Assembly (NCBI RefSeq): GCF_964642095.1
Contig: NZ_OZ209244.1
Span: 1,765,106 to 1,829,105 of the forward strand
Reading direction: 5' to 3'
DNA length: 64,000 nucleotides
Source of the DNA: Fretibacterium fastidiosum
Lineage (GTDB): Bacteria; Synergistota; Synergistia; Synergistales; Aminobacteriaceae
In this document: piece by piece, positions 1-64,000 of the stretch
Numbering within the stretch: the first letter of the stretch is position 1
Layout of the letters: each line of letters starts with the position of its first letter
Notes under the pieces: generated by a model
Databases searched by the model: none
What the model saw: the letters and a program-made list of their open reading frames with translations, nothing else
What the model was told of the DNA's origin: nothing
Position numbers and translations under genes: made by a program

Positions 1-204
1 GGGAAGACCCGCTGGAGCGGCCGTCGTTCCTCCGTCCGCGGCATGGTGATGAACCCGGTGGACCACCCGTTGGGCGGCGGCGAGGGAAAGAGCAAGAGCA
101 ACAAGCATCCCGTTTCTCCTTGGGGTACGCCGGCTAAGGGATATCGTACGCGCAGACACAAGGCCTCCGACAGGCTGATCGTGCGCCGCCGTTACGATAA
201 GTAA
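1..204 (+). CDS. rplB: 50S ribosomal protein L2, C-terminal part (5' end outside window)
   Basis: Frame 1 reads ...[54 protein letters not shown], the conserved L2 C-terminus. rpsS follows immediately. Confidence 0.9.
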
Positions 205-226
205 CAGACGAGGAGGACGTTAGAGG

Positions 227-511
227 ATGGCTCGTTCTACTAAAAAGGGACCTTTTATCGAACAGAGGCTCCTGGCTAGAATTGAGGATATGAACATATC
301 GGGAAACAAGAAGGTCATCAAGACCTGGTCCCGTCGCTCCACGGTGGTCCCCCAGATGATCGGGCACACCATCGCCGTGCACAACGGCCGGATGCACCTG
401 CCGGTGTACATCAGCGAGAACATGGTGGGGCACAAGCTGGGGGAGTTTGCCCCGACGCGCAAGTCCGCGCGCCACGCCGGGCAGGAGCGCGCCGCCAAGG
501 GCGTTAAGTAG
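227..511 (+). CDS. rpsS: 30S ribosomal protein S19
   Basis: 94 aa. [11 protein letters not shown]...HNGR motif. Lies between rplB and rplV. Confidence 0.95.
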
Positions 512-524
512 GAGGGGGCCGCTG

Positions 525-869
525 ATGGAAGCTAAGACGATGGCAAGGGCCATGGCTCGCCAGGCCCGGATCGCCCCGACGAAGGTGAGGCAGGTCCTCA
601 CCCTGATTCGAGGCAAGGGCGCCGAGGAGGCCCTCACGATCCTTCGCTTCAGCCCCCAGAAGGCTGCGCGGATCGTGTACAAGGTCCTTCAGAGCGCGGT
701 GGCGAACGCAGAGCACAACTACGGGATGGATATGGATAAGCTGTACGTCCTCACGGCCTTCGCGGACCAGGGACCCGTGATGAAGCGCTTTCGTCCCGTC
801 TCCATGGGGCGCGCTCATCCTTATGTGCATCGCACATCCCATGTGACCGTTACGGTTGCGGAACGTTAG
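525..869 (+). CDS. rplV: 50S ribosomal protein L22
   Basis: ATG at 525 after GGAGGGGG. MEAKTMARAMARQARIAPTKVRQV... is a typical L22 N-terminus. The listed ORF at 447 is an upstream in-frame extension. Confidence 0.9.
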   Translation: MEAKTMARAMARQARIAPTKVRQVLTLIRGKGAEEALTILRFSPQKAARIVYKVLQSAVANAEHNYGMDMDKLYVLTAFADQGPVMKRFRPVSMGRAHPYVHRTSHVTVTVAER

Positions 870-881
870 GAGGGTTTATTC

Positions 882-1562
882 GTGGGACAGAAGGTTCATC
901 CCGTAGGATACAGGCTTGGTGTCGCGTCGGACTGGCAGTCCAAATGGTACGCGGGGCGCAAGGAGTACGCCGCGAAACTCCATGAGGACCTCAGGCTTCA
1001 TGACTGGATCATGAAGAAGTGGGAGGGAGCCGCCATCTCCCGCGTCGAGATCGAGCGCGTGGGGCACGTGATTCGCTTCACGATCTGGACGGCGCGCCCC
1101 GGCGTCGTGATTGGCAAGGGCGGCACGGAGATCCAGACGATCAAGGACGAGCTTCAGGCCATGACCGGCGGCAAGGTGATGGTGAACGTCCATGAGCTGA
1201 AGAACCCCGACGTGGAGGCCCAGCTGGTTTCGGAGAGCATCGCCTCCGCCCTGGAGCGCCGCGTCTCCTTCCGCAGGGCCATGAAGCAGGCCATCTTCCG
1301 TGCGACGAAGGCGGGCGTCCTGGGGATCAAGGCCCAGGTGGCGGGACGCCTCGGCGGCGCGGAGATCGCGCGCACGGAGTGGTACAACGAGGGGCGTCTT
1401 CCCCTCTCCACGATCAAGGCGGACATCGATTACGGCTTCGCCGAGGCCCGGACGATGTACGGCGTGATCGGCTGCAAGATATGGATCTACCGCGACCGCG
1501 AGCACGAGCGTCCCATGATGATGCGCGGGTCGCGCCGCGATCGCGACAAGGCAAGGGGGTAG
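882..1562 (+). CDS. rpsC: 30S ribosomal protein S3
   Basis: GTG start. MGQKVHPVGYRLG...KH domain, 226 aa. Confidence 0.93.
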   Translation: MGQKVHPVGYRLGVASDWQSKWYAGRKEYAAKLHEDLRLHDWIMKKWEGAAISRVEIERVGHVIRFTIWTARPGVVIGKGGTEIQTIKDELQAMTGGKVMVNVHELKNPDVEAQLVSESIASALERRVSFRRAMKQAIFRATKAGVLGIKAQVAGRLGGAEIARTEWYNEGRLPLSTIKADIDYGFAEARTMYGVIGCKIWIYRDREHERPMMMRGSRRDRDKARG

Positions 1563-1568
1563 TCCTTT

Positions 1569-1994
1569 ATGCTTATGCCCAGCAGAGTCAAATACCGCAA
1601 GTCGCACAGGTCTCCGCTGCGTGGCGTCTCCAAGGGAGGCACCACGGTCGCCTTCGGCGACTGGGGAATTCAGGCGCTTGAGAACGTGTGGCTTACAGCG
1701 CGGCAGATCGAGGCGACGCGCGTCGCCATCTCCCGAAAGATGAAGAAGGGCGGAAAGATATGGATTCGGGTTTTTCCGGATCGCCCCTACACGAAGAAGC
1801 CCCTGGAGACCCGTATGGGAAAGGGAAAGGGCGCTCCCGAGTTCTGGGTTGCCGCCGTCAAGCGGGGCCGCGTGCTCTTCGAGTTTTCGGGGATATCTCC
1901 TGAGCTTGCGGCGGAAGCCTTCAGGACGGCCTCGCACAAACTGCCCGTCAAGGTGCGCATTGTATCACGGGAAGGCATGGGTGGTGAAAACTGA
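1569..1994 (+). CDS. rplP: 50S ribosomal protein L16
   Basis: [19 protein letters not shown]... 141 aa. Confidence 0.95.
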
Positions 1995-2209
1995 TGGATG
2001 CGACGAAACTTCGCGAACTCACGCTGGATGAGCTTCAGGAGAAGTACAGCCAGTACAAGGAGGAGCTCTTTAACCTTCGTTTCCAGAACGCAGTCGGACA
2101 GCTCAAGAACACGAGCCGCATCCGTGACGTTCGCAAGACTATAGCCAGAGTGCTGACCATCGCGGGGGAAAAGCGCCAGGCGATGGCCTCAGATGCCGCC
2201 AGGAGGTAG
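1994..2209 (+). CDS. rpmC: 50S ribosomal protein L29
   Basis: 71 aa. LRELTLDELQEK...LFNLRFQ motif. Start overlaps the rplP stop (ATGA). Confidence 0.9.
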   Translation: MDATKLRELTLDELQEKYSQYKEELFNLRFQNAVGQLKNTSRIRDVRKTIARVLTIAGEKRQAMASDAARR

Positions 2210-2215
2210 GTTTCC

Positions 2216-2518
2216 ATGGAGCCTTATAAGGAGACGGCTCCCGCGCACCGCAAGGTCCGCGTGGGAATTGTCGTGAGCAACAAGATGGACAAGACGGTTG
2301 TGGTTAAGGTTTCCCGCCTTGCGGAGCATCCCCTCTACGGGAAGCGGATCCGCCGCGCGAAGAAGTACGTGGCGCACGACGCGGAGAACACCTGCCGGGT
2401 GGGCGACGAGGTTCGCATTCGCGAGACCCGGCCCCTGAGCAAGACGAAGAGATGGGAACTGGTTGAGGTCATGCGGCGTGCTCCCGTCTTCGATTCTGAT
2501 ACGCCCGGAGAGGAGTAA
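2216..2518 (+). CDS. rpsQ: 30S ribosomal protein S17
   Basis: [20 protein letters not shown] motif. 100 aa. Confidence 0.93.
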
Positions 2519-2521
2519 CTT

Positions 2522-2890
2522 ATGATTCAGCTGACGACAGTACTGAACGTTGCTGACAATTCGGGCGCGCGGAAGCTCTTCTGCATTCAGGTCATGGGGG
2601 GCAGCAAGCGCAAGTGGGGCACGATCGGTGACGTCATCGTCGCCTCGGTGAGGGAGGCCATCCCCAACAGCAACATCGCGAAGGGATCGGTCGTCAAGGC
2701 CGTGATCGTTCGGACCCGCAAGGAGGTTCGCCGCCGCGACGGCTCCTACGTCCGTTTTGACGACAACGCGGCGGTGATCATCGACGCCAACGGCGAGCCC
2801 AAGGGCACGCGCATCTTCGGGCCCGTCGGCAGAGAGCTGCGCGCCAAGAAGTACATGCGCATCCTCTCGCTTGCGCCTGAAGTGGTTTAG
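2522..2890 (+). CDS. rplN: 50S ribosomal protein L14
   Basis: [18 protein letters not shown]... 122 aa. Confidence 0.95.
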
Positions 2891-2904
2891 GAGGCTGTTC
2901 CATT

Positions 2905-3228
2905 ATGTCAGTAAGGCTTAAGAAGAACGACCGGGTGCGCGTGATATCCGGCAAGGACAAGGGGAAAGAGGGCAAGATCCTGCGCCGCATCCCGGACCGC
3001 GACCTGGTGGTGGTGGAGGGCGTGAACCTGGTCTCGCGCCACATGCGCCCGACCCAGAAGAACCCCCAGTCCGGAATCCACAAGCAGGAGGCGCCCATCT
3101 ACGCCTCGAAGGTCATGCTGGTCTGTCCCCATTGCGGCGCAGCGGTGCGCGTGGGCTCCTCCTTCCTGGAGAGCGGCAAGAAGGTTCGAGTCTGCAAAAA
3201 ATGCAGTGAGATCATCGACAAGGCCTGA
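2905..3228 (+). CDS. rplX: 50S ribosomal protein L24
   Basis: KOW motif [15 protein letters not shown]. 107 aa with a C-terminal Cys-rich extension. Confidence 0.9.
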
Positions 3229-3245
3229 GTGGGGAGGGGTTAGAA

Positions 3246-3791
3246 ATGGTTCCGCGCATGTTGGAAAAATACAAGAAGGAGATCTCTCCCGCCCTGCTCA
3301 AGGAGTTCGGATACAAGAACGTCATGCAGCTCCCCAGGGTCGAGAAGGTCGTTGTGAACATCGGGGTTGGCGACGCGAAGCTGGACATCAAGTTCATGGA
3401 TGCCGCCATCGCGGAGCTCCGCGCCATCACGGGCCAGCAGCCCCTCCTGAAGCGCGCCAAGAAGTCCGTTGCGGGCTTCAAGGTCCGCGAGGGGATGCCC
3501 GTGGCCTGCTCGGTGACGCTCAGGGGAACCCGTATGTGGGAGTTCCTGGATCGCCTCATCTCCCTTGCGCTGCCCAGCATCAAGGACTTCCAGGGGGTCT
3601 CCCGCAGGGGCTTTGACGGGCGCGGCAATTACAACCTCGGTCTCCGGGAGCAGCTGATCTTTCCGGAGATCAGCTACGACAAGGTGATCCGCTCAAGGGG
3701 CATGAACGTCTCCATCGTGACGAGCGCGTCCACGGACGAGGAGGCCCATGCGCTCCTGAAGGGCATGGGAATGCCCTTCAACAACCGCTGA
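3246..3791 (+). CDS. rplE: 50S ribosomal protein L5
   Basis: [18 protein letters not shown]... 181 aa. Confidence 0.95.
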
Positions 3792-3810
3792 AGAGGGGGC
3801 ACGATCTGAA

Positions 3811-3996
3811 ATGGCAAGGAAAGCGTTGAAGTACAAGGCAAAGCTGCCCCCCAAGTTTGAGGTTCGGCAGCACAACCGCTGCCCGCTCTGCGGCAGAATC
3901 CACGGATATATGCGCATGTTTGATATGTGCCGCTGCTGCTTCCGCAAGCTTGCCCGCGAGGGCAGAATACCCGGCGTTGTCAAGTCGAGCTGGTAG
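3811..3996 (+). CDS. rpsN: 30S ribosomal protein S14 type Z (zinc-binding)
   Basis: 61 aa. CPLCGR...CRCCFRKLA zinc ribbon. Lies between rplE and rpsH. Confidence 0.92.
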
Positions 3997-4013
3997 CCTA
4001 AGGGGGCAACGGA

Positions 4014-4418
4014 ATGTACGTTAACGATCCTATCGCGGATATGCTCACGAGAGTGCGCAACGCGAACATGATTTACAGCGAAAGCGTGGATGTTCCCGCA
4101 AGCAAGATGAAACTGGCCATCGCCAGGATCCTGAAGGACGAGGGGTACATCAAAAACGTCAAGACGATCACCGATCCGAAGAAGCCCTACGCCTCCATCC
4201 GCATCTTCCTCTCCTACGGGCCGGAGCGCGAGCGGGTGATCCAGGGGCTGCGCCGCATCAGCAAGCCCGGTCGGCGCCTCTACGTGGGAAGGGACAAGCT
4301 TCCGGTCGTCATGGGCGGCCTGGGGCTTGCGATCCTCTCCACCTCCAAGGGGCTCAAGACCGGCGCCGAGGCCATGAAGCTGGGCCTGGGCGGCGAAGTC
4401 CTGTGCTACGTGTGGTAA
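4014..4418 (+). CDS. rpsH: 30S ribosomal protein S8
   Basis: [13 protein letters not shown] motif. 134 aa. Confidence 0.95.
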
Positions 4419-4430
4419 GGGGGCTTCTCT

Positions 4431-4970
4431 ATGTCTCGTATTGGACGAAAAGCGGTGGCCCTGCCCAAGGGAGCCGCGGTCTCCGTCAAGGGAGATAAGA
4501 TCGTAGTCAAGGGCCCCAAAGGCGAGCTCTTCGCGCCCCTCATGCCGGGCATCGCCGTGGACGTTGACGGCGAGAAGGTGCAGGTCACCCGGTCGGGCGA
4601 CGACAAGCAGACCTGTGCGTGGCACGGCATGACCCGCGCCCTGATCGCGAACATGGTCACCGGGGTGACCGAGGGCTTCCAGAGGACGATGGAGATCGTG
4701 GGCGTCGGCTGGAGGGCTCAGCTGCAGGGCAAGAAGCTGGTCATGAACCTGGGCTTTTCGCATAACGTCGAGTTCACCCCTCCGAGCGGCGTCGAGATCG
4801 TGGTGGAGAACCCGATCAAGATCGTCGTCAAGGGAATCGATAAGGAGCTGGTGGGGCAGACCTGTGCGCTCCTGCGTCAGTACCGCCCGCCGGAGCCCTA
4901 TCATGGCAAGGGCATCCGCTTTGAGAACGAGCACATCATCCGCAAGGCCGGAAAAACGGGTGCGAAGTAG
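4431..4970 (+). CDS. rplF: 50S ribosomal protein L6
   Basis: [14 protein letters not shown]...VKGPKGEL. 179 aa. Confidence 0.95.
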
Positions 4971-4986
4971 CTAGGGAGCGCAGAAG

Positions 4987-5352
4987 ATGAGAAAACGAAG
5001 CAGAAACGATATGCGCATTGTGCGGCATGAGAGGCTGCGCCGCACGTTGGCCGGCACGGCGGAGAAGCCGCGGATGGCCGTTTTCCACAGCCTGAACCAC
5101 CTTTATGTTCAGATCATCGACGACGACCTGGGACGCACTCTGGCCTCCGTCTCCACCCTCGAGAAGGCCCTGAGGGGCGAGCTCAAGGGGACCTGCAACG
5201 TGGAGGCCGCCAGGGTCGTCGGCAGGCTGGCCGCGGAGCGCGCGAAGGCGAAGGGGATCGAGACGGTGGTCTTTGATCGCGGCGGGCATCAGTATCATGG
5301 CAAGGTCAAAGCCCTGGCTGACGCGGCGCGCGAGGCCGGCCTTAAGTTTTAG
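4987..5352 (+). CDS. rplR: 50S ribosomal protein L18
   Basis: [19 protein letters not shown] motif. 121 aa. Confidence 0.93.
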
Positions 5353-5373
5353 GATCAGGAGAGCAGGCTGAAC

Positions 5374-5895
5374 ATGATCAAAAAGCGAATCGATGCTAAA
5401 TCACTGGACCTCAAGGAGCGCGTTGTCGCCATAAACCGCGTCAGCAAGGTCGTCAAGGGCGGAAAGCGCTTCAAGTTCGCGGTCCTCGTGGTGGTGGGCG
5501 ACGGCGACCGTTACGTCGGGGCCGGAATCGGCAAGGCCAAGGAAATCGCCGAGGCCGTGCGCAAGGGGATCGAGAAGGCCAGCAAGGAGCTCGTCGCCAT
5601 CCGCAGGAACGGCGACACGATGCCGCACCCCGTCACCGGGTGCTTCGGCGCGGCGAAGGTCCTCCTCAAGCCCGCCCCCGCCGGAACGGGCGTTATCGCG
5701 GGCGGAGTGGTGCGCGCCATCATGGAGCTCGGAGGGGTGAAGGACGTCGTCACCAAGGTGGTGGGGCGCACCTCCAACTCCATCAACGTGGCCTGGGCCA
5801 CCCTCGAGGCGATCAAGGAGACCCGGACGGCGGACGAGATCTACAAGCTCCGCGGCAGGAAGCCGGCAGAGCCGGCGTCCGCCTCCGCGGATTAG
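5374..5895 (+). CDS. rpsE: 30S ribosomal protein S5
   Basis: VVAINRVSKVVKGGKRFKFAVLVVVGDG motif. 173 aa. Confidence 0.95.
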   Translation: MIKKRIDAKSLDLKERVVAINRVSKVVKGGKRFKFAVLVVVGDGDRYVGAGIGKAKEIAEAVRKGIEKASKELVAIRRNGDTMPHPVTGCFGAAKVLLKPAPAGTGVIAGGVVRAIMELGGVKDVVTKVVGRTSNSINVAWATLEAIKETRTADEIYKLRGRKPAEPASASAD

Positions 5896-5906
5896 GAGGT
5901 TTGACC

Positions 5907-6089
5907 ATGGCTAAGATTAAGGTCAAATGGGTCAAGAGCGCCATCGGTTTCGCGGAGCGCCAGAAGCGGACGATCAAGGCTCTTGGCTTCAAGAAGCTGC
6001 AGTCCACGGTGGAGCATGAGGACACCCCTCAGATCCGCGGAATGATCGAGCACGTCCGGCACCTTGTGGTCTGGACTGTGGAAGACTGA
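5907..6089 (+). CDS. rpmD: 50S ribosomal protein L30
   Basis: ATG at 5907 after GGAGG. MAKIKVKWVKSAIGFAERQKRTIKALG, 60 aa. The listed ORF at 5640 is an upstream extension overlapping rpsE. Confidence 0.9.
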   Translation: MAKIKVKWVKSAIGFAERQKRTIKALGFKKLQSTVEHEDTPQIRGMIEHVRHLVVWTVED

Positions 6090-6103
6090 GGAGGGGGACG
6101 GGT

Positions 6104-6550
6104 ATGAACCTTCATGATCTCAGGCCCGCACCGAACTCCCGCACCAAGGCGAAGCGCCTGGGGCAGGGCATCGGCAGCGGGACGGGCAAGACCTCCGGCA
6201 AGGGCAACAAGGGACACAAGGCGCGCACGGGCGGCGGCGTTCGTCCGGGGTTTGAGGGCGGCCAGATGCCCCTCGTGAGGCGGACGCCCAAGCGCGGCTT
6301 CAACAACGCCCGCTTTGCGCGGACCTATCAGATCGTCAACGTCGGGTCCATCGAGGACAAGTTCGAGGCCGGCCAGGAGGTCACTCCCGATACCCTCATG
6401 AGGGCGGGACTGATCTCGGGCGCCTCCCTTCCCGTCAAGGTCCTGGCGAAGGGAGACTTGCTGAAGGCCCTCACCGTGAGGGCGAACGCCTTTAGCAAGG
6501 GGGCGGAGGAAAAGATCAAGGCGGTTGGCGGGAAGGCTGAGGTGATCTGA
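6104..6550 (+). CDS. rplO: 50S ribosomal protein L15
   Basis: MNLHDLRPAPNSRTKAKRLGQGIGSGTGKTSGKG. 148 aa. Confidence 0.95.
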   Translation: MNLHDLRPAPNSRTKAKRLGQGIGSGTGKTSGKGNKGHKARTGGGVRPGFEGGQMPLVRRTPKRGFNNARFARTYQIVNVGSIEDKFEAGQEVTPDTLMRAGLISGASLPVKVLAKGDLLKALTVRANAFSKGAEEKIKAVGGKAEVI

Positions 6551-6551
6551 C

Positions 6552-7862
6552 GTGTTCGGGTCTCTCGGCGACGCCTTCAAACTGCCTGACCTGAAAAGAC
6601 GCCTTCTCTTCACCCTCGGCATCCTCTTCATCTTCCGGCTTGGGGCTCATATCCCAACGCCGGGAGTGGACACCGCCGCCATGGCGAACCTCTTCAACAG
6701 CGTCGGGGGCGGGGTGATGGACTTCCTGAACCTCTTCTCCGGCGGCGCGCTGAGCCAGTTCAGCATCTTTTCCCTCGGTGTGGCGCCCTACATCAACTCA
6801 AGCATCGTGATGCAGCTCCTCGTGGTGATCTTCCCCGCCCTGGAGAAGATGCAGAAGGACAGCGCGGACGGCCGCAAGAAGCTCATCCAGTGGACGCGGT
6901 ACGGCTCGATCGTCTTTGCGGTCGTGCAGGCCGTGGGCATGACGGCGTGGATCGGCAGCCAGGGGATCTTCTCAGGCACCTTGGGGGACGCCTTCATGAT
7001 CGTCACCACCCTCACGGCCGGCTCCCTGGCGGTGATGTGGCTGGGCGAGGAGCTCTCGGACCACGGGATCGGCAACGGCATCTCCCTCCTGATCTTCGCC
7101 GGCATCGTCGCCCGTATCCCGGAGGCCTTCATCCGCGTGGGGACGATGCTGCGCCTCGGCGAGATGAACTTCCTGGCGCTCCTTGCGGGGCTCGTGCTGA
7201 TGATCGTCGTGGTGGCGGGCTGCATCCTCCTGCAGGAGGGGCAGCGCCGCCTTCCGGTGCAGTACGCCAAGCGCGTCGTGGGGAACAAGGTCTATGGCGG
7301 ACAGAGCACCTTCATCCCCCTGAAGATCAACCAGGCGGGGGTTATCCCGATCATCTTCGCCTCTTCCATCCTGATCTTCCCCTACACCATCGCCAACTTC
7401 TTCAGCGACAGTGCCGTTGGGGCCTTTATCCGTGACCTCTTCGCGGCGGGCAGGATATTCTCCTTCTACACGCTCTGCTACGTCGTGCTGGTCGTCTTCT
7501 TCTCCTACTTCTACACGGCGGTGGTCTTCAACCCGACGGACATCGCCTCCAACATGAAGAAGTACGGCGGCTTCATCCTGGGCATTCGCCCCGGTCAGCC
7601 GACGTCGGACTACATCAGCCGCGTGATGGAGCGCATCACCATGGCGGGGGGCATCTTCCTGGCGATTGTCGCCATCATCCCCAACGTGATGACCTCCATC
7701 GTGGGGACCCGAAGCTTCTACTTCGGCGGGACGGCGGTCCTGATCGTCGTGGGCGTCGCCCTGGACACGATCAACCAGATCGAGGCCCAACTCCTGATGC
7801 GGCATTACGACGGGATACTGAAGAAGTCCGGCGGAAAGGCCGGAAGCCTGCTTCGCATGTAG
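6552..7862 (+). CDS. secY: preprotein translocase subunit SecY
   Basis: GTG start. 436 aa polytopic membrane protein. SALSQFSIFSLGVAPYI motif. Position after rplO. Confidence 0.95.
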   Translation: MFGSLGDAFKLPDLKRRLLFTLGILFIFRLGAHIPTPGVDTAAMANLFNSVGGGVMDFLNLFSGGALSQFSIFSLGVAPYINSSIVMQLLVVIFPALEKMQKDSADGRKKLIQWTRYGSIVFAVVQAVGMTAWIGSQGIFSGTLGDAFMIVTTLTAGSLAVMWLGEELSDHGIGNGISLLIFAGIVARIPEAFIRVGTMLRLGEMNFLALLAGLVLMIVVVAGCILLQEGQRRLPVQYAKRVVGNKVYGGQSTFIPLKINQAGVIPIIFASSILIFPYTIANFFSDSAVGAFIRDLFAAGRIFSFYTLCYVVLVVFFSYFYTAVVFNPTDIASNMKKYGGFILGIRPGQPTSDYISRVMERITMAGGIFLAIVAIIPNVMTSIVGTRSFYFGGTAVLIVVGVALDTINQIEAQLLMRHYDGILKKSGGKAGSLLRM

Positions 7863-7875
7863 GGGGCGGGACGAG

Positions 7876-8532
7876 ATGCGACTAGTCCTTTTAGGCGCTC
7901 CCGGCGCCGGCAAGGGGACGCAGGCCGCCCTGCTGAAGGAGCGGGAGGCGTGCGTCCACGTCTCGACGGGAGACATCTTGAGGAAGAACCTGGGGGAGAG
8001 GACGCCCCTGGGGCTGGAGGCCAAGAAGTTCATGGACCAGGGCGTCCTGGTGCCGGACGACCTCGTCCTGAAGATGGTGTCCTCCCGGCTCCTGGAGCCC
8101 GACGCGGCGGAGGGCTTCCTCCTGGACGGCTTCCCCAGGACGGTGCCCCAGGCGGAGTTCCTGGAGTCCTTTCTGACGGAGCACCACGCGAAGCTGGACG
8201 CAGTGCTCCTGTTCTCCATCGCTGACGAGGCCCTCGTCCGCCGCCTCTCCAACCGGAGGACCTGCCGCTCCTGCGGGGGTATCTTCAACCTCCTCACGAT
8301 GGGCGGGGCCGCGGGCGCGAAGTGCCCCTCCTGCGGCGGCGAGCTCCATCAGAGGGACGACGACCAGGAGGCGGTGATCCGAAACAGGCTCAAGGTCTTT
8401 CACGAGCAGACGGAACCCCTGATCGCCTGGTATCGGGACCGGGGGCTCCTCTCCGAGATCGACGCCGCAAGCGCCCCGGAGACCATCTACGCAGGGGTAA
8501 AGGCTGCGTTGAACCGGCATGCTGCACCTTAA
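7876..8532 (+). CDS. adk: adenylate kinase (zinc-lid type)
   Basis: P-loop GAPGAGKGTQ. LID domain with CRSCGG...CPSCGG. 218 aa. Confidence 0.95.
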   Translation: MRLVLLGAPGAGKGTQAALLKEREACVHVSTGDILRKNLGERTPLGLEAKKFMDQGVLVPDDLVLKMVSSRLLEPDAAEGFLLDGFPRTVPQAEFLESFLTEHHAKLDAVLLFSIADEALVRRLSNRRTCRSCGGIFNLLTMGGAAGAKCPSCGGELHQRDDDQEAVIRNRLKVFHEQTEPLIAWYRDRGLLSEIDAASAPETIYAGVKAALNRHAAP

Positions 8533-9304
8533 GACTCCCGAAGAGATCGACCTGCTGCGCAAGGCAGGCAGGGTCGTGGCGGATATCCTGGACCACATCG
8601 GCACGGTGGTCCGTCCGGGCGTCTCCACGGGAGAGCTGGACCGCATCGCGGACGAGCACATCAGCGCCTGCGGCGGGACGGCCGCCTTCAAGGGGTATCG
8701 GATGACGAGCAGGACGCCTCCCTTTCCGGGGATCGTCTGCGCCTCCATCAACGACGAGATCGTCCACGGCATCCCCTCGGATGAGCGGAAGCTCGAGGAG
8801 GGGGACATCCTCAGCATCGACGTGGGGGTCTGCCTGAACGGCTACTTCGGGGACGCGGCCTGCACCTACCCGGTGGGGGCTATCAGCCCGGAGCGTCAAA
8901 GGCTCCTGGAGGTGACGGAGACCTCCCTGAACAGGGCCATTGAGGCGGCCCGGGTGGGGAAGACGGTGGGCGATATCGGCTACGCGGTGGAGTCCTATGC
9001 CGTGCCCCTGAAGTACGGCATCGTCCGGGATTACACGGGACACGGGGTGGGGCGAAAGCTGCACGAGGCCCCGCAGGTCCCCAACTTCGGACGTCCGGGA
9101 CGCGGCGTCATGCTGCAGAGGGGGCTGACCCTGGCCATCGAGCCCATGATCATGTCGGGGCGCGAGGCGGTCCGGGTGGGCGAAAACGGCTGGACGGTCC
9201 TCACTGCCGACGGTTCTGACGCGGCGCATTTCGAGCGGTCCATCGTCGTCCTGGACGACGGACCTGAGATATTGACCCCATGGACAAGCCGGATGGGCCG
9301 TTAG
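8519..9304 (+). CDS. map: type I methionine aminopeptidase
   Basis: 261 aa. Metal ligands in GYFGDAACT...HGIP...GHGVG context. Follows adk. Confidence 0.93.
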   Translation: MLHLKTPEEIDLLRKAGRVVADILDHIGTVVRPGVSTGELDRIADEHISACGGTAAFKGYRMTSRTPPFPGIVCASINDEIVHGIPSDERKLEEGDILSIDVGVCLNGYFGDAACTYPVGAISPERQRLLEVTETSLNRAIEAARVGKTVGDIGYAVESYAVPLKYGIVRDYTGHGVGRKLHEAPQVPNFGRPGRGVMLQRGLTLAIEPMIMSGREAVRVGENGWTVLTADGSDAAHFERSIVVLDDGPEILTPWTSRMGR

Positions 9305-9588
9305 GCCCGGACCCCGTTTCCTGCCGTCTTGGGCAGGTGGTCCGATCCACAAAGGGAAAGGACCGGGGCAGGCTTTACGTGGTCGTCGGTTTCCTGGACG
9401 GAAATCGACTGGCTTTGGCGGATGCGGAGCGGTTCAATGTTCTGCAGCCCAAGAAGAAGAATCCAAGGCATGTTCAGGTGACGCCGCAGTGCGCGGCGGA
9501 GTTGGTCGCTTTGATAGAGGCGGGTAAGAACATCGACCGAGGCCGCTTCTGCCAGATTCTCGCAGGGCTCGGGATGCGCTTAGATTGA
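9280..9588 (+). CDS. KOW-domain small RNA-binding protein conserved between map and infA (start uncertain; in-frame GTG at 9337 is possible)
   Basis: [46 protein letters not shown] matches the map-infA KOW protein of Firmicutes-like operons. The ATG at 9280 overlaps map by 25 nt and has no SD. Confidence 0.6.
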
Positions 9589-9617
9589 GATTTCAGAACG
9601 GAGAGGCAGGGCAGCAT

Positions 9618-9848
9618 ATGGCAAACGCAGGCGGCAAAGAGGAAGTCATCGAGGCTAAGGGAGTGATCTCGGAACCTCTCCCCAACGCCATGTTCCGCGT
9701 GGAGCTGGAGAACGGGCACAAGCTTCTGGCGCACGTTTCGGGGAAGATGAGGATGCACTTCATCCGCATCCTTCCGGGGGACAGGGTGCTGGTCGAGGTG
9801 TCTCCCTACGATTTGAGCCGGGGAAGGATTATATATCGCTATAAATAA
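9618..9848 (+). CDS. infA: translation initiation factor IF-1
   Basis: ATG at 9618. S1-like fold. [43 protein letters not shown]. 76 aa. Confidence 0.93.
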
Positions 9849-9891
9849 GGGCTGACCTTATTTCGAGTTCTTTTTTCGAGGAGTGGGAGCA

Positions 9892-10017
9892 ATGAAGGTT
9901 AAACCGTCGGTCAAGCCGATCTGTGAGTTCTGCAGGGTGATCCGCCGTCATGGCGTCGTTCACATCATCTGCAGCCGTAACCCGCGTCACAAGCAGCGCC
10001 AGGGTGTGAGGAGGTAG
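9892..10017 (+). CDS. rpmJ: 50S ribosomal protein L36
   Basis: Short ORF absent from the track (<60 aa). [38 protein letters not shown](VRR). Canonical position between infA and rpsM. Confidence 0.8.
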
Positions 10018-10021
10018 TCGA

Positions 10022-10399
10022 ATGGCTCGTATTTCAGGTGTGGACCTTCCGCGCGAGAAGCGCATCGAGATTGCCTTGACGTATATCTTCGGCATCGGAG
10101 TGCCCTCCGCCAGGAAGATTTTGGCGGCGACGGGCGTGAACCCCGACGTCCGGGTGAAGGACCTCAGCGAGGATGACGCTCAGAAGCTGCGCCGCGAGAT
10201 TGAGGAGCACTACGTCGTGGAGGGAGACCTGCGCCGTGAGGTCAGCATGAGCATCAAGCGCCTGATGGACATCGGGTGCTACAGGGGACTTCGGCACCGC
10301 CTGGGACTTCCCGTCCGCGGTCAGAAGACGAAGACGAACGCAAGGACGCGCAAGGGCAAGCGCCGCACGGTGGCCAACAAGAAGGTTGCCACGAAGTAG
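10022..10399 (+). CDS. rpsM: 30S ribosomal protein S13
   Basis: [26 protein letters not shown]. 125 aa. Confidence 0.95.
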
Positions 10400-10441
10400 C
10401 GGCCGGGCCTGAACGGAATTTTTAGAGGAGGCGAAACTCGC

Positions 10442-10837
10442 GTGGCGAAGAGAACGGCAGTCCGCAAGGGCAAAAAACGTGAGAAGAAGAACATAAACTA
10501 TGGAGTGGCCCACATCTACTCCACCTTTAACAACACGATCCTCTGCATCAGCGACAAGGAGGGGAACGTCATCTCCTGGTCCAGCGGCGGCAACGTGGGC
10601 TACAAGGGGACCCGCAAGTCCACCCCCTACGCGGCGCAGATCGTGGCCCAGCAGGTGGCCAAGGGCGCTCAGGATCATGGCGTGCAGGAGATCGACGTCA
10701 TCGTCAAGGGCCCCGGCCCCGGCCGCGAGTCCGCGATCCGCTCCCTGCAAGCGGCGGGACTTCAGGTCAACCTCATCAAGGATACGACCCCCATTCCTCA
10801 CAACGGCTGCCGGCCGCCGAAAAGACGCCGCGTCTAA
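10442..10837 (+). CDS. rpsK: 30S ribosomal protein S11
   Basis: GTG start. [13 protein letters not shown]...SWSSGG. 131 aa. Confidence 0.93.
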
Positions 10838-10919
10838 CCGCCCCTTGATCGGCGGCTGGAAGTTGATGGGCGCGATTGAATGCGGCCCCTGGCGTCTGCG
10901 AAGAATAGGAGCGTAAACT

Positions 10920-11921
10920 ATGTTGGAAACCTTGGAGATCTTGCGCCCGGTGCTTAAGCTGGAGGAGAACACTCCGACTTACGGGCGCCTGTACCTGGAG
11001 CCCCTGGAACGCGGGTATGGAATGACGTTGGGAAATGCGCTTCGAAGGGTGCTCCTCTCTTCGATCCGGGGCGCTGCGATCACGTCGGTGCGCATTGACG
11101 GGGTGCTGCACGAGTTCAGCACGGTCCCTGGCGTGCGGGAGGATGTGATGGAGATCCTGATGAACCTGAAGCACATCCCCGTCCGCTCCAAGAGCAAGGA
11201 GGTTCGCGTGGTCTCCCTGGACGTTGAGAGGGCGGGGCTCGTGACGGCCGGAGACATCCCGGAGAACGGCGAGATCGAGTTTATCGACCCGAACGCGAAG
11301 ATCTGCACCATGGAGGAGGGGGCCCACCTCAGCATGGAGCTCTACATCGAGCAGGGGACGGGCTACCTCTCCGCCGAGCGCCCCAGGCCGGCCTATCTCC
11401 CCGTGGACGCGCTGCTTACGGACGCGATCTTCTCCCCCGTGCTCCGCGTGAACTACGGCGTGGAGGCGGCGCGGGTCGGGCAGAGGACCGACTTTGAACG
11501 GCTGGCGATGGACGTCTGGACCAATGGGATCATCGCCCCGGACGCGGCGGTGGGCGAGGCGGCCCAGATCATCGAGAAGTGTTTCAGCTACATCGTGGCC
11601 AGCGTCGGCCAGGCCGGGCCGGACGGCGTCGGAGGCGGCGCCTACGACATCGACCTGGGCGCGGACAGGAGGATCGGGCCGGCGGGGAACGAGGAACTTC
11701 TTGCCAGGCCGGTCCGCGAGCTGGAGCTCTCCATACGCAGCGAGAACTGCCTGCTGCGGGGTGGGGTCCAGACGATTGGGGATCTTCTTCAGAAATCCCG
11801 CGAGGACCTCTTGAAGATCCGCAACCTCGGAAAGATATCTCTGACCGAGATTGAGGAAAAACTGGAAAGCGCGGGGTTAAAGCTGCGCGAGAAAAAGGAA
11901 AAAGCAGGTAAGGAGGATTAA
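10920..11921 (+). CDS. rpoA: DNA-directed RNA polymerase subunit alpha
   Basis: 333 aa. Has N-terminal assembly domain and alpha-CTD. No rpsD between rpsK and rpoA. Confidence 0.93.
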   Translation: MLETLEILRPVLKLEENTPTYGRLYLEPLERGYGMTLGNALRRVLLSSIRGAAITSVRIDGVLHEFSTVPGVREDVMEILMNLKHIPVRSKSKEVRVVSLDVERAGLVTAGDIPENGEIEFIDPNAKICTMEEGAHLSMELYIEQGTGYLSAERPRPAYLPVDALLTDAIFSPVLRVNYGVEAARVGQRTDFERLAMDVWTNGIIAPDAAVGEAAQIIEKCFSYIVASVGQAGPDGVGGGAYDIDLGADRRIGPAGNEELLARPVRELELSIRSENCLLRGGVQTIGDLLQKSREDLLKIRNLGKISLTEIEEKLESAGLKLREKKEKAGKED

Positions 11922-11924
11922 CCT

Positions 11925-12284
11925 ATGAGACACCGTGTGGATCATAGAACGCTCGGCCGATACGGCAGCCACAGGATGGCGATGTTGGGCAACATGGCGG
12001 CCAGCCTGTTCCTGAGCGGACAGGTCAGGACCACCGTCACCCGCGCCAAGGAGCTTCGCCGCGTTGCCGAGAAGCTCATCACCCGCGCTCGCGGCGGCTC
12101 GGTGCACGACATTCGCGTCGTGTTCTCCCGTATGCCCCACAAGGAGGCCGCGACGAAGCTCTTCAAGGAGGTGGCCCCCCGCTACATGTCCTTCGACAAG
12201 GGCGGCTACACCCGCATCGTCAAGTTGGGCGTCCGCGCGGGCGACGGCTCCGAGATGGCCGTCGTCCAGCTGATCGAGAAGTAA
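11925..12284 (+). CDS. rplQ: 50S ribosomal protein L17
   Basis: MRHRVDHRTLGR...119 aa. Confidence 0.93.
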   Translation: MRHRVDHRTLGRYGSHRMAMLGNMAASLFLSGQVRTTVTRAKELRRVAEKLITRARGGSVHDIRVVFSRMPHKEAATKLFKEVAPRYMSFDKGGYTRIVKLGVRAGDGSEMAVVQLIEK

Positions 12285-12302
12285 GCGCGCCGTCCTTGAA
12301 CC

Positions 12303-14054
12303 TTGAACGGATCGAAGGCCTCCCACCCGCCCATGCTTGAGCTGCGCTCCGTCTCCTTTTCCTACGACGGAGCGCGCCAGGCGCTCGAGGACGTCTCACT
12401 CAGGGTCGGCCGCGGCGAGAGGGTCGCCGTCCTGGGCCACAACGGGTCCGGAAAATCGACGCTCGTCAAGATCATGGGCGCCCTGCAGGTTCCATCGCGG
12501 GGCGCCTGTTTTATATCCGGACGCGACGCGCAGGACCTCCCCTTCCGGGAGCTGCGGGGGCTGGTGGGGGTCGTCTTTCAGGACCCGGAGAACCAGATCG
12601 TCGGGGCGGTGGTGGAGGACGACGCAGCCTTTGCGCCGGAGAATCAGGGCCTGCCCCCGCAGGAGATTCAGGCCCGCGTGGACTGGGCCCTCGAAAGGGT
12701 CGGGATGCGGCACAAGCGCAGGGCGATGGTCTCCGCCCTGTCGGGCGGGGAGAAGCAGCGCGTCGCGCTGGCCGGAGCCCTGGCCGCCCGCGTGCGCTGT
12801 CTGATCCTGGACGAGCCGACCTCGATGCTGGACCCGGAGGGGCGCCTGGAGGTGGAGGAGGTCCTGCGGCGGGTACACGCTTCGGGCGTCACCCTGATCC
12901 AGGTAACGCACCAGCTGGAGAACTTCGAGGACGTGGATCGGGTCCTGCTGTTGTCCAGGGGCCGCCTTGCCTGGCAGGGGCCACCCGATGCGTTCTGGTC
13001 CATGGCGGAGTCGCTGGGGTTCGAGCTCCCTCCCCTTCGTCGGCTGACGGAGAGGCTTCGGAAGCTGGGCCTTGACGTTCCGTCGGCCGACGCCGAGGTC
13101 ATCTGCCGCGCGCTGGAGGGGCGGGTGGGGAACCTGCCTCGGTGGCGCGATGGGGTTTCCCCGGCCGGGCGGACGCCCTTCATCGAGGTGCGCCGCCTCG
13201 CCTTTCGCTTTGACGACGGATCGGACGGCGTGGCGGCGCTCTCGGACGTCTCCGTTGATGTGCCCCAAGGCGGCTGGCTCTCCATCGTCGGGCGGACGGG
13301 GAGCGGGAAGTCCACCCTCGCACAGCACATGAACGGCCTCTACAGGGTTCAGGCCGGCCGCATCCTCCTGGAGGGGGAGCCCCTGCCCCAGAGCGGGGAG
13401 GCGCTTTACCGCTTGAGGCAGCGCGTGGGCCTCGTCTTCCAGATGCCAGAGAGGCAGCTGTTCTCGCCCACCGTCCGCGAGGAGCTGGCCTTTGCGCCGG
13501 CGAACGCGGGGTTCGAGGGGGAGGCGCTCGACGAGGCCGTCCTTGGGGCGCTCAGGGCCGTGGGGCTGAGGGAAGACTTCCTGTCCCGAAGCCCGTTCCA
13601 GCTTTCGGGAGGGGAGCAGCGGCTGACGGCCATCGCCTCGACGCTGGCCGCCGGGCCCGACTGCGTCGTCCTGGACGAGCCCCTGGCGGGGCTGGACGCC
13701 GCCTACCGCCGCGGCATCCTGGCCCTTCTGACGCGGCTGCGAGACGAGGGCAGGAGCGTCGTCACCATCACCCACGACCTGGACATGGCGCTCTGCTTCA
13801 GCGACCGGGTGCTGGTCATGGACGGGGGGCGGAGCCTGGCGGAGGGCACGCCGCAGGAGGTGCTGCCGTCCCTGATGGAGGCGCTCCGGCCCGACGTGTG
13901 GCCGGGGGCCCTTCAGGTGTCCGCCCGCCTCCGGGCGCGGCATCCGTCCTTCCCCCTGGTCTGGCGGGTCGAGGCGCTGTGGGACCTCCTGAGGCAGGGG
14001 TTCTCCCCCGACTTTGAGCGCCCGTCCCCATCGTCGGCGAGAGGGGGAGCTTGA
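12303..14054 (+). CDS. ecfA: ECF transporter ATPase, fused EcfA1-EcfA2 (two ABC nucleotide-binding domains in one 583-aa polypeptide; alternative ATG start at 12333)
   Basis: Two Walker A sites (GHNGSGKST, GRTGSGKST). Two signature motifs (LSGGEKQR, LSGGEQR). Canonical position after rplQ and before ecfT-truA. Confidence 0.8.
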   Translation: MNGSKASHPPMLELRSVSFSYDGARQALEDVSLRVGRGERVAVLGHNGSGKSTLVKIMGALQVPSRGACFISGRDAQDLPFRELRGLVGVVFQDPENQIVGAVVEDDAAFAPENQGLPPQEIQARVDWALERVGMRHKRRAMVSALSGGEKQRVALAGALAARVRCLILDEPTSMLDPEGRLEVEEVLRRVHASGVTLIQVTHQLENFEDVDRVLLLSRGRLAWQGPPDAFWSMAESLGFELPPLRRLTERLRKLGLDVPSADAEVICRALEGRVGNLPRWRDGVSPAGRTPFIEVRRLAFRFDDGSDGVAALSDVSVDVPQGGWLSIVGRTGSGKSTLAQHMNGLYRVQAGRILLEGEPLPQSGEALYRLRQRVGLVFQMPERQLFSPTVREELAFAPANAGFEGEALDEAVLGALRAVGLREDFLSRSPFQLSGGEQRLTAIASTLAAGPDCVVLDEPLAGLDAAYRRGILALLTRLRDEGRSVVTITHDLDMALCFSDRVLVMDGGRSLAEGTPQEVLPSLMEALRPDVWPGALQVSARLRARHPSFPLVWRVEALWDLLRQGFSPDFERPSPSSARGGA

Positions 14055-14842
14055 GTTTGCGTTTTTCCTCCATGGTCATGGGGCAGTACGTCCCCACCGA
14101 TTCCATCGTTCACAGGCTGGACCCCAGGGCGAAGCTCCTGGGGCTCCTGTGCCTCGTGTCCGGGGCCTTCGCCGCGGGGGACGCCCCCGCCGTGGCCCTC
14201 TCTACCCTGACGTTCGCGGCTCTCCTCCGCCTCTCGCGCCTGTCGCTCGCGGCCGTGCTGCGCTCCGCCCGCCCCGTCTTCTTCCTCGTCGCCTTCACCT
14301 TCGCCTTCAGCGTGGCCTCGATCTGGCTGGGGGAGGGCGACCTCCTCCTGGGCCTGCGGACGGGGGGATTCAGCGCCTTCCGCCTCCTGATCCTCATGCT
14401 CTTCGCCGTGCTCCTCCCCCTGACGACGGCGCCCTTGGAGATGGCGGACGGGCTTGAGGAACTCCTGAGCCCCCTCGCCCGGCTGGGATTCCCCGCCGGC
14501 GAGTGCGCGATGATGGTGGGCATGGCCCTCCGCTTTATCCCCCTCCTCATGGAGGAGACGGACCGCATCATGCGCGCGCAGATCTCCCGCGGGGCCCGGC
14601 TGGACCAGGGAGGGGTCCTTCGCCGCATCGTGGCCTTCTTCCCCGTGCTCATCCCGCTCTTCGTCATCGTCTTCCGCAGGGCGGACGACATCGCGCTGGC
14701 CATGGAGGCCAGGGGCTACGGGGGCGGGGCGGGAAGGACGAGACGGCGCCCTTTGCACTGGAAAAAAAGCGACACAGGCGCTACAATCTTATGTGCGTGT
14801 TTTGCCGCCTCGCTCCTCCTGTGGAGGGCGTTTCGCGGCTGA
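14051..14842 (+). CDS. ecfT: ECF transporter transmembrane T component (CbiQ family); in-frame ATGs at 14072/14078 are alternative starts
   Basis: Polytopic membrane protein. ...GQYVPTDSIVHRLDPRAKLL... typical EcfT N-terminus. Confidence 0.8.
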   Translation: MSLRFSSMVMGQYVPTDSIVHRLDPRAKLLGLLCLVSGAFAAGDAPAVALSTLTFAALLRLSRLSLAAVLRSARPVFFLVAFTFAFSVASIWLGEGDLLLGLRTGGFSAFRLLILMLFAVLLPLTTAPLEMADGLEELLSPLARLGFPAGECAMMVGMALRFIPLLMEETDRIMRAQISRGARLDQGGVLRRIVAFFPVLIPLFVIVFRRADDIALAMEARGYGGGAGRTRRRPLHWKKSDTGATILCACFAASLLLWRAFRG

Positions 14843-14894
14843 GGTACGGGTGCGGACCGCAGACCGCGGGCGCCCAGGGGAGGGAGGGCTCTCG

Positions 14895-15722
14895 GTGACG
14901 GAATGGCGGTACGCCGTTCAGCTGGCCTACGTTGGGAGCCGCTACTGCGGCTGGCAGCGTCAGGCGGACGCGATGGGCGTTCAGGAGGCCCTGGAAACCG
15001 CCCTGTCGCGCCTCTCGCCCGCGCCCGTCAAGGTCACGGGAGCGGGCCGCACGGACCGGGGCGTCCACGCCCTGGGGCAGGTGGCGTCCTTCGCCCTCGG
15101 CCGGAGGTGGCGGGAGGAGCGGCTGCGCCTCGCGGTGAACTTTCATCTGCCGGAGGACGTCCGCGTGATGAGGCTCTTCTCCGTGCCCCCGTCCTTCAGC
15201 GCCCGTTACAGCGCGCTCTGGCGCGAGTACCGCTACTTCGTGTGGCACGGCTGGGTCTGCCCGCCCCACATGAACGGCCTCGTCTGGTGGAGGACGGCCC
15301 CCTGGGACACGGACCTCGCACGGGACGCCTGCCGCGCGCTGGAGGGGGAGCACGATTTCCGCGCCTTCTGTCAGACGGGGGAGTGCCCGGAACGGAGCGT
15401 GCGGAGGCTCGACCGCGTCCGGCTCCAGCGGTGGGGACCGATGACGGTGCTGACGGTTCGGGCGCCGTCGTTCTTGATGAACATGGTGCGCATCATCGCG
15501 GGCAGCGTCGATGCCGTGGCGCGGGGGGAACGCCCCCTGGCCTGGCTGGAGAGCCTGCTGCAGGGGGCGCCGCGAAAGGACGCGGCCATGACCGCCCCGG
15601 CCTGTGGGCTGTGGTTCTGGCGCGCGGCCTATCGGGAGATTCCGCTCCTGCCGCCCATGGGCGGAGAGGGCGCGTTCTTCGGCCCCTGGCCGTCCGACCT
15701 GAATGAGGACGAGGACGGATAG
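14895..15722 (+). CDS. truA: tRNA pseudouridine(38-40) synthase TruA
   Basis: VTEWRYAVQLAYVGSRYCGWQRQ...GAGRTDRGVHALGQV includes the catalytic Asp context. GTG at 14895 chosen. The upstream part of the listed 14793 ORF overlaps ecfT. Confidence 0.85.
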   Translation: MTEWRYAVQLAYVGSRYCGWQRQADAMGVQEALETALSRLSPAPVKVTGAGRTDRGVHALGQVASFALGRRWREERLRLAVNFHLPEDVRVMRLFSVPPSFSARYSALWREYRYFVWHGWVCPPHMNGLVWWRTAPWDTDLARDACRALEGEHDFRAFCQTGECPERSVRRLDRVRLQRWGPMTVLTVRAPSFLMNMVRIIAGSVDAVARGERPLAWLESLLQGAPRKDAAMTAPACGLWFWRAAYREIPLLPPMGGEGAFFGPWPSDLNEDEDG

Positions 15723-15870
15723 GGTTGGGAGCAGGGGCTTTGGCGTGCCCGTCGAACCTCCCCCGGAGCGGCCGGGCACGGCCGGCACCGTGATGGATGC
15801 ACGAAATTTGAAGGATCGCGTTCCAACGAGGGAGCGCTTGTGAGGAGAGGACTCCCGAGGGGGTTAGGCG

Positions 15871-16923
15871 ATGTTTGGGACGGATATCGGTATCGATCTG
15901 GGGACCGCGACGGTCCTGATCTACGAGAGGAAACACGGCGTCGTGCTGCGGGAGCCGTCGGTGGTGGCGGTGGATCAGGACACGGGCAACATCCTGGCCG
16001 TGGGTTACGAAGCGAAGAACATGGTGGGCCGCACGCCGGGGAGCATCGTCTCCGTGCGCCCGCTCCGCGACGGGGTGATCGCGAACTACTCCATGACCGA
16101 GGCGATGCTGCAGCACTTCATGCGCCGCGTGACGAAGGGATGGCAGCGTTTCTTCCGCAACCGCGTCATGATCTGCGTGCCGTCCGGCGCGACGGACGTG
16201 GAGCGGCGTGCCGTGCTGGAGGCGGCCCTCGAGGTGGGGGCCAGCGAGGCCTACCTCATCGAGGAGCCCATGGCCGCGGCCATCGGGGCGAGCCTCAACG
16301 TGGAGGAGGCCCGCGGCAAGATGCTGGTGGACATCGGCGGAGGGACGACGGACATCGCCGTGATCTCCCTGGGGGGTGTGGTCGTCTCGAAGTCCCTGCG
16401 CCTCGGCGGCGACAAGTTCGACGAAGGGATCATGCGCTACCTTCGCCGGCAGTACAACCTGGCGATCGGCGAGCAGACGGCAGAGAACCTAAAGATCATG
16501 ATTGGCACCTGCGTCCCGCTGGAGGAGGACCAGCGCATGGTGATCAAGGGACGGGACCTGGTGCAGGGCCTGCCCCGCCAGGTCGAGGTGACCAGCTCCG
16601 CCGTCAACATGGCGATCGGCGAGATGGTCCAGACCCTTGTGGACGGCGTGAGGAACGTTTTGGAGCTAACGCCCCCGGAGCTTTCAGCCGACATCATAGA
16701 CAGGGGCATCGTGCTGACCGGCGGCGGCTCCCTCCTGCGGGGCCTGCCGGAGCTGGTGGCCCAGCAGACGGGCATCAACTGCTTCACGGCGGAGAACCCG
16801 ATGGAGTCGGTGGCCCTGGGGACGGGGCGGGCGCTGGCGGAGATCGACAGCCTGCGGAAGCTCCGGCAGAAGCGGGATCCTGGTGAACCTCAAGAAGGGG
16901 CGCCGGCGTCGTTATTGACTTAG
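15871..16923 (+). CDS. mreB: rod-shape determining actin homolog MreB/Mbl
   Basis: MFGTDIGIDLGTATVLIY...350 aa actin-fold ATPase. Sits directly upstream of flgF/flgG, like B. subtilis mbl-flhO-flhP. Confidence 0.9.
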   Translation: MFGTDIGIDLGTATVLIYERKHGVVLREPSVVAVDQDTGNILAVGYEAKNMVGRTPGSIVSVRPLRDGVIANYSMTEAMLQHFMRRVTKGWQRFFRNRVMICVPSGATDVERRAVLEAALEVGASEAYLIEEPMAAAIGASLNVEEARGKMLVDIGGGTTDIAVISLGGVVVSKSLRLGGDKFDEGIMRYLRRQYNLAIGEQTAENLKIMIGTCVPLEEDQRMVIKGRDLVQGLPRQVEVTSSAVNMAIGEMVQTLVDGVRNVLELTPPELSADIIDRGIVLTGGGSLLRGLPELVAQQTGINCFTAENPMESVALGTGRALAEIDSLRKLRQKRDPGEPQEGAPASLLT

Positions 16924-17132
16924 GGAAGCGCTGCTTAAAAAGTTGTTGAAAGCAATCAAGGAGCGTCAAACGAAGGGTATCCCTCAGCGCTTCCCTAAAA
17001 TTTTAAAATGGGGCTACGCCCCAATCCCCACGCGCTTCGCGCGGTCTGATGGGGTTCCAGGCGCTAAGGGGAGACAATACGGTTGACAGTTCTCAACGAC
17101 TTAGGCAATGTTTCCTTAGGGGGCGTGATCTT

Positions 17133-17939
17133 TTGAACCGAGGGCTCTACGCGGCCTGTTCCGCCATGTTGGTGCAGGAGACGAACCTGGACGTGACCAC
17201 GAACAACCTGGCCAACGCGGACACGAGCGGCTACAGAAAGCGGGTTTCGACAAACGCGGAGTTCAGCGCCTACATGGACCGTCACGAGAAGGTCTCGGAG
17301 GACGCCGAGACGAAGATCATGACGGCGCCGCCCTTCACCATGAACTGGAAGGGCAGGCAGACGATCGGCACCCTGGCCCTGGCGACCGTCTACTCCGAGG
17401 ACGTCACGGACATCCGGCCCGGCGTGGTGAAGACGACGGACGACCCCCTGGAGCTTGCCATCGACGGCGACGGCTTTTTCGCCGTGCAGGACAGCAGGGG
17501 CAACACCTTCTACACCCGCGCCGGCAACTTCACGCTGGATAGCGAGGGCGTCATCATCACGCACAACGGCATGACGCTCCAGGGCGAGGGCGGCGGCATC
17601 GAGGTGGGGCAGGCCACGAGCGTGTCCGTCACCCGGACGGGACAGGTCGTCGCGGACGGCGAGGCCGTGGGGGCCATTCCCCTCTACACCTTCCAGAACC
17701 CGACGTACCTGCGGCAGGCGGGGCAGAACCTCCTTCAGCCCACGGTGCAGTCCGGGGACCCGGAGGCCGTGGAAAACGCCCGCCTCATCTCGGCCGCGCT
17801 GGAGCAGTCGAACGTCAGCGTCGTCGAGGAGATGGTGCGGATGACCGAGGCCCAGAGGGCCTACGAGGCAGCCTCCAAGGCCCTGATGACCCACGACGAG
17901 CAGACGGGAAAGCTGATCACGTCCTACAGCAGAGGATAG
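17133..17939 (+). CDS. flgF: flagellar basal-body rod protein FlgF/FlgG family (FlhO-like)
   Basis: TTG at 17133 preceded by TAGGGGG. LNRGLYAACSAMLVQETNLDVTTNNLANADTSGY... N-terminal rod motif. C-terminal ...VEEMVRMTEAQRAYEA. Confidence 0.8.
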   Translation: MNRGLYAACSAMLVQETNLDVTTNNLANADTSGYRKRVSTNAEFSAYMDRHEKVSEDAETKIMTAPPFTMNWKGRQTIGTLALATVYSEDVTDIRPGVVKTTDDPLELAIDGDGFFAVQDSRGNTFYTRAGNFTLDSEGVIITHNGMTLQGEGGGIEVGQATSVSVTRTGQVVADGEAVGAIPLYTFQNPTYLRQAGQNLLQPTVQSGDPEAVENARLISAALEQSNVSVVEEMVRMTEAQRAYEAASKALMTHDEQTGKLITSYSRG

Positions 17940-18001
17940 CGGAGGACGATTCGGGAAGCGCCGCAGGGCGTTTCCGTGACCCGAAAAAGGGGGATGCAAC
18001 G

Positions 18002-18808
18002 ATGTTACGAGCGCTCTGGAGCAGCGCGTCCGGCATGATCGCCCAACAGACGAACCTGGACGTCGTCTCGCACAACCTCGCGAACGTCAACACGCAGGGG
18101 TACAAGAAGCGCAGGGCCGACTTCGAGGACCTGCTCTATCAGGTGTGGCGCGAGCCGGGGACGCCCGTGGAGCCGAACTCCACCGTGCCGACGGGCGTGC
18201 AGGTTGGGCTTGGAACGCGTGTCACCGCCACGCCGAGCTTCATGACGCAGGGCCACTTTCAGATCACGGACAACAAGATGGACTGGGCCATCGCAGGACA
18301 GACCATGGCGGGGGAGAACGCCTTCTTTCAGGTGACCCAGCAGGACGGCACGATCGCCTACACCCGCGCCGGCGCGTGGGAGATCGACGGCGACGGCCAG
18401 ATCGTCAGCGAGGACGGGCTTTTGCTGGAGCCGGCCATGGTGGTCCCGGAGAACGCCACCTCCGTGCAGCTGACCCGGACGGGCCGCGTGATGGTGACGA
18501 TCCCCGGCCAGACGGAGCCGCAAGAGATCGGCCAGCTGGAGCTGGCGCGCTTCATCAACCCCGCGGGGCTTCGGGCCCTGGGCGACCGCCTCTTCCTGGA
18601 GACGAGCGCGAGCGGCGCGCCCATCGTGGGGCAGCCGGGGCAGAACGGGATGCCCACGGTGCGCCAGGGCGTGCTGGAGATGTCCAACGTGCAGGTGGTG
18701 GAGGAGATGGTGGGCATGATCATCGCCCAGAGGGCCTACGAGGCGAACTCCAAGGGGATTCAGACGGCGGATGAGCTCCTGCGGATCGCCAACGGCTTGA
18801 AGCGCTAG
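18002..18808 (+). CDS. flgG: flagellar basal-body rod protein FlgG
   Basis: MLRALWSSASGMIAQQTNLDVVSHNLANVNTQGYKKRRADFEDLLYQ...C-terminal ...EMSNVQVVEEMVGMIIAQRAYEANSK. Confidence 0.88.
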   Translation: MLRALWSSASGMIAQQTNLDVVSHNLANVNTQGYKKRRADFEDLLYQVWREPGTPVEPNSTVPTGVQVGLGTRVTATPSFMTQGHFQITDNKMDWAIAGQTMAGENAFFQVTQQDGTIAYTRAGAWEIDGDGQIVSEDGLLLEPAMVVPENATSVQLTRTGRVMVTIPGQTEPQEIGQLELARFINPAGLRALGDRLFLETSASGAPIVGQPGQNGMPTVRQGVLEMSNVQVVEEMVGMIIAQRAYEANSKGIQTADELLRIANGLKR

Positions 18809-18821
18809 CGCGGAGGGGACC

Positions 18822-19814
18822 GTGTCCTGTCCTTCAGGGCGGAGGCCTCTCCGCCTTTTTTTTATCCGAGCGGCGTTTGGGAGCTGTCTTTCGGCCCTGT
18901 CCCTCCTCATCTGCCTCGCCCTGTGCGCCCCCGCGGCACAGGGGGCCCATGGCCTCAGCGTGCGCGTCACCCTTCCCGCCGTCCTCCACACGGCGGACAG
19001 CGCGTTCACGCTGGGGGAGGTGGCCGGGATCGAGGGGCCACAGGACGCGAAGGAGGCCCTGTCCGCCCTGCTCCTGTCCGAGGAGGGTGGAGTGCTCACG
19101 CGGGAGCAGGTGCTTCAGGCCATCCGGGCCAGCGGGCTTGAGGGCGTTCGTGTGGAGCTCACCATGCCCGCCGTGGTGCGGGTGGAGCCTTCGGGGGGCG
19201 AGGTCGGCGCCCCTCAGGCCCCCGCCCCCCGCTCTGACGTTTCCCTGTCATCTATGATAAAATCACTGGCAGGGTGGGACGGCGCGGTGGAGGTCGCCGC
19301 TTCGGGCCCCGTCCCGGCGGGACGCCTCGTGGCGCCGGCCTCGATGGTGCCGGGGACGCCGGCGGCGACCCTGCGGTTTCAGGACGAGGCGGGGCGGCTG
19401 CGCTCGCTGGCCGTGCGGATGACGTGGCGCCAGGACGTTCAGGTCGCGGCGCGGACCCTTCAGAGGGGGCGGCCGATCCGGCAGCAGGACCTCATGACGC
19501 GCCAGGTGCAGATCGCCCGTCCGGGCGTCTACGCCGAGCGGGCGGAGCAGGTTTTGGGCTTTATCCCGCGCCGGACCCTGAATCAGGGGGAGCCCGTTCT
19601 TCTGGAGCTCCTGACCTCTCCGACCCTCGTCAGGAAGGGACGGCCGGTGAAGGTGGTGGCCCGGCTGGCCGGCCTCACGGCGACGGCAGAGGGCGTGCTT
19701 CTGGACGACGGCGAGCCGGGGGACGTGGTCCGCGTGCGGCGGACGGACCGGAAGAACGCGGTTTTGGAAGCGCGAATCATTGATGAGAACACGGTGGAGG
19801 TGACGGTCCCATGA
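18822..19814 (+). CDS. flgA: flagellar basal-body P-ring formation chaperone FlgA
   Basis: GTG start after GGAGGGG. Signal peptide. C-terminal SAF domain (...IRQQDLMTRQV...GEPV...KGRPVKVVA...). Confidence 0.7.
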   Translation: MSCPSGRRPLRLFFIRAAFGSCLSALSLLICLALCAPAAQGAHGLSVRVTLPAVLHTADSAFTLGEVAGIEGPQDAKEALSALLLSEEGGVLTREQVLQAIRASGLEGVRVELTMPAVVRVEPSGGEVGAPQAPAPRSDVSLSSMIKSLAGWDGAVEVAASGPVPAGRLVAPASMVPGTPAATLRFQDEAGRLRSLAVRMTWRQDVQVAARTLQRGRPIRQQDLMTRQVQIARPGVYAERAEQVLGFIPRRTLNQGEPVLLELLTSPTLVRKGRPVKVVARLAGLTATAEGVLLDDGEPGDVVRVRRTDRKNAVLEARIIDENTVEVTVP

Positions 19815-20413
19815 AGATTTGCTTTAGGCAGGGGAGGGGCGCTGCGCTCACGGCCCTTGCGCTCTGCGCCCTTTTGGGGACGTTCCTTGCCGGGGCGGCC
19901 GACGCCGCCTCGCTGTGGGACGACCGGACGAACTGGATCGTTGACGTGCGACCGGGGCGAGTGGGGGACGTGGTGACCGTCCTGGTGAACGAGAGGACGA
20001 ACGCCAAGGACGAGGCGACGATGGACCTCAAGAAGTCCTCCAGCAATTCCGTCAGCGACGGGACGGGCATCCTGAAGTTCATTCGGGCTCTCTCCCTGAC
20101 CAGCAAGAACAGCAGCGCCGGCGATGGCTCCTTCGAACGGAAGCACCACGCCACGGCCACGGTGGCCTGTCTTGTGACCGAGGTACTGCCGAACGGGAAC
20201 CTGGTCATCGAGGGGACGCGCGACGTCCGCACGAGCGAGGAAACTTTGCAAATTCAGCTGGTGGGCGTCATCCGCCCCCAGGACGTCAACAGCGACAACC
20301 AGATCAACAGCTCTCTCGTGGCCAACGCGGAGCTGGCGGTCAAGGGGCGCGGCGCCATCGCCCGCACCCAGAAGCCGGGGATCATCTCACAGATCCTGCA
20401 GGCCGTGTTCTAA
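19811..20413 (+). CDS. flgH: flagellar L-ring protein FlgH
   Basis: 200 aa. Signal peptide. VGDVVTVLVNERTNAKDEA...NGNLVIEGTRDV typical FlgH. Confidence 0.85.
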   Translation: MKICFRQGRGAALTALALCALLGTFLAGAADAASLWDDRTNWIVDVRPGRVGDVVTVLVNERTNAKDEATMDLKKSSSNSVSDGTGILKFIRALSLTSKNSSAGDGSFERKHHATATVACLVTEVLPNGNLVIEGTRDVRTSEETLQIQLVGVIRPQDVNSDNQINSSLVANAELAVKGRGAIARTQKPGIISQILQAVF

Positions 20414-20426
20414 GGAGAAGCGGCGA

Positions 20427-21569
20427 ATGAAGTGCTTTCGAGCTCTCGGTTTCGTCTTGGCGTGCCTCCTCGTCGGCCTGCAGACCGCGGGGGCGACGGC
20501 CTCCGTCAACCTTCAGGACATGGACTTCACCAAACTGCACCCCAGGGTCCGCATCAAGGACATCGCGGATATCGAGGGCGCACGGGACAACCAGCTGACG
20601 GGGGTCGGGCTGGTGACGGGCCTGCGGGGGACGGGTGACAACTCCGCCATGACGACCCACATGATGCGGAACATGATGCGCAACTTCGGCGTGACGCTGG
20701 CCCCGAACGAGGTAAAGACTCGAAACGTCGCGGTGGTTTCGCTGACGGCGACGCTTCCGCCCTACGCGCGTCCGGGGCAGAGGATCGACGTGAGCGTCAA
20801 CGCCATCGGCAACGCTCAGAGCCTTCAGGGAGGGACCCTGATACAGGCCCCCCTTCACGCTGCGGATGGCAACGTCTATGCGGTGGCCCAAGGCTCCGTG
20901 CTGGTGGGGGGATGGGCGGCGGACGGAAGCTCCGCTTCGACGACGAAGAACGTCCCCACGGTGGGGCGCGTCCCCAGCGGGGCGATCGTGGAGAGGGATG
21001 TCCCCTCGGACTTCACCCTGGGGGGGCAGATGGCGCTTCTCCTGCGCGACCCGGATTTCACCACGGCTCAGCGCGTCGCCGACGCGATCAACCAGAAGTT
21101 CGGGGCCATCGCGTCCCCCGTGGACGCGGGGCGGGTGGCCGTCAACCTTCCGGGGCAATACCTGGCGGCTCCCACGGCCTTCCTCGCCAACGTGGAGCGG
21201 CTTGAGATCACGCCGGACATGGTGGCCAGGGTGGCCGTGAACGAGAGGACGGGGACGGTGGTGATGGGCGGCAACGTGCGCATCAGCTCGGTGGCGGTGG
21301 CGCACGGGAACCTGACCGTGTCCGTGAAGGACGACCCGAACGTCGTGCAGCCGGAGGCGTTCAGCGGCGGAGAGACGCGCGTTGAAATCCGGACGGACAT
21401 CACGGTGAACGAGGACGGGGCCAGCATGATCGCGATGCCGGCCACCACGACGGTCCGCGACATGGTGCGCGTGCTGAACGCCATAGGGGCGACGCCGAGG
21501 GACATCATCACGATCCTTCAGGCGATCGACAAGGCGGGCGCGCTGCACGGCCAGCTGGTGAACATGTAG
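20427..21569 (+). CDS. flgI: flagellar P-ring protein FlgI
   Basis: 380 aa. Signal peptide. RIKDIADIEGARDNQLTGVGLVTGL...typical FlgI. Confidence 0.9.
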   Translation: MKCFRALGFVLACLLVGLQTAGATASVNLQDMDFTKLHPRVRIKDIADIEGARDNQLTGVGLVTGLRGTGDNSAMTTHMMRNMMRNFGVTLAPNEVKTRNVAVVSLTATLPPYARPGQRIDVSVNAIGNAQSLQGGTLIQAPLHAADGNVYAVAQGSVLVGGWAADGSSASTTKNVPTVGRVPSGAIVERDVPSDFTLGGQMALLLRDPDFTTAQRVADAINQKFGAIASPVDAGRVAVNLPGQYLAAPTAFLANVERLEITPDMVARVAVNERTGTVVMGGNVRISSVAVAHGNLTVSVKDDPNVVQPEAFSGGETRVEIRTDITVNEDGASMIAMPATTTVRDMVRVLNAIGATPRDIITILQAIDKAGALHGQLVNM

Positions 21570-21583
21570 GAGGGGACGGGGAG

Positions 21584-21985
21584 ATGACGATCGACGCCCT
21601 GCGGGAGAGCGCCTCCCGCGCGGGTCGCGCGCGGAGGACGGAGGTCGATCCGGAGGTCCACCGGTCGAAGGAGGCCGGGCGGCTCCGGGAGTCCTGCCAG
21701 CAGTTCGAGTCCATCCTGTGGGCGAAGCTGTGGAAGGAGATGCGGAACACGGCGCGCTCTTTCACCACCTCAAAGGACCGGCCCTGGAAGCAGATGGAGG
21801 ACCTGTCGTTGGAGATGGCCTGCGACGAACTGGTGGAGAGGTCGGGAGGCGCGGGCCTGTGGAAGATGCTCTACGACAGCATGATCGAGCGCGTCGCCGC
21901 GGAACAGGAGCGGGAGCGAGCGGACGGCGAAGGGCAGGACGCCGGGGACGCGGAGGCCCCCGTCTCCTTTGACGCCCGCGCATGA
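21584..21985 (+). CDS. flgJ: flagellar rod-binding protein (FlgJ N-terminal domain only, no muramidase domain)
   Basis: 133 aa. QQFESILWAKLWKEMR motif of the rod-binding domain. Follows flgI. Confidence 0.7.
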   Translation: MTIDALRESASRAGRARRTEVDPEVHRSKEAGRLRESCQQFESILWAKLWKEMRNTARSFTTSKDRPWKQMEDLSLEMACDELVERSGGAGLWKMLYDSMIERVAAEQERERADGEGQDAGDAEAPVSFDARA

Positions 21986-22424
21986 GGCCCTGCCCTGGTG
22001 GAGCGAGGGCCTTCGCTTTGGGTGCTTCGGATGTGGCCGTTGCTGTCGCTGGGGGCCCGGAGCGGTTTTCTTTTCCGAGGAGGAGGGGCGTGCCGTCGTG
22101 GAGTTCCTCGGCATCGACCCCTCGGACTTCAAGCGCCGCTTCGTCACGATGCGGTGGGGAAGCCCCAGCTTCGCCGAGCGGTCGAACGGCCACTGCGTCT
22201 TCTACGATGCCGGGAGCGCGCGGTGCCTCATCTACGCGGTGCGGCCCGAACAGTGCCGCTCCTTCCCCTTCTGGCCGGAGCTCCTCCAGTCGCGCGCGGC
22301 GTGGGACGCCGAAGCCCGCCGTTGTCCCGGCATGAACGAGGGCCCGCTTCGCAGCGCGGCGGAGATCGAGGAATGGACCCGCAGCGCCCGAAATTGGCTT
22401 GCGGCGCGGGAGGGCGGCCGGTGA
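21969..22424 (+). CDS. YkgJ/UPF0153 family Fe-S/zinc-chelating protein (CxxCxxCC)
   Basis: FGCFGCGRCC motif plus downstream conserved Cys residues. 151 aa. Overlaps the flgJ stop. Confidence 0.6.
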   Translation: MTPAHEALPWWSEGLRFGCFGCGRCCRWGPGAVFFSEEEGRAVVEFLGIDPSDFKRRFVTMRWGSPSFAERSNGHCVFYDAGSARCLIYAVRPEQCRSFPFWPELLQSRAAWDAEARRCPGMNEGPLRSAAEIEEWTRSARNWLAAREGGR

Positions 22425-22453
22425 CGGGATGACGTTAAAACTCTCGAAGCCAA

Positions 22454-22482
22454 TTGACAGAAGTCCCCAAGTGTCCTACACT
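22454..22482 (+). promoter_or_regulatory. sigma-70-like promoter upstream of glpF (TTGACA-17-TACACT)
   Basis: TTGACA at 22454-22459, a 17-bp spacer, then TACACT at 22477-22482. A ~135-nt leader precedes glpF. Confidence 0.5.
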
Positions 22483-22618
22483 AAAATTGTCTGTGGATTC
22501 AAACTTAAGCCGTTGCTCTTGGAAGGTGTTTTCTTCGTTATGCTGTTGTGTGTTGTGGGAAGCCCGAGTTTTGGGCGGAGTTCGTCATGAACCGGCAGGT
22601 CATAAGGAGGAAATTGAG

Positions 22619-23353
22619 ATGCAGTCTTGGTTGGGTCCTGTTTTTGGCGAGTTTTTCGGTACGTTGGTGCTCATCGTGTTCGGCGACGGCGACGTCGCGG
22701 CGACGGCGCTGAAGGGATCGAAGGGCGAGGGAGCGGGCTGGGTCCACGTGAACTGGGGCTGGGCATGGGCCGTCGTGATGGGCATCTTTGCCGCCCAGGC
22801 GACGGGATCGCCCCAGGCGGACATCAACCCTGCCGTCACCCTGGCGAAGTTCATGGCCGGGACCTACGCGGCGAACGAGGCCCTGGTGGTCATGGCCGCG
22901 CAGTTCGTCGGCGCTTTCCTTGGGGCGGTCATCGTCTACTTCGCCTATCTGAACCACTGGGAGGGGACGGCTCCGGACGCGCAGCTCGCCGTGTTCTGCA
23001 CGGGGCCGGCCAGGAGGAATTACCCCTGCAACTTCCTGACGGAGGTCATCGCCACGTTCTTCCTGGTGACAGGCATCATGTGCATCTTCTCGAAGGGCGT
23101 CGGCGGGCAGGGCGGCTGGATGGGCGCCTTCATGGTGGGTGGCCTGATCTACGTCCTCGGCGCTGCGCTGGGCGGCCCCACGGGCTACTCCATGAACCCC
23201 GCGCGCGACTTTGGTCCCCGCGTGGCACACTTCGTCCTCCCGATGGCCGGCAAGCGCGATTCCGATTGGGGCTACGCCTGGGTTGGCACGATCGGCCCCT
23301 GGGCCGGTGCCGCCGTTGCGTTCTTCTTCTGCCGCGCTTTTGGGTTGATGTAG
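22619..23353 (+). CDS. glpF: glycerol uptake facilitator (MIP/aquaporin family)
   Basis: ATG at 22619 after AAGGAGG. Two NPA boxes (INPAVT, MNPARD). Six TM segments. The listed ORF at 22454 is an upstream extension. Confidence 0.88.
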
Positions 23354-23465
23354 CGTTTTTCGGGGCCGGGGGCTTTTGTCCTCCGGCCCTCTTTCGTCCA
23401 TGGAGGCCGGCTGCCGCACTCAACGGGGCGGGAGGTCGGTCCGTTTGCGTAAAGGAGGTTTTGTC

Positions 23466-24998
<1,533 letters not shown>

Positions 24999-25060
24999 GT
25001 CGGCTCCGGCTGTCCCGCGCCGCCGGCCGCTTCCTGCGCGGCAAATGAAGGTCAACGAAC

Positions 25061-25096
25061 GGGCAGCCCGCTCAACCCTGGGCTGCCCGCCTTTGT
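25061..25096 (+). terminator. possible intrinsic terminator after glpK (9-bp GC stem, weak T tract)
   Basis: GGGCAGCCC-gctcaaccct-GGGCTGCCC followed by GCCTTTGT. Confidence 0.35.
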
Positions 25097-25127
25097 AGCA
25101 CAGGCAATGTGGGGAGGGGGTAACACA

Positions 25128-26621
25128 ATGTCCCGCGAAGAGTTTGACGTCGCCATCATAGGCGGGGGCGTCGTGGGGGCGAGCCTGGCGCGCGAGCTCA
25201 CCCGCTGGAGGGTGCGCGTCGTCGTCCTGGACAGGGCAGCGGAGCTGCCGTCGGGAGCCAGCCGCGCCAACAGCTCCATGATCCACGGCGGCTTTGACGA
25301 TTCGCCGAACACCCTGAAGGCGCGCTTCTGTCCGGAGGGGAACCGCATGTACCACGCGCTGAAGGACGAGCTGGACTTCCACCTGGACGAGTGCGGTTCC
25401 TACGTCTGCGCCTTCGACGACAAGGACATGGCGCACCTGGAGAAGCTCCTGGTGCAGGGCAGGGCGAACGGGGTCCCCGGACTGGAGATCGTGACGAGGG
25501 AGAGGCTGCGCGGGAACGAGCCTAACGTTTCACCCGACGTCAAGGCGGCTCTGTGGTCGCCGACGGCGGCCATCGTCAACAACTTTGAGGCGGTCGTGGC
25601 CTTTATGGAGAGCGCGAAGATCAACGGCGCCGTCCTTCGGCTCGAAACGCGGGTTACGGGCCTGATGCTGGACGACCGGGGGGAGGTGCGGGGCGTTGAA
25701 ACGGACCGCGGCCCCGTGTACGTCCCGATCGTGGTCAACGCCGCGGGGGTTCACTCCGAGGAGGTCGCCTCCTGGGCGGGCGAGCCGGACTTCCACATCA
25801 CACCGACCCGCGGCGAGTACTTCCTGCTGGACCGCACGGCGGGGGACTTCGTCACGAGCTTTCTCTTCGCCTGCCCGTCGGAACGGGGCAAGGGCGTCAC
25901 CGTGGCCCGCACGGCGGAGGGCAACCTGCTGGCGGGCCCCACCGCCACGGTCCAGAAGGACAGGGACGACACCGCGACGACCCCGGAAGGACTGGCGCAG
26001 GTGCTGGAGGGGGCGCGGCGCCTCGTGCCCAACTTCCCCGTGAACCTGAACATCACCACCTTCGCCGGCGTCCGGGCCAACACGGACACGGGGGACTTCG
26101 TCATCGAGGCGCTGAAGGCGCCCCGCGGCTTCGTGAACGTGGCGGGGATCAAGTCGCCGGGTTTCACGTCGGCCCCGGCCATCGCCGTCCACGTGGCGGA
26201 GATGATCCGCGCGGAGCTGGGGGACCGAGCGTCGTTTGAGCCCAACCCCCATTTCGTTCCGGAGCGGCGCGGCATCCCCCGGTTTGCGGAGCTCCCGATG
26301 GAGGAGCGCGCACGGCTGGCGAGGGAGGACCCCGCCTGGGGACAGATCGTCTGCCGCTGCGAGACGGTGACGGAGGCTCAGGTGCTGGAGGCCATCCGGC
26401 GCGGCGCGCGGACCGTTGCGGCCGTCAAGATATGGACCCGCGCGGGGGCGGGCCGCTGCCAGGGCGGCTTCTGCTGCCCGCGGGTGGCGGAGATACTGGC
26501 GCGGGAGCTTCAAATCCCCTTGACCGAGGTCACGCGGCACGGCGGGAACTCCCGGCTCCTGCTGGGCGGGGCGAAGGAGTTCCTTCTCGACGAGGGGCGA
26601 GGAGAGGAGGCGCGGTCATGA
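25128..26621 (+). CDS. FAD-dependent glycerol-3-phosphate dehydrogenase-like oxidoreductase with C-terminal BFD-like [2Fe-2S] domain (GlpA-like)
   Basis: N-terminal DVAIIGGGVVG FAD fold. C-terminal CRCETVTE...CQGGFCC BFD-like motif. ATG at 25128 after GGGGAGGGGG. First gene of a three-gene set. Confidence 0.75.
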   Translation: MSREEFDVAIIGGGVVGASLARELTRWRVRVVVLDRAAELPSGASRANSSMIHGGFDDSPNTLKARFCPEGNRMYHALKDELDFHLDECGSYVCAFDDKDMAHLEKLLVQGRANGVPGLEIVTRERLRGNEPNVSPDVKAALWSPTAAIVNNFEAVVAFMESAKINGAVLRLETRVTGLMLDDRGEVRGVETDRGPVYVPIVVNAAGVHSEEVASWAGEPDFHITPTRGEYFLLDRTAGDFVTSFLFACPSERGKGVTVARTAEGNLLAGPTATVQKDRDDTATTPEGLAQVLEGARRLVPNFPVNLNITTFAGVRANTDTGDFVIEALKAPRGFVNVAGIKSPGFTSAPAIAVHVAEMIRAELGDRASFEPNPHFVPERRGIPRFAELPMEERARLAREDPAWGQIVCRCETVTEAQVLEAIRRGARTVAAVKIWTRAGAGRCQGGFCCPRVAEILARELQIPLTEVTRHGGNSRLLLGGAKEFLLDEGRGEEARS

Positions 26622-27868
26622 ACGGCAAGGACAGGATCGACGTCCTGATCGTGGGGGCGGGACCGGCCGGCATCGCGGCGGGGATCGGGGCGCGCCGGGC
26701 CGGCGCGGAGCGCGTCGTCGTGGCCGAGCGGGACTGGGACCTTGGCGGCATCCTTCAGCAGTGCATCCATCCGGGCTTCGGGCTGCGCACGTTCAAGGAG
26801 GAGCTGACGGGGCCGGAGTACATGCACCGCTTCGTTCAACAGGCACGGGAGGCGGGGGTGGAGTTCCTCACCAACACGATGGTCTTTCGGATGGACCCGG
26901 ACGGGGGGCTCTGGACGATGAACCGGGAGCGCGGGATCGAGCGCCTGACGGCGGGCGCGGTGGTGCTGGCCATGGGATGCCGCGAGCGCCCTCTGGGGGC
27001 CATCCGCGTTCCGGGCACCCGACCCGCCGGGATCTACACCGCCGGAACGGCACAACGCTTCGTCAACATGGAGGGCGGGATGCCGGGCAGGCGGGCGGTC
27101 ATCCTGGGGTCGGGGGATATCGGCCTGATCATGGCCCGCCGCATGGTGTGGGAGGGCGCGTCCGTCGAGGGGGTCTACGAGGTCATGTCCTGGGCGGGTG
27201 GCCTGAGGCGCAACATCGCGCAGTGCCTCGACGACTACGGCATCCCCTTCCACCTGGAGACGACGGTGACCCGCGTGCACGGCCACGACCGCCTGGAGGG
27301 GGTGACGGTGGCGAAGGTGGACGAACGCCGCGCGCCCATCCCCGACACCGAACGATTCGTCCCCTGCGACACGCTCCTGCTGGCCGTGGGGCTCATCCCG
27401 GAGAACGAGCTCTCGCGCATGGCGGGCCTCGCGATCCACCCCGTCACGGGTGGCCCCGTGGTGAACGACCTGCTGCAGACCAGCCGCCCCTCCGTCTTTG
27501 CGGCGGGCAACGTGTCGATCGTCTACGACCTCGTGGACAACGTGAGCGACGAGGGGCTGAGGGCCGGGGAGAACGCGGCGCGCTACGCCCGCGGCGAGCT
27601 GTCCGCGGCGCGGGCCATTCCAGTGCGCGGCGGCGAAAACGTCCGCCTCTTCCTGCCCCAGTGCGTGACGGGGGAGACGGACGTCACGATCTACATGCGC
27701 GTCACCCACCCCATCGAGGGAGCGTGTCAGGTAACGGCGGAGCCGGGGCTGTTCTCCCGGCGCCTGCGCTACGCCCGCCCCGGAGAGATGTGCGAGGCGC
27801 ACATTGAGGCGCAGCGGGTCCGCGCGGCGAACCCCGAAGAGATCGTGGTGGACGTCCAGCCGGCCTGA
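26618..27868 (+). CDS. pyridine nucleotide-disulfide (FAD/NAD) oxidoreductase, partner of the GlpA-like subunit
   Basis: ATG at 26618 overlaps the upstream stop (ATGA). DVLIVGAGPAGIAAG and a second GSGDIGL Rossmann motif. 416 aa. Confidence 0.75.
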   Translation: MNGKDRIDVLIVGAGPAGIAAGIGARRAGAERVVVAERDWDLGGILQQCIHPGFGLRTFKEELTGPEYMHRFVQQAREAGVEFLTNTMVFRMDPDGGLWTMNRERGIERLTAGAVVLAMGCRERPLGAIRVPGTRPAGIYTAGTAQRFVNMEGGMPGRRAVILGSGDIGLIMARRMVWEGASVEGVYEVMSWAGGLRRNIAQCLDDYGIPFHLETTVTRVHGHDRLEGVTVAKVDERRAPIPDTERFVPCDTLLLAVGLIPENELSRMAGLAIHPVTGGPVVNDLLQTSRPSVFAAGNVSIVYDLVDNVSDEGLRAGENAARYARGELSAARAIPVRGGENVRLFLPQCVTGETDVTIYMRVTHPIEGACQVTAEPGLFSRRLRYARPGEMCEAHIEAQRVRAANPEEIVVDVQPA

Positions 27869-28031
27869 TACCAATTCGCGTTTAAAGAAGGGCAAGAAAG
27901 GCCCCCCTGCAAGGGGGGCTGCCCCGAAGGGGCTGGGGGGTGTTGAGTAGGCTAAGAGCGAACCCCTCCGCCGCCCTTGGCGGCACCTCCCCTTTCAGGG
28001 GAGGCAATCCACATTAGACGCGATTTGGTAT
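27868..28031. repeat. MITE-like repeat copy A (~164 bp, terminal inverted repeats ATACCAATTCGCG / CGCGATTTGGTAT, three internal GC hairpins)
   Basis: Nearly identical core (GGCAAGAAAGGCCCCCCTGCAAGGGGGGCTGCCCCGAAGGGGCTGGGGGGTGTTGAG ... CCCCTTTCAGGGGAGGCAAT) recurs at 58278-58434 and inverted at 54178-54611. Here it sits between the oxidoreductase gene and the DUF1667 gene. Confidence 0.8.
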
Positions 28032-28075
28032 GAGCCAGTGCGTTGACGGGACCGGAAGGGATCGGTGGTGCTGGA

Positions 28076-28444
28076 ATGACGAGGGAACGGAAGTTTATCT
28101 GCGTCTCCTGCCCTCTGGGCTGCGGGTTGACCGTGGCGTTGGACGGGGACGCGATCGTGAGCGTGAGCGGCAACAGTTGCCCGCGGGGCAAGACCTATGC
28201 TGAGTCCGAGGTGAAGAACCCCTGCCGGGTGTTTGCCTCCACGGTGCGGGTGAAGGGCGGCCGGCTGCCCGTCTGTCCCGTGCGGAGCCGGACCCCGGCG
28301 CCCAAGGGGAAGCTCCTGGACATCGCGCGGGCCGTGGGGGAGCTGGAGGTCCCGGCGCCCATCGCAATCGGACAGACGATCCTGAAGGGCGCCTGCGGCA
28401 CGGACGTGGACATCGTCGCGAGCCGCGACCTGTCCGCTTTGTAG
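28076..28444 (+). CDS. DUF1667 domain protein (third component of the GlpA-like oxidoreductase set)
   Basis: ATG at 28076. Cys-rich FICVSCPLGCGL...CPRGK motif. 122 aa. Confidence 0.7.
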   Translation: MTRERKFICVSCPLGCGLTVALDGDAIVSVSGNSCPRGKTYAESEVKNPCRVFASTVRVKGGRLPVCPVRSRTPAPKGKLLDIARAVGELEVPAPIAIGQTILKGACGTDVDIVASRDLSAL

Positions 28445-28519
28445 GCCCATCTGCGGGCGGGGGGAGCGCGCCGTGTGCGATGGTCGTTTAAGGGGGCGTC
28501 GGTTGACGGGGCGGGGGCG

Positions 28520-30874
28520 CTAAACCGCACCCTTCGTGTCTCCCTCCCCCTGCGGGGCCGCATGGCCCAGGAGGCGCGCCTGCTCCCGGACCCGCCGGCG
28601 CACCATCTCGACGAAGCGCTCCGGCCCCAGCACCCGGACGAGGGGGCCGAACGCCAGGACGCGGATCAGGAGCTCTTTCTCGTCCTGGGTGTCATAGAGG
28701 ATGTGGAGCAGGCGCTCCCCGCTGGGTCCGGTTTGGGGACGGCAGGGGAAGCTGGCGAAGTGCAGAAGGGCCCGCTCCATGGCCTGCCGTTCCTCCGTCA
28801 GCAGCAGCACGACCGGCTCCGTCCGCGCTGAAGGGAGGGCCGCGCCCTCGGCTGCAGCGTACCTCGTGCCGAGGACGGCGCACTGGATGCGCGCCAGGTT
28901 GATCGTCTCTTCCCAAGCCGGTAGCCCTGGGTCGGCGCGCCGGGCGAGGAGGCGGAACCGGTCGTCCTTCAGGGAGTATTGAAGCCTTCGGGGCAGGAAG
29001 TTCCCGCGGACCTCGCGACCGTGCCCCGACGTGAAGCGCGCCCACAGGAGCCGCCCCTCCCGAAGGGACGTCAGGACCGTGCGAAAGACGCTGCGGTATT
29101 CCTCGTCCCGGAAGGGATCGGGGTCGTGGGAGCGGTCGAAGGCGCAGAGGTCCGAGGCCCGGAAGAGCGGCGCAGCCCCGCTCAGCCGGGCCTTCGCGCG
29201 GCGCAGGGCCTCCGGCTCCAGAAAGAGCCCCATCCGTTCGTCCTCCAGCAGCGCGGCGAGCCATCGCCGTTCCAGCGTGGAGAGCGGGCGGCGAACGGAG
29301 CGGAGACGGGGGACGAAGGCACGGTCGGCCCCCCTTTGAAAGAGCGGCCATTCCCCCTCCGTCAGGGGAGGGAGCATCAGGGCGGGGGTCTCGGCGAAGC
29401 CCCACCGGGCGACGCGCCGTCGGATCGCCTCCAGGGTCAGGGGGCCTTCCCGGTCGGCCCGCTCCAGCAATCGGGCCGCGATGACGTAGTAGCGCCCGAA
29501 GGCCTCGTGAAAGAGCGCGTCCGCTGCCCTGCACCGCCCGCCGTCGCTTGCGGCGTTCCCCTTCGAGCCGCTGCGGGCCGTTCTTGGCACCGAACCCTCC
29601 TTCGGCATCGGGCCGCAGGGGACGGACCCGCCGTCGCCGGAGTAGAGCGCCTCCATGCGGCGGAGGTCGTCGTGGAAGCGCCGCAGCATCCGTCGGTTGT
29701 CGCCTTTCAGGCTCAGAATCCGTCCCGTGAACGTCCGCAGGAAGGGAAGCATCTCCATGGAGTCCGACGCCCGCCGCTCGTAGACGATCGTCCCGTCGGG
29801 CCGCTCCGTCACACTCCCCCCGCGCCCCTCTCGTTTTAGGCGCTCTGCTACGTAGCGCTCCCTCCGTCCCTCCGTGGTCAGGACCATGCGCACCCGCTCC
29901 TCTCGAAGTGGGTAGGGAAGGCTGGCTCCCCACAGGCGGGGGAGGAGGGCGTCGAAGGCCTGCCGCTTGGCCTCGAAGTCGGGGACAGGCTCCCCCAGCC
30001 GCGCCGAATCCACGCGGTCCAGCCGGATCAGGGTGAAGCGCCCGCCCCGGTGCAGGACGCCGTAGCGCCGCCCGCTCTGAAGCCCGAACAGGGCCTTGAC
30101 CGGCGTCCCGGAGACGGTGCGGTCGCGGAGCTTCAGGACGACCTCCCGACCCTCGGCCGTGGCCGTGAGCAGGGTCAGGAGGACCGCGTCGTCCAGCGTG
30201 TGGACCAGGAAGTCGTGCTTGAAGCGAAAGAGGACGTTGACCCGCCCCAACTCGTCCTGGATGCGGGCGCCGATCTGTCCGAAGGGAGCCGCCTCCGTGA
30301 ATAAATCGACGGCCTCCAGCAGGTCCCCGCCCAGGTCCTCCGCACACAGGGGCGCGAGTCGGAACCGCTGGCGGCGTCCCGAATCGACCTCCTCCACAAG
30401 CCCCAACTCCGCGTACTCCTTCAGCTTCAGGCGCACCGTCGCGGTGCCGAAGACCTCGCCCCAGCGCTCCGCCAGGGCGTCAGTCGCCTCGTCCGCCGCG
30501 AGGGACGCACCGTCGCTCAGGAGGTCCAGCAGCAGGAAGTGGAGCAGAATGTCGTTTCGGGTGAAGCTCTTGGTCGCCCACAGGGCGTAGAGCGGGTTGC
30601 GCGGTTCGTCCGCGGCGTCCAGGCAGAGGGAGACGGCGCGGCCGCCCGGCGCGGGGGTGCGGCGCATCGAGTCGCCAAGCCAGCTCTCGATGCGCCGCCG
30701 CTCGTTGTCGTAGCTTCGCCTCGCCTCGTACTCCTCGCGGGTCCGGTAGCCGAACAGGTAGAAATCCCGAAGATAGCGGCGCGCCCGATCCAGGCTTTTG
30801 ACAAGCTCCGAAAAACGCATCTCCTTTCCCCCTTCGTCCTGAAACGGGGCCTCCCGGCCCCTTTCGTTCAGCAT
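28520..30874 (-). CDS. tandem wHTH-WYL-WCX transcriptional regulator (fused PafBC-like, 784 aa)
   Basis: Two consecutive modules. Each has an N-terminal HTH-like segment and WYL-like beta-rich cores (...YGVLHRGGRFTLIRLD..., ...LLWARFTSGHGREVRGNFLPRRLQYS...). C-terminal ...DGTIVYERRASDSMEMLPFLRTFTGRILSL / ...LLHILYDTQDEKELLIRVLAFGPLVRVLGPE resemble the PafC WCX domain. Confidence 0.55.
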   Translation of the reverse strand: MLNERGREAPFQDEGGKEMRFSELVKSLDRARRYLRDFYLFGYRTREEYEARRSYDNERRRIESWLGDSMRRTPAPGGRAVSLCLDAADEPRNPLYALWATKSFTRNDILLHFLLLDLLSDGASLAADEATDALAERWGEVFGTATVRLKLKEYAELGLVEEVDSGRRQRFRLAPLCAEDLGGDLLEAVDLFTEAAPFGQIGARIQDELGRVNVLFRFKHDFLVHTLDDAVLLTLLTATAEGREVVLKLRDRTVSGTPVKALFGLQSGRRYGVLHRGGRFTLIRLDRVDSARLGEPVPDFEAKRQAFDALLPRLWGASLPYPLREERVRMVLTTEGRRERYVAERLKREGRGGSVTERPDGTIVYERRASDSMEMLPFLRTFTGRILSLKGDNRRMLRRFHDDLRRMEALYSGDGGSVPCGPMPKEGSVPRTARSGSKGNAASDGGRCRAADALFHEAFGRYYVIAARLLERADREGPLTLEAIRRRVARWGFAETPALMLPPLTEGEWPLFQRGADRAFVPRLRSVRRPLSTLERRWLAALLEDERMGLFLEPEALRRAKARLSGAAPLFRASDLCAFDRSHDPDPFRDEEYRSVFRTVLTSLREGRLLWARFTSGHGREVRGNFLPRRLQYSLKDDRFRLLARRADPGLPAWEETINLARIQCAVLGTRYAAAEGAALPSARTEPVVLLLTEERQAMERALLHFASFPCRPQTGPSGERLLHILYDTQDEKELLIRVLAFGPLVRVLGPERFVEMVRRRVREQARLLGHAAPQGEGDTKGAV

Positions 30875-31034
30875 ACCATGCCGCCTCCCCCCGCGTATCC
30901 CAAAGTTCGCAAGTTTTTTTGAATGAACTTTTTGCCCCGATCGGTTATCCTGTATTCAGCGCGTCGGGGGACCTCAAAAAAGTCCGGCGGCGCCCTTGAG
31001 CACTGCTCCTGGGCGTTCCGCTGAGCCGCCGCGA

Positions 31035-31167
31035 GGAATCCTGGGGTTGCGGGTTCGAATCCCGCTCCGGTCGGGAGGCCGGATAGCTCAAAGGCAGAGC
31101 GCAGGGCTGAAGTTGCGGGTTCGAATCCCGCTCCGGCCGGGAGGCCGGGTAGCTCAATGGTAGAGTT
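31035..31167 (+). other. cluster of tRNA-derived remnants: 3' tRNA fragment (31035-31078), 66-nt tRNA-like unit lacking an anticodon arm (31079-31144), 5' tRNA fragment (31145-31167)
   Basis: T-arm GCGGGTTCGAATCCCGC is repeated twice with acceptor 3' halves TCCGGTC/TCCGGCC. 5' halves GGCCGGATAGCTCAAAGGCAGAGC and GGCCGGGTAGCTCAATGGTAGAG. No complete cloverleaf can be built. Confidence 0.6.
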
Positions 31168-31447
31168 GCGTAGAAACAAAACGACGAAGTCGGAACGATG
31201 GGATATGGCGCTTTGCCGGTTCGGTCGCAGTTTGGGCCGGACGCCCCTGAAACCGTCTCGAGGCGTCCGAGGCCCCGTCCCGGACCTGCTGTGGCCCAGG
31301 CCTCCCCGGTGGGGACGGCTCCGGCCCGGCGCGTCCCGGACGGAACGGAGCCCCACGGGGACAGAGGGGCGACGCCGTATTCCATCAATATTCAAGGACG
31401 CTGATTGACGAAAGGCGCGTCCCGGAATGAATTTTAAGGAGGAAAAA

Positions 31448-32554
31448 ATGAAGATCACAGTCGGCGAGAACGAGCGCGCGTTTCTCTTTCGCAACGGTCG
31501 CTTCGTGAGGATGCTGGGAACGGGCAAGCACCGACTGTTTCGCTTTCTGGGAGAGGAAGTCCGTCGGCTGGACGTGAACGACGAGCCCCTGAACGCCGAC
31601 ATCCCGCTGCCGGTCTACCTTCGTGACGAGAACTTCGCGCGGGAGGTAGAGACGGTGCGGGTCTCCGACGGGCACGTGGCCCTGCACTACGTGGACGGAC
31701 GCTTTGCGGGCGTGCTGGAGCCGGGGGAGCACACCTACTGGAAGGTGTTCAGGAGCCACGACTTCAAGCTGGTGGATACGGAGGACGATACCGCTACCCT
31801 GCCTCCGCTGGTCCAGGAGGCCATCCCGAACTCGCTCTGTGAGCGGGTGGAGGTCGATGCCCACGAGGTCGCCCTGCTGTACGTGGACGGACGCTTTGAG
31901 CGCCTGCTGGAGCCGGGACGGTACTTCTTCTGGAGAAACGGCAGGAACATCGACTGGACGCCCTGCGACCTGCGCATCCGCCAGGTGGACGTCGCGGGCC
32001 AGGAGATTCTGACCCTGGACAAGGTGGCCCTTCGTCTCAACTTCGTCTGCACGTACCGAGTCCTGGACCCGGTGCGCCTGTATCGGGAACAGGAGGACCC
32101 GGAGCGCCAGCTCTACGCGGCCCTTCAGTTGGCCCTGCGCGAGGTGGTGGGACACCTGCGGTTCGACGAGCTCCTGGAGCGCAGGAACGACCTGGGCTCC
32201 CTGGTCCTGGAGGCCCTGCCCCATGACGGAATCGTGGAGTTCGTCTCCGCGGGGCTTCGGGACATCGTCCTGCCAGGCGAGATCCGGGAGATCATGAACA
32301 CGGTGTTGGTCGCAGAGAAGAAGGCCCAGGCCAGCGTCATCACCCGACGCGAGGAGGTGGCCTCCACCCGCAGCCTGTTGAACACCGCAAAGCTCATGGA
32401 GGAGAACGCCACACTCTTCAAGCTGAAGGAGCTGGAGTACCTGGAACGCATCTGTGAGAAGGTAGGATCCATCTCGCTGGACAACGCCTCCGGGATCCTG
32501 GAGCAGTTGCGGACCATGACCGCCCTCAGCGGGACGAAGTCCGACGAAAGGTAA
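31448..32554 (+). CDS. SPFH/band-7 (stomatin-prohibitin-flotillin) domain protein with three N-terminal YxDGRF-type repeats
   Basis: ATG at 31448 after AAGGAGG. C-terminal part (QEILTLDKVALRLNFVCTYRVLDPVRLYREQEDPERQLYAALQLALREVVGHLRFDELLERR...) is an SPFH/PHB core. N-terminus carries three similar ~35-aa motifs (FLFRNGRFVRMLGTGKH / HYVDGRFAGVLEPGEHTYW / LYVDGRFERLLEPGRYFFW). Confidence 0.7.
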   Translation: MKITVGENERAFLFRNGRFVRMLGTGKHRLFRFLGEEVRRLDVNDEPLNADIPLPVYLRDENFAREVETVRVSDGHVALHYVDGRFAGVLEPGEHTYWKVFRSHDFKLVDTEDDTATLPPLVQEAIPNSLCERVEVDAHEVALLYVDGRFERLLEPGRYFFWRNGRNIDWTPCDLRIRQVDVAGQEILTLDKVALRLNFVCTYRVLDPVRLYREQEDPERQLYAALQLALREVVGHLRFDELLERRNDLGSLVLEALPHDGIVEFVSAGLRDIVLPGEIREIMNTVLVAEKKAQASVITRREEVASTRSLLNTAKLMEENATLFKLKELEYLERICEKVGSISLDNASGILEQLRTMTALSGTKSDER

Positions 32555-32612
32555 CTGGATTTTTAAGGTAACGCCAGGGATGGAGAGGGTGCCTCTCTCG
32601 TGGTATCTCTCC

Positions 32613-35333
32613 CTACAACCCGCGAGCGATGGCTTTGAATGCTTCTATATTACACGTGCCCGGCCAGCCCGGTTGTCTTTGCTGAAACACCATGTAGTAG
32701 CGGAAGTCTTTCCCTGCCGCGCTGGCCCATTTGTCCCCGGTCCAGGCTTTTTCCCGTGAGTCCGCGTTCTCCAAGTGGTCGCCCTTCGCCTCGATCATCA
32801 AGACTTTGCCACTTTTGGTCATTGCGATGAAGTCCGGGTAGGCGTGCAGGGGCCCGTTGATCTGAAACTCCCGCTTGGCGATGTTCCGGTGCCACCACAA
32901 CAGGTTATCCATACCGGAAAGCTCCATCACCATGTCCCGCTCGTAGCCGTTCATGTCCTCCTCGGCGGTGTAGAGGGACTTTGCGATCGCCGCGGTGTGA
33001 CGGACCGGAGAGATGACCTCCCGCAGACGAAAGGAGGGACGGCAGATGATCTTTCCCTGATTCAGCAGAAGCTCAAAACGCTTCCTTCGGTGTTCCGTCA
33101 GCAGCGCGTTGATCTTTTCCTGAATCTTCCTGAAGTACGGGAAGGGCGATTGCTCCATGTCCCCAAGCTGATCTGAGTCCATGTTCTCCACGACGCGCTC
33201 GACGTACTTTCTCAGGTCAACGTCGCTGATGCAGTTGATCTTTGACGAAAGCTGCTCGAAGATCGTCTGCCGACACACGGCTATCCTCACGGTGGAGGGC
33301 TGGGAGCTGAACCACTTTTTGAACTGGAGGCTATCCGCTTCGGAGAGCTTCCAGGCCCTGGGAGCCTCGCCCTTCGCCCCCACGTCCACGCCGCCGATCT
33401 GGGTGTTCATCGTGCTGAAGTCGATCATCGTGTCTTTGTTCCGCAACGTGAAGTCCACCGTCAGGTCCTCCGGCTCCACGATCTCATAGTTGGCGTAGTC
33501 CCCCTCGTCCAGGGAGAGCAGGAGCATCTCCTTCTGTATCATGAACTGCGGAAGGATCAGTTTCTGCGCCGTCTCCCGATACTCCTCCCGCATCGCAAAA
33601 TACTCCATCTTCTCCCGCACCTCCACCGGAACGCGCGACAGGCCGCCGCCGTTTTTGCCGTCCCCGCCTTCCTCCTTCTCCATCTCCGCCTCGTATTTCG
33701 CGTTTTGCTCCAGCGCGCGGGCTAAGAGGTCATGACCGGGAATTTCGTCGGATATTTCAGGTTCCGACGAGCGATCCTCGTCCGGTTTCATCGCCTCCGC
33801 CACCCTGGTTTTCAGCGCGACGACGTCCACGTCCTGGTCCTCATTTGCCTCTGGAGTCTCATGGGCGCCCGATGGGTTCATTGAATCCGCTTCGGGGGAG
33901 ATGTGGAGCTGCAGGGCGGAAGGTTGCGTGTCCGCCTCGGCGGCGGGCGCAGAGTCCTCCGCGCGGTAGTCCCGACTGCTGAAGCCTGCGTTGTTCAACC
34001 CTGCCACCACGCGCTCCAGCGTGTCGTAGAAGTCGGCCGACGACGTGATGACGTAGGAGAGGTTCAACACCTCGCTCTTGTTTTTTCGCGCGTGCGGAAG
34101 GCGCAGGACGCGCCCCAGTATCTGCTCCACGTCGACCGGCGAAGATCGGTTTGCCACCGTGGCCAGCACGTAGGCAAAGGGGCAGTCCCAGCCCTCCTTC
34201 AGCGCGTTGACCGTGATGATAAAGCGCACCGGGCAGTCCTGCGAGAGCAGGTCCACGCCCCGCAGCTCGTCCCGGTCGGCGGTCTTTATGGCGATCTGCG
34301 CCTCCGGGATGCCCGCATCCACCAGCGTGTCCCTGATCTTCTGGTATGTCGCGTTGTCCGTGCTGTTCTTCGGCTGGGCCTGAAACAGGGCGATGGGGCG
34401 GATGTACGCCCCGGACTTCTCCGAGGCGGCGGCCCGCTCCAGCTTCTCCCGGATGCTGATGGCGTCTGCGTACACGTCGCCCTGGGTTCGGCGGTTATAG
34501 ACGATGACCGGTAGCTTCACCATGTGCTCTCGCTTCAGCTGCACGGCGTCCACGAAGGAGATCACGTTGCTCCTTTCCTTCGGTGTGGCCGTCAGCTCCA
34601 GCACGAAGCAGGGGTTGAAGTTCGCCAGCATCTCCCGGCTCAACTCGCTTTGGGCGTGGTGGCTCTCGTCCACGATCACCATTGGATTCATGCGGCGGAT
34701 GACCTGTATCAGCGCCGTGTCGTCGGCCTCCGCCGATGCGCCGCCGCTTTCGGCCTCCTGCTCCCTGTAAAATCTGGCGAAGGGAGCCAGGTTCCCGTTC
34801 TCCTGATAGGCCTTTCGGCCCTCCTTATTCTTTGTCCGGAAGGAATCATAGGACAGCACGAAGACGGAGAGCTGCTCCGTCACGGCCACGGGGTTGAAGT
34901 TCTGGCCGTTCAGAAGTTCCTGTTTCGTATAGACCTCAACGCGGCCGCTGAAGTCCAGGTTCAACTGCTGGCGGTAGGGGTGGCTGGCGGTGGAGAGCGC
35001 CTGATGCGTCTGCGTCAGGATAGCGTCCGATGGCACGAGCCACGCTACGGCCCGCACGCGACGGGCGGGCATGGCATTGAAGACCCGGCGCACCGCGTTG
35101 GCAGCGATGAAGGTTTTGCCGCCGCCGGTGGGCACCTTCAGGCACACTTCCGGCACACCCTCCAGTCCGACGCGGTAGGTCGCCATTCCGCTTTTTCCGC
35201 CATCGGTCACGGGCACGCCCCGCTCCTCCCACAATCGGCGGTAGGCCTCCCTGCTGTTCTGCGTTTCGTTCAACAAGTCAAGGAAACGCGACAGATCGGC
35301 GAGGACATCCTGTTGATACGATTTCAACTCCAT
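32613..35333 (-). CDS. res: Type III restriction enzyme Res subunit (SF2 helicase-like ATPase with C-terminal PD-(D/E)XK nuclease)
   Basis: 906 aa. Walker A PTGGGKT. DESHH (DEAH-like) box. C-terminal ...VLMIEAKGDHL... nuclease motif. Immediately downstream of the mod gene on the same strand. Confidence 0.8.
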   Translation of the reverse strand: MELKSYQQDVLADLSRFLDLLNETQNSREAYRRLWEERGVPVTDGGKSGMATYRVGLEGVPEVCLKVPTGGGKTFIAANAVRRVFNAMPARRVRAVAWLVPSDAILTQTHQALSTASHPYRQQLNLDFSGRVEVYTKQELLNGQNFNPVAVTEQLSVFVLSYDSFRTKNKEGRKAYQENGNLAPFARFYREQEAESGGASAEADDTALIQVIRRMNPMVIVDESHHAQSELSREMLANFNPCFVLELTATPKERSNVISFVDAVQLKREHMVKLPVIVYNRRTQGDVYADAISIREKLERAAASEKSGAYIRPIALFQAQPKNSTDNATYQKIRDTLVDAGIPEAQIAIKTADRDELRGVDLLSQDCPVRFIITVNALKEGWDCPFAYVLATVANRSSPVDVEQILGRVLRLPHARKNKSEVLNLSYVITSSADFYDTLERVVAGLNNAGFSSRDYRAEDSAPAAEADTQPSALQLHISPEADSMNPSGAHETPEANEDQDVDVVALKTRVAEAMKPDEDRSSEPEISDEIPGHDLLARALEQNAKYEAEMEKEEGGDGKNGGGLSRVPVEVREKMEYFAMREEYRETAQKLILPQFMIQKEMLLLSLDEGDYANYEIVEPEDLTVDFTLRNKDTMIDFSTMNTQIGGVDVGAKGEAPRAWKLSEADSLQFKKWFSSQPSTVRIAVCRQTIFEQLSSKINCISDVDLRKYVERVVENMDSDQLGDMEQSPFPYFRKIQEKINALLTEHRRKRFELLLNQGKIICRPSFRLREVISPVRHTAAIAKSLYTAEEDMNGYERDMVMELSGMDNLLWWHRNIAKREFQINGPLHAYPDFIAMTKSGKVLMIEAKGDHLENADSREKAWTGDKWASAAGKDFRYYMVFQQRQPGWPGTCNIEAFKAIARGL

Positions 35334-35345
35334 CTTTCGCGCCCC

Positions 35346-37070
35346 CTATATCTTCGTTATGTCCCGCGGGATTTTCTTAAATAAGACTCCGTATTTTTTC
35401 AGCTTGGCCGCCGACAAGGTGCAGATGTCCGCGTAGATGACTCTGGCAGCCGGCCCCGCCGGGAGCGTCCGCAAAAAGGCTTCGTCCAGGGCCGTGGGGC
35501 GGTCCGGCTCGTAGTAGAAATAGTACTCCGTCCCGTTCCATTCCCCCAGGCGCCAGGGGCTGGCGTCCGTTGGCGCCCCGGCCCAGGGCTGGCGCGTCTC
35601 CGTGTACCACACGTACTCCATCAGGCGCTCCGTCGGCGTCCTGGGGTTGATCAGGCCCTCCGCCGTCATCACCGTCGGGCCCAGCTCACAGAAGGTGAAG
35701 TCTCCACCCGTGCCTTCCGTGCCGCCGTAGCCGTTGATGACCCGGCGCACGCGCTCCGCCGTGATGCTCTCGGCGTAGTCCATCATCTCGACGAGGATGA
35801 ACCGCCGCCGCCCGCCGTCGGCTTTGTTCATATTCAGCACGGCGTGGGCCGTGGTGCCGGACCCGGCGAAGGAATCCAGGATGATGGAGTCGGGGTCGCC
35901 CGCTATCTTCAACACGAACTCTACCAGCCGCCGGGGTTTCGGTGTGTCAAAGGTGGCCCGGCCGTCGAAGATGGCCAGCATCTCCTTCTTCGCCTCGTCG
36001 GTGTGCCCCGTCTCCGCGTAGGTCCACAGATTCGTCGGCAGACGTCCGCCCACGCTGTCGAGGTATGTCTTTCTCGTGATGCCGCCTTTGCCGCCCTTCG
36101 TGAAGTAGAACCGTGGCCACTGGCCCCGCTTGTACACCTTTCGCGCATCGGCGGCGGCCTTCTCCGGAGGAACCGCCAACACGATGGCCTGCACTCCGGG
36201 GCGCACCTCCTCCGCCGCCACGCCGCACACGATCGCCCGTGCCTCCTCGTCGTGGAGGTCTTGCAGCTTGTAGGCCGTCCACCCGCTCATGATCTCCAGC
36301 ATCTGGTCCTGTCCGAAGGTCCAACAACGTCCATTTGTTGGGTAAATCATCTCGCCGGTAAAGGGGTGCTGGATGGCGTACACCATGCCCTGATGGGTGG
36401 CCGCGCCGGGCGCAAAGGGGTTATCAGAGCGCCACAAGGCTACGTCGTTGTCTGGGTTCCTATATTTTGCGTCCATCTCTTCCGTCCTTGGGAGTTTGTT
36501 TGGATTCCAGCCGGGACGCCGGCTGTAGGTCAGGATGTGTTCCACCTCGTTGACGATGCCCTTGGAGTCGTTGCGGGTGGAGTAGGTGCGCTGCCATGAG
36601 ATATTGGACACGAAGCAGTCCGGGCCGAATATCTCATCACACACGGCCTTCAGGTTGGAGTATTCCGCGTCGTCAATGCTGATGAAGATCGCGCCGGCAG
36701 GGCTCAACAGGCGGTGCAGCAGCCGAAGGCGCGGGTACATCATGCAGAGCCATTTGTCGTGTCGGCTCAGGTCCTCGCCCTCTTTTCCCACCACCGCCCC
36801 CAGCCAGCGACGGATCCTCGGGTCGTTCACGTTGTCGTTGTACACCCAGCCCTCGTTGCCGGTGTTGTATGGCGGGTCGATGTACACGCACTTAACGCGA
36901 CCTTCGTAGCGCGGCAGAAGGGCCTTGAGGGCCTCCAAGTTGTCGCCGCGTATGATGAGGTTGTCGCTCTCATCGGCCCCCACGGTGTATTTCTTCTCCA
37001 GCACGCGGAAGGGGACCTCCTGGTGGTGGTTGATCACCTTGTCCTTCCCGATCCATTCAAGCGTTGGCAT
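35346..37070 (-). CDS. mod: Type III R-M Mod subunit (N6-adenine DNA methyltransferase)
   Basis: 574 aa. Catalytic DPPYNTG (motif IV). SAM-binding FAGSGTT (motif I). Beta-class order typical of Type III Mod. Confidence 0.85.
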   Translation of the reverse strand: MPTLEWIGKDKVINHHQEVPFRVLEKKYTVGADESDNLIIRGDNLEALKALLPRYEGRVKCVYIDPPYNTGNEGWVYNDNVNDPRIRRWLGAVVGKEGEDLSRHDKWLCMMYPRLRLLHRLLSPAGAIFISIDDAEYSNLKAVCDEIFGPDCFVSNISWQRTYSTRNDSKGIVNEVEHILTYSRRPGWNPNKLPRTEEMDAKYRNPDNDVALWRSDNPFAPGAATHQGMVYAIQHPFTGEMIYPTNGRCWTFGQDQMLEIMSGWTAYKLQDLHDEEARAIVCGVAAEEVRPGVQAIVLAVPPEKAAADARKVYKRGQWPRFYFTKGGKGGITRKTYLDSVGGRLPTNLWTYAETGHTDEAKKEMLAIFDGRATFDTPKPRRLVEFVLKIAGDPDSIILDSFAGSGTTAHAVLNMNKADGGRRRFILVEMMDYAESITAERVRRVINGYGGTEGTGGDFTFCELGPTVMTAEGLINPRTPTERLMEYVWYTETRQPWAGAPTDASPWRLGEWNGTEYYFYYEPDRPTALDEAFLRTLPAGPAARVIYADICTLSAAKLKKYGVLFKKIPRDITKI

Positions 37071-37373
37071 GAGCTGTACCTCCGTTGGTTCGTTCGTTCC
37101 GCTCCAGATACGAGCCGTGCGGCCTGCTCTGACCGTGGCCGTGACCCCGCGTCGGCCTCTTCAGTCGGATGCCTCCCCCGTAAGGAGTAAACTCGATTTT
37201 ATCACCAACCTTTGCTGTGTGATCGCCCCGATCGCCGGCACAAGTCGCCTCCCTTTTCCGGGGAGGCGACGACGTATTCTGGTTCGGGGAAGGTTGATTG
37301 ATTGAACGCAGAGTTTCGTCAACGCAGGTTTTTGCGTGTTGACCCTGGGTTACGCGCAAAATGCGCTGCAAAT

Positions 37374-37403
37374 TTGGGGTTTGTGACCCGTTGTTGCTAT
37401 AAT
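37374..37403 (+). promoter_or_regulatory. candidate promoter of the Rpn array (TTGGGG-18-TGcTATAAT, extended -10)
   Basis: TATAAT at 37398-37403 preceded by TGC. About 30 nt upstream of the first Rpn start. Confidence 0.45.
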
Positions 37404-37432
37404 AAAGCCAACGAATACGTTGCCTGCTGGGG

Positions 37433-38554
37433 GTGATGAACATGGATGATGACAAGGGAGAGAAGTCGAGGGGCGTTCCGGTGATGACGACGCACGAACG
37501 GCAGGAGATGCTGAACCTCCAGGAGCAGGGGGAGCTGCCGGAGAACATCGACCGCTCCACCGACCTGTACTTCCGCTTCCTGCTGGGGACGCCGGCGCGG
37601 GGCCGGCTGCTTCGCGATATGCTGAACGCCTTCTTCGGCGCCCTGGGCTATCCCCTGCTGCAGACGGTGACCCTCACGGACACCGAGCGCGAGCCCGAGG
37701 CGCTGGGGGCGAAGTACACGCGCCTCGACCTGACGGCGCTGGACGATCTGGGCCGCACCCTCCACATCGAGATGCAGCGGGAGAACTACACCCACTTTCA
37801 AAAGCGCTGCCTCTTCTACCTGTGCCGGAACTACACGAGGTCGCTCAAGAGGGGCGAAGGGTACGCGAGCCTGTCCCCGATCGTCTCCATCTCCCTGTTG
37901 GGATTCGACCTTTTCGAGGGAGAGCGTGGGCTGTGGGACTTTGCGCTGATGAACCCTGATACGGGGCGTCGCCTGATGGAGGCGGACGACCTTCTTCTGT
38001 TCTACGTCGAGCTGAACAAGGCGTCGCGCCCCCTTCGGGAGCTGCGGGCGAAGCTGAAGGCGAGGCCGGGGCACGTTCTGAGCCCCGAGGAGCGTGCGCA
38101 GGTATGGGGAGGCTACATCAACAACGAGAGCGAGGGGTTGGCCCTGCTGCGCGAGAGCTTGTCGGGGGATACCGTTTTTTCGGAGGTGAGCGAGGTGGAG
38201 CAGGAGTACTGGAGTTCTCCGGAGAACCGCTACTATCAGCTGCGGGAGATGATGACGCAGCTGGATTATAAGGCGATTCGTGAGGACCGTCTGGCGGAGG
38301 CGACGAGGGCAGTCCGTGAAAAGGCTTGGGCCGAGGGTGTAGCCGAGGGCAGAGCTAAAGGCGAGGCTAAGGGCTGGACTAAAGGCAAAGCTGAGGGCAA
38401 AGCTGAAGGCAAGGCCGAGGGCATAGCCGAGGGCGAGTTACTGGGCAGGCAGGAGACGGCGCGCGCCATGCTGCGGGAAGGGATGTCCCCGGCTTCTGTC
38501 GCGCGCTTCACCCGCCTTTCCCCGGGCGAGGTCGAAGCCCTGAAGGGGAGTTGA
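37433..38554 (+). CDS. Rpn (YhgA-like) family PD-(D/E)XK recombination-promoting nuclease / putative transposase, paralog 1
   Basis: 373 aa. N-terminal conserved core. C-terminal low-complexity repeat AEGVAEGRAKGEAKGWTKGKAEGKAEGKAEGIAEGELLGRQETARAMLREGMS typical of the TIGR01784/Rpn family. First of three tandem copies. Confidence 0.7.
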   Translation: MMNMDDDKGEKSRGVPVMTTHERQEMLNLQEQGELPENIDRSTDLYFRFLLGTPARGRLLRDMLNAFFGALGYPLLQTVTLTDTEREPEALGAKYTRLDLTALDDLGRTLHIEMQRENYTHFQKRCLFYLCRNYTRSLKRGEGYASLSPIVSISLLGFDLFEGERGLWDFALMNPDTGRRLMEADDLLLFYVELNKASRPLRELRAKLKARPGHVLSPEERAQVWGGYINNESEGLALLRESLSGDTVFSEVSEVEQEYWSSPENRYYQLREMMTQLDYKAIREDRLAEATRAVREKAWAEGVAEGRAKGEAKGWTKGKAEGKAEGKAEGIAEGELLGRQETARAMLREGMSPASVARFTRLSPGEVEALKGS

Positions 38555-38596
38555 GAGGACGGACGATCGGCGGATTCGCGTGGCCGTTTTCAGGGA

Positions 38597-39670
38597 GTGA
38601 TGAACGTGGATGATGGCAAGGGAGAGAAGGCGAGGGTCGTTCCGGCGATGACGACGCACGAGCGGCAGGAGATGCTGAACCTCCAGGAGCAGGGGGAGCT
38701 GCCGGAGAACATCGACCGCTCCACCGACCTGTACTTCCGCTTCCTGCTGGGGACGCCGGCGCGGGGCCGGCTGCTTCGCGATATGCTGAACGCCTTCTTC
38801 GGCGCCCTGGGCTATCCCCTGTTGCAGACGGTGACCCTCACGGACACCGAGCGCGAGCCCGAGGCGCTGGGGGCGAAGTACACGCGCCTCGACCTGACGG
38901 CGCTGGACGACCTGGGCCGCACCCTCCACATCGAGATGCAGCGGGAGAACTACACCCACTTTCAGAAGCGCTGCCTCTTCTACCTGTGTCGGAACTACAC
39001 GAGGTCGCTCAAGAGGGGCGAGGGGTACGCGAGCCTGTCCCCGATCGTCTCCATCTCCCTGTTGGGATTCGACCTTTTCGAGGGAGAGCGTGGGCTGTGG
39101 GACTTCGCACTGATGAACCCCGGGACGGGGCGTCGTCTGATGGAGGTGGACGACCTTCTTCTGTTCTACGTCGAGCTGAACAAGGCGAAGCACCCCCTTC
39201 GGGAGCTGCGGGCGAAGCTGAAGGCGAGGCCGGGGCACATTCTGAGTCCCGAGGAGCGCGCGCAGGTATGGGGAGGCTACATCAACAACGAGAGCGAGGG
39301 GCTGGCCCTTCTGCGCGAGAGCTTGTCGGGGGATACCGTTTTTTCGGAGGTGAGCGAGGTGGAGCAGGAGTACTGGAGTTCTCCGGAGAACCGCTACTAT
39401 CAGCTGCGGGAGATGATGACGCAACTGGATTACAAGGCGATTCGGGAGGACCGGCTGGTGGAGGCGACGAGGGCGGTCCGCGAGAAGGCTTGGGCTGAGG
39501 GCGAGGCTAAAGGCTGGACTAAAGGTAAAGCTGAAGGTAAAGCCGAGGGCGAGCTGTTGGGCAGGCAGGAGACGGCACGCGCCATGCTGCGGGAAGGGAT
39601 GTCTCCGGCTTCCGTCGCGCGCTTCACCCGCCTTTCCCCGGGCGAGGTCGAGGCCCTGAAGGAGCGTTGA
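38597..39670 (+). CDS. Rpn (YhgA-like) family nuclease, paralog 2
   Basis: 357 aa. Over 90% identical to paralog 1 by eye. Shorter KAEG repeat tract (AEGEAKGWTKGKAEGKAEGELLG). Confidence 0.7.
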   Translation: MMNVDDGKGEKARVVPAMTTHERQEMLNLQEQGELPENIDRSTDLYFRFLLGTPARGRLLRDMLNAFFGALGYPLLQTVTLTDTEREPEALGAKYTRLDLTALDDLGRTLHIEMQRENYTHFQKRCLFYLCRNYTRSLKRGEGYASLSPIVSISLLGFDLFEGERGLWDFALMNPGTGRRLMEVDDLLLFYVELNKAKHPLRELRAKLKARPGHILSPEERAQVWGGYINNESEGLALLRESLSGDTVFSEVSEVEQEYWSSPENRYYQLREMMTQLDYKAIREDRLVEATRAVREKAWAEGEAKGWTKGKAEGKAEGELLGRQETARAMLREGMSPASVARFTRLSPGEVEALKER

Positions 39671-39712
39671 GGGGACGGACGATCGGCAGATTTGCGTGGC
39701 CGCTTTCAGGGG

Positions 39713-40750
39713 GTGATGAGCATGGATGAGGACAAGGCGAGGGTTGTTCCGGCGATGACGACGCACGAACGGCAGGAGATGCTGAACCTCCAGGAGCAGG
39801 GGGAGCTGCCGGAGAACATCGACCGCTCCACCGACCTGTACTTCCGCTTCCTGCTGGGGACGCCGGCGCGGGGCCGGCTGCTTCGCGATATGCTGAACGC
39901 CTTCTTCGGCGCCCTGGGCTATCCCCTGCTGCAGACGGTGACCCTCACGGACACCGAGCGCGAGCCCGAGGCGCTGGGGGCGAAGTACACGCGCCTCGAC
40001 CTGACGGCGCTGGACGATCTGGGCCGCACCCTCCACATCGAGATGCAGCGGGAGAACTACACCCACTTTCAAAAGCGCTGCCTCTTCTACCTGTGCCGGA
40101 ACTACACGAGGTCGCTCAAGAGGGGCGAAGGGTACGCGAGCCTGTCCCCGATCGTCTCCATCTCCCTGTTGGGATTCGACCTTTTCGAGGGAGAGCGTGG
40201 GCTGTGGGACTTTGCGCTGATGAATCCCGGTACGGGGCGTCGTCTGATGGAGGCGGACGACCTTCTTCTGTTCTACGTCGAGTTGAACAAGGCGAAGCAC
40301 CCCCTGCGGGAGCTGCGGGCGAAGCTGAAGGCGAGGCCGGGGCACGTTCTGAGCCCCGAGGAGCGCGCGCAGGTATGGGGAGGCTACATCAACAACGAGA
40401 GCGAGGGGTTGGCCCTGCTGCGCGAGAGCTTGTCGGGGGATACCGTTTTTTCGGAGGTGAGCGAGGTGGAGCAGGAGTACTGGAGTTCTCCGGAGAACCG
40501 CTACTATCAGCTGCGGGAGATGATGACGCAGCTGGATTACAAGGCGATTCGGGAGGACCGGTTGGCGGAGGCAACGAGGGCGGTCCGCGAGAAGGCCTGG
40601 GCCGAGGGCGAGGCTAAAGGTAAAGCTGAGGGCGAACTGCTTGGCAGGCAGGAGACGGCGCGCGCCATGCTGCGGGAAGGGATGTCCCTGGCTTCCGTTG
40701 CACGCTTCACCCGCCTTTCCCCGGGCGAGGTCGAGGCCCTGAAGATTTAG
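39713..40750 (+). CDS. Rpn (YhgA-like) family nuclease, paralog 3 (start by analogy with paralogs 1/2; track ORF begins at 39692)
   Basis: Near-identical to paralogs 1 and 2. Shortest repeat tract (AEGEAKGKAEGELLG). A few substitutions (S->L in ...GMSLASVARF). Confidence 0.65.
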   Translation: MMSMDEDKARVVPAMTTHERQEMLNLQEQGELPENIDRSTDLYFRFLLGTPARGRLLRDMLNAFFGALGYPLLQTVTLTDTEREPEALGAKYTRLDLTALDDLGRTLHIEMQRENYTHFQKRCLFYLCRNYTRSLKRGEGYASLSPIVSISLLGFDLFEGERGLWDFALMNPGTGRRLMEADDLLLFYVELNKAKHPLRELRAKLKARPGHVLSPEERAQVWGGYINNESEGLALLRESLSGDTVFSEVSEVEQEYWSSPENRYYQLREMMTQLDYKAIREDRLAEATRAVREKAWAEGEAKGKAEGELLGRQETARAMLREGMSLASVARFTRLSPGEVEALKI

Positions 40751-40926
40751 GAAGGTGCTGAAGGATACCCTTAGTTTGAACCAAAATCCTCAGGCAAAGT
40801 TTTAACGTGTAGCGGAGATAGATTTTGTGCGTTTTCTGCCGCACCTGCCAGGCGCGGCAGAAAACGTGCAGGCCTGCCCTCACTCTATGTTAAAAATTTC
40901 CCGTAAAATTAAAACTTTCGACCCTG

Positions 40927-41439
40927 TCAACCGCCAGAGAAAAAGCCATCCTTGAGACACTCTTCGCTGAGCCAGGGTGACCGTTTTTCCTGAAAAGACT
41001 GCTTCCAGGGATGGTTTGGGACGGGCGTGTGGGTTTTTGCAGGTTCGCCCTCATTTCCTTTTGTCGCATTGCTCGGAGCGGCACGCTCCGCCTTCTCGAC
41101 CTCCCTCATCTCGATACGACATCCCTTGTGAATGACCCATATCTTTCCTGAGAGACTCTCCCTGACCTCCACATCGGAACGGGCCATAAAGGCTTTCTCA
41201 GGGGTGTTGGGGGCATAGGTTCGTCCTTTGTAAGAAATGCTTCCGCCGCAATCCATCTTACGCATCTCCCGGTGAGCGAAAAGGAAATCCACATCGACCC
41301 TTTCTGCAGGCTCAACGTAGGCGCTCTCCTGTTCTGCGGGCAGAACCGCTTCCTGCCCGCCAGCAGCTCCATGACCTTGATGCGCTTGATCTCTTTTTGT
41401 GACAATGCCACTCGCTCCTGCTTCATACCTAAGTATCAC
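40927..41439 (-). CDS. hypothetical protein (possible transposase/integrase C-terminal remnant)
   Basis: 170-aa ORF in an otherwise non-coding stretch between the Rpn array and the tRNA array. No recognisable motifs. Call is weak. Confidence 0.3.
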   Translation of the reverse strand: MILRYEAGASGIVTKRDQAHQGHGAAGGQEAVLPAEQESAYVEPAERVDVDFLFAHREMRKMDCGGSISYKGRTYAPNTPEKAFMARSDVEVRESLSGKIWVIHKGCRIEMREVEKAERAAPSNATKGNEGEPAKTHTPVPNHPWKQSFQEKRSPWLSEECLKDGFFSGG

Positions 41440-41534
41440 CCAAAGACCTGCCTCCCGCGGAGAGGGGTGACATTTTCTCTGACTACTTATAGGGTAACAT
41501 GATCACTGATCAACGACAAACTTTGAGGCCCTGC

Positions 41535-41563
41535 TTGACAGAAACGACAGGGGTAGGTATACT
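41535..41563 (+). promoter_or_regulatory. consensus sigma-70 promoter of the tRNA operon (TTGACA-17-TATACT)
   Basis: TTGACA at 41535-41540, a 17-bp spacer, then TATACT at 41558-41563. About 15 nt upstream of tRNA-Val. Confidence 0.7.
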
Positions 41564-41578
41564 ATCTTTCGTGCTTGA

Positions 41579-41653
41579 GGGCGGATAGTTCAGCGGTAGA
41601 ACACCTGCCTTACACGCAGGGGGTCACAGGTTCGAACCCTGTTTCGCCCACCA
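41579..41653 (+). tRNA. tRNA-Val (anticodon TAC)
   Basis: GGGCGGATAGTTCAGCGGTAGAAC...CTTACAC anticodon loop...GGTTCGAACCCTGTTTCGCCCACCA. Cloverleaf fits, 75 nt with CCA. Confidence 0.85.
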
Positions 41654-41663
41654 TTGAAAAAGC

Positions 41664-41740
41664 GGGGTCGTAGCTCAGTTGGTTAGAGTGTCGGCCTGTC
41701 ACGCCGAAGGTCGCGAGTTCGAGTCTCGTCGGCCCCGCCA
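41664..41740 (+). tRNA. tRNA-Asp (anticodon GTC)
   Basis: GGGGTCGTAGCTCAGTTGGTTAGAGT...CCTGTCACG anticodon loop...GAGTTCGAGTCTCGTCGGCCCCGCCA. 77 nt. Confidence 0.85.
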
Positions 41741-41755
41741 GTTCAATATTTCGTG

Positions 41756-41831
<76 letters not shown>

Positions 41832-41844
41832 GGTCAGCGAAAAT

Positions 41845-41919
41845 GCGGAAGTAGCTCAGAGGTAGAGCACAACCTTGCCAAGGTTGGGGTCGCGGGTTCG
41901 AACCCCGTCTTCCGCTCCA
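41845..41919 (+). tRNA. tRNA-Gly (anticodon GCC)
   Basis: GCGGAAGTAGCTCAGAGGTAGAGC...CCTTGCCAAGG...GGGTTCGAACCCCGTCTTCCGCTCCA. 75 nt. Confidence 0.85.
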
Positions 41920-41932
41920 AATTTTAAAGAGT

Positions 41933-41967
41933 GAGGTCCTGCAGGAAGCGGGACCTCTGTTTTTTTG
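41933..41967 (+). terminator. intrinsic terminator after the tRNA array
   Basis: GAGGTCC-tgcaggaagcg-GGACCTC followed by TGTTTTTTT. Confidence 0.7.
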
Positions 41968-42190
41968 AGAACTGTCCTAATGGAAGAAGAGGAGCGATGG
42001 GAGGGTTTTTGATCAATTTTGAATGAACCCGATGCCCTTCTCCTTTAAAAGCCTGAAATTTTTTTTAGCGGACCTCGTTTTTTTACGGATTTTCATATAC
42101 AATCAACAAGGTGTCCCAACAGGGTATCCTCGGTGCGCTTTATGTGAAGGCTGGGGCGTCTCTCCTTCGGGGGGGGAAGGGGCTATAGCG

Positions 42191-42430
42191 ATGATTGAGG
42201 TGCATCGCCTGAACGGCGAACGTTTTTTGCTGAACTCTGATATGATTGAGACCATCAACGTGACGCCTGATACCGTGGTGCGGCTTTTGAACGGCCACCG
42301 CTATATCGTGCGCGAGGGGATCGACGAGGTCTGCGAAAAGATCATTGCGTTTCGGAAGTTGGCGGGGTACACCTGCATCGTTGCAAATTCTGCGGACGAG
42401 GTGGAGGATTCCGAAGGAGCGGGATCGTGA
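42191..42430 (+). CDS. flbD: flagellar protein FlbD
   Basis: MIEVHRLNGERFLLNSDMIETINVTPDTVVRLLNGHRYIVREGIDEVCEKIIAFRK, the characteristic FlbD sequence. ATG at 42191. Upstream part of the listed ORF has no support. Confidence 0.8.
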   Translation: MIEVHRLNGERFLLNSDMIETINVTPDTVVRLLNGHRYIVREGIDEVCEKIIAFRKLAGYTCIVANSADEVEDSEGAGS

Positions 42431-42464
42431 TGGAGCATGCTGCTGGACTAGGGGTGAATAGGCT

Positions 42465-43241
42465 TTGGATTTAACGAGTATCGTTGGATTTCTCATATCT
42501 TGGATTCTGGTTCTCGCTGCCATGGCTGGGGGAGGAAACTTCGGCGCCTACATCGACGTTCCCTCCATGATGATCACGATCGGCGGCGCGGTGGGGGCAA
42601 CGATCCTCTCAAACCCCTCGGACAGGCTGAAGGCCATAGGGGGCGGACTGAAGAGCGCCTTCGTCTCCCACGAGCCCAACCTCGTGGGGATGGTACAGAT
42701 GATCGTCAGCTTCGCCGAGAAGACCCGCAGGGAAGGCCTGCTTGCCCTGGAGAGCGACGTGGCGGAGCTGGACAACGAGTTCCTGAAGAAGTCCATCCAG
42801 CTGGTCGTGGACGGCACGGACCCGGAGCTGGTGCGGGCGATCCTGGACACCGAGATCGGCGTCCTGGAGGACCGCCACTCCGCCAACAAGTCCGTGTTCG
42901 ACACCCTCGCGGAGTTCGCCCCCTCCTACGGGATGATCGGGACGCTGGTGGGCCTCATCGCCATGCTGGGGAACCTGGCGGACGTCAGCTCCCTGGGCCC
43001 CAACATGGCCGTCGCCCTCATCACGACGATGTACGGGTCCATGATGGCCAACATGTTCGGCATCCCCATCGGCAAGAAGCTCGCCGCCCGCTCCGCCCAG
43101 GAGGTCGTGGCCATGGAGCTGATGGTGGAGGGGATCCTGGCCATCCAGGCCGGCGAAAATCCCCGAATCGTCGAGGAAAAACTGAAGGTCTACCTTCCCC
43201 CCAGGCTTCGCAGCAGCTTTGACAAGAAGGAGGGCGAGTAG
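42465..43241 (+). CDS. motA: flagellar motor stator protein MotA/PomA
   Basis: TTG start. 258 aa with four TM segments. ...FAPSYGMIGTLVGLIAMLGNL... plug/pore region typical of MotA. Confidence 0.85.
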   Translation: MDLTSIVGFLISWILVLAAMAGGGNFGAYIDVPSMMITIGGAVGATILSNPSDRLKAIGGGLKSAFVSHEPNLVGMVQMIVSFAEKTRREGLLALESDVAELDNEFLKKSIQLVVDGTDPELVRAILDTEIGVLEDRHSANKSVFDTLAEFAPSYGMIGTLVGLIAMLGNLADVSSLGPNMAVALITTMYGSMMANMFGIPIGKKLAARSAQEVVAMELMVEGILAIQAGENPRIVEEKLKVYLPPRLRSSFDKKEGE

Positions 43242-43243
43242 CC

Positions 43244-43972
43244 TTGGCGCGCCAGAAGAAGCCGGAGCCGCCGGGGCTGAGCGCCCCCTTCTACATGGGC
43301 ACCTACGGGGATATGGTGACGCTCATCCTGTGTTTCTTCATCCTGCTGTTCGCCATGTCCTCCATCGATGCGCAGAAGTTCCAGAAGGCGCTGATCTCCC
43401 TCAGGGGCTCCCTGGGGGTTTTGAAGGGCGGCGTGACGACCGAGGAGTCCATGGAGCCCAACCAGAGCGGGGAAGAGGGAGTGGACGCGGGGTCGTCATC
43501 CAGGGTGGAGCTGGATACCCAGCACGTCGCCTACACGATCAACAGCTACCTGCGCTCCGAGGGGCTGGGCAAGTCCATTCAGGTGACGATCAACCAGCGC
43601 GGCGTGTCCGTCTCCATCTCGGATCAGTTCCTCTTCAACTCCGGCAGCGCGGAGGTGAAGCCGGAGGGGCGGCGGGTGCTCTTCAAGATCGCCTCCCTGG
43701 TGCGGGACAAGGTCCCGGCGGTGGCCGTGGAGGGGCACACGGACGCCACGCCTCTTCTGGGGGGTATCTATCGCGACAACTGGGGGCTCTCCGCGATGCG
43801 GGCGGCCGTCGTGGCGTCCTACCTGGAGCAGGATGGAGGCTTCGACCCGCTGAAGCTCCAGGCCGTCGCCTTCGGCCCCAACCAGCCGATGGTGCCCAAC
43901 GACACGCCGGAGCACCGCGCCCTGAACCGCAGGGTCGAGATCGTGTTCCTCTCGGAGTATCCCAAACGCTAA
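43244..43972 (+). CDS. motB: flagellar motor stator protein MotB (OmpA-like C-terminal peptidoglycan-binding domain)
   Basis: TTG start. Single N-terminal TM (YGDMVTLILCFFILLFAMS with conserved Asp context). C-terminal OmpA motif GHTDATPL...NRRVEIVF. Confidence 0.85.
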   Translation: MARQKKPEPPGLSAPFYMGTYGDMVTLILCFFILLFAMSSIDAQKFQKALISLRGSLGVLKGGVTTEESMEPNQSGEEGVDAGSSSRVELDTQHVAYTINSYLRSEGLGKSIQVTINQRGVSVSISDQFLFNSGSAEVKPEGRRVLFKIASLVRDKVPAVAVEGHTDATPLLGGIYRDNWGLSAMRAAVVASYLEQDGGFDPLKLQAVAFGPNQPMVPNDTPEHRALNRRVEIVFLSEYPKR

Positions 43973-43989
43973 GGGGTTGATGGATCAAC

Positions 43990-44445
43990 ATGAAACGAAT
44001 GATTGTCTTTGTCGTTATCGGTTTGGTGATGTTCGGCGTGGGCTTTGGAGGAGGCCTGATGCTGGGGAGGACGATGGCGTCCGGCGAGGGCGGAGCCGCC
44101 AAGGCCCGCGAGGTCGCGGAACCGGGGCCCATCGTGACCATCGGCGAGTTCACCAGCAACCTGGCCGGCGCCGGAAGGCACGTCGTGAGCTTCACCGTGT
44201 CCCTGGAGCTCGTGAACAAGAAGGAGGAGATCGCCGCCGCCGTTCAGAACATGGGGTGGCTCGTGAGGATCAAGAACGAGATTCTCCTCATCGCGAAGGA
44301 CAAGACCTACGACGACCTCAACAGCGCGGAGGGGACGGTCCAGTTTCAGGGGGACATCAAGAGGGTGCTCAACTCCATCCTTCCGAACGTGGGGGGGGAA
44401 GCCCCCATCGCCCAGGTGCTCTTCGAGTCTTTCGTGCTTCAATAA
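43990..44445 (+). CDS. fliL: flagellar basal body-associated protein FliL
   Basis: 151 aa. N-terminal TM then ...PIVTIGEFTSNLAGAG..VSFTVSLEL... FliL pattern. Confidence 0.75.
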   Translation: MKRMIVFVVIGLVMFGVGFGGGLMLGRTMASGEGGAAKAREVAEPGPIVTIGEFTSNLAGAGRHVVSFTVSLELVNKKEEIAAAVQNMGWLVRIKNEILLIAKDKTYDDLNSAEGTVQFQGDIKRVLNSILPNVGGEAPIAQVLFESFVLQ

Positions 44446-44603
44446 ACAAAAAAACAATGTAACATAAAAGGCAACGGAGAAAGATTTTGGGTTTGTTTTG
44501 TGGGGACTGCGAAAAACGGCGGCAGGTGTGATATCCTGATACGTAGTTTTTCTTCTTCGGGGCGGTGACCCCGGAAGGCAGGTGAGGACTTCTGACTCCT
44601 GAT

Positions 44604-45611
44604 GTGTTGTCACAAAGCGAGATCGATTCGCTCTTGAGCGCTCTCACGAGCGGTAACGTGGATATCGACTCCATGGCTGAAAAGGCCGACGAGCGGAACC
44701 TCAAGGTCTACGACTTCAAGAGGCCGGATAAGTTCAGCAAGGACCAGCTTCGAGCCATTCAGATGATCCATGAGGCCTTCGGCCGACAACTGACGACGGC
44801 CATGTCCACGCTGATCCGCTCCATCGTCTCGGCAGAGGTGGCCTCGGTCGATCAGCTGGCCTACGAGGAGTTCCTGAACTCCCTGGTGCAGCCGACGGTG
44901 ATCGGGATGATCGAGATGCATCCCTTTGACGGCAACATGCTCCTCGAAATCAACCCCAACCTCGTGTTCGCCATCATCGACAGGATGCTGGGCGGGAAGG
45001 GAAACTTCACGGGCAAGCTGCGGGAGCTGACCGACATCGAGAAGACCGTCATCGAGCGCGTGCTGATGCGGATGCTGGAGCTTCTGGAGGACAGCTGGAG
45101 CACCGTGGTGGACGTTCGTTTCCGCTTCGAGAGCATGGAGAGCAACCCGTTCTTCGTGCAGATATGCTCTCCGCGCGATATGGTGCTCCTCGTCATCCTG
45201 AAGCTGAAGGTCGGCGACATCGAGGGGATGATGAGCCTCTGCTTTCCCTACTTCCTGATGGAGCCCATCGTGGACAAGCTGTCCTCACAGCAGTGGTTCG
45301 CCTCGACGAACCATGAGCGGGACGAGGAGGAGCAGCGGAACCTGATCTCGTCGCTGCATCGCGTCAAGATTCCCCTGGCGCTGGAGCTGGGGCACACGAT
45401 CCTGAGCCTGGCGGACGTCTATGCCCTTCAGGCGGGGGACGTGATCAAGCTTGACGAGACGAAGGACAGCGATGTCGCCGTTCGGGTGGGCAACCGGGTG
45501 AGCTTCATGGCGAAGCCGGGGACCGTCGAGGGGCGTCTTGCGGTGGAACTGACCCGGATCCTGAAGCGGTCTGCGGACGAGTCGTCAGAGGGAGAGGAAA
45601 AAGATGGATGA
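44604..45611 (+). CDS. fliM: flagellar motor switch protein FliM
   Basis: GTG start. LSQSEIDSLL N-terminal CheY-binding motif. Middle domain ...GGKGNFTGKLRELTDIEKTVIERV.... 335 aa. Confidence 0.88.
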   Translation: MLSQSEIDSLLSALTSGNVDIDSMAEKADERNLKVYDFKRPDKFSKDQLRAIQMIHEAFGRQLTTAMSTLIRSIVSAEVASVDQLAYEEFLNSLVQPTVIGMIEMHPFDGNMLLEINPNLVFAIIDRMLGGKGNFTGKLRELTDIEKTVIERVLMRMLELLEDSWSTVVDVRFRFESMESNPFFVQICSPRDMVLLVILKLKVGDIEGMMSLCFPYFLMEPIVDKLSSQQWFASTNHERDEEEQRNLISSLHRVKIPLALELGHTILSLADVYALQAGDVIKLDETKDSDVAVRVGNRVSFMAKPGTVEGRLAVELTRILKRSADESSEGEEKDG

Positions 45612-46722
45612 TCTGCTTAGTCAGGATGAAATTAACGCCCTGCTTTCCGGCGGCGACCTGGGCGGTGGGGCCGATTCAGACCTCTCCATGGAGGACTCCC
45701 ACCTGCTCGGCGAGGTGTCTTCGATCTTCGCGGGCGCCGAGAGCAGCGTCATCGGCATGTTGTCCGGCAAGGAGGTGGACACTGCCGTCGACGACGCGGA
45801 GGTCGTGACGCAGGCGGACTTCCGGGGAAGCCTGCCGGCGGGCCCCTTCCTCTTTACGGCGACGTTCGGGGGCTTTGACGACATCCCCCTGGCGTTGGCG
45901 GTGGAGCAGAGGGGCGCCCTGACCCTTGCGGACCTCATGATGGGCGGAGAGGGAAAGGACCTGCCGGACGAGCCCAGCGACCTCTACCTGAACGCGGCCC
46001 AGGAGGGGCTGAGCCAGGTGGTTGGGTCCTCCTTCACGAGCCTGAGTGGCCTCCTGGGCGGAAAGCGCCTGATCCCGGAGAACACGACCTCCGGGCTGGC
46101 GTCGGGGGACTGGCTGGCCTTCTCCTCCATGGCGCCGGAGACGAAGCTTTGGATGAGCCCGGTCGAGGTGAAGATCAACGGGCTGGATCCCTTCAAGATA
46201 TGGGTTGCGCTGCCCCTGGACTCCGCCCTCAAGATGGTGGGGCTGATGCGGGAGATCATTGGCGAACAGGAGCCGCAGCAGCCGGAGGAAGCGGCAGCGC
46301 CCGCTCCTTCGCCCGCCGCGGGCGTTTCGGCGCAGTCCGGCGGCGGGATGAGGGCGCCCATGGGCGCTCCAGCCCCTCGGGCCTCTCAGCAGCCCACTCC
46401 CATCGTGGACGTGCATCCGGCGGCGTTCCAACCCCTGGGGGGTGCCGCTGCCGGTGGTGCGGTGAGCCCCATCGACATGATCGCGGACATCCCGGTCCGC
46501 GTGACGGTGGAGCTTGGCAAGACGCGCAAGAGCGTGTCGGAGGTCCTGGCCCTGACGAGCGGGTCGGTCATCGAGCTGGACAAGATGGCGGGCGAGCCGG
46601 TGGACATCCTGGTGAACGGAAAGCCGATCGCAAGGGGCGAGGTCGTCGTCATCGACGAGAACTTCGGCGTGCGCATCACGGACATCATCGGAGCCGCGGC
46701 GGGCGCGCGTTCGACCTCCTAG
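45604..46722 (+). CDS. fliY: flagellar motor switch protein FliY (CheC-like domain fused to FliN C-terminal SpoA domain)
   Basis: N-terminal LSQDEINALL. C-terminal FliN domain (IPVRVTVELGKTRKSVSEVLALTSGSVIELDKMAGEPVDILVNGKPIARGEVVVIDENFGVRITDII). 372 aa. Confidence 0.85.
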   Translation: MDDLLSQDEINALLSGGDLGGGADSDLSMEDSHLLGEVSSIFAGAESSVIGMLSGKEVDTAVDDAEVVTQADFRGSLPAGPFLFTATFGGFDDIPLALAVEQRGALTLADLMMGGEGKDLPDEPSDLYLNAAQEGLSQVVGSSFTSLSGLLGGKRLIPENTTSGLASGDWLAFSSMAPETKLWMSPVEVKINGLDPFKIWVALPLDSALKMVGLMREIIGEQEPQQPEEAAAPAPSPAAGVSAQSGGGMRAPMGAPAPRASQQPTPIVDVHPAAFQPLGGAAAGGAVSPIDMIADIPVRVTVELGKTRKSVSEVLALTSGSVIELDKMAGEPVDILVNGKPIARGEVVVIDENFGVRITDIIGAAAGARSTS

Positions 46723-46947
46723 CACAGGCTAAGGGCTCGCGCCGCAGAGGCTTTCGTCCCATCGTCGGGCTTTTTTGCGGCGGGCGCTTGCCGGGCGATT
46801 TTTCATGATATAATCAATGCGTTGTGCGGTTGGTTCTGTCAGTGGGGCGTCGCATTTATCTTCGTTTTTATGAAGACCTTTTCTCTATAAGGCGCAGGGA
46901 CCGAGCCCCTGTGCAGGAGATTTTTGACGTAAGCGAGGGATTACAGG

Positions 46948-47310
46948 ATGGGCAAGAAAGTTCTTATCGTCGATGACGCGGCCTTTATGCGAATGATGCT
47001 GAAGGATATCCTTCAGAAGAATAATTTCGAGGTGGTCGCCGAGGCTGAAAACGGCAAGGCGGGGGTCGCCGCGTATCAGAAGTACAAGCCTGATATCGTG
47101 ACGATGGACATCACGATGCCGGAGATGAACGGCATTGACGCCGTTAAGGCCATCAAGGCCCTTGATCCCGACGTCAAGATCGTGATGGTTTCCGCGATGG
47201 GGCAGCAGCCCATGGTCATCGAGGCGATCCAGGCGGGAGCCAACGACTTCATCGTCAAGCCCTTCCAGCCGGAGCGCGTGATCGAAGCCATCACCAAGGT
47301 CCTGTCCTGA
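46948..47310 (+). CDS. cheY: chemotaxis response regulator CheY
   Basis: 120-aa receiver domain. DDAAFMR...DITMPEMNG...K motif set. Confidence 0.9.
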   Translation: MGKKVLIVDDAAFMRMMLKDILQKNNFEVVAEAENGKAGVAAYQKYKPDIVTMDITMPEMNGIDAVKAIKALDPDVKIVMVSAMGQQPMVIEAIQAGANDFIVKPFQPERVIEAITKVLS

Positions 47311-47416
47311 GCCGGAGGGACGTTTTTACTGCTGCCCCGGCGACGAAGGCCTCCGGGGCCACGGTTTTGTGCGTGCTGTCGCGGTGTAGATCGCGGATGG
47401 GAGCGGTTGAAGCCTT

Positions 47417-47761
47417 GTGGAGAAGTCGGCGCCTGAGGGGGAATCGGTGATCTCGGATCCCAGCCTTGTGGCCTATTTGGCTAGAGTGTCGCTTGCCTTG
47501 GTTGTTCTGGCGCTTTCCGCCGTCCTTCTGGTGCGTTTTGTGCGGGGGAGGCGCGGGGGGGTAAGAGATGACGGGGCCGTTAAGCTTTTGGCGTCCTTAC
47601 CCGTGGGTAAGGATGTCTTTTTTGTGTTGCGCTGCGGACCCGACGTCGTCGCGTTTACCTCCGGGGCGAGTGGAACTTGTCTGATGGGCAGGTGGAAGTA
47701 TGAGGAATGGGTTGGCGCGGGAGACGCTCCAGCGGAACGGACGGAAGATGGCGCGCGCTAG
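47417..47761 (+). CDS. fliO: flagellar biosynthesis protein FliO/FliZ (start uncertain)
   Basis: Small single-TM protein immediately upstream of, and overlapping, fliP. Position-based call with a weak sequence signature. Confidence 0.5.
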   Translation: MEKSAPEGESVISDPSLVAYLARVSLALVVLALSAVLLVRFVRGRRGGVRDDGAVKLLASLPVGKDVFFVLRCGPDVVAFTSGASGTCLMGRWKYEEWVGAGDAPAERTEDGAR

Positions 47762-48545
47762 GGGGCTTTTCCTCGTCCTGACGCTCGCGGCGTTCCTCGC
47801 CTTTTGCGGAGGGTTTGCCCTTCCGGCCTGGGCCGCGGATTCGGAGGCGCTTTCCGGGGTGCCGCTCCCGACGATACAGTTTGGCGTCACGCCGGCGGAC
47901 TCCCCGCGGGACGTGGCACTCTCCCTGCAGATACTGGCCCTGATGACGGTGGTGAGCGTCGTCCCGGCGATCTTCCTCATGGTAACGAGCTTCACCCGCA
48001 TCATCGTGGTCCTGGGCTTCGTGCAGCGCGCGATAGGGCTTCAGCAATCGCCGCCCCAACAGGTCATCGCGGGGCTCTCGCTCTTTTTGACGCTCTTCAC
48101 CATGTACCCGGTGTGGGACCGGGTCTATCAGGAAGGGCTTGCCCCGTATCTTTCGGGCGCCGCCAGCGCCCCTCAGGCGTGGCAGAGCACGGTGACGCCG
48201 ATCCGCGAGTTCATGTTTCGCTATACGCGCCAGGAGGAACTGTCGCTCATGGTGTCCATGTCGGGGACCGAGCGCCCCGCGTCGCAGGACGCGGTGCCGA
48301 CGCGCGTCCTGATCCCAGCCTTCATGCTGAGCGAGCTCAAGACGGCCTTTCAGATGGGCGTCGTCATCTACATCCCCTTCATCGTGGTGGACATGGTGGT
48401 CTCAAGCGTCCTGCTTGCGATGGGGATGATGATGCTCCCCCCCATGATGATCTCCCTGCCCTTTAAGATCCTGCTCTTCGTCATGGCCGACGGCTGGAAC
48501 CTGGTCGTCCTGAGCCTTCTGAAGAGCTTTGCCAACGTCCCCTGA
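47748..48545 (+). CDS. fliP: flagellar export apparatus protein FliP
   Basis: ATG at 47748. Signal peptide then ...ALSLQILALMTVVSVVPAIFLMVTSFTRIIVVLGFVQ... conserved FliP core. Confidence 0.9.
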   Translation: MARARGLFLVLTLAAFLAFCGGFALPAWAADSEALSGVPLPTIQFGVTPADSPRDVALSLQILALMTVVSVVPAIFLMVTSFTRIIVVLGFVQRAIGLQQSPPQQVIAGLSLFLTLFTMYPVWDRVYQEGLAPYLSGAASAPQAWQSTVTPIREFMFRYTRQEELSLMVSMSGTERPASQDAVPTRVLIPAFMLSELKTAFQMGVVIYIPFIVVDMVVSSVLLAMGMMMLPPMMISLPFKILLFVMADGWNLVVLSLLKSFANVP

Positions 48546-48606
48546 CGCAGGGCGGCCAGCGCGCCCGTTCCCCCAGAGGTCCGTGTGAGAGAGGAGGCGC
48601 CCGAAG

Positions 48607-48882
48607 ATGGCGGAAACGGCCCTGAGCCTTTTTGATCTCCTGAGCCAGTCCATCTGGACCATGTTGGTCGTGTCCCTGCCCGTGCTCCTGGTGGCCATGA
48701 GCGTGGGGCTCTTGATCGGCATCCTTCAGACGGCCACCTCCATACAGGAGCAGACGCTGATCTTCATCCCCAAGATCCTGGCCGTGTTCATCTGCATCAT
48801 CCTCCTGTCCCCCTGGATGGGGCAGAGGATGCTCGTGATGACGCGGGAGATATTGGGCCAGCTGGAGCGCTTTATCCAGTGA
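48607..48882 (+). CDS. fliQ: flagellar export apparatus protein FliQ
   Basis: 91 aa with two TM segments. ...GLLIGILQTATSIQEQTLIFIPKIL.... Confidence 0.9.
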   Translation: MAETALSLFDLLSQSIWTMLVVSLPVLLVAMSVGLLIGILQTATSIQEQTLIFIPKILAVFICIILLSPWMGQRMLVMTREILGQLERFIQ

Positions 48883-48901
48883 TGCGGGGCGGCGCTTTTT
48901 C

Positions 48902-49696
48902 ATGAGGGGGATCGAGCTGCCGGCTCAGCTCTTGATCGTCTGTCTCCTCCTTCACCTTCGCTTTGTGGGGCTCGTGTTCAGCGCCCCCGTGTTCACCTCC
49001 GTCATGGCCCCGACGCCCGTGCGCTACCTCTTTGCTGCGCTCCTGACGTTCTCGGCGGCGGGGGGCCTGGGCGGTGCGGAGGTCCCGCTCTTCTACTTCG
49101 ACAGCGTCTTCTCCATCGCCCTCCTGGGCGTTCGCGAGGTCCTGATCGGAGTGGCTCTCGGATTCCTCTCCGCGCTGCCGCTGGTGGCGCTGCGCGTGGC
49201 GGGAGAGCAGGTGGGGACGGTGATCGGCTTCTCCATGGCCCAGGTGCTGGACCCGACGACGCAGACCGAGAGCTCCATCATCGGACAGCTGGAATTCCTG
49301 GTGGGCTTGTGGTTTTATTACCACTGGAACGGGCACCTCCTCATGATTCAGGCGGTGATGGAGAGCGTGAGGCTGGCCCCCGTGGGGCGCCTCCTGCCGT
49401 TTCCGCCGGATTTGATCGAGGTGGGGACCTGGCTTCAGGACCTGTTCATTCTGGCGATGCGGATCACCCTTCCCTTCTTTTGTTCGCTGGTCCTGGCGGA
49501 CGTCGGCCTGGGCTTTCTGGCGCGGACGGTCCCTCAGATGAACATCTTCGTCCTGGGGCTTCCGATCAAGGTGGCGCTGGGCTTTATGGTCCTTGCCGCA
49601 GTTCTGCCGCTGACCGTTGACCTCATCTACACCCAGTTTGAGCGCTGGATCGAGTTTGCCCTGGAGGGGGTGCTGCCTTGGAGCGCTGCGCCGTGA
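48902..49696 (+). CDS. fliR: flagellar export apparatus protein FliR
   Basis: 264-aa polytopic membrane protein following fliQ. Confidence 0.85.
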   Translation: MRGIELPAQLLIVCLLLHLRFVGLVFSAPVFTSVMAPTPVRYLFAALLTFSAAGGLGGAEVPLFYFDSVFSIALLGVREVLIGVALGFLSALPLVALRVAGEQVGTVIGFSMAQVLDPTTQTESSIIGQLEFLVGLWFYYHWNGHLLMIQAVMESVRLAPVGRLLPFPPDLIEVGTWLQDLFILAMRITLPFFCSLVLADVGLGFLARTVPQMNIFVLGLPIKVALGFMVLAAVLPLTVDLIYTQFERWIEFALEGVLPWSAAP

Positions 49697-50778
49697 GCTG
49701 CCGCGTCGCCTTCGACATCCAGTTTTTCGCCCAGGAGCGCACGGAGCCCGCGACGCCCCGGAAGCGCGAGAAGGTGCGCTCCGAGGGCAGGGTGTGCATG
49801 AGCAAGGACCTGACGGCCGCCGTGGGGCTCCTGACGGGGCTTTTGGGGCTGGCGGTCCTGGGGGCCTTCACGTGGCGCGTGATGAGCCGTCTTCTGAGGC
49901 TTTCCCTGAGCTTCATCGGGGATGCGACCCTGGAGCGGGACGGATGGTTTCACTACCTCTCCTGGGAGGTCGTGAAGGACTTCTTCATCTCCTGGCTCCC
50001 CCTGGGGTGCCTGATCGCCTTTTTCTCCGCTGCCGCCGTCATCTGCCAGGTGGGCTGGACGATGACCAGCGAGCCCTTCAAGCCCAACCTGGGGCGGCTC
50101 AACCCCATCAGCGGCATGAAGAAGATCATCTCCCTGCGCTCCGTCGTCGAGCTCTTGAAGGGGCTCTTGAAGGCGGGGGTCTTCGCCGTCGTGATCTACT
50201 CCGCAATCAAGAACTACCTTCCCGCCTCTTCGAGGGCCATGCAGATGCCTCTCGCGCACGGCGCCGCCTCCTTCTGGGACATGCTGTGGACGCTCTCCAT
50301 GCGGCTTGCGGCGATGTTGTTGGCGATGGCGTTGGTCGACTACCTCTACCAGCACTGGGAGTTCGAGCGCTCCATCCGCATGAGCCGGCAGGAGATCAAG
50401 GAGGAGTACAAGCAGATGGAGGGGGACCCGCAGATCAAGAGCAAGATCCGCCAGAAGCAGCGGGAGCTGGCCAAGAAGCGCATGATGGCGGACGTCCCCA
50501 AGGCGGACGTCGTCATCACGAACCCGACGACGCTGGCGGTGGCCCTCCTCTACGATCGAAGGCTGATGAAGGCGCCTCAGGTCGTGGCGAAGGGCAAGGG
50601 CTTCGTGGCGCAGAGGATTCGAGAGCTTGCGGAGGCTGCGGGCGTCCCCGTGGTTGAGAACAAGCCCCTGGCCTGGGCGCTCTACGGGGGCGTCGAGGTG
50701 GGGGAGGAGATATCTCAGGACCTCTACCGCAGCGTTGCGGAGATCCTGGCGATGGTCTACCGGCTCAGGGCGTCGTAA
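49678..50778 (+). CDS. flhB: flagellar export apparatus protein FlhB (alternative GTG start at 49693)
   Basis: ...AQERTEPATPRKREKVRSEG... N-terminus. NPTT autocleavage motif (VVITNPTTLAVAL). 366 aa. Confidence 0.88.
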   Translation: MERCAVSCRVAFDIQFFAQERTEPATPRKREKVRSEGRVCMSKDLTAAVGLLTGLLGLAVLGAFTWRVMSRLLRLSLSFIGDATLERDGWFHYLSWEVVKDFFISWLPLGCLIAFFSAAAVICQVGWTMTSEPFKPNLGRLNPISGMKKIISLRSVVELLKGLLKAGVFAVVIYSAIKNYLPASSRAMQMPLAHGAASFWDMLWTLSMRLAAMLLAMALVDYLYQHWEFERSIRMSRQEIKEEYKQMEGDPQIKSKIRQKQRELAKKRMMADVPKADVVITNPTTLAVALLYDRRLMKAPQVVAKGKGFVAQRIRELAEAAGVPVVENKPLAWALYGGVEVGEEISQDLYRSVAEILAMVYRLRAS

Positions 50779-50926
50779 TCGAAGTGAAAAAAGCGGCGGA
50801 AACGCGCGTTTCTGTTGTATAATCATGGTGTAGCCCCGTTGACGTTTGCGTTTGAAGCGTTATCTGCTCTGAAATTCTATCTTTAAATTTTATCTTCTTA
50901 CGATGATGAAGGGAAATCATTCAAAC

Positions 50927-51676
50927 ATGAAAAAGACGGTATGGCTTGTGTTGGCGCTTGCGATATGCCTCGTTCCCCACGCGGCCTTTGCGGCCGACTT
51001 GCCGGAGCTCGCGAGGTGGACGCGCACCAGCGACTTCGCGGATCGCGACGAGGCGCAGAGGGTGAAGGTGAGCGTGGTCTATTACTCCAACGAGTACGTT
51101 GAGGCCCTTGTGAAGGCCGAGGCGGAGAAGAACCTCTGGACCCGGGACGAGACGGAGAACTACAAGTACACGCTCCTGAAGACGCTGAACTTCCACGACG
51201 CCATCGCCTTTCAGCTGACCCTTTACGTGGAGGGCCTCCCCATGTACGCTCAGCCCTTCGATCGCCACATCAGCCTGTGGATCGGCAACAAGCGCTACAA
51301 CCCTACGGACTACGACAAGCGGTTCAACGTCAAGATCCTTGGGGAGCGGGACGGGATGATCTGGTTCCCGCGGTACGACCCCAAGACGGGCGCGGAGCTC
51401 CTCAAGGGGGCGAAGGACATCCGCCTCGTCCTGGACGGCGCCATCAGTCAGGCGATCTCCCCCCGTGGCGACGCCATGTGGGTCTGGGACATCACGAAGG
51501 ACGTGGAGGGGGCCCTGGGGAACGGCAGGGCCATGGACCGGCTTGAGCTGGATCGTCTGATCAAGCGCCTCGAGAAGCTGAACCAGGAGCGCGGTGCGCT
51601 TCAACTTCAGGTGGATTCCATCGACCAGGAATTGAACAAGGTCAATTCCCGCATCGATGAGCTGCAGGGCAGGTAA
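50927..51676 (+). CDS. hypothetical secreted protein with C-terminal coiled coil
   Basis: MKKTVWLVLALAICLVPHAAFA signal peptide. C-terminal ...LIKRLEKLNQERGALQLQVDSIDQELNKVNSRIDELQ heptad-like region. Occupies the slot where flhA is usually found. Confidence 0.5.
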   Translation: MKKTVWLVLALAICLVPHAAFAADLPELARWTRTSDFADRDEAQRVKVSVVYYSNEYVEALVKAEAEKNLWTRDETENYKYTLLKTLNFHDAIAFQLTLYVEGLPMYAQPFDRHISLWIGNKRYNPTDYDKRFNVKILGERDGMIWFPRYDPKTGAELLKGAKDIRLVLDGAISQAISPRGDAMWVWDITKDVEGALGNGRAMDRLELDRLIKRLEKLNQERGALQLQVDSIDQELNKVNSRIDELQGR

Positions 51677-51699
51677 TTTCAGGAAAGGAAGGGAACGCC

Positions 51700-52656
51700 A
51701 TGGATCGTATCGCCGTATTGACCAGCGGAGGGGATTCGCCCGGCATGAACGCAGCCATCCGCGCAGTGGCCCGCACCTGTCATTACAACGACAAGGAGTG
51801 CATCGGCGTCATGCGGGGCTATGAGGGACTGATCGAAGGGGACTTCAAGGTGCTGGACCGGGCCTCCGTGGGGGGCATCATCCATCGGGGTGGCACGATC
51901 CTCAAGACCGCGCGCAGCGATCGCTTCAAGACCCAGGAGGGGCGCGAGGCGGCCCTCCTGAAGATGAAGGAGGCGGGAATCGAGGGCCTGGTCGTGATCG
52001 GCGGGGACGGGTCCTTCCATGGCGCGAAGGCTCTGCACGAGATGGGGATGCCCGTCATCGGCATTCCCGGCACCATCGACAACGACGTGGCGGGGACGGA
52101 CGAGACCATCGGCTTCGACACGGCGGTGAACACGGCCCTCGAGGCGATCATGCGCCTGAGGGACACGGCCTCCAGCCACGACCGCCTGTTCATCGTCGAG
52201 GTCATGGGGCGCAACGCCGGCTTCCTGGCGCTTGAGACTGCGGTGGCCTCCGGCGCGGAGTACGCCGTCGTTCCGGAGATTCCCCTGAGCATCGGCAACC
52301 TCTGCAAGCTGCTTCGAGAGTCCCATGCGGAGCACAAGAGCCACACCCTCATCATCCTGGCGGAGGGGGTCATGTCCGCCACGGAGATGCGGGACAAGCT
52401 TCAGGATACGGGAGGGTACGACGCCCGGGTCACGGTGCTGGGGTACATCCAGCGGGGTGGAAGCCCCACGTCCTTTGACGTCGTCCTCGCCACCCGCATG
52501 GGGGCCTTTGCGACGGACAACCTGCTGATCGGAAAAAGCGGCTTTATGGTGGGGAACGTGAACCACAAGCTGGTCCTGAGCGACCTGGAGCGCTCCTGGA
52601 CCGAGCACAAGAACCTGAGCCCGGAGCTGCTGAACCTGATCCACAAGATGAACTGA
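51700..52656 (+). CDS. pfkA: ATP-dependent 6-phosphofructokinase
   Basis: MDRIAVLTSGGDSPGMNAAIRAV...GIPGTIDNDV...MGR motifs. 318 aa. Confidence 0.93.
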   Translation: MDRIAVLTSGGDSPGMNAAIRAVARTCHYNDKECIGVMRGYEGLIEGDFKVLDRASVGGIIHRGGTILKTARSDRFKTQEGREAALLKMKEAGIEGLVVIGGDGSFHGAKALHEMGMPVIGIPGTIDNDVAGTDETIGFDTAVNTALEAIMRLRDTASSHDRLFIVEVMGRNAGFLALETAVASGAEYAVVPEIPLSIGNLCKLLRESHAEHKSHTLIILAEGVMSATEMRDKLQDTGGYDARVTVLGYIQRGGSPTSFDVVLATRMGAFATDNLLIGKSGFMVGNVNHKLVLSDLERSWTEHKNLSPELLNLIHKMN

Positions 52657-52657
52657 C

Positions 52658-53569
52658 ATGGGTTCCGGGGAAGGAGCGTCCGCGGCGGCGGACTGCGGAG
52701 GCCTCGACGTCGGGGCGCTCCTGCGGATCGTCGCCTCTGACCTGGGGGGACGAAAGGTTCCCGCCCTCTCCCGCCCCTCCGCCTGGGAGGAGGCCCTGGC
52801 CCTCTGCCTGGCGGCCGAGGGCGTGGCGATCGTGACGGGGTTCTTTATCGCGTCGGCCGGCGCCCCGGAGACGGACGGACCGTCGGGAAGCGTCGTCTTG
52901 GGGCGGGCCCTGGAGCTCCTGGGCCGGAGGGTGCGGCTGGTGACGGACTCCCGCAACAGCCTCGTCCTGTCCGCCTGCTCCACCGCGCTGGGCGGTCCCC
53001 CCGTCGCGGCGATGGATCGCCCTCACCCCGACGCGCTGGAAGGGGCGGACCTCCTGGTCTTTCTGGAACGTCCGGGGCGCGCCGGAGACGGACGGTACTA
53101 CAACATGAGGGGGAGGGACATCTCGGCCTCCGTCGTGCCCCTGGACGACCTGGCCGCCCACGCGCTGGAGCGTGGACTTCCCGTCATAGGGATCGGTGAC
53201 GGGGGCAACGAGGCCGGAATGGGCGCCCTTTACGAGCCGCTGAAGCGGCTGATCCCGGAGTATGCGCGTTGTCTGTCCCGCGTGCCTGCAACCGTCTGCC
53301 TCCCCGCGGACGTCTCCAACTGGGGCGGGTACGCGCTGGCCGCCCTCCTGTCTGCCGCCTCGGGCCGGTGGGTGGGCCTGTCCCCCGGCGAGGAGGGGCG
53401 GGTCCTGAGGGCCGCCGTCGGCGCGGGGGCGGTGGACGGCACGACGGGCCGCAGCGCCCTCTCCGTCGACGGGTTTCCGCTGGAGCGCCTGGAGCGGGTG
53501 GCGGTGCAGCTTGAGGATTGGTATCGCTCTGGAAAAGACGTTCTCAATAAAGACAAAAACAATGCCTGA
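52658..53569 (+). CDS. DUF4392 family protein (D-glutamate cyclase-like)
   Basis: ITGFFIASAGAPETDGPSG motif characteristic of DUF4392. 303 aa. Confidence 0.5.
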   Translation: MGSGEGASAAADCGGLDVGALLRIVASDLGGRKVPALSRPSAWEEALALCLAAEGVAIVTGFFIASAGAPETDGPSGSVVLGRALELLGRRVRLVTDSRNSLVLSACSTALGGPPVAAMDRPHPDALEGADLLVFLERPGRAGDGRYYNMRGRDISASVVPLDDLAAHALERGLPVIGIGDGGNEAGMGALYEPLKRLIPEYARCLSRVPATVCLPADVSNWGGYALAALLSAASGRWVGLSPGEEGRVLRAAVGAGAVDGTTGRSALSVDGFPLERLERVAVQLEDWYRSGKDVLNKDKNNA

Positions 53570-53582
53570 AGCGTGATGTCCG

Positions 53583-54017
53583 GTGAAGCACAAATCCTTT
53601 TTTCCTCTGCTTTTGATATCCTTTGCGATGGCGCTCACGATCCTGTCCTTTTGGGTGGTTCGGAAGAACAGCCTCAATCCGCGGCAGGGCTTTACGATCT
53701 CCAACGTCTCGGTCAGCGTCGATTTTGACGACCGCCGCTTCCTGGCAGGGACGGCCTCGCGCTTTCCCTATGGGGCAAGGCAGGTGTTCGTGCGCTTCGA
53801 TTACAGCAGTCTTGAGACGAACAGCTCGATGGACCTCTCCTGGGACTGGGGGCAGAAGCGGGTGCAGGCTGAGACCTATGAGCTCTCCGCGCCGTCGGGC
53901 ACGCGGATGTACTGCCTGCTGAAGGAGGACGGCTCCCCTCTGCCGCGGGGGGTGTACACCGTCACGATCCAATGCCTGACCGAGATCATGCCGCACTTTC
54001 ATTTTGAGATCTATTGA
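53583..54017 (+). CDS. hypothetical membrane-anchored protein
   Basis: N-terminal hydrophobic segment FFPLLLISFAMALTILSFWVV. 144 aa. No recognised motif. Confidence 0.4.
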   Translation: MKHKSFFPLLLISFAMALTILSFWVVRKNSLNPRQGFTISNVSVSVDFDDRRFLAGTASRFPYGARQVFVRFDYSSLETNSSMDLSWDWGQKRVQAETYELSAPSGTRMYCLLKEDGSPLPRGVYTVTIQCLTEIMPHFHFEIY

Positions 54018-54177
54018 CGCTGCGCCCGGTCCGGGGACGGCACGGATTGAGCGCGACGAAGGATCGGCGATTTTTTCAAAAGGGGCGTTCCGTGAAATTT
54101 TAAATGGGGCTGCGCTCCCCTTCGGGGAGCTTTCCGGCGGGCAGTTCCCAACGATTTAGCTAGCGTTTCTTTCTAAA

Positions 54178-54611
54178 TACAAAATCGCGTCTAATGTGGA
54201 TTGCCTCCCCTGAAAGGGGAGGTGCCGCCAAGGGCGGCGGAGGGGTTCAGCCAGACGACCGGCCTCACGCAAGCCGATCTTTCGGGAGGATTGCGGCGGC
54301 CGGCCGATCGGCTGAGGGCGAAGGAAGTCCGGGGGACTTCCGCAGCTCAGCCAGACGACACGACTTACGGACGCCGACAGGCGGTCGGCGTCGTGTCGGT
54401 CGGCTGAGCCGAAGCAAGGTAATTGATTGCCTTGTGGAGGCGTTGACGGGGAATGTCAGACAGGCGCGTCTTATGAAAAACACCCCTCCCCTTCGGGGAG
54501 CCTTCCGGCAGCCGTTCGCTGACGCTCACGGGCCGTCAGTCCTAGCCCCTTCGGGGCAGCCCCCCTTGCAGGGGGGGCCTTTCTTGCCCTTCTTTAAACG
54601 CGATTTGGTAT
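54178..54611. repeat. MITE-like repeat copy B (~434 bp, inverted relative to copies A/C, composite with ~270-bp internal segment)
   Basis: Left end ATACAAAATCGCGTCTAATGTGGATTGCCTCCCCTGAAAGGGGAGGTG is the reverse complement of copy A's right end. Right end ...CCCCTTCGGGGCAGCCCCCCTTGCAGGGGGGGCCTTTCTTGCCCTTCTTTAAACGCGATTTGGTAT is the reverse complement of copy A's left end. Interior carries extra direct repeats (CAGCCAGACGAC x2) and palindromes. Confidence 0.75.
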
Positions 54612-54644
54612 AAGGTGTTCGCTTTAAGGTGAAATTTTTTTGAG

Positions 54645-56438
54645 GTGAAAGACGATGAAGCACAACGAACAGAACTTGGAGCGGTTATGGTGAAGGTTCT
54701 TGACGAGAAGGCGGCGACCCCTCGCAGGAGGGGACGGCCGCCGCGCGTGAAGGAGCCTGCGGAGGCCCTTGAAGAGGTGAAGGCGACGCAGCCTGAGGAG
54801 GCGGAAGGTTCCTCCCCGGCGGAGGAGAGCGCGGTGGTGAAGGTGCGCCGCCCGCGGGGCAGGCCGCCGAAGAACGCGGCGAAAAAAATTGAGGAAGCGG
54901 AGACCTCCCAACAGCTCCTGCTCCTTCCGGACGCCCGGAGGGTGGAGGCGGTGGAGCCCTCCGAGGCGTCGAAACCGGAGGTGCCGGCGCCCGACGAACC
55001 GGTGGATGAGATGGAGGAGACGACGGCGTATGGGGCGGAACCTGATTCCGCGTCCGAGGCGCAGGTCGTCCAGCCCGTCGAGGACGGGGAATCACCGGCC
55101 CCTCTCGAGCCGGCCCCCGACGAGCCGGCGGAGGCACGGGCACCTTACGCCCGTGCGTCGGTTCACGAGGTGACGCCCCATCCGAAGCCCAAGCACACCT
55201 ACTCCTACCTTGCGGCCCAGACCCTCACGGACCTTCGGAAGATCGGGCGGGAGTTCAACGTCGCGGGTCCCACCACGATGCACAAGGACGACCTGATCAT
55301 CTCCATCCTGAAGGCCCAGGCGGAGAGCATGAACTACCGCTTCGGTGGCGGGACGCTCGAGATCCTGCCCGAGGGGTTCGGCTTCCTTCGTCCCAAGGGG
55401 ATGCTGCCGACGGACAACGACGTCTACCTCTCGCTGTCCCAGATTCGGCGCTTCGGGCTTCGGAACGGGGACGTCATCTGGGGCCTGATCCGCCCGCCGC
55501 GGGACCAGGAGCACTACGAGGCGCTCCTGCGCGTGGAGACGGTGAACTTCTCGGACCCCGAGTCCTCTCGACATCGTCCGATGTTCGCCCACTTGACGCC
55601 CATCTTTCCCAACGTCCGAATCAACCTGGACTCCGGCCCTGGGGACTGGGCAACGCGCCTGGTGGACATGTTCGCCCCCATCGGCCTGGGGCAGCGCGCG
55701 CTGATCGTCTCGCCCCCCAAGGCGGGCAAGACGACGCTCTTGAAGCGCATCGCCAAGGCCATCTCCGCGAACTCGCCGGACATTATCCTGATGGCCCTCC
55801 TGATCGACGAACGCCCCGAGGAGGTGACGGACATCTCCCGCTCCATCGACGGAGAGGTGATCGCCTCGACGTTCGACCGCCCTGCGGACGAGCACATTCG
55901 AGTGGCCAACCTCGCCATCGAGAAGGCGAAGCGCCTGGTCGAGGCAAAGCGCGACGTCGTCATCCTCCTGGACTCGATCACGCGCCTGGCCCGCGCCTCG
56001 AACCTGACGGTCCCGCCGTCGGGCCGTACCCTGTCGGGAGGCCTGGACCCCTCCGGGCTCTACTTCCCGAAGCGCTTTTTCGGCGCTGCCCGAAACTTCG
56101 AGGAGGGCGGGAGCCTGACGATCATCGGGACGGCCCTGACGGATACGGGCAGCCGCATGGACGACGTCATCTACGAGGAGTTCAAGGGAACGGGCAACAT
56201 GGAGCTGCACCTGTCGCGCAAGCTGGCGGAACAGCGGATATTCCCCGCCATCGACATCACGCGGTCCGGGACGCGGCGGGAGGAGCTCTTGATCCCCGAG
56301 GACGAGCTGGCCCGCCTCTGGGCTCTGCGGAAGCGAATCGTTGGGGTGGACGAGGCCGGGGCGCTGAACCTGATCCTCGACAAGCTCAAGCAGACGAAGG
56401 ACAACCACGAATTCCTGATGTCCATAAAGCTGGCCTGA
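54645..56438 (+). CDS. rho: transcription termination factor Rho with long low-complexity N-terminal insertion (alternative ATG start at 54687)
   Basis: C-terminal two-thirds is canonical Rho: cold-shock-like RNA-binding domain, Walker [11 protein letters not shown], and ...RLARASN...SGG.... The ~170-aa N-terminal region is rich in E/P/A/R. Confidence 0.9.
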
Positions 56439-56497
56439 CCCGACGCCTGGGGCGCGGGACGGAACTTTCGCGCGCGTCGGGCGATTATGCGGCATCT

Positions 56498-56508
56498 TGT
56501 GCTATAAT
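56498..56508 (+). promoter_or_regulatory. extended -10 promoter element (TGcTATAAT) upstream of the LysM-M23 peptidase gene
   Basis: TATAAT at 56503-56508 preceded by TGC. Implies the peptidase CDS starts downstream of ~56515. Confidence 0.4.
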
Positions 56509-56529
56509 TCACGTATCGTACTTTGTCTT

Positions 56530-58173
56530 ATGACGAGCTTTGTGCCGGAACCGCATCCGCGCGCGGCGAAGGCATGTCGGGAGGAGTTGTCTTTGAGGAC
56601 ATTCGATCGTCGAACGCCGGATCGAAAGGTTTTTCCTGCTGAAGGCAAGAAGCGCAGAGGAAGGGAAAAAAAGGCTTCGCTGGACTTTTGTTGGGGTTTT
56701 TGCGTCGTCGTCTGTTTCACCTTTGGTCTGGCTTCGTTTTTGATGTTCTCCGCCTGGGAACGCTTTTCCGGCGTGGCGTGGGGCGGAGTCGAGGATCGGG
56801 AAAACGAGGGGGTCGTGGCGGAGGAGGGCTTCCTCGCGTTCGACGTGAGCGACATGCAACGCGATGACCTCCTGGCCGCAGCGCCCCTGGAGGTCATCGG
56901 GGAGGACGATCGGGAGGAGCCGATGGCCTCCCTCCCCGCCGAGCCGGCGGAATCCGAGGTCCGTGCCGAGGTCAGCGAGCTTCCGCTGAAGGAGGACTTC
57001 GGCCCCCTTCCCAAGTACCTGTCGGATTACGAGAGCATCGTCCTGAGCGCTCAGGACGACGGTACCCGCTTAGCGGAGGACGTCATCCCGTCAGACCCTG
57101 TCCCCCAGTTTGTGGAGGTGGGCACCGACTGGAAGGAGCACGTCGTCAAGTCGGGCGAGACGCTCTCGGACATCGCTCTGACCTTTGGCGGGCTCACCGC
57201 TCAGGACATCCTGAGGGCCAACGGGCTTAAGGACGCCAATCGCCTGGCCGAAAATCAGCTTCTCCTGATCCCTAAAGACGCGGACAAAATTGAAGAAACC
57301 CTTGAGGAGGTTCGCACGCGGCAGGCCCGCGTGGCGGCCCTGCGGGAGAAGGTCGAGCCTCTGAAGGTCTCGTCCTACGTGGTGGCCCAGGGAGACAGCC
57401 TGTGGTCCATCTCGAACTCCCAGAACATAGAGCTGGACACGCTTGTGGGCAGCAACGTCTTCAAGGCGACCCTGCACCCCGGACAGACCCTCCGCATCCC
57501 CAACCAGGAGGGAATCTTCTACACCCTGCGCAAGGGGGAGAAGATCGAGGCCGTCTGCAAGCGCTACGGGGTCGAGCTGGCCAAGCTGCGCCAGGTGAAC
57601 CACACCGTTGACGTGGTTGCCCTGAAGCCGGGGGATGAAATCTTCCTTCCCGGCGCAAGGCCGGAGGCCCTGGCCGTCACCCACGAGGAACCCCTTAAGG
57701 CGGAGAAGTCCGCCCCTGCCAGGAACGCTGCGCCCAGGGTTGCGAAGAACGCGAAGCAGAAGGAGGCGCCTGGGGCCGTTAAGGCCTCCCGCTCCTACCG
57801 ATGGCCGATCATGGGGCGGATCAACAGCCCCTTTGGCTGGAGGCGGCACCCCATCACGCGTCGTCAGGACTTCCATACGGGGATCGACATCAAGGCCAGC
57901 CGGGGTGCGGCAATTCGTTGCGCCCGGGACGGTCGGGTGGCCTATGCGGGCTGGATGGGCGGCTACGGCAAGGTGGCGGTCATCGAGCATCCGGGCGGGC
58001 AGTCCACGCTCTACGCACATTGCAGCACCCTCCTGCTGAAGCAGGGGGCGGCGGTGAGGCAGGGAGAGAATATCGCAAGGGTTGGAACGACGGGACGCTC
58101 AACGGGGCCGCATCTCCACTTTGAGGTTCGCAACGGGAACAGCCCGGTCAACCCTCTGAAATATCTGAAGTGA
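56530..58173 (+). CDS. LysM-domain M23 family metallo-endopeptidase (start uncertain: ATG 56530 or TTG 56593)
   Basis: N-terminal TM segment. Two LysM-like segments (HVVKSGETLSDIA..., YVVAQGDSLWSISN...). C-terminal M23 motifs HTGIDI...YAGWMGGYGKVAVIEH...LYAHC...GPHLHFEV. Confidence 0.8.
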   Translation: MTSFVPEPHPRAAKACREELSLRTFDRRTPDRKVFPAEGKKRRGREKKASLDFCWGFCVVVCFTFGLASFLMFSAWERFSGVAWGGVEDRENEGVVAEEGFLAFDVSDMQRDDLLAAAPLEVIGEDDREEPMASLPAEPAESEVRAEVSELPLKEDFGPLPKYLSDYESIVLSAQDDGTRLAEDVIPSDPVPQFVEVGTDWKEHVVKSGETLSDIALTFGGLTAQDILRANGLKDANRLAENQLLLIPKDADKIEETLEEVRTRQARVAALREKVEPLKVSSYVVAQGDSLWSISNSQNIELDTLVGSNVFKATLHPGQTLRIPNQEGIFYTLRKGEKIEAVCKRYGVELAKLRQVNHTVDVVALKPGDEIFLPGARPEALAVTHEEPLKAEKSAPARNAAPRVAKNAKQKEAPGAVKASRSYRWPIMGRINSPFGWRRHPITRRQDFHTGIDIKASRGAAIRCARDGRVAYAGWMGGYGKVAVIEHPGGQSTLYAHCSTLLLKQGAAVRQGENIARVGTTGRSTGPHLHFEVRNGNSPVNPLKYLK

Positions 58174-58189
58174 TTCCACATTGTAAAGA

Positions 58190-58230
58190 AGACGGGGGTC
58201 AGAGCCTTTCTGGCCCCGTTTTTTATTTTG
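58190..58230 (+). terminator. probable intrinsic terminator after the peptidase gene
   Basis: GC-rich hairpin GGGGGTCAGAGCCTTTCTGGCCCCG followed by TTTTTTATTTT. Confidence 0.5.
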
Positions 58231-58277
58231 AGGCCGCCCCGGCCACTCGGCGGGGCACTGAAAGAAACACTGACTAA

Positions 58278-58434
58278 TACCAATTTGCGTCTAAAGGGCA
58301 AGAAAGGCCCCCCTGCAAGGGGGGCTGCCCCGAAGGGGCTGGGGGGTGTTGAGCCTGAGAAACAACCCCTCCGGTTCGCTGACGCGAACCACCTCCCCTT
58401 TCAGGGGAGGCAATCATTAAACGCGAATTGGTAT
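58278..58434. repeat. MITE-like repeat copy C (~157 bp)
   Basis: ATACCAATTTGCGTCTAAAGGGCAAGAAAGGCCCCCCTGCAAGGGGGGCTGCCCCGAAGGGGCTGGGGGGTGTTGAG...CCCCTTTCAGGGGAGGCAATCATTAAACGCGAATTGGTAT. Same orientation and core as copy A. Confidence 0.8.
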
Positions 58435-58436
58435 AA

Positions 58437-60092
<1,656 letters not shown>

Positions 60093-60125
60093 CCCTTTGG
60101 CCCAAGAGACAATGAGGGAGGTATA

Positions 60126-61325
60126 TTGACCTTGAAAAGAACGTTTTTGCTGTTGGCGGCCGCGTTGCTCCTCTCCATGGCCGTCCCCTGCGGCGCGGGG
60201 GCCAAGGACGGGGACAAGAGCTCCTCGGCGCAGATGATGGAGCACATCGAGACGATCGTGTACGGCGACACCTCCAAGGGAGGCCTCACGGAGCGGCTCT
60301 CCTCGGTGGAGGAGGCGCTGTTCGGCCGCAGCCTTCCGGGCACCATCGCCGAGCGCCATGCGGCGATCCTGAACTTCCTCGAGGTCGGCACGGAGGACCA
60401 GCCCTCAATGATCTTCAAGCTGGGGGTCGCGGAGTGGATCGTCAACAAGAAGATCTACGCCTCCCGATCGGCCGTCAGCCGCCTCGAGACGCTGGAAGCG
60501 GACCTGGACGGGGAGGTCCAGCACGGCAAGCCCATCGCGATGCGGGTGGAACACCTCCTGTCCACGCTGGTGACGGACCCCGTCACCTTCCGTGTGGTCA
60601 CCCTTCCGGGCAACGTGCCGCTGAGGCTGCGCTTTATGGACGAGCTGAGCCCGGCCAAGAACAGGGAAGGGGACCAGGTTCGCATCGAGCTGACGAACGA
60701 CCTGGTCGTGGACCAGTGCCTTGTGGCCCCCGCCGGTTCCCTGGTCCTGACGGAGGTCCGCGAGGTGGTGAAGCCCCGCGTGTTCGGCGTTCCGGGCGAG
60801 GTGCGCCTGACGTTCAACGGATTGAAGCCCCTGGGGCCCCAGCGCCCCCCGGTGGCCGTCGGCGAAGCGGCGAAGAAGGCCATTGACGAGGCCCGCAAGA
60901 CGGGAGACCGCGGCGAGGGCGCCATCGTCGGCGCCGGGGCGGCTAGCATTGCCGGCGCTGCGCTGCTGGGGCCCGTTGGGCTGATCGGCGGCCTCTTTAT
61001 CCGCGGCAACTCCATCCGGATCCCGGAGGGCTCCATCACCTTCGTGCAGACTTCGGGCGACGTGGAGGTCTACGCCTACCCCATCCCCGACAGCCTGCGC
61101 GTAGACCCACTGTCCGCCATTCAGCAGAGCGTCCGGGGGGGCGACGCGCCGCGTCCGTCGGACCCATCGCAGGCTCCCTCTTACGACCCGGACCGCGACA
61201 CCATCATCAAGAGCGACAAGATCCTGAACCCGGAGAGGACCCGTCGAACCGCCCCGCCGGAGACGACGGAGGACGGAGGAGCGCCGGGCAACTTTGATCT
61301 GCCGCCGGAGCAGAAGGTGCGCTGA
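60126..61325 (+). CDS. hypothetical secreted protein
   Basis: Signal peptide MTLKRTFLLLAAALLLSMAVPCGAGA. 399 aa. Gly/Ala-rich segment, Pro-rich C-terminus. No recognised domain. Confidence 0.45.
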   Translation: MTLKRTFLLLAAALLLSMAVPCGAGAKDGDKSSSAQMMEHIETIVYGDTSKGGLTERLSSVEEALFGRSLPGTIAERHAAILNFLEVGTEDQPSMIFKLGVAEWIVNKKIYASRSAVSRLETLEADLDGEVQHGKPIAMRVEHLLSTLVTDPVTFRVVTLPGNVPLRLRFMDELSPAKNREGDQVRIELTNDLVVDQCLVAPAGSLVLTEVREVVKPRVFGVPGEVRLTFNGLKPLGPQRPPVAVGEAAKKAIDEARKTGDRGEGAIVGAGAASIAGAALLGPVGLIGGLFIRGNSIRIPEGSITFVQTSGDVEVYAYPIPDSLRVDPLSAIQQSVRGGDAPRPSDPSQAPSYDPDRDTIIKSDKILNPERTRRTAPPETTEDGGAPGNFDLPPEQKVR

Positions 61326-62532
61326 CGCCTTGATTCAGTGGGTGTCCAGTGTCTGCCCGCGGCGCCTGAGGGGAGGGCGATGGAGGTCGTCCCTCCTTGT
61401 CGCGGTGCTGTTGGCCCTTGGCTTGACGTGCTCCCGCCGGGCAGGGGCCCAGGAGGCTCCGGACGAGGCGTTTCGCATCCTGGAGCGGTGTACGGCGGCG
61501 CACTGGGGGCAGGACTGCTACGTTTGGGTGCTCCACTACCCGGAGGCGCTGATTGAGCCCTGGGTGGAGGCCGAGGCGGCCCGCCGGGGCATGACGGAGG
61601 TCCAGAAGGAGGCCTATCGGAGCGCCTTCGTCGCGGACCTTCGCCTGGACAGCTCGGAGGCCTTTCTGGTGAGCGTCTACTCCTTCGGGGCGGCCCCCGT
61701 GAGCCTGACGCCGGTGCCGGACAACGTGGCGCTCCTGACCTCGTCGGGCGAACGCCTTCGCCCCGTCCGCTACGACTCCGCCTTGGACGCGCCCGCGTCC
61801 GGCGTCGTGCAGGGGCTCGTGTTCTTCCCCAAACAGGCGGACGACGACCTTGCCCTGGTGATCCGGGGGATCGGGGGAGGGGGCGAGCGTGTCTTCGCCT
61901 TCAGCCCCCTGGAGGTCAGGGAGCCTGAAGCCCCGGAGGCCCCCGCGGCCCCGGAGGTGGTGGTCGTGGACCTCCCCTCCAGGGGAAAAAAGTCCGTCCG
62001 CAAGGTGACGCCCAGGCCGCCGTCGGGGGAGCAGCCGAAGGTCATCAAGCCGAAGGAGCCCATCCCGCCCGCTGCCCCGCGTCCCATCCCCCCGCTGCTC
62101 TCCGAGGACTCGCGCGGCATGGCGGACTTCGTGAGGTCCGTTCGGGAGCGGGGTGCGGCTTCCGGGGACGCCCCCTCTTCGGGCCGCAGCGGGGGAGGGA
62201 CGCCCAGGCAGCTGAATGAGGAGAACTCCTACGTGAGCCGCGAACAGGTGCTGCGGCAGTTCCTGAGCCTGTGGGCCGCCAATCGCGCCGGGGAGATGTA
62301 CGACATGCTCTCGGACGCCTCCCGGCGGGTCATCTCCCGCGAGAACTTCGCGAAGGAGGTGGCGCGGGCCGCGGAGTTTCGCGCCGGCCTGAAGGAGGAG
62401 TACCGCATCGAGTGGATCGGCGAGGAGCGGGCGAAGGTGATCACCGACCGGAGGGTATTGATGTTCCGCTCCCTGGTGACGCGCACCCTGGGCATCGTGC
62501 GCGAGGGGATGGCGTGGAAGGTCGTCTGGTGA
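61294..62532 (+). CDS. hypothetical secreted/periplasmic protein (start uncertain; TTG 61330 / GTG 61342 / later GTG candidates)
   Basis: Hydrophobic signal-like segment SLLVAVLLALGLTCS...AQEA. Pro-rich linker. Conserved-looking C-terminal domain. No motif recognised. Confidence 0.4.
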   Translation: MICRRSRRCADALIQWVSSVCPRRLRGGRWRSSLLVAVLLALGLTCSRRAGAQEAPDEAFRILERCTAAHWGQDCYVWVLHYPEALIEPWVEAEAARRGMTEVQKEAYRSAFVADLRLDSSEAFLVSVYSFGAAPVSLTPVPDNVALLTSSGERLRPVRYDSALDAPASGVVQGLVFFPKQADDDLALVIRGIGGGGERVFAFSPLEVREPEAPEAPAAPEVVVVDLPSRGKKSVRKVTPRPPSGEQPKVIKPKEPIPPAAPRPIPPLLSEDSRGMADFVRSVRERGAASGDAPSSGRSGGGTPRQLNEENSYVSREQVLRQFLSLWAANRAGEMYDMLSDASRRVISRENFAKEVARAAEFRAGLKEEYRIEWIGEERAKVITDRRVLMFRSLVTRTLGIVREGMAWKVVW

Positions 62533-62569
62533 GGTCGGGTTCAGGCGTCTTGCCGGAGAGGGGGCAGCC

Positions 62570-63121
62570 ATGAAGGTCAGTCGGGTAAAGGTCGGCATGG
62601 GCGTCCTCGTCGTCGGCATCGTGGCGCTCGTGCGCTACGCGATGCGGGACATGCGGCTCGACGTGGACCTCCTGCGGGAGGGGCTGATGAACATACCGGG
62701 CCTCGTCATGGAGAACATGCAGCTGGCTCGCGAGGTGTCGGGCGACGTCTGGCACGTCCGCGTCCCCTACCTGGAGCGCAGGGGAGAGCTCGTCGCCGTC
62801 CGGTCGGTGGACGTCCGCCGGCAGATCAGGGAGGGCGGGGAGTGGTATCTTTTCGGCGCGGAGGGCGTCTACTCCAACGACGAGAGGACGGCCTGCGTCA
62901 ACGGCCTCCTGGGGACGCTCGAGGCGCCCGCCCGAATCTGGAACCTGGAGAGCCCCCGGCTGCTCTGGTCCGAGGCCAGCGGCGACTTCGTCTTTCCCAG
63001 AGGGCTGACGCTCTACGACGACGAGTTTCTCCTGTCGGCTCCGGAGGCCAGCATGGACCGGACGGGAGTGGTCCTATTGGAAAAAGGAGGTCAGCTCCAA
63101 TGGACGAAACCCTTGGGATGA
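62570..63121 (+). CDS. lptC: LptC-like lipopolysaccharide export protein (single N-terminal TM)
   Basis: 183 aa. N-terminal TM VGMGVLVVGIVALV. Beta-rich periplasmic region. Directly precedes, with 4-nt overlap, an OstA/LptA-like gene. Confidence 0.45.
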   Translation: MKVSRVKVGMGVLVVGIVALVRYAMRDMRLDVDLLREGLMNIPGLVMENMQLAREVSGDVWHVRVPYLERRGELVAVRSVDVRRQIREGGEWYLFGAEGVYSNDERTACVNGLLGTLEAPARIWNLESPRLLWSEASGDFVFPRGLTLYDDEFLLSAPEASMDRTGVVLLEKGGQLQWTKPLG

Positions 63122-64000
63122 CGGGGGCAAAGGGCGTCTCTGTCCGGGGCCTTGCGGCCGCGGCGCGGACTTTGGCGCTTGTGCTCCTCTTGATGGCTTC
63201 AGCGTCCCTTCCCGCTCAGGGGGCGGACGAGAAGGTGGTCCTGAACGCGGACCGCGTCTCCTTCAACGACGCGACGGGGCAGGCCAGGGCGGAGGGGAAG
63301 GCGAGCCTGAGCTACCAGGGGACGACGATCCAGGCGGAGCGCATCGACTACGACGCCGAGACTCAGAAGGTGCAGGCCATGCCGCTGCCGGGGGAGCGGG
63401 TGATCATGAGCCGGGAGGGCAGGTCGCTGCTGGGGGACCACCTGGACTACGACCTGGTGAACCAGGAGGGGGTGATGACCGGCGCCGCCACGAAGATGCC
63501 CCTCCAGGACGGGACGCTCTACGTCTACGGCGGGGAGATCAACGTCATGCCCTGGGACATGGCCGTGGAGCGCGGGGTCGTGAAGGGACGGGTCGGTGGC
63601 TCCGAGGACTACGTCGCTCAGTGGCGGCAGGTTTCTCTGACGACCTGCGTGCTGGACCATCCCCACTACCACCTGGAGTCGAAGAGCATCTCCTTCGTCC
63701 CCGGCAAGCGCATCGTGGCGAAGAAGCCTCGAATCTACCTGGGCAGGACCTACATCATGACCTCCCCGCTGGACTACGTGGTGCAGATCAAACGGCGGGC
63801 GGTGCGCTACTCCGTGCTCCCCTACGTTCAGCACAGCGACTCCCGCGGCACCGGTGGCGGCCTGACGGGAACTTTGGCATGGGAGACGGGGTCCTTCTCG
63901 CTGGGCTTCGCCTGGGCGGGCAGGAGCGGGGCCGAGTGGCTCTTCTCGGTGGAGCAGGACCTGGGCCACAACTTCAGCCTCCTGGCCCAAATGGAGTACT
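63118..64000 (+). CDS. lptA: LptA/OstA-like N-terminal domain protein, 5' part (continues past window end)
   Basis: Signal peptide then ADEKVVLNADRVSFNDATGQARAEGKASLSYQGTTIQAERIDYDAETQKVQA, the OstA_N/LptA signature. No stop before 64000 in this frame. Confidence 0.6.
   Translation, partial: MTGAKGVSVRGLAAAARTLALVLLLMASASLPAQGADEKVVLNADRVSFNDATGQARAEGKASLSYQGTTIQAERIDYDAETQKVQAMPLPGERVIMSREGRSLLGDHLDYDLVNQEGVMTGAATKMPLQDGTLYVYGGEINVMPWDMAVERGVVKGRVGGSEDYVAQWRQVSLTTCVLDHPHYHLESKSISFVPGKRIVAKKPRIYLGRTYIMTSPLDYVVQIKRRAVRYSVLPYVQHSDSRGTGGGLTGTLAWETGSFSLGFAWAGRSGAEWLFSVEQDLGHNFSLLAQMEY

Follow-up and report, generated by a model that had tools for sequence, protein, structure and literature searches.

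A short, non-coding mobile repeat family in Fretibacterium fastidiosum with features of an IS5-type MITE

Introduction

Among the MITEs described in bacteria, the Correia elements of Neisseria and the RUP elements of Streptococcus pneumoniae are 100 to 160 bp long, intergenic, and present in high copy number. They are often co-transcribed with their neighbors, their inverted termini fold into a long hairpin, and they duplicate TA and are linked to IS630-type enzymes. A modular architecture is seen in the BOX elements of the pneumococcus and in the BIMEs (REP mosaics) of the enterobacteria, in which conserved end modules are combined with variable internal hairpins and both short and long forms occur. 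REP/BIME elements are not known to have terminal inverted repeats or a target duplication, and they are tied to RAYT enzymes. In the ISfinder family table, a 3-bp TNA duplication also marks the ISL2, IS1031, and IS427 groups of IS5. For the IS5/PIF-Harbinger superfamily, a 3-bp duplication at TNA or TWA is a defining mark (PMC4482050).

Here, we describe a repeat family with three copies, referred to as A, B, and C, in a 64,000-nucleotide stretch of the F. fastidiosum genome (the window). With the Tourist-like MITEs and other derivatives of IS5 and PIF-Harbinger (PHIS) elements, the family shares a small non-coding size, terminal inverted repeats, and a 3-bp duplication at TNA/TWA (PMC4482050). 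It differs from them in its host, a bacterium of the phylum Synergistota, and in that no cognate transposase or insertion sequence (IS) was found in ~458 kb of DNA. It is like the Correia and RUP elements in its length, its high copy number, its intergenic location, and the pairing of its inverted termini, but it duplicates TNA, 3 bp, and its interior is a stack of separate GC-rich hairpins. It is like BOX and BIME elements in its modular organization but, unlike REP/BIME elements, has both terminal inverted repeats and a target duplication. Searches of the full-text literature on Fretibacterium with MITE terms, and on the terminal sequences, returned nothing relevant (the terminal 12-mers matched only primers in unrelated papers), and the family does not seem to have been described previously.

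Results

All three copies that the initial annotation had placed at 27.9, 54.2, and 58.3 kb of the window were located (Table 1), and the length of ~160 bp that it gave for A and C agrees with the measured 162 and 156 bp. The long strings reported as shared by A and C were likewise recovered in place; a 57-mer is identical in the two (27891-27947 and 58297-58353), and a 20-mer, CCCCTTTCAGGGGAGGCAAT, occurs three times, at 27989-28008, at 58395-58414, and, on the opposite strand, at 54200-54219. Based on alignment, copy B has both ends of copy A but is inverted relative to it, and ~290 bp of additional hairpin modules separate the two ends. Its terminus is mutated at one end (TACAAAA), and one extra A, at 54177, lies next to one of its flanking TAA triplets.

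Table 1. Positions of the repeat copies, their parts, and associated features in the window
Feature	Position	Strand	Details
MITE copy A, short form	27869-28030	+	162 bp, TACCAATTCGCG...CGCGATTTGGTA; exact empty site known
MITE copy B, long form	54178-54610	-	433 bp; flanks TAA 54611-54613 and TAA 54174-54176
MITE copy C, short form	58278-58433	+	156 bp; TAA 58275-58277 and TAA 58434-58436 on either side
Left terminal inverted repeat, copy A	27869-27887	+	TACCAATTCGCGTTTAAAG
Right terminal inverted repeat, copy A	28012-28030	-	inward reading TACCAAATCGCGTCTAATG
Left target-site duplication, copy A	27866-27868	+	TGA; doubles as stop codon of the Pyr_redox_2 gene
Right target-site duplication, copy A	28031-28033	+	TGA; from comparison of filled and empty sites
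Hairpin 1, copy A	27900-27920	+	GGCCCCCC TGCAA GGGGGGCT; CCCCCC-TGCAA-GGGGGG
Hairpin 2, copy A	27921-27933	+	GCCCC GAA GGGGC
Long stem, copy A	27935-27969	+	GGGGGGTGTT / AACCCCTCC around a variable loop
Hairpin 3, copy A, variable module	27970-27984	+	GCCGCC CTT GGCGGC
Hairpin 4, copy A	27986-28004	+	CCTCCCC TTTCA GGGGAGG
Hairpin 1 of copy B, weak terminator-like site	54559-54590	+	T-rich tail, ~55 nt upstream of the rho ORF; the call is a consensus match only
F2 copy	16998-17130	+	
F2 copy adjoining MITE B	54085-54173	+	
F2 terminal fragment split by copy C	58437-58459	-	other part 58263-58274

Copies A, B, and C all carry the terminus TACCAAWTYGCGTYTAAWG at the start and its inverted form at the end. 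The terminal motif ATACCAAWTYGCGTYTAA occurs six times in the window, as three inverted pairs, where 0.01 occurrences would be expected by chance. The termini had been annotated as 13-bp inverted repeats; the inverted arrangement stands, but the repeats are 18 to 20 bp long and imperfect, with one to three mismatches. The copies themselves also stand as annotated, but their outer bounds do not: the outermost A and T of ATACCAA...TTGGTAT are part of the target TNA, and the element proper runs TACCAA...TTGGTA. Conservation of the inverted repeats extends to related DNA, where 58 termini carry TACCAAWTYGCGTYTAAWG, an invariance that is partly imposed by the search pattern. We also considered covariation between left and right termini as evidence and set it aside as uninformative, since it reflects two terminus haplotypes instead of compensatory change.

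In the window, the triplets flanking the elements read 5'-TNA-3' on both sides: TGA/TGA for A, TAA/TAA for C, and TAA/TAA plus the one extra A for B. Among 54 distinct insertion flanks in related DNA, all but one (53/54) have T at the second position before ATACCAA, and the base between that T and ATACCAA is A, C, G, or T in even proportions. That is, every end reads T-N-A-TACCAA, and this enrichment of T was not imposed by the search, given that the T lay outside the search pattern. In 5 of 13 complete copies the two flanking TNA triplets agree in their middle base, a share that does not clearly exceed the 25% expected by chance. All of the mismatches are in low-coverage short-read contigs, and the three window copies match; the mismatched triplets could stem from assembly chimeras that span the repeat or from recombination among copies.

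The decisive evidence for precise insertion comes from empty sites of copy A. Three contigs (L070, L074, and L075), which are 98.1 to 98.2% identical to the window at the nucleotide level and encode an oxidoreductase with 97 to 99% amino acid identity to that of the window, have the exact empty site, and the BLAST breakpoints against them fall at 27868 and 28031. The empty allele reads ...CAGCCGGCC TGA GCCGGCGCGTTGAC..., with the DUF1667 start 42 nt further on, and the filled allele in the window reads ...CAGCCGGCC TGA (TACCAA...TTGGTA) TGA GCCAGTGCGTTGAC...; immediately around the junction, ...CCGGCC TGA GCCGGCG... becomes ...CCGGCC TGA (element) TGA GCCAGTG.... By this comparison, copy A inserted precisely, adding 162 bp and a 3-bp duplication of TGA, and the insertion is polymorphic within the species. 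The initial annotation had asked for a search for target-site duplications, and these conspecific contigs prove a 3-bp TNA duplication for A. Parsing the junctions as TA duplications of the IS630 type was tried and rejected: TA does not occur in the empty site of copy A (CCGGCCTGAGCCGGC), which also distinguishes the family from the Correia and RUP elements.

Copies B and C are each missing from a relative that is 90 to 93% identical to the window (C from L076 to L079, B from L076 and L077). These absences are not clean empty sites, because the orthologous sites lack an adjacent repeat, F2, along with the MITE. F2 is a separate short repeat family with the core ACGGTTGACAGTTCTCAACGAC-TTA-GNCANTGTTTCYTT and is not part of the MITE. 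For copy C there is a paralogous empty site: at 17.1 kb and 54.1 kb, F2 has an uninterrupted TTA at the very point where C is flanked by TTA/TAA triplets. A flank in L016 was considered as the site of copy C in the opposite orientation and rejected, being unrelated beyond 9 nt.

How widely has the family spread? A terminal 20-mer was found at 60 metagenome loci, ~40 of them with Fretibacterium-like GC content (0.6 to 0.69), and an internal 20-mer at five loci in MAGs of other Fretibacterium species, along with three chance matches. A single oral-type assembly, ERZ772967, has 29 termini on 23 contigs, and it also has contigs 98.6% and 99.2% identical to the window. Most terminus matches lie 30 to 170 nt from a contig end with the element pointing outward, a pattern typical of repeats that interrupt short-read assembly. 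The older draft genome of F. fastidiosum SGP1 (L069, FP929056.1) encodes a PyrG identical to that of the window and matches the DNA around it at 100%. It differs only in stretches of N placed exactly at copies B and C (1382-1968 and 5643-5929); these gaps are 587 and 287 nt long, versus 1815 and 125 nt of real sequence.

Copies at unrelated loci are closely similar: C is 99.4% identical to a copy in L049, and A is 97% identical to copies in L065 and L046. Identity of up to 99.4% between unrelated loci points to recent movement of the family. The long form is also multi-copy (B and a copy in L028 are 94.9% identical over 313 nt), and complete copies outside the window range from 74 to 229 bp. 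Thus, the copy-number search proposed with the initial annotation recovers many dispersed copies with unrelated flanks, both in the same species and in sister species of Fretibacterium, and because similarity ends at the termini, the copies are not parts of a longer segmental duplication that includes the flanks. Beyond Fretibacterium, two low-GC environmental contigs carry short elements bounded by inverted pairs of these ~20-nt termini, one of 66 bp (L022, 263-328) flanked by TGA/TAA and one of 103 bp (L025, 839-941) flanked by TCA/TCA. The existence of these two elements suggests that a cognate transposase family may be found outside Fretibacterium.

The interior of the elements consists of GC-rich hairpins, as the initial annotation had proposed, and folding confirms that the predicted structures far exceed shuffled sequence in stability (z = -5.3, -7.2, and -9.3); the two strands fold equally well, and the DNA does so too. 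The count of three hairpins per copy is superseded, since the short form has five stems within the terminal stem. Individual hairpins behave as exchangeable modules. At the hairpin 3 position there are at least three unrelated sequences, each a perfect stem of 5 to 7 bp between invariant flanks (in copy C, GGTTCGC TGAC GCGAACC), and L047 carries a substitute for hairpin 2. The long form's ~290-bp block, which includes two tandem palindromic units, is located at the position of the long stem, and in several MAG copies the hairpin 1 loop harbors further nested palindromes. At the other extreme, a 74-bp copy in L017 has little beyond the two ends. With modules swapped or missing in this way, the constants of the family are the termini and the TNA flanks, not the hairpins. 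Nested mini-elements in the hairpin 1 loop were seen in L001 (2517-2640), L002 (4240-4423), L005 (4093-4153), L044, L048, and L052, and none was found within the window. The ends of one of them, CTGATGAAGCCCCTAAG, resemble the outside end of IS10 (CTGATGAATCCCCTAATG).

The elements had been annotated as containing no ORF. Strictly, a 139-amino-acid ORF (54194-54613) lies within copy B; it has no Pfam match, so the claim holds in the sense that no coding sequence of a known family is present. Against Rfam 15, only tRNAs reach the gathering score in the whole window, nothing is found at E<=1 between 54000 and 58500, and copy A yields only sub-threshold matches to eukaryotic miRNA precursors (37.9 bits versus a gathering score of 137). 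The tRNA genes (RF00005) comprise a cluster of four at 41579-41916 and an isolated one at 31077-31139.

Pfam-based gene context agrees with the annotated placement of all three copies between genes. Copy A separates a Pyr_redox_2 oxidoreductase gene from its DUF1667 neighbor, copy C is flanked by pyrG and by an M23/LysM peptidase gene with a terminator of its own, and copy B is upstream of rho; relative to the neighboring genes, the copies occur in both orientations. Copy A leaves intact both the stop codon of the gene before it, which is the TGA that became duplicated, and the ribosome-binding region after it, and it would probably be co-transcribed as a 162-nt structured spacer in an oxidoreductase-DUF1667 operon.

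The sequence gave no support to the suggestion that each copy could supply a terminator or attenuator: on the gene-sense strand of A and C, no hairpin is followed by a run of T (B and C were covered by a terminator scan of 53500-59000, and A was read directly from the sequence). All terminator-like matches within the scanned elements are on the strand opposite to the element's orientation. They comprise hairpin 1 with a weak T-rich tail, CCTTTCTTGCC, in B and C, and, at 54486-54500, an inner hairpin of B. The opposite strand of hairpin 1 faces a gene in copy B alone, where that gene is rho. This terminator-like site is missing from relatives without the MITE.

The search for a partner element covered ~458 kb of Fretibacterium-like DNA, in which no autonomous element with TACCAAWTYGCG termini was found. 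No mate terminus was present 0.3 to 4 kb inside any solitary terminus, as would mark a full-length IS, and coding regions enclosed by paired termini were likewise absent. Against plasmids, a BLAST search with the terminus yielded chance matches only. Several candidates were examined and rejected. A 783-bp candidate IS in L017 resolves into the 74-bp mini-copy followed by a putative toxin-antitoxin pair and an apparently degenerate end, and ORFs next to termini in the low-GC loci are mostly chance matches inside coding sequence (e.g., ...TNLRLK...). A phmmer search with Escherichia coli IS5 InsH against 1,571 ORFs from Fretibacterium-like loci gave one match, in L044. The complete IS5-group IS there (5643-6893) was rejected as the partner because its ends, GGAAGCGCTGATTAAA, bear no relation to those of the MITE. 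This IS adjoins a PDDEXK_2 gene on a Fretibacterium-like contig and encodes a transposase with strong similarity to E. coli InsH. The MITE termini, which start with TACC, also do not match the IS5-family end consensus (GG/GAG); in both respects the family departs from the Tourist-like and PHIS elements.

When all ORFs were clustered for multi-copy genes, only PDDEXK_2 paralogues stood out. In the window, three tandem PDDEXK_2 (PF12784) genes of ~1.1 kb each, 97 to 98% identical over 300 nt, occupy 37400-40830; their products are "PD-(D/E)XK nuclease family transposase" proteins. In L028, L049, and L053, a MITE stands in place of the 3' end of a PDDEXK_2 gene.

Discussion

In total, the dispersed copies, the conserved terminal inverted repeats, and the target-site duplication bear out the MITE reading of the initial annotation. 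A non-autonomous cut-and-paste transposon would account for the inverted termini, the precise insertion, the 3-bp TNA duplication, the many near-identical copies at dispersed loci, and the polymorphism between strains. We therefore favor, with a probability of about 0.88, the view that A, B, and C are copies of a recently spread, non-coding MITE of ~75 to 435 bp whose partner is most likely an IS of the IS5 family. In this model, a DDE transposase supplied in trans would recognize the ~19-bp termini, make a 3-nt staggered cut at TNA, and cut and paste the copies. The partner would most likely be an IS5-family IS (ISL2/IS1031/IS427-like), because the 3-bp TNA duplication is the signature of IS5/PIF-Harbinger elements.

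Could the repetition instead reflect function? If the copies were a structured RNA kept for its fold, whether a cis-regulatory leader, an attenuator, a terminator, or a small RNA, this would suit the stability beyond shuffled sequence, the stems that are kept while their sequence is replaced (the three versions of hairpin 3, and hairpin 2 in L047), and the intergenic position of all three copies. Such an RNA is nonetheless difficult to reconcile with a fold that is as good on either strand and as DNA, with copies in either orientation to their neighbors, with conspecific strains that are without copy A and show no other change, with the target duplication, with the lack of any Rfam family at threshold, and with the lack of a T-run after a hairpin on the gene-sense strand of A or C; we regard it as very improbable. 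The same intergenic GC-rich palindromes, and a mosaic and nested organization reminiscent of BIMEs, might instead suggest a palindrome of the REP/REPIN or IS200/IS605 type, moved as single-stranded DNA by a Y1 transposase (RAYT/TnpA) that recognizes hairpins and not termini. REPINs and IS200/IS605 derivatives are not known to make a target duplication or to have terminal inverted repeats. Here, the target is duplicated, the conserved features are the 19-bp inverted termini and TNA, and the internal hairpins vary or, in the 74-bp copy of L017, nearly vanish while the termini stay, all of which makes this reading extremely improbable.

A different question is whether a true MITE is moved here by something other than an IS5-type DDE enzyme, such as an IS30-family transposase, another transposase that makes 3-bp duplications, or the PDDEXK_2 paralogues. 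The searches found no IS5-type partner, PDDEXK_2 genes are multi-copy (in the window and in L001, L026, L028, L044, L049, and L053), and at two distinct loci a MITE lies within 200 bp of, or inside, a PDDEXK_2 gene. Yet with both families so abundant, two adjacencies in ~45 MITE loci come near the chance expectation, no MITE lies within 9 kb of the three PDDEXK_2 genes of the window, and the 3-bp TNA duplication is the known signature of IS5/PIF-Harbinger elements (PMC4482050). Nor are PDDEXK_2 proteins known to mobilize elements with inverted termini and a duplication. We consider a non-IS5 mover very unlikely. A bolder version would treat the interior as a scaffold on which modules are swapped, added, or nested by a dedicated process, and/or would make the mover a newly recognized enzyme, for example, PDDEXK_2. 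The three unrelated stems of hairpin 3, the multi-copy long form with its tandem palindromes, and the insertions in the hairpin 1 loop would speak for dedicated module exchange, and the failure to find a DDE partner for a mover of a kind not known for this role; we think this version very unlikely as well.

On our preferred reading, an IS5-type MITE, the family is a biologically ordinary case of a well-understood class of selfish DNA, and we infer that effects on neighboring genes are by-products of insertion. Such effects may still matter: copies sit inside operons and gene leaders (oxidoreductase-DUF1667, rho, and pyrG) and so could alter expression between strains. The family also explains the fragmentation of Fretibacterium assemblies, and its copies provide strain-level presence/absence markers for a periodontitis-associated, hard-to-culture oral bacterium.

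Follow-up and report, generated by a model that had tools for sequence, protein, structure and literature searches.

The closest described systems are the E. coli proteins RpnA-E and the plasmid-encoded RpnP2 (Zhong et al., 2023; PMC10400941), in which a PD-(D/E)XK nuclease is followed by a helix-plus-HTH domain homologous to RpnA(S), a four-residue repeat that varies in number among strains lies within a long helix, and an internal Shine-Dalgarno (SD) sequence and start codon stand upstream of the C-terminal domain. Expression of the short product, RpnS, has been demonstrated for all five E. coli genes and for a C. difficile gene, surveyed RpnS proteins having 8-20 residues ahead of the repeats, which lengthen the first RpnS helix, and the full-length RpnC(L) is blocked only by RpnC(S) of the same repeat number (PMC10400941). 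The same work found rpn genes enriched near defence genes and rpn arrays to arise through tandem duplication, and Koonin (2023; PMC10400984) predicted that variation in the repeats keeps paralogs from inhibiting one another in trans. Published work already covers an intragenic antitoxin, specificity set by repeat number, tandem rpn arrays and the insulation of paralogs, and the locus described here, which resembles the E. coli systems in domain order, in its helical repeat, in a candidate internal start and in its proximity to other defence genes, is an unambiguous yet unremarkable instance of an anti-phage system already described.

In the 64,000-nt stretch of Fretibacterium fastidiosum SGP1 DNA analysed here (the window; NZ_OZ209244.1, positions 1,765,106 to 1,829,105), three open reading frames lie in tandem on the forward strand at 37433-38554, 38597-39670 and 39692-40750, exactly where a preliminary description made from the sequence alone had placed three head-to-tail, near-identical Rpn paralogs, and the encoded proteins share 96-97% pairwise identity. 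The lengths given there (373, 357 and 352 aa) hold for the maximal ORFs, but the SD sites (GGGGGTGAT / GGGAGTGAT) favour proteins of 370, 354 and 342 aa starting at 37442 (ATG), 38606 (GTG) and 39722 (ATG), giving rpn copy 1 at 37442-38554, copy 2 at 38606-39670 and copy 3 at 39722-40750. Counted from these SD-supported starts, the spacers at 38555-38605 and 39671-39721, which hold the SD sites of copies 2 and 3 respectively, are of equal length (51 nt). The DNA units are spaced at 1164 and 1107 nt and are 97-98% identical across their first 300 nt.

A promoter-like element of putative function precedes copy 1 only (37374-37403, forward strand), with a weak -35 TTGGGG (37374-37379) and an extended -10 TGcTATAAT (37395-37403). 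It was not called by a consensus promoter scan because its -35 is weak, and it belongs to a ~70-nt leader found with rpn cassettes; this leader, with an invariant GTTGTTGCTATAATAAAGCC, lies upstream of rpn genes in at least four different genomic contexts. Scans of the two spacers found no promoter- or terminator-like sites, whilst an inverted-repeat scan located a hairpin 3' of copy 3 (40830-40866, forward strand; 18-bp arms, 94% complementary, no T-run), which is likely to mark the end of a three-gene transcript. A leader before copy 1 only, spacers of this kind and a hairpin after copy 3 together suggest that the three genes form a single-promoter operon.

The word 'transposase' in the Pfam and NCBIfam names of the family, the occurrence of the cassette and its leader in these several contexts and an IS-like remnant adjoining the array could instead be taken to mean that the units are insertion sequences, a PDDEXK_2 'transposase' having inserted three times at the same site. 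The inverted-repeat scan of 37200-41000, however, yielded two inverted repeats only, one an intragenic palindrome and the other the downstream hairpin, with no terminal inverted repeats bounding the units, and, as tandem duplication predicts, no leader precedes copies 2 and 3, which have a 51-nt junction in common. Both an insertion sequence and an autonomous transposon were rejected on the missing inverted repeats and the shared spacer, as Zhong et al. (PMC10400941) concluded for rpn arrays generally, and we regard insertion as very improbable. The published arrays, for example those of multi-copy Bacillus thuringiensis genomes, are likewise head to tail and without terminal inverted repeats or target-site duplications (Zhong et al., 2023, SI Fig. 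S1B). We propose that the present array originated by tandem duplication of a unit made up of SD site, ORF and tail, and that it was later reshaped by gene conversion together with in-frame expansion and contraction in steps of 12 nt.

Divergence was assessed with the N-terminal disordered tail and the repeat tract left out, and pN/pS and gene-conversion tracts were quantified for the array copies. Pairwise comparison over 966 nt gave 23-38 differences, with 20-31 in the 855 nt of the N-terminal part and 7-9 in the 111 nt of the C-terminal part, and only 3-8 of the differences per pair change an amino acid. Synonymous divergence is lower in the nuclease part (8-11%) than in the C-terminal part (20-26%), and pN/pS is 0.05-0.13 in all three pairs (pS 0.08-0.26). 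These ratios show purifying selection on each of the three copies, and it is to this selection, not just to recent duplication, that the near-identity of the proteins is attributed.

The same differences bear on whether the triplication is real. The region is an unresolved N-gap, exactly at the array, in an older SGP1 draft whose flanks match the window at 100% identity, and most metagenomic contigs with relatives of these genes are only about one unit long, as might be expected if a single- or double-copy locus had been misassembled. Against such an artefact, the copies differ at the 855-nt positions given above, carry distinct in-frame tracts and are all open under purifying selection; copy-to-copy junctions with the same 51-nt spacer are present in two independent short-read contigs, the first junction in L021 and the second, identical to that in the window, in L022; and the published closed genome was built with ONT reads of N50 6.4 kb at 109x, exceeding the 3.3-kb array (PMC11984142). 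We therefore consider an assembly artefact extremely improbable.

The array sits in a strain-variable defence island of F. fastidiosum SGP1. To its left, on the reverse strand, lies a type III restriction-modification system (32613-37070) comprising res (32613-35333; Pfam ResIII) and mod (35346-37070; Pfam N6_N4_Mtase), with PADLOC matches to REase_III (E=6.5e-84) and MTase_III (E=1.8e-182). The right boundary of the island is a forward-strand tRNA cluster (Val-Asp-Phe-Gly; 41579-41919), immediately upstream of whose tRNA-Val the contigs of other strains diverge from the window.

Membership of the Rpn family was borne out by profile searches. TIGR01784 (NCBIfam, 'Rpn family recombination-promoting nuclease/putative transposase') scored 83.9, 85.4 and 90.2 bits across the three copies, all above its curated cut-off of 52.1 bits, and Pfam PDDEXK_2 (cut-off 27.4 bits) scored 95.6-96.2 bits (E~1e-27). 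The narrower assignments made previously fell away, since PDDEXK_7 gave no match at E<=0.01 with the full proteins or at E<=10 with the nuclease domain, and PF04754 (Transposase_31), the Pfam model of the E. coli YhgA type, gave none with the nuclease domain even at E<=10, where only PDDEXK_2 was reported. On these profile matches the three proteins are members of the TIGR01784/PDDEXK_2 branch of the Rpn family (COG5464) and not YhgA-type orthologs, a difference from the E. coli Rpn proteins. Plasmid homologs in Bacillus and Leptospira also carry the Rpn family annotation. A 70-sequence family alignment shows no variation at residues D96, E110, Q112 and R122, which are present in all three copies (in copy 1 the codons of D96, E110 and Q112 begin at 37727, 37769 and 37775, spanning 37727-37777 of the forward strand); as read from this alignment and residue mapping, the motif is a D...E-x-Q variant of PD-(D/E)XK, intact in all three.

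In copy 1 the nuclease domain is followed by a long helix with nine xAxG units and a C-terminal HTH (ELLGRQETARAMLREGMSPASVARFTRLSPGEVEALKGS; 38435-38554, forward strand) homologous to E. coli RpnA(S). The family profile matches PDB 7TH0_A ('Recombination-promoting nuclease RpnA') at this HTH, over the last ~38 residues (E=1.3e-5); 7TH0 is the crystal structure of E. coli RpnA(S). Homologs 89-95% identical to the array proteins carry a precomputed PF27070 (HTH_Rpn_C) match, and the absence of a match to the window proteins in the local Pfam search probably reflects a model newer than that Pfam copy. An AF2 model of copy 1 (mean pLDDT 84.8) predicts a single 86-residue helix at residues 260-345, within which the xAxG tract lies, followed by two short helices, in agreement with the published repeat-lengthened first helix of RpnS (PMC10400941).

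Repeat-tract length is the main difference between the copies, as had been described: the unit is 12 nt (four residues, xAxG), with nine units in copy 1 (WAEG VAEG RAKG EAKG WTKG KAEG KAEG KAEG IAEG; 38327-38434), five in copy 2 (39491-39550) and three in copy 3 (40598-40633), all on the forward strand. The tract is hypervariable. The predicted variation in repeat length was found in 42 close relatives, whose tracts run from 3 to 13 units and are always divisible by four residues, and at the same locus the terminal copy has six units in other strains and three in the window.

The short C-terminal product, if made, requires an internal start, and the best candidate in copy 1 lies at 38175-38197 on the forward strand, where a T-run is followed by the SD sequence GGAGGTGA (38182-38189), a 5-nt spacer and an in-frame GTG at 38195. 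Equivalent in-frame GTGs are found at 39359 in copy 2 and 40466 in copy 3, with predicted products of 119, 103 and 94 aa for copies 1, 2 and 3. The SD pairing energy of -15.6 kcal/mol places the site in the top 1% of in-frame positions, equals that of the gene's own start (-15.8 kcal/mol in copy 1) and exceeds that of all 36 neighbouring annotated starts; in 36 control genes, 4 of 835 internal in-frame start codons reached -15. Across 17 gene copies the 21 nt TTT TCG GAG GTG AGC GAG GTG do not vary, forming the longest codon-invariant run in the gene, although this invariance could stem in part from gene conversion or amino-acid constraint. Both the strength of the SD site and its conservation point to each gene most likely making a short C-terminal RpnS as well, with the conserved GTG as its best candidate start.

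The preliminary description had instead proposed an internal Met-Met, which in copy 1 is the ATG ATG at 38249-38254 (forward strand; M270/M271 in 370-aa numbering) and which, in copies 2 and 3, lies not at about 39365 and 40445 but at 39413/39416 and 40520/40523, displacements of 48 and 75 nt. Initiation there, or at another downstream start, would use a better initiator than GTG at a site that the three window copies share with most close relatives, preceded by GGGAG, 10 residues into the long helix and 25-26 residues from the first repeat, nearer to the published spacing of 8-20 residues than the 44 residues of the candidate GTG. The ribosome-binding site sought at Met-Met is nevertheless weak (SD spacing 0-3 nt, pairing only -2.2/-7.4 kcal/mol) compared with that of the GTG 54 nt upstream, and neither Met is conserved in close relatives, one or the other being lost in EMV (ATG GTA), EIM (ATA ATG) and ELM (CTG ATG) alleles and both in ELI (CTG ATA). 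Copies 2 and 3 also have a GTG/TTG with an SD of -10.3 kcal/mol some 11-15 residues before the tract, but a start codon is present at this RL(A/V) site in no more than 5 of the 17 copies, copy 1 not being among them. Initiation downstream of the GTG is accordingly unlikely, though not negligibly so.

It may also be asked whether only the full-length protein is made, the internal SD and GTG being a by-product of a conserved peptide, FSEVSEV, in which case the repeat helix would set homodimer geometry or act in cis autoinhibition and the array would provide dosage or variant dimers. The peptide is itself conserved, the GTG lies further from the repeats than the 8-20 residues reported for known RpnS proteins, and an SD and start this strong are expected by chance in about one in seven genes of this length (4 per 10,619 codons; ~0.14 expected), which is not rare per gene. 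All seven codons of the peptide are, however, synonymously invariant, whereas elsewhere in the gene 64% of amino-acid-invariant codons show synonymous change (five lineages, one at 69% identity); the SD outranks all 36 neighbouring gene starts; and RpnS expression has been shown in the published E. coli and C. difficile cases. In addition, at the corresponding locus of another Fretibacterium strain (L006, 3803-4360) the only copy is 5'-truncated; it retains precisely this part of the gene, with internal SD and GTG, helix, six repeats and HTH, and resembles the published stand-alone RpnSs / DUF4351 small genes such as ypaA beside rpnE (Zhong et al., 2023), unlike the three copies of the window, which are all full length. 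We judge the full-length-only explanation distinctly unlikely, and retain initiation at the GTG as the preferred reading.

Taken with the published precedents, it is probable that the locus is a three-gene array of Rpn-family toxin/intragenic-antitoxin modules, repeat-matched and insulated from each other, within a defence island. Each gene would yield a full-length, putatively toxic nuclease, RpnL, comprising nuclease domain, ~86-residue helix with xAxG tract and C-terminal HTH, and also a short RpnS that shares the helix and HTH. On the E. coli RpnC analogy, and with the reservation that the repeat-matching rule is established only on E. coli-type Rpn (PMC10400941), each RpnS would bind and silence only the RpnL of equal repeat number, and tracts of nine, five and three units would insulate the three pairs from each other and from heterodimerization despite their near-identical nuclease domains; an anti-phage role would follow by the same analogy. 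The window paralogs, differing as they do in repeat number, conform to Koonin's paralog-insulation prediction (PMC10400984), and the array combines three copies and one putative promoter with repeat number as almost the sole variable. A comparable case is that of the HsdS TAEL repeats of EcoR124I/EcoR124II (cited in PMC10400941), where the in-frame number of 12-nt repeats in a helix changes specificity, although there it alters DNA target spacing and not toxin-antitoxin pairing, and the proteins are unrelated.

More tentatively, and as a possibility that we would put somewhat short of an even chance, the array may constitute three mutually orthogonal toxin-antitoxin pairs that differ functionally only in helix length, a local reservoir of new 'length-coded' specificities that purifying selection would maintain and that gene conversion and 12-nt slippage would continually reshuffle. 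The antitoxin of the PDDEXK_2 branch would then be a long RpnS (94-119 aa) translated from a GTG with a synonymously invariant ribosome-binding site. Such a product would be roughly double the length of E. coli RpnA(S) (49 aa), with 44 residues rather than 8-20 between its start and the repeats, and the tract is longer than in E. coli, with up to 9 units here and 13 in relatives.

The locus offers a very clean natural test case, in which the nuclease domains are virtually identical and the number of tetrads is almost the only difference, so that a 3x3 cross-inhibition experiment would be easy to interpret, and it supplies a specific candidate internal start site for the PDDEXK_2 branch. The Rpn system is also extended to the Synergistota and, with F. 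fastidiosum, to a fastidious bacterium of the human mouth that is linked to periodontitis. Finally, the array explains why the first SGP1 genome had an assembly gap here and why metagenome assemblies are fragmented by Fretibacterium rpn genes.

Three head-to-tail ORFs on the forward strand occupy exactly the coordinates given in the preliminary description (copy 1, 37433-38554; copy 2, 38597-39670; copy 3, 39692-40750), with the repeated DNA unit recurring at spacings of 1164 and 1107 nt and 97-98% identical over its first 300 nt. The lengths listed there (373, 357 and 352 aa) are those of maximal ORFs and needed revision, as Shine-Dalgarno sites (GGGGGTGAT / GGGAGTGAT; pairing -11.4 to -16.8 kcal/mol) place the starts at 37442 (ATG), 38606 (GTG) and 39722 (ATG), giving proteins of 370, 354 and 342 aa that are 96-97% identical. 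Given these starts both inter-copy spacers are exactly 51 nt, and equivalent starts were picked by gene callers in the genes of relatives. Copy 3 has a 3-codon deletion in its N-terminal tail and a C-terminus one codon shorter. A 635-aa antisense ORF (38438-40345) was discarded as a by-product of high G+C content and the repeated sense frame.

Assignment of the three proteins to the Rpn family was upheld: they scored 84-90 bits against the NCBIfam model TIGR01784 (‘Rpn family recombination-promoting nuclease/putative transposase’; cut-off 52.1 bits), the catalytic motif is intact in each copy, and the C-terminus matches the RpnA(S) crystal. PDDEXK_7, the other family model initially proposed, gave no match; the proteins scored ~96 bits against Pfam PDDEXK_2, and the E. 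coli YhgA-type model PF04754 was not matched even at E ≤ 10. The catalytic motif takes the D...E-x-Q form of PD-(D/E)XK, with D96, E110, Q112 and R122 invariant in a 70-sequence alignment, the profile of which matches PDB 7TH0_A (‘Recombination-promoting nuclease RpnA’, the 49-aa RpnA(S) crystal) over the C-terminal HTH (E=1.3e-5). PF27070 (HTH_Rpn_C) is precomputed on near-identical homologs; the C-terminal 101 aa, scanned against a Pfam library apparently lacking PF27070, gave only noise (Yae1_N, HTH_Tnp_ISL3 and others). An AlphaFold2 model (mean pLDDT 84.8) predicted an alpha/beta nuclease core followed by one unbroken helix (residues 260-345) holding the repeat tract and then two short helices, and whole-model fold searches gave only weak matches, to restriction-type nucleases and small HTH domains. 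NCBIfam matches to FliH (17-37 bits against cut-offs of 180-293) were rejected as low-complexity A/E/K/G helix similarity, whilst PADLOC (2023 library, without a dedicated Rpn model) gave only a weak C-terminal match to ‘C3a178 putative invertase’ (E=1e-5). Homologs on Bacillus and Leptospira plasmids are annotated as Rpn family, and both genera are named by Zhong et al. (PMC10400941). Copy 1 had no exact match in the assembly collection, and a scan of genome contigs with it found a single hit, a distant C-terminal one in a Clostridia MAG. Distant full-length homologs (22% identity, 91% coverage), annotated as transposase or hypothetical protein, occur in Wolbachia phage WO prophages (phage records H1-H4).

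The main variable among the copies is, as originally described, the C-terminal repeat: the length differences fall in a tract of 12-nt (xAxG) units, numbering nine in copy 1 (38327-38434), five in copy 2 (39491-39550) and three in copy 3 (40598-40633). The suggestion that this length also varies across the population was borne out, with 3-13 units, always a multiple of four residues, in 42 proteins of relatives from public assemblies, and six units in the terminal copy at this same locus in other strains (contigs L006-L008) compared with three in the window. In these relatives the nuclease domain is nearly invariant, as it is in the window copies, and alternative HTH ‘alleles’ are also present. 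In L006 the locus has only a 5'-truncated rpn copy (3803-4360, starting ‘...RLMEADDLLL’) which keeps the C-terminal half, including the internal Shine-Dalgarno site and GTG discussed below, six repeat units and the HTH, a form reminiscent of the stand-alone RpnSs genes of E. coli; it adjoins MatE, GH114 and methyltransferase genes where the window has a restriction-modification system.

An earlier sequence of this region, traced by an exact match of the neighbouring MotA protein, is available in the gapped draft of F. fastidiosum SGP1, an oral Synergistota bacterium (GCA_000210715.1 / FP929056.1; 362 contigs, 9.95% Ns; PMC11984142), whilst the closed genome was built with ONT reads (N50 6.4 kb, 109x; PMC11984142). 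The window is 100% identical to the draft across 18.6 kb of flanks, and 37376-41276, comprising the array and part of an IS-like remnant, stands where the draft has ~1,700 Ns (L004 7109-8812). The array thus could not be assembled at that time, which accounts for the assembly gap in the SGP1 draft, and the present sequence resolves it. At another, short N-gap of the draft (L004 14126-14344) the window has no additional sequence. That the triplication might be an assembly artefact is argued against by the differences between copies (20-31 of 855 aligned nt, each copy with a distinct in-frame tract) and by two independent short-read metagenome contigs (L021 and L022), in which the same 51-nt spacer joins an rpn C-terminus to the next N-terminus. 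It is further argued against by a single-copy rpn locus beside ornithine carbamoyltransferase (L002/L020), where the same spacer leads into a decayed second-copy fragment of 40 codons (2845-2989; residues 194-233); this remnant also suggests that arrays decay.

A perfect extended -10 element (TGcTATAAT, 37395-37403, + strand) lies in a conserved ~70-nt leader before copy 1. This leader, missing from copies 2 and 3, is also found ahead of rpn cassettes in at least four other genomic contexts. No promoter- or terminator-like site was found in the inter-copy spacers and no internal promoter was found in a consensus promoter scan, whilst a hairpin with 18-bp arms follows copy 3 (40830-40866), the simplest reading being that the three genes would share one transcript. 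There are no terminal inverted repeats around the units, and the array is therefore ascribed to tandem duplication rather than repeated transposition, as Zhong et al. likewise conclude for rpn arrays (PMC10400941). Between copies, synonymous divergence reaches 0.20-0.26 in the HTH part against 0.08-0.11 in the nuclease part, so the copies are not brand-new duplicates, and, judged by pN/pS values of 0.05-0.13 between them, selection is maintaining all three. The non-neighbouring copies 1 and 3 share an identical stretch of 470 nt (37484-37953 and 39755-40224), in which copy 2 differs from both at eight synonymous sites, and downstream of it the shared differences among copies form a mosaic; this pattern indicates gene conversion within the array.

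Known rpn genes have two products: RpnL, which is a toxic nuclease, and RpnS, a small protein covering the C-terminal part, which is made from an internal start and binds and blocks RpnL (PMC10400941). A Met-Met pair had been put forward as the internal start in each copy; it lies at 38249/38252 in copy 1, as reported, and at 39413/39416 and 40520/40523 in copies 2 and 3 rather than at ~39365 and ~40445. The pair is a poor candidate, having only a weak SD-like GGGAG 0-3 nt from the ATGs (pairing -2.2/-7.4 kcal/mol) and codons of which one or both are replaced in close relatives (ATG GTA, ATA ATG, CTG ATG, CTG ATA). An in-frame GTG 54 nt upstream (38195, 39359 and 40466, + strand) is preceded by TTTTTTC-GGAGGTGA-GCGAG, and its pairing of -15.6 kcal/mol equals that of the gene's own start and beats the annotated starts of all 36 neighbouring genes (median -10.8). 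When the 835 in-frame start codons inside those 36 control genes were scored, just 4 were as strong. In five lineages, the most divergent at 69% identity, the codons TTT TCG GAG GTG AGC GAG GTG (seven in all) are the gene's longest codon-invariant run, and they are the same in 17/17 sampled gene copies, including those without Met-Met, whilst outside the run 64% of amino-acid-invariant codons vary synonymously. A third candidate start, at RL(A/V) codons, was rejected as a general site, since just 5 of the 17 copies, copy 1 not among them, have a start codon there. The SD strength, the codon invariance and the weakness of both alternatives favour the GTG as the RpnS start, with predicted products of 119, 103 and 94 aa for copies 1, 2 and 3. 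Two points count against the GTG: by chance alone about one gene in seven should contain a site this strong, and it sits 44 residues before the repeats, a distance of 8-20 residues in known RpnS proteins (PMC10400941). A perfect 14-nt palindrome, GTTCTCCGGAGAAC (codons S-S-P-E-N; 38214-38227, 39378-39391 and 40485-40498), lies 19 nt downstream of the GTG in every copy, with its P-E-N codons invariant across lineages, and could be a hairpin or binding site.

In the systems described by Zhong et al. a four-residue repeat, varying in number among strains, lies in a long helix common to RpnL and RpnS; RpnC(S) no longer inhibits RpnC(L) once either is given one extra repeat that its partner lacks; and rpn genes cluster with defence genes, with RpnP2 providing phage protection (PMC10400941). 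A commentary by Koonin predicts that repeat variation in multi-copy genomes prevents inhibition in trans (PMC10400984). The window agrees with each sequence-level feature of these systems, and by inference the array would encode three insulated RpnL/RpnS pairs, of nine, five and three tetrads, under one promoter. That copies 1-3 make RpnS, that inhibition is repeat-matched, and that the system is toxic and defends against phage are all predictions from homology. The window copies nevertheless differ from the described systems in belonging to the PDDEXK_2/TIGR01784 rather than the YhgA/PF04754 branch, in having a predicted RpnS that is longer and a helix that extends much further ahead of the repeats, and in being near-identical everywhere but the tract. 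What makes the array useful is that it offers a clean, natural test of repeat-number specificity.

Upstream of the array, on the opposite strand, is a type III restriction-modification pair, and downstream are the IS-like remnant and a tRNA Val-Asp-Phe-Gly cluster, the four tRNAs being the only hits in an Rfam scan of 36900-42100. Two overlapping-frame ORFs (170 and 106 aa; 40927-41439, - strand) resemble a frameshifted transposase remnant and had no Pfam or PADLOC match; this region is conserved in L006-L008, where it is called as a 159-aa gene and again separates the tRNA cluster from the last rpn copy. Contigs of other strains (L005, L009 and L011) match at 98-99% from tRNA-Val on and are unrelated upstream, diverging exactly upstream of tRNA-Val (boundary 41522-41579). 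The type III system, rpn array and IS remnant therefore make up a strain-variable island, marked by this divergence point and abutting the tRNA cluster. Beyond the restriction-modification genes, a 784-aa protein with a C-terminal WYL/WCX domain (28520-30874, - strand) and an SPFH/Band-7 protein (31427-32554, + strand) may be further defence-island content. A dispersed repeat of ~170 nt, which may be a MITE/REP-like element, occurs at several intergenic sites (58251-58480, 27865-28034, 54177-54224 and 17079-17103; 83-98% identity), and in a metagenome contig (L018 1082-1225) it comes immediately after the stop codon of an rpn gene.
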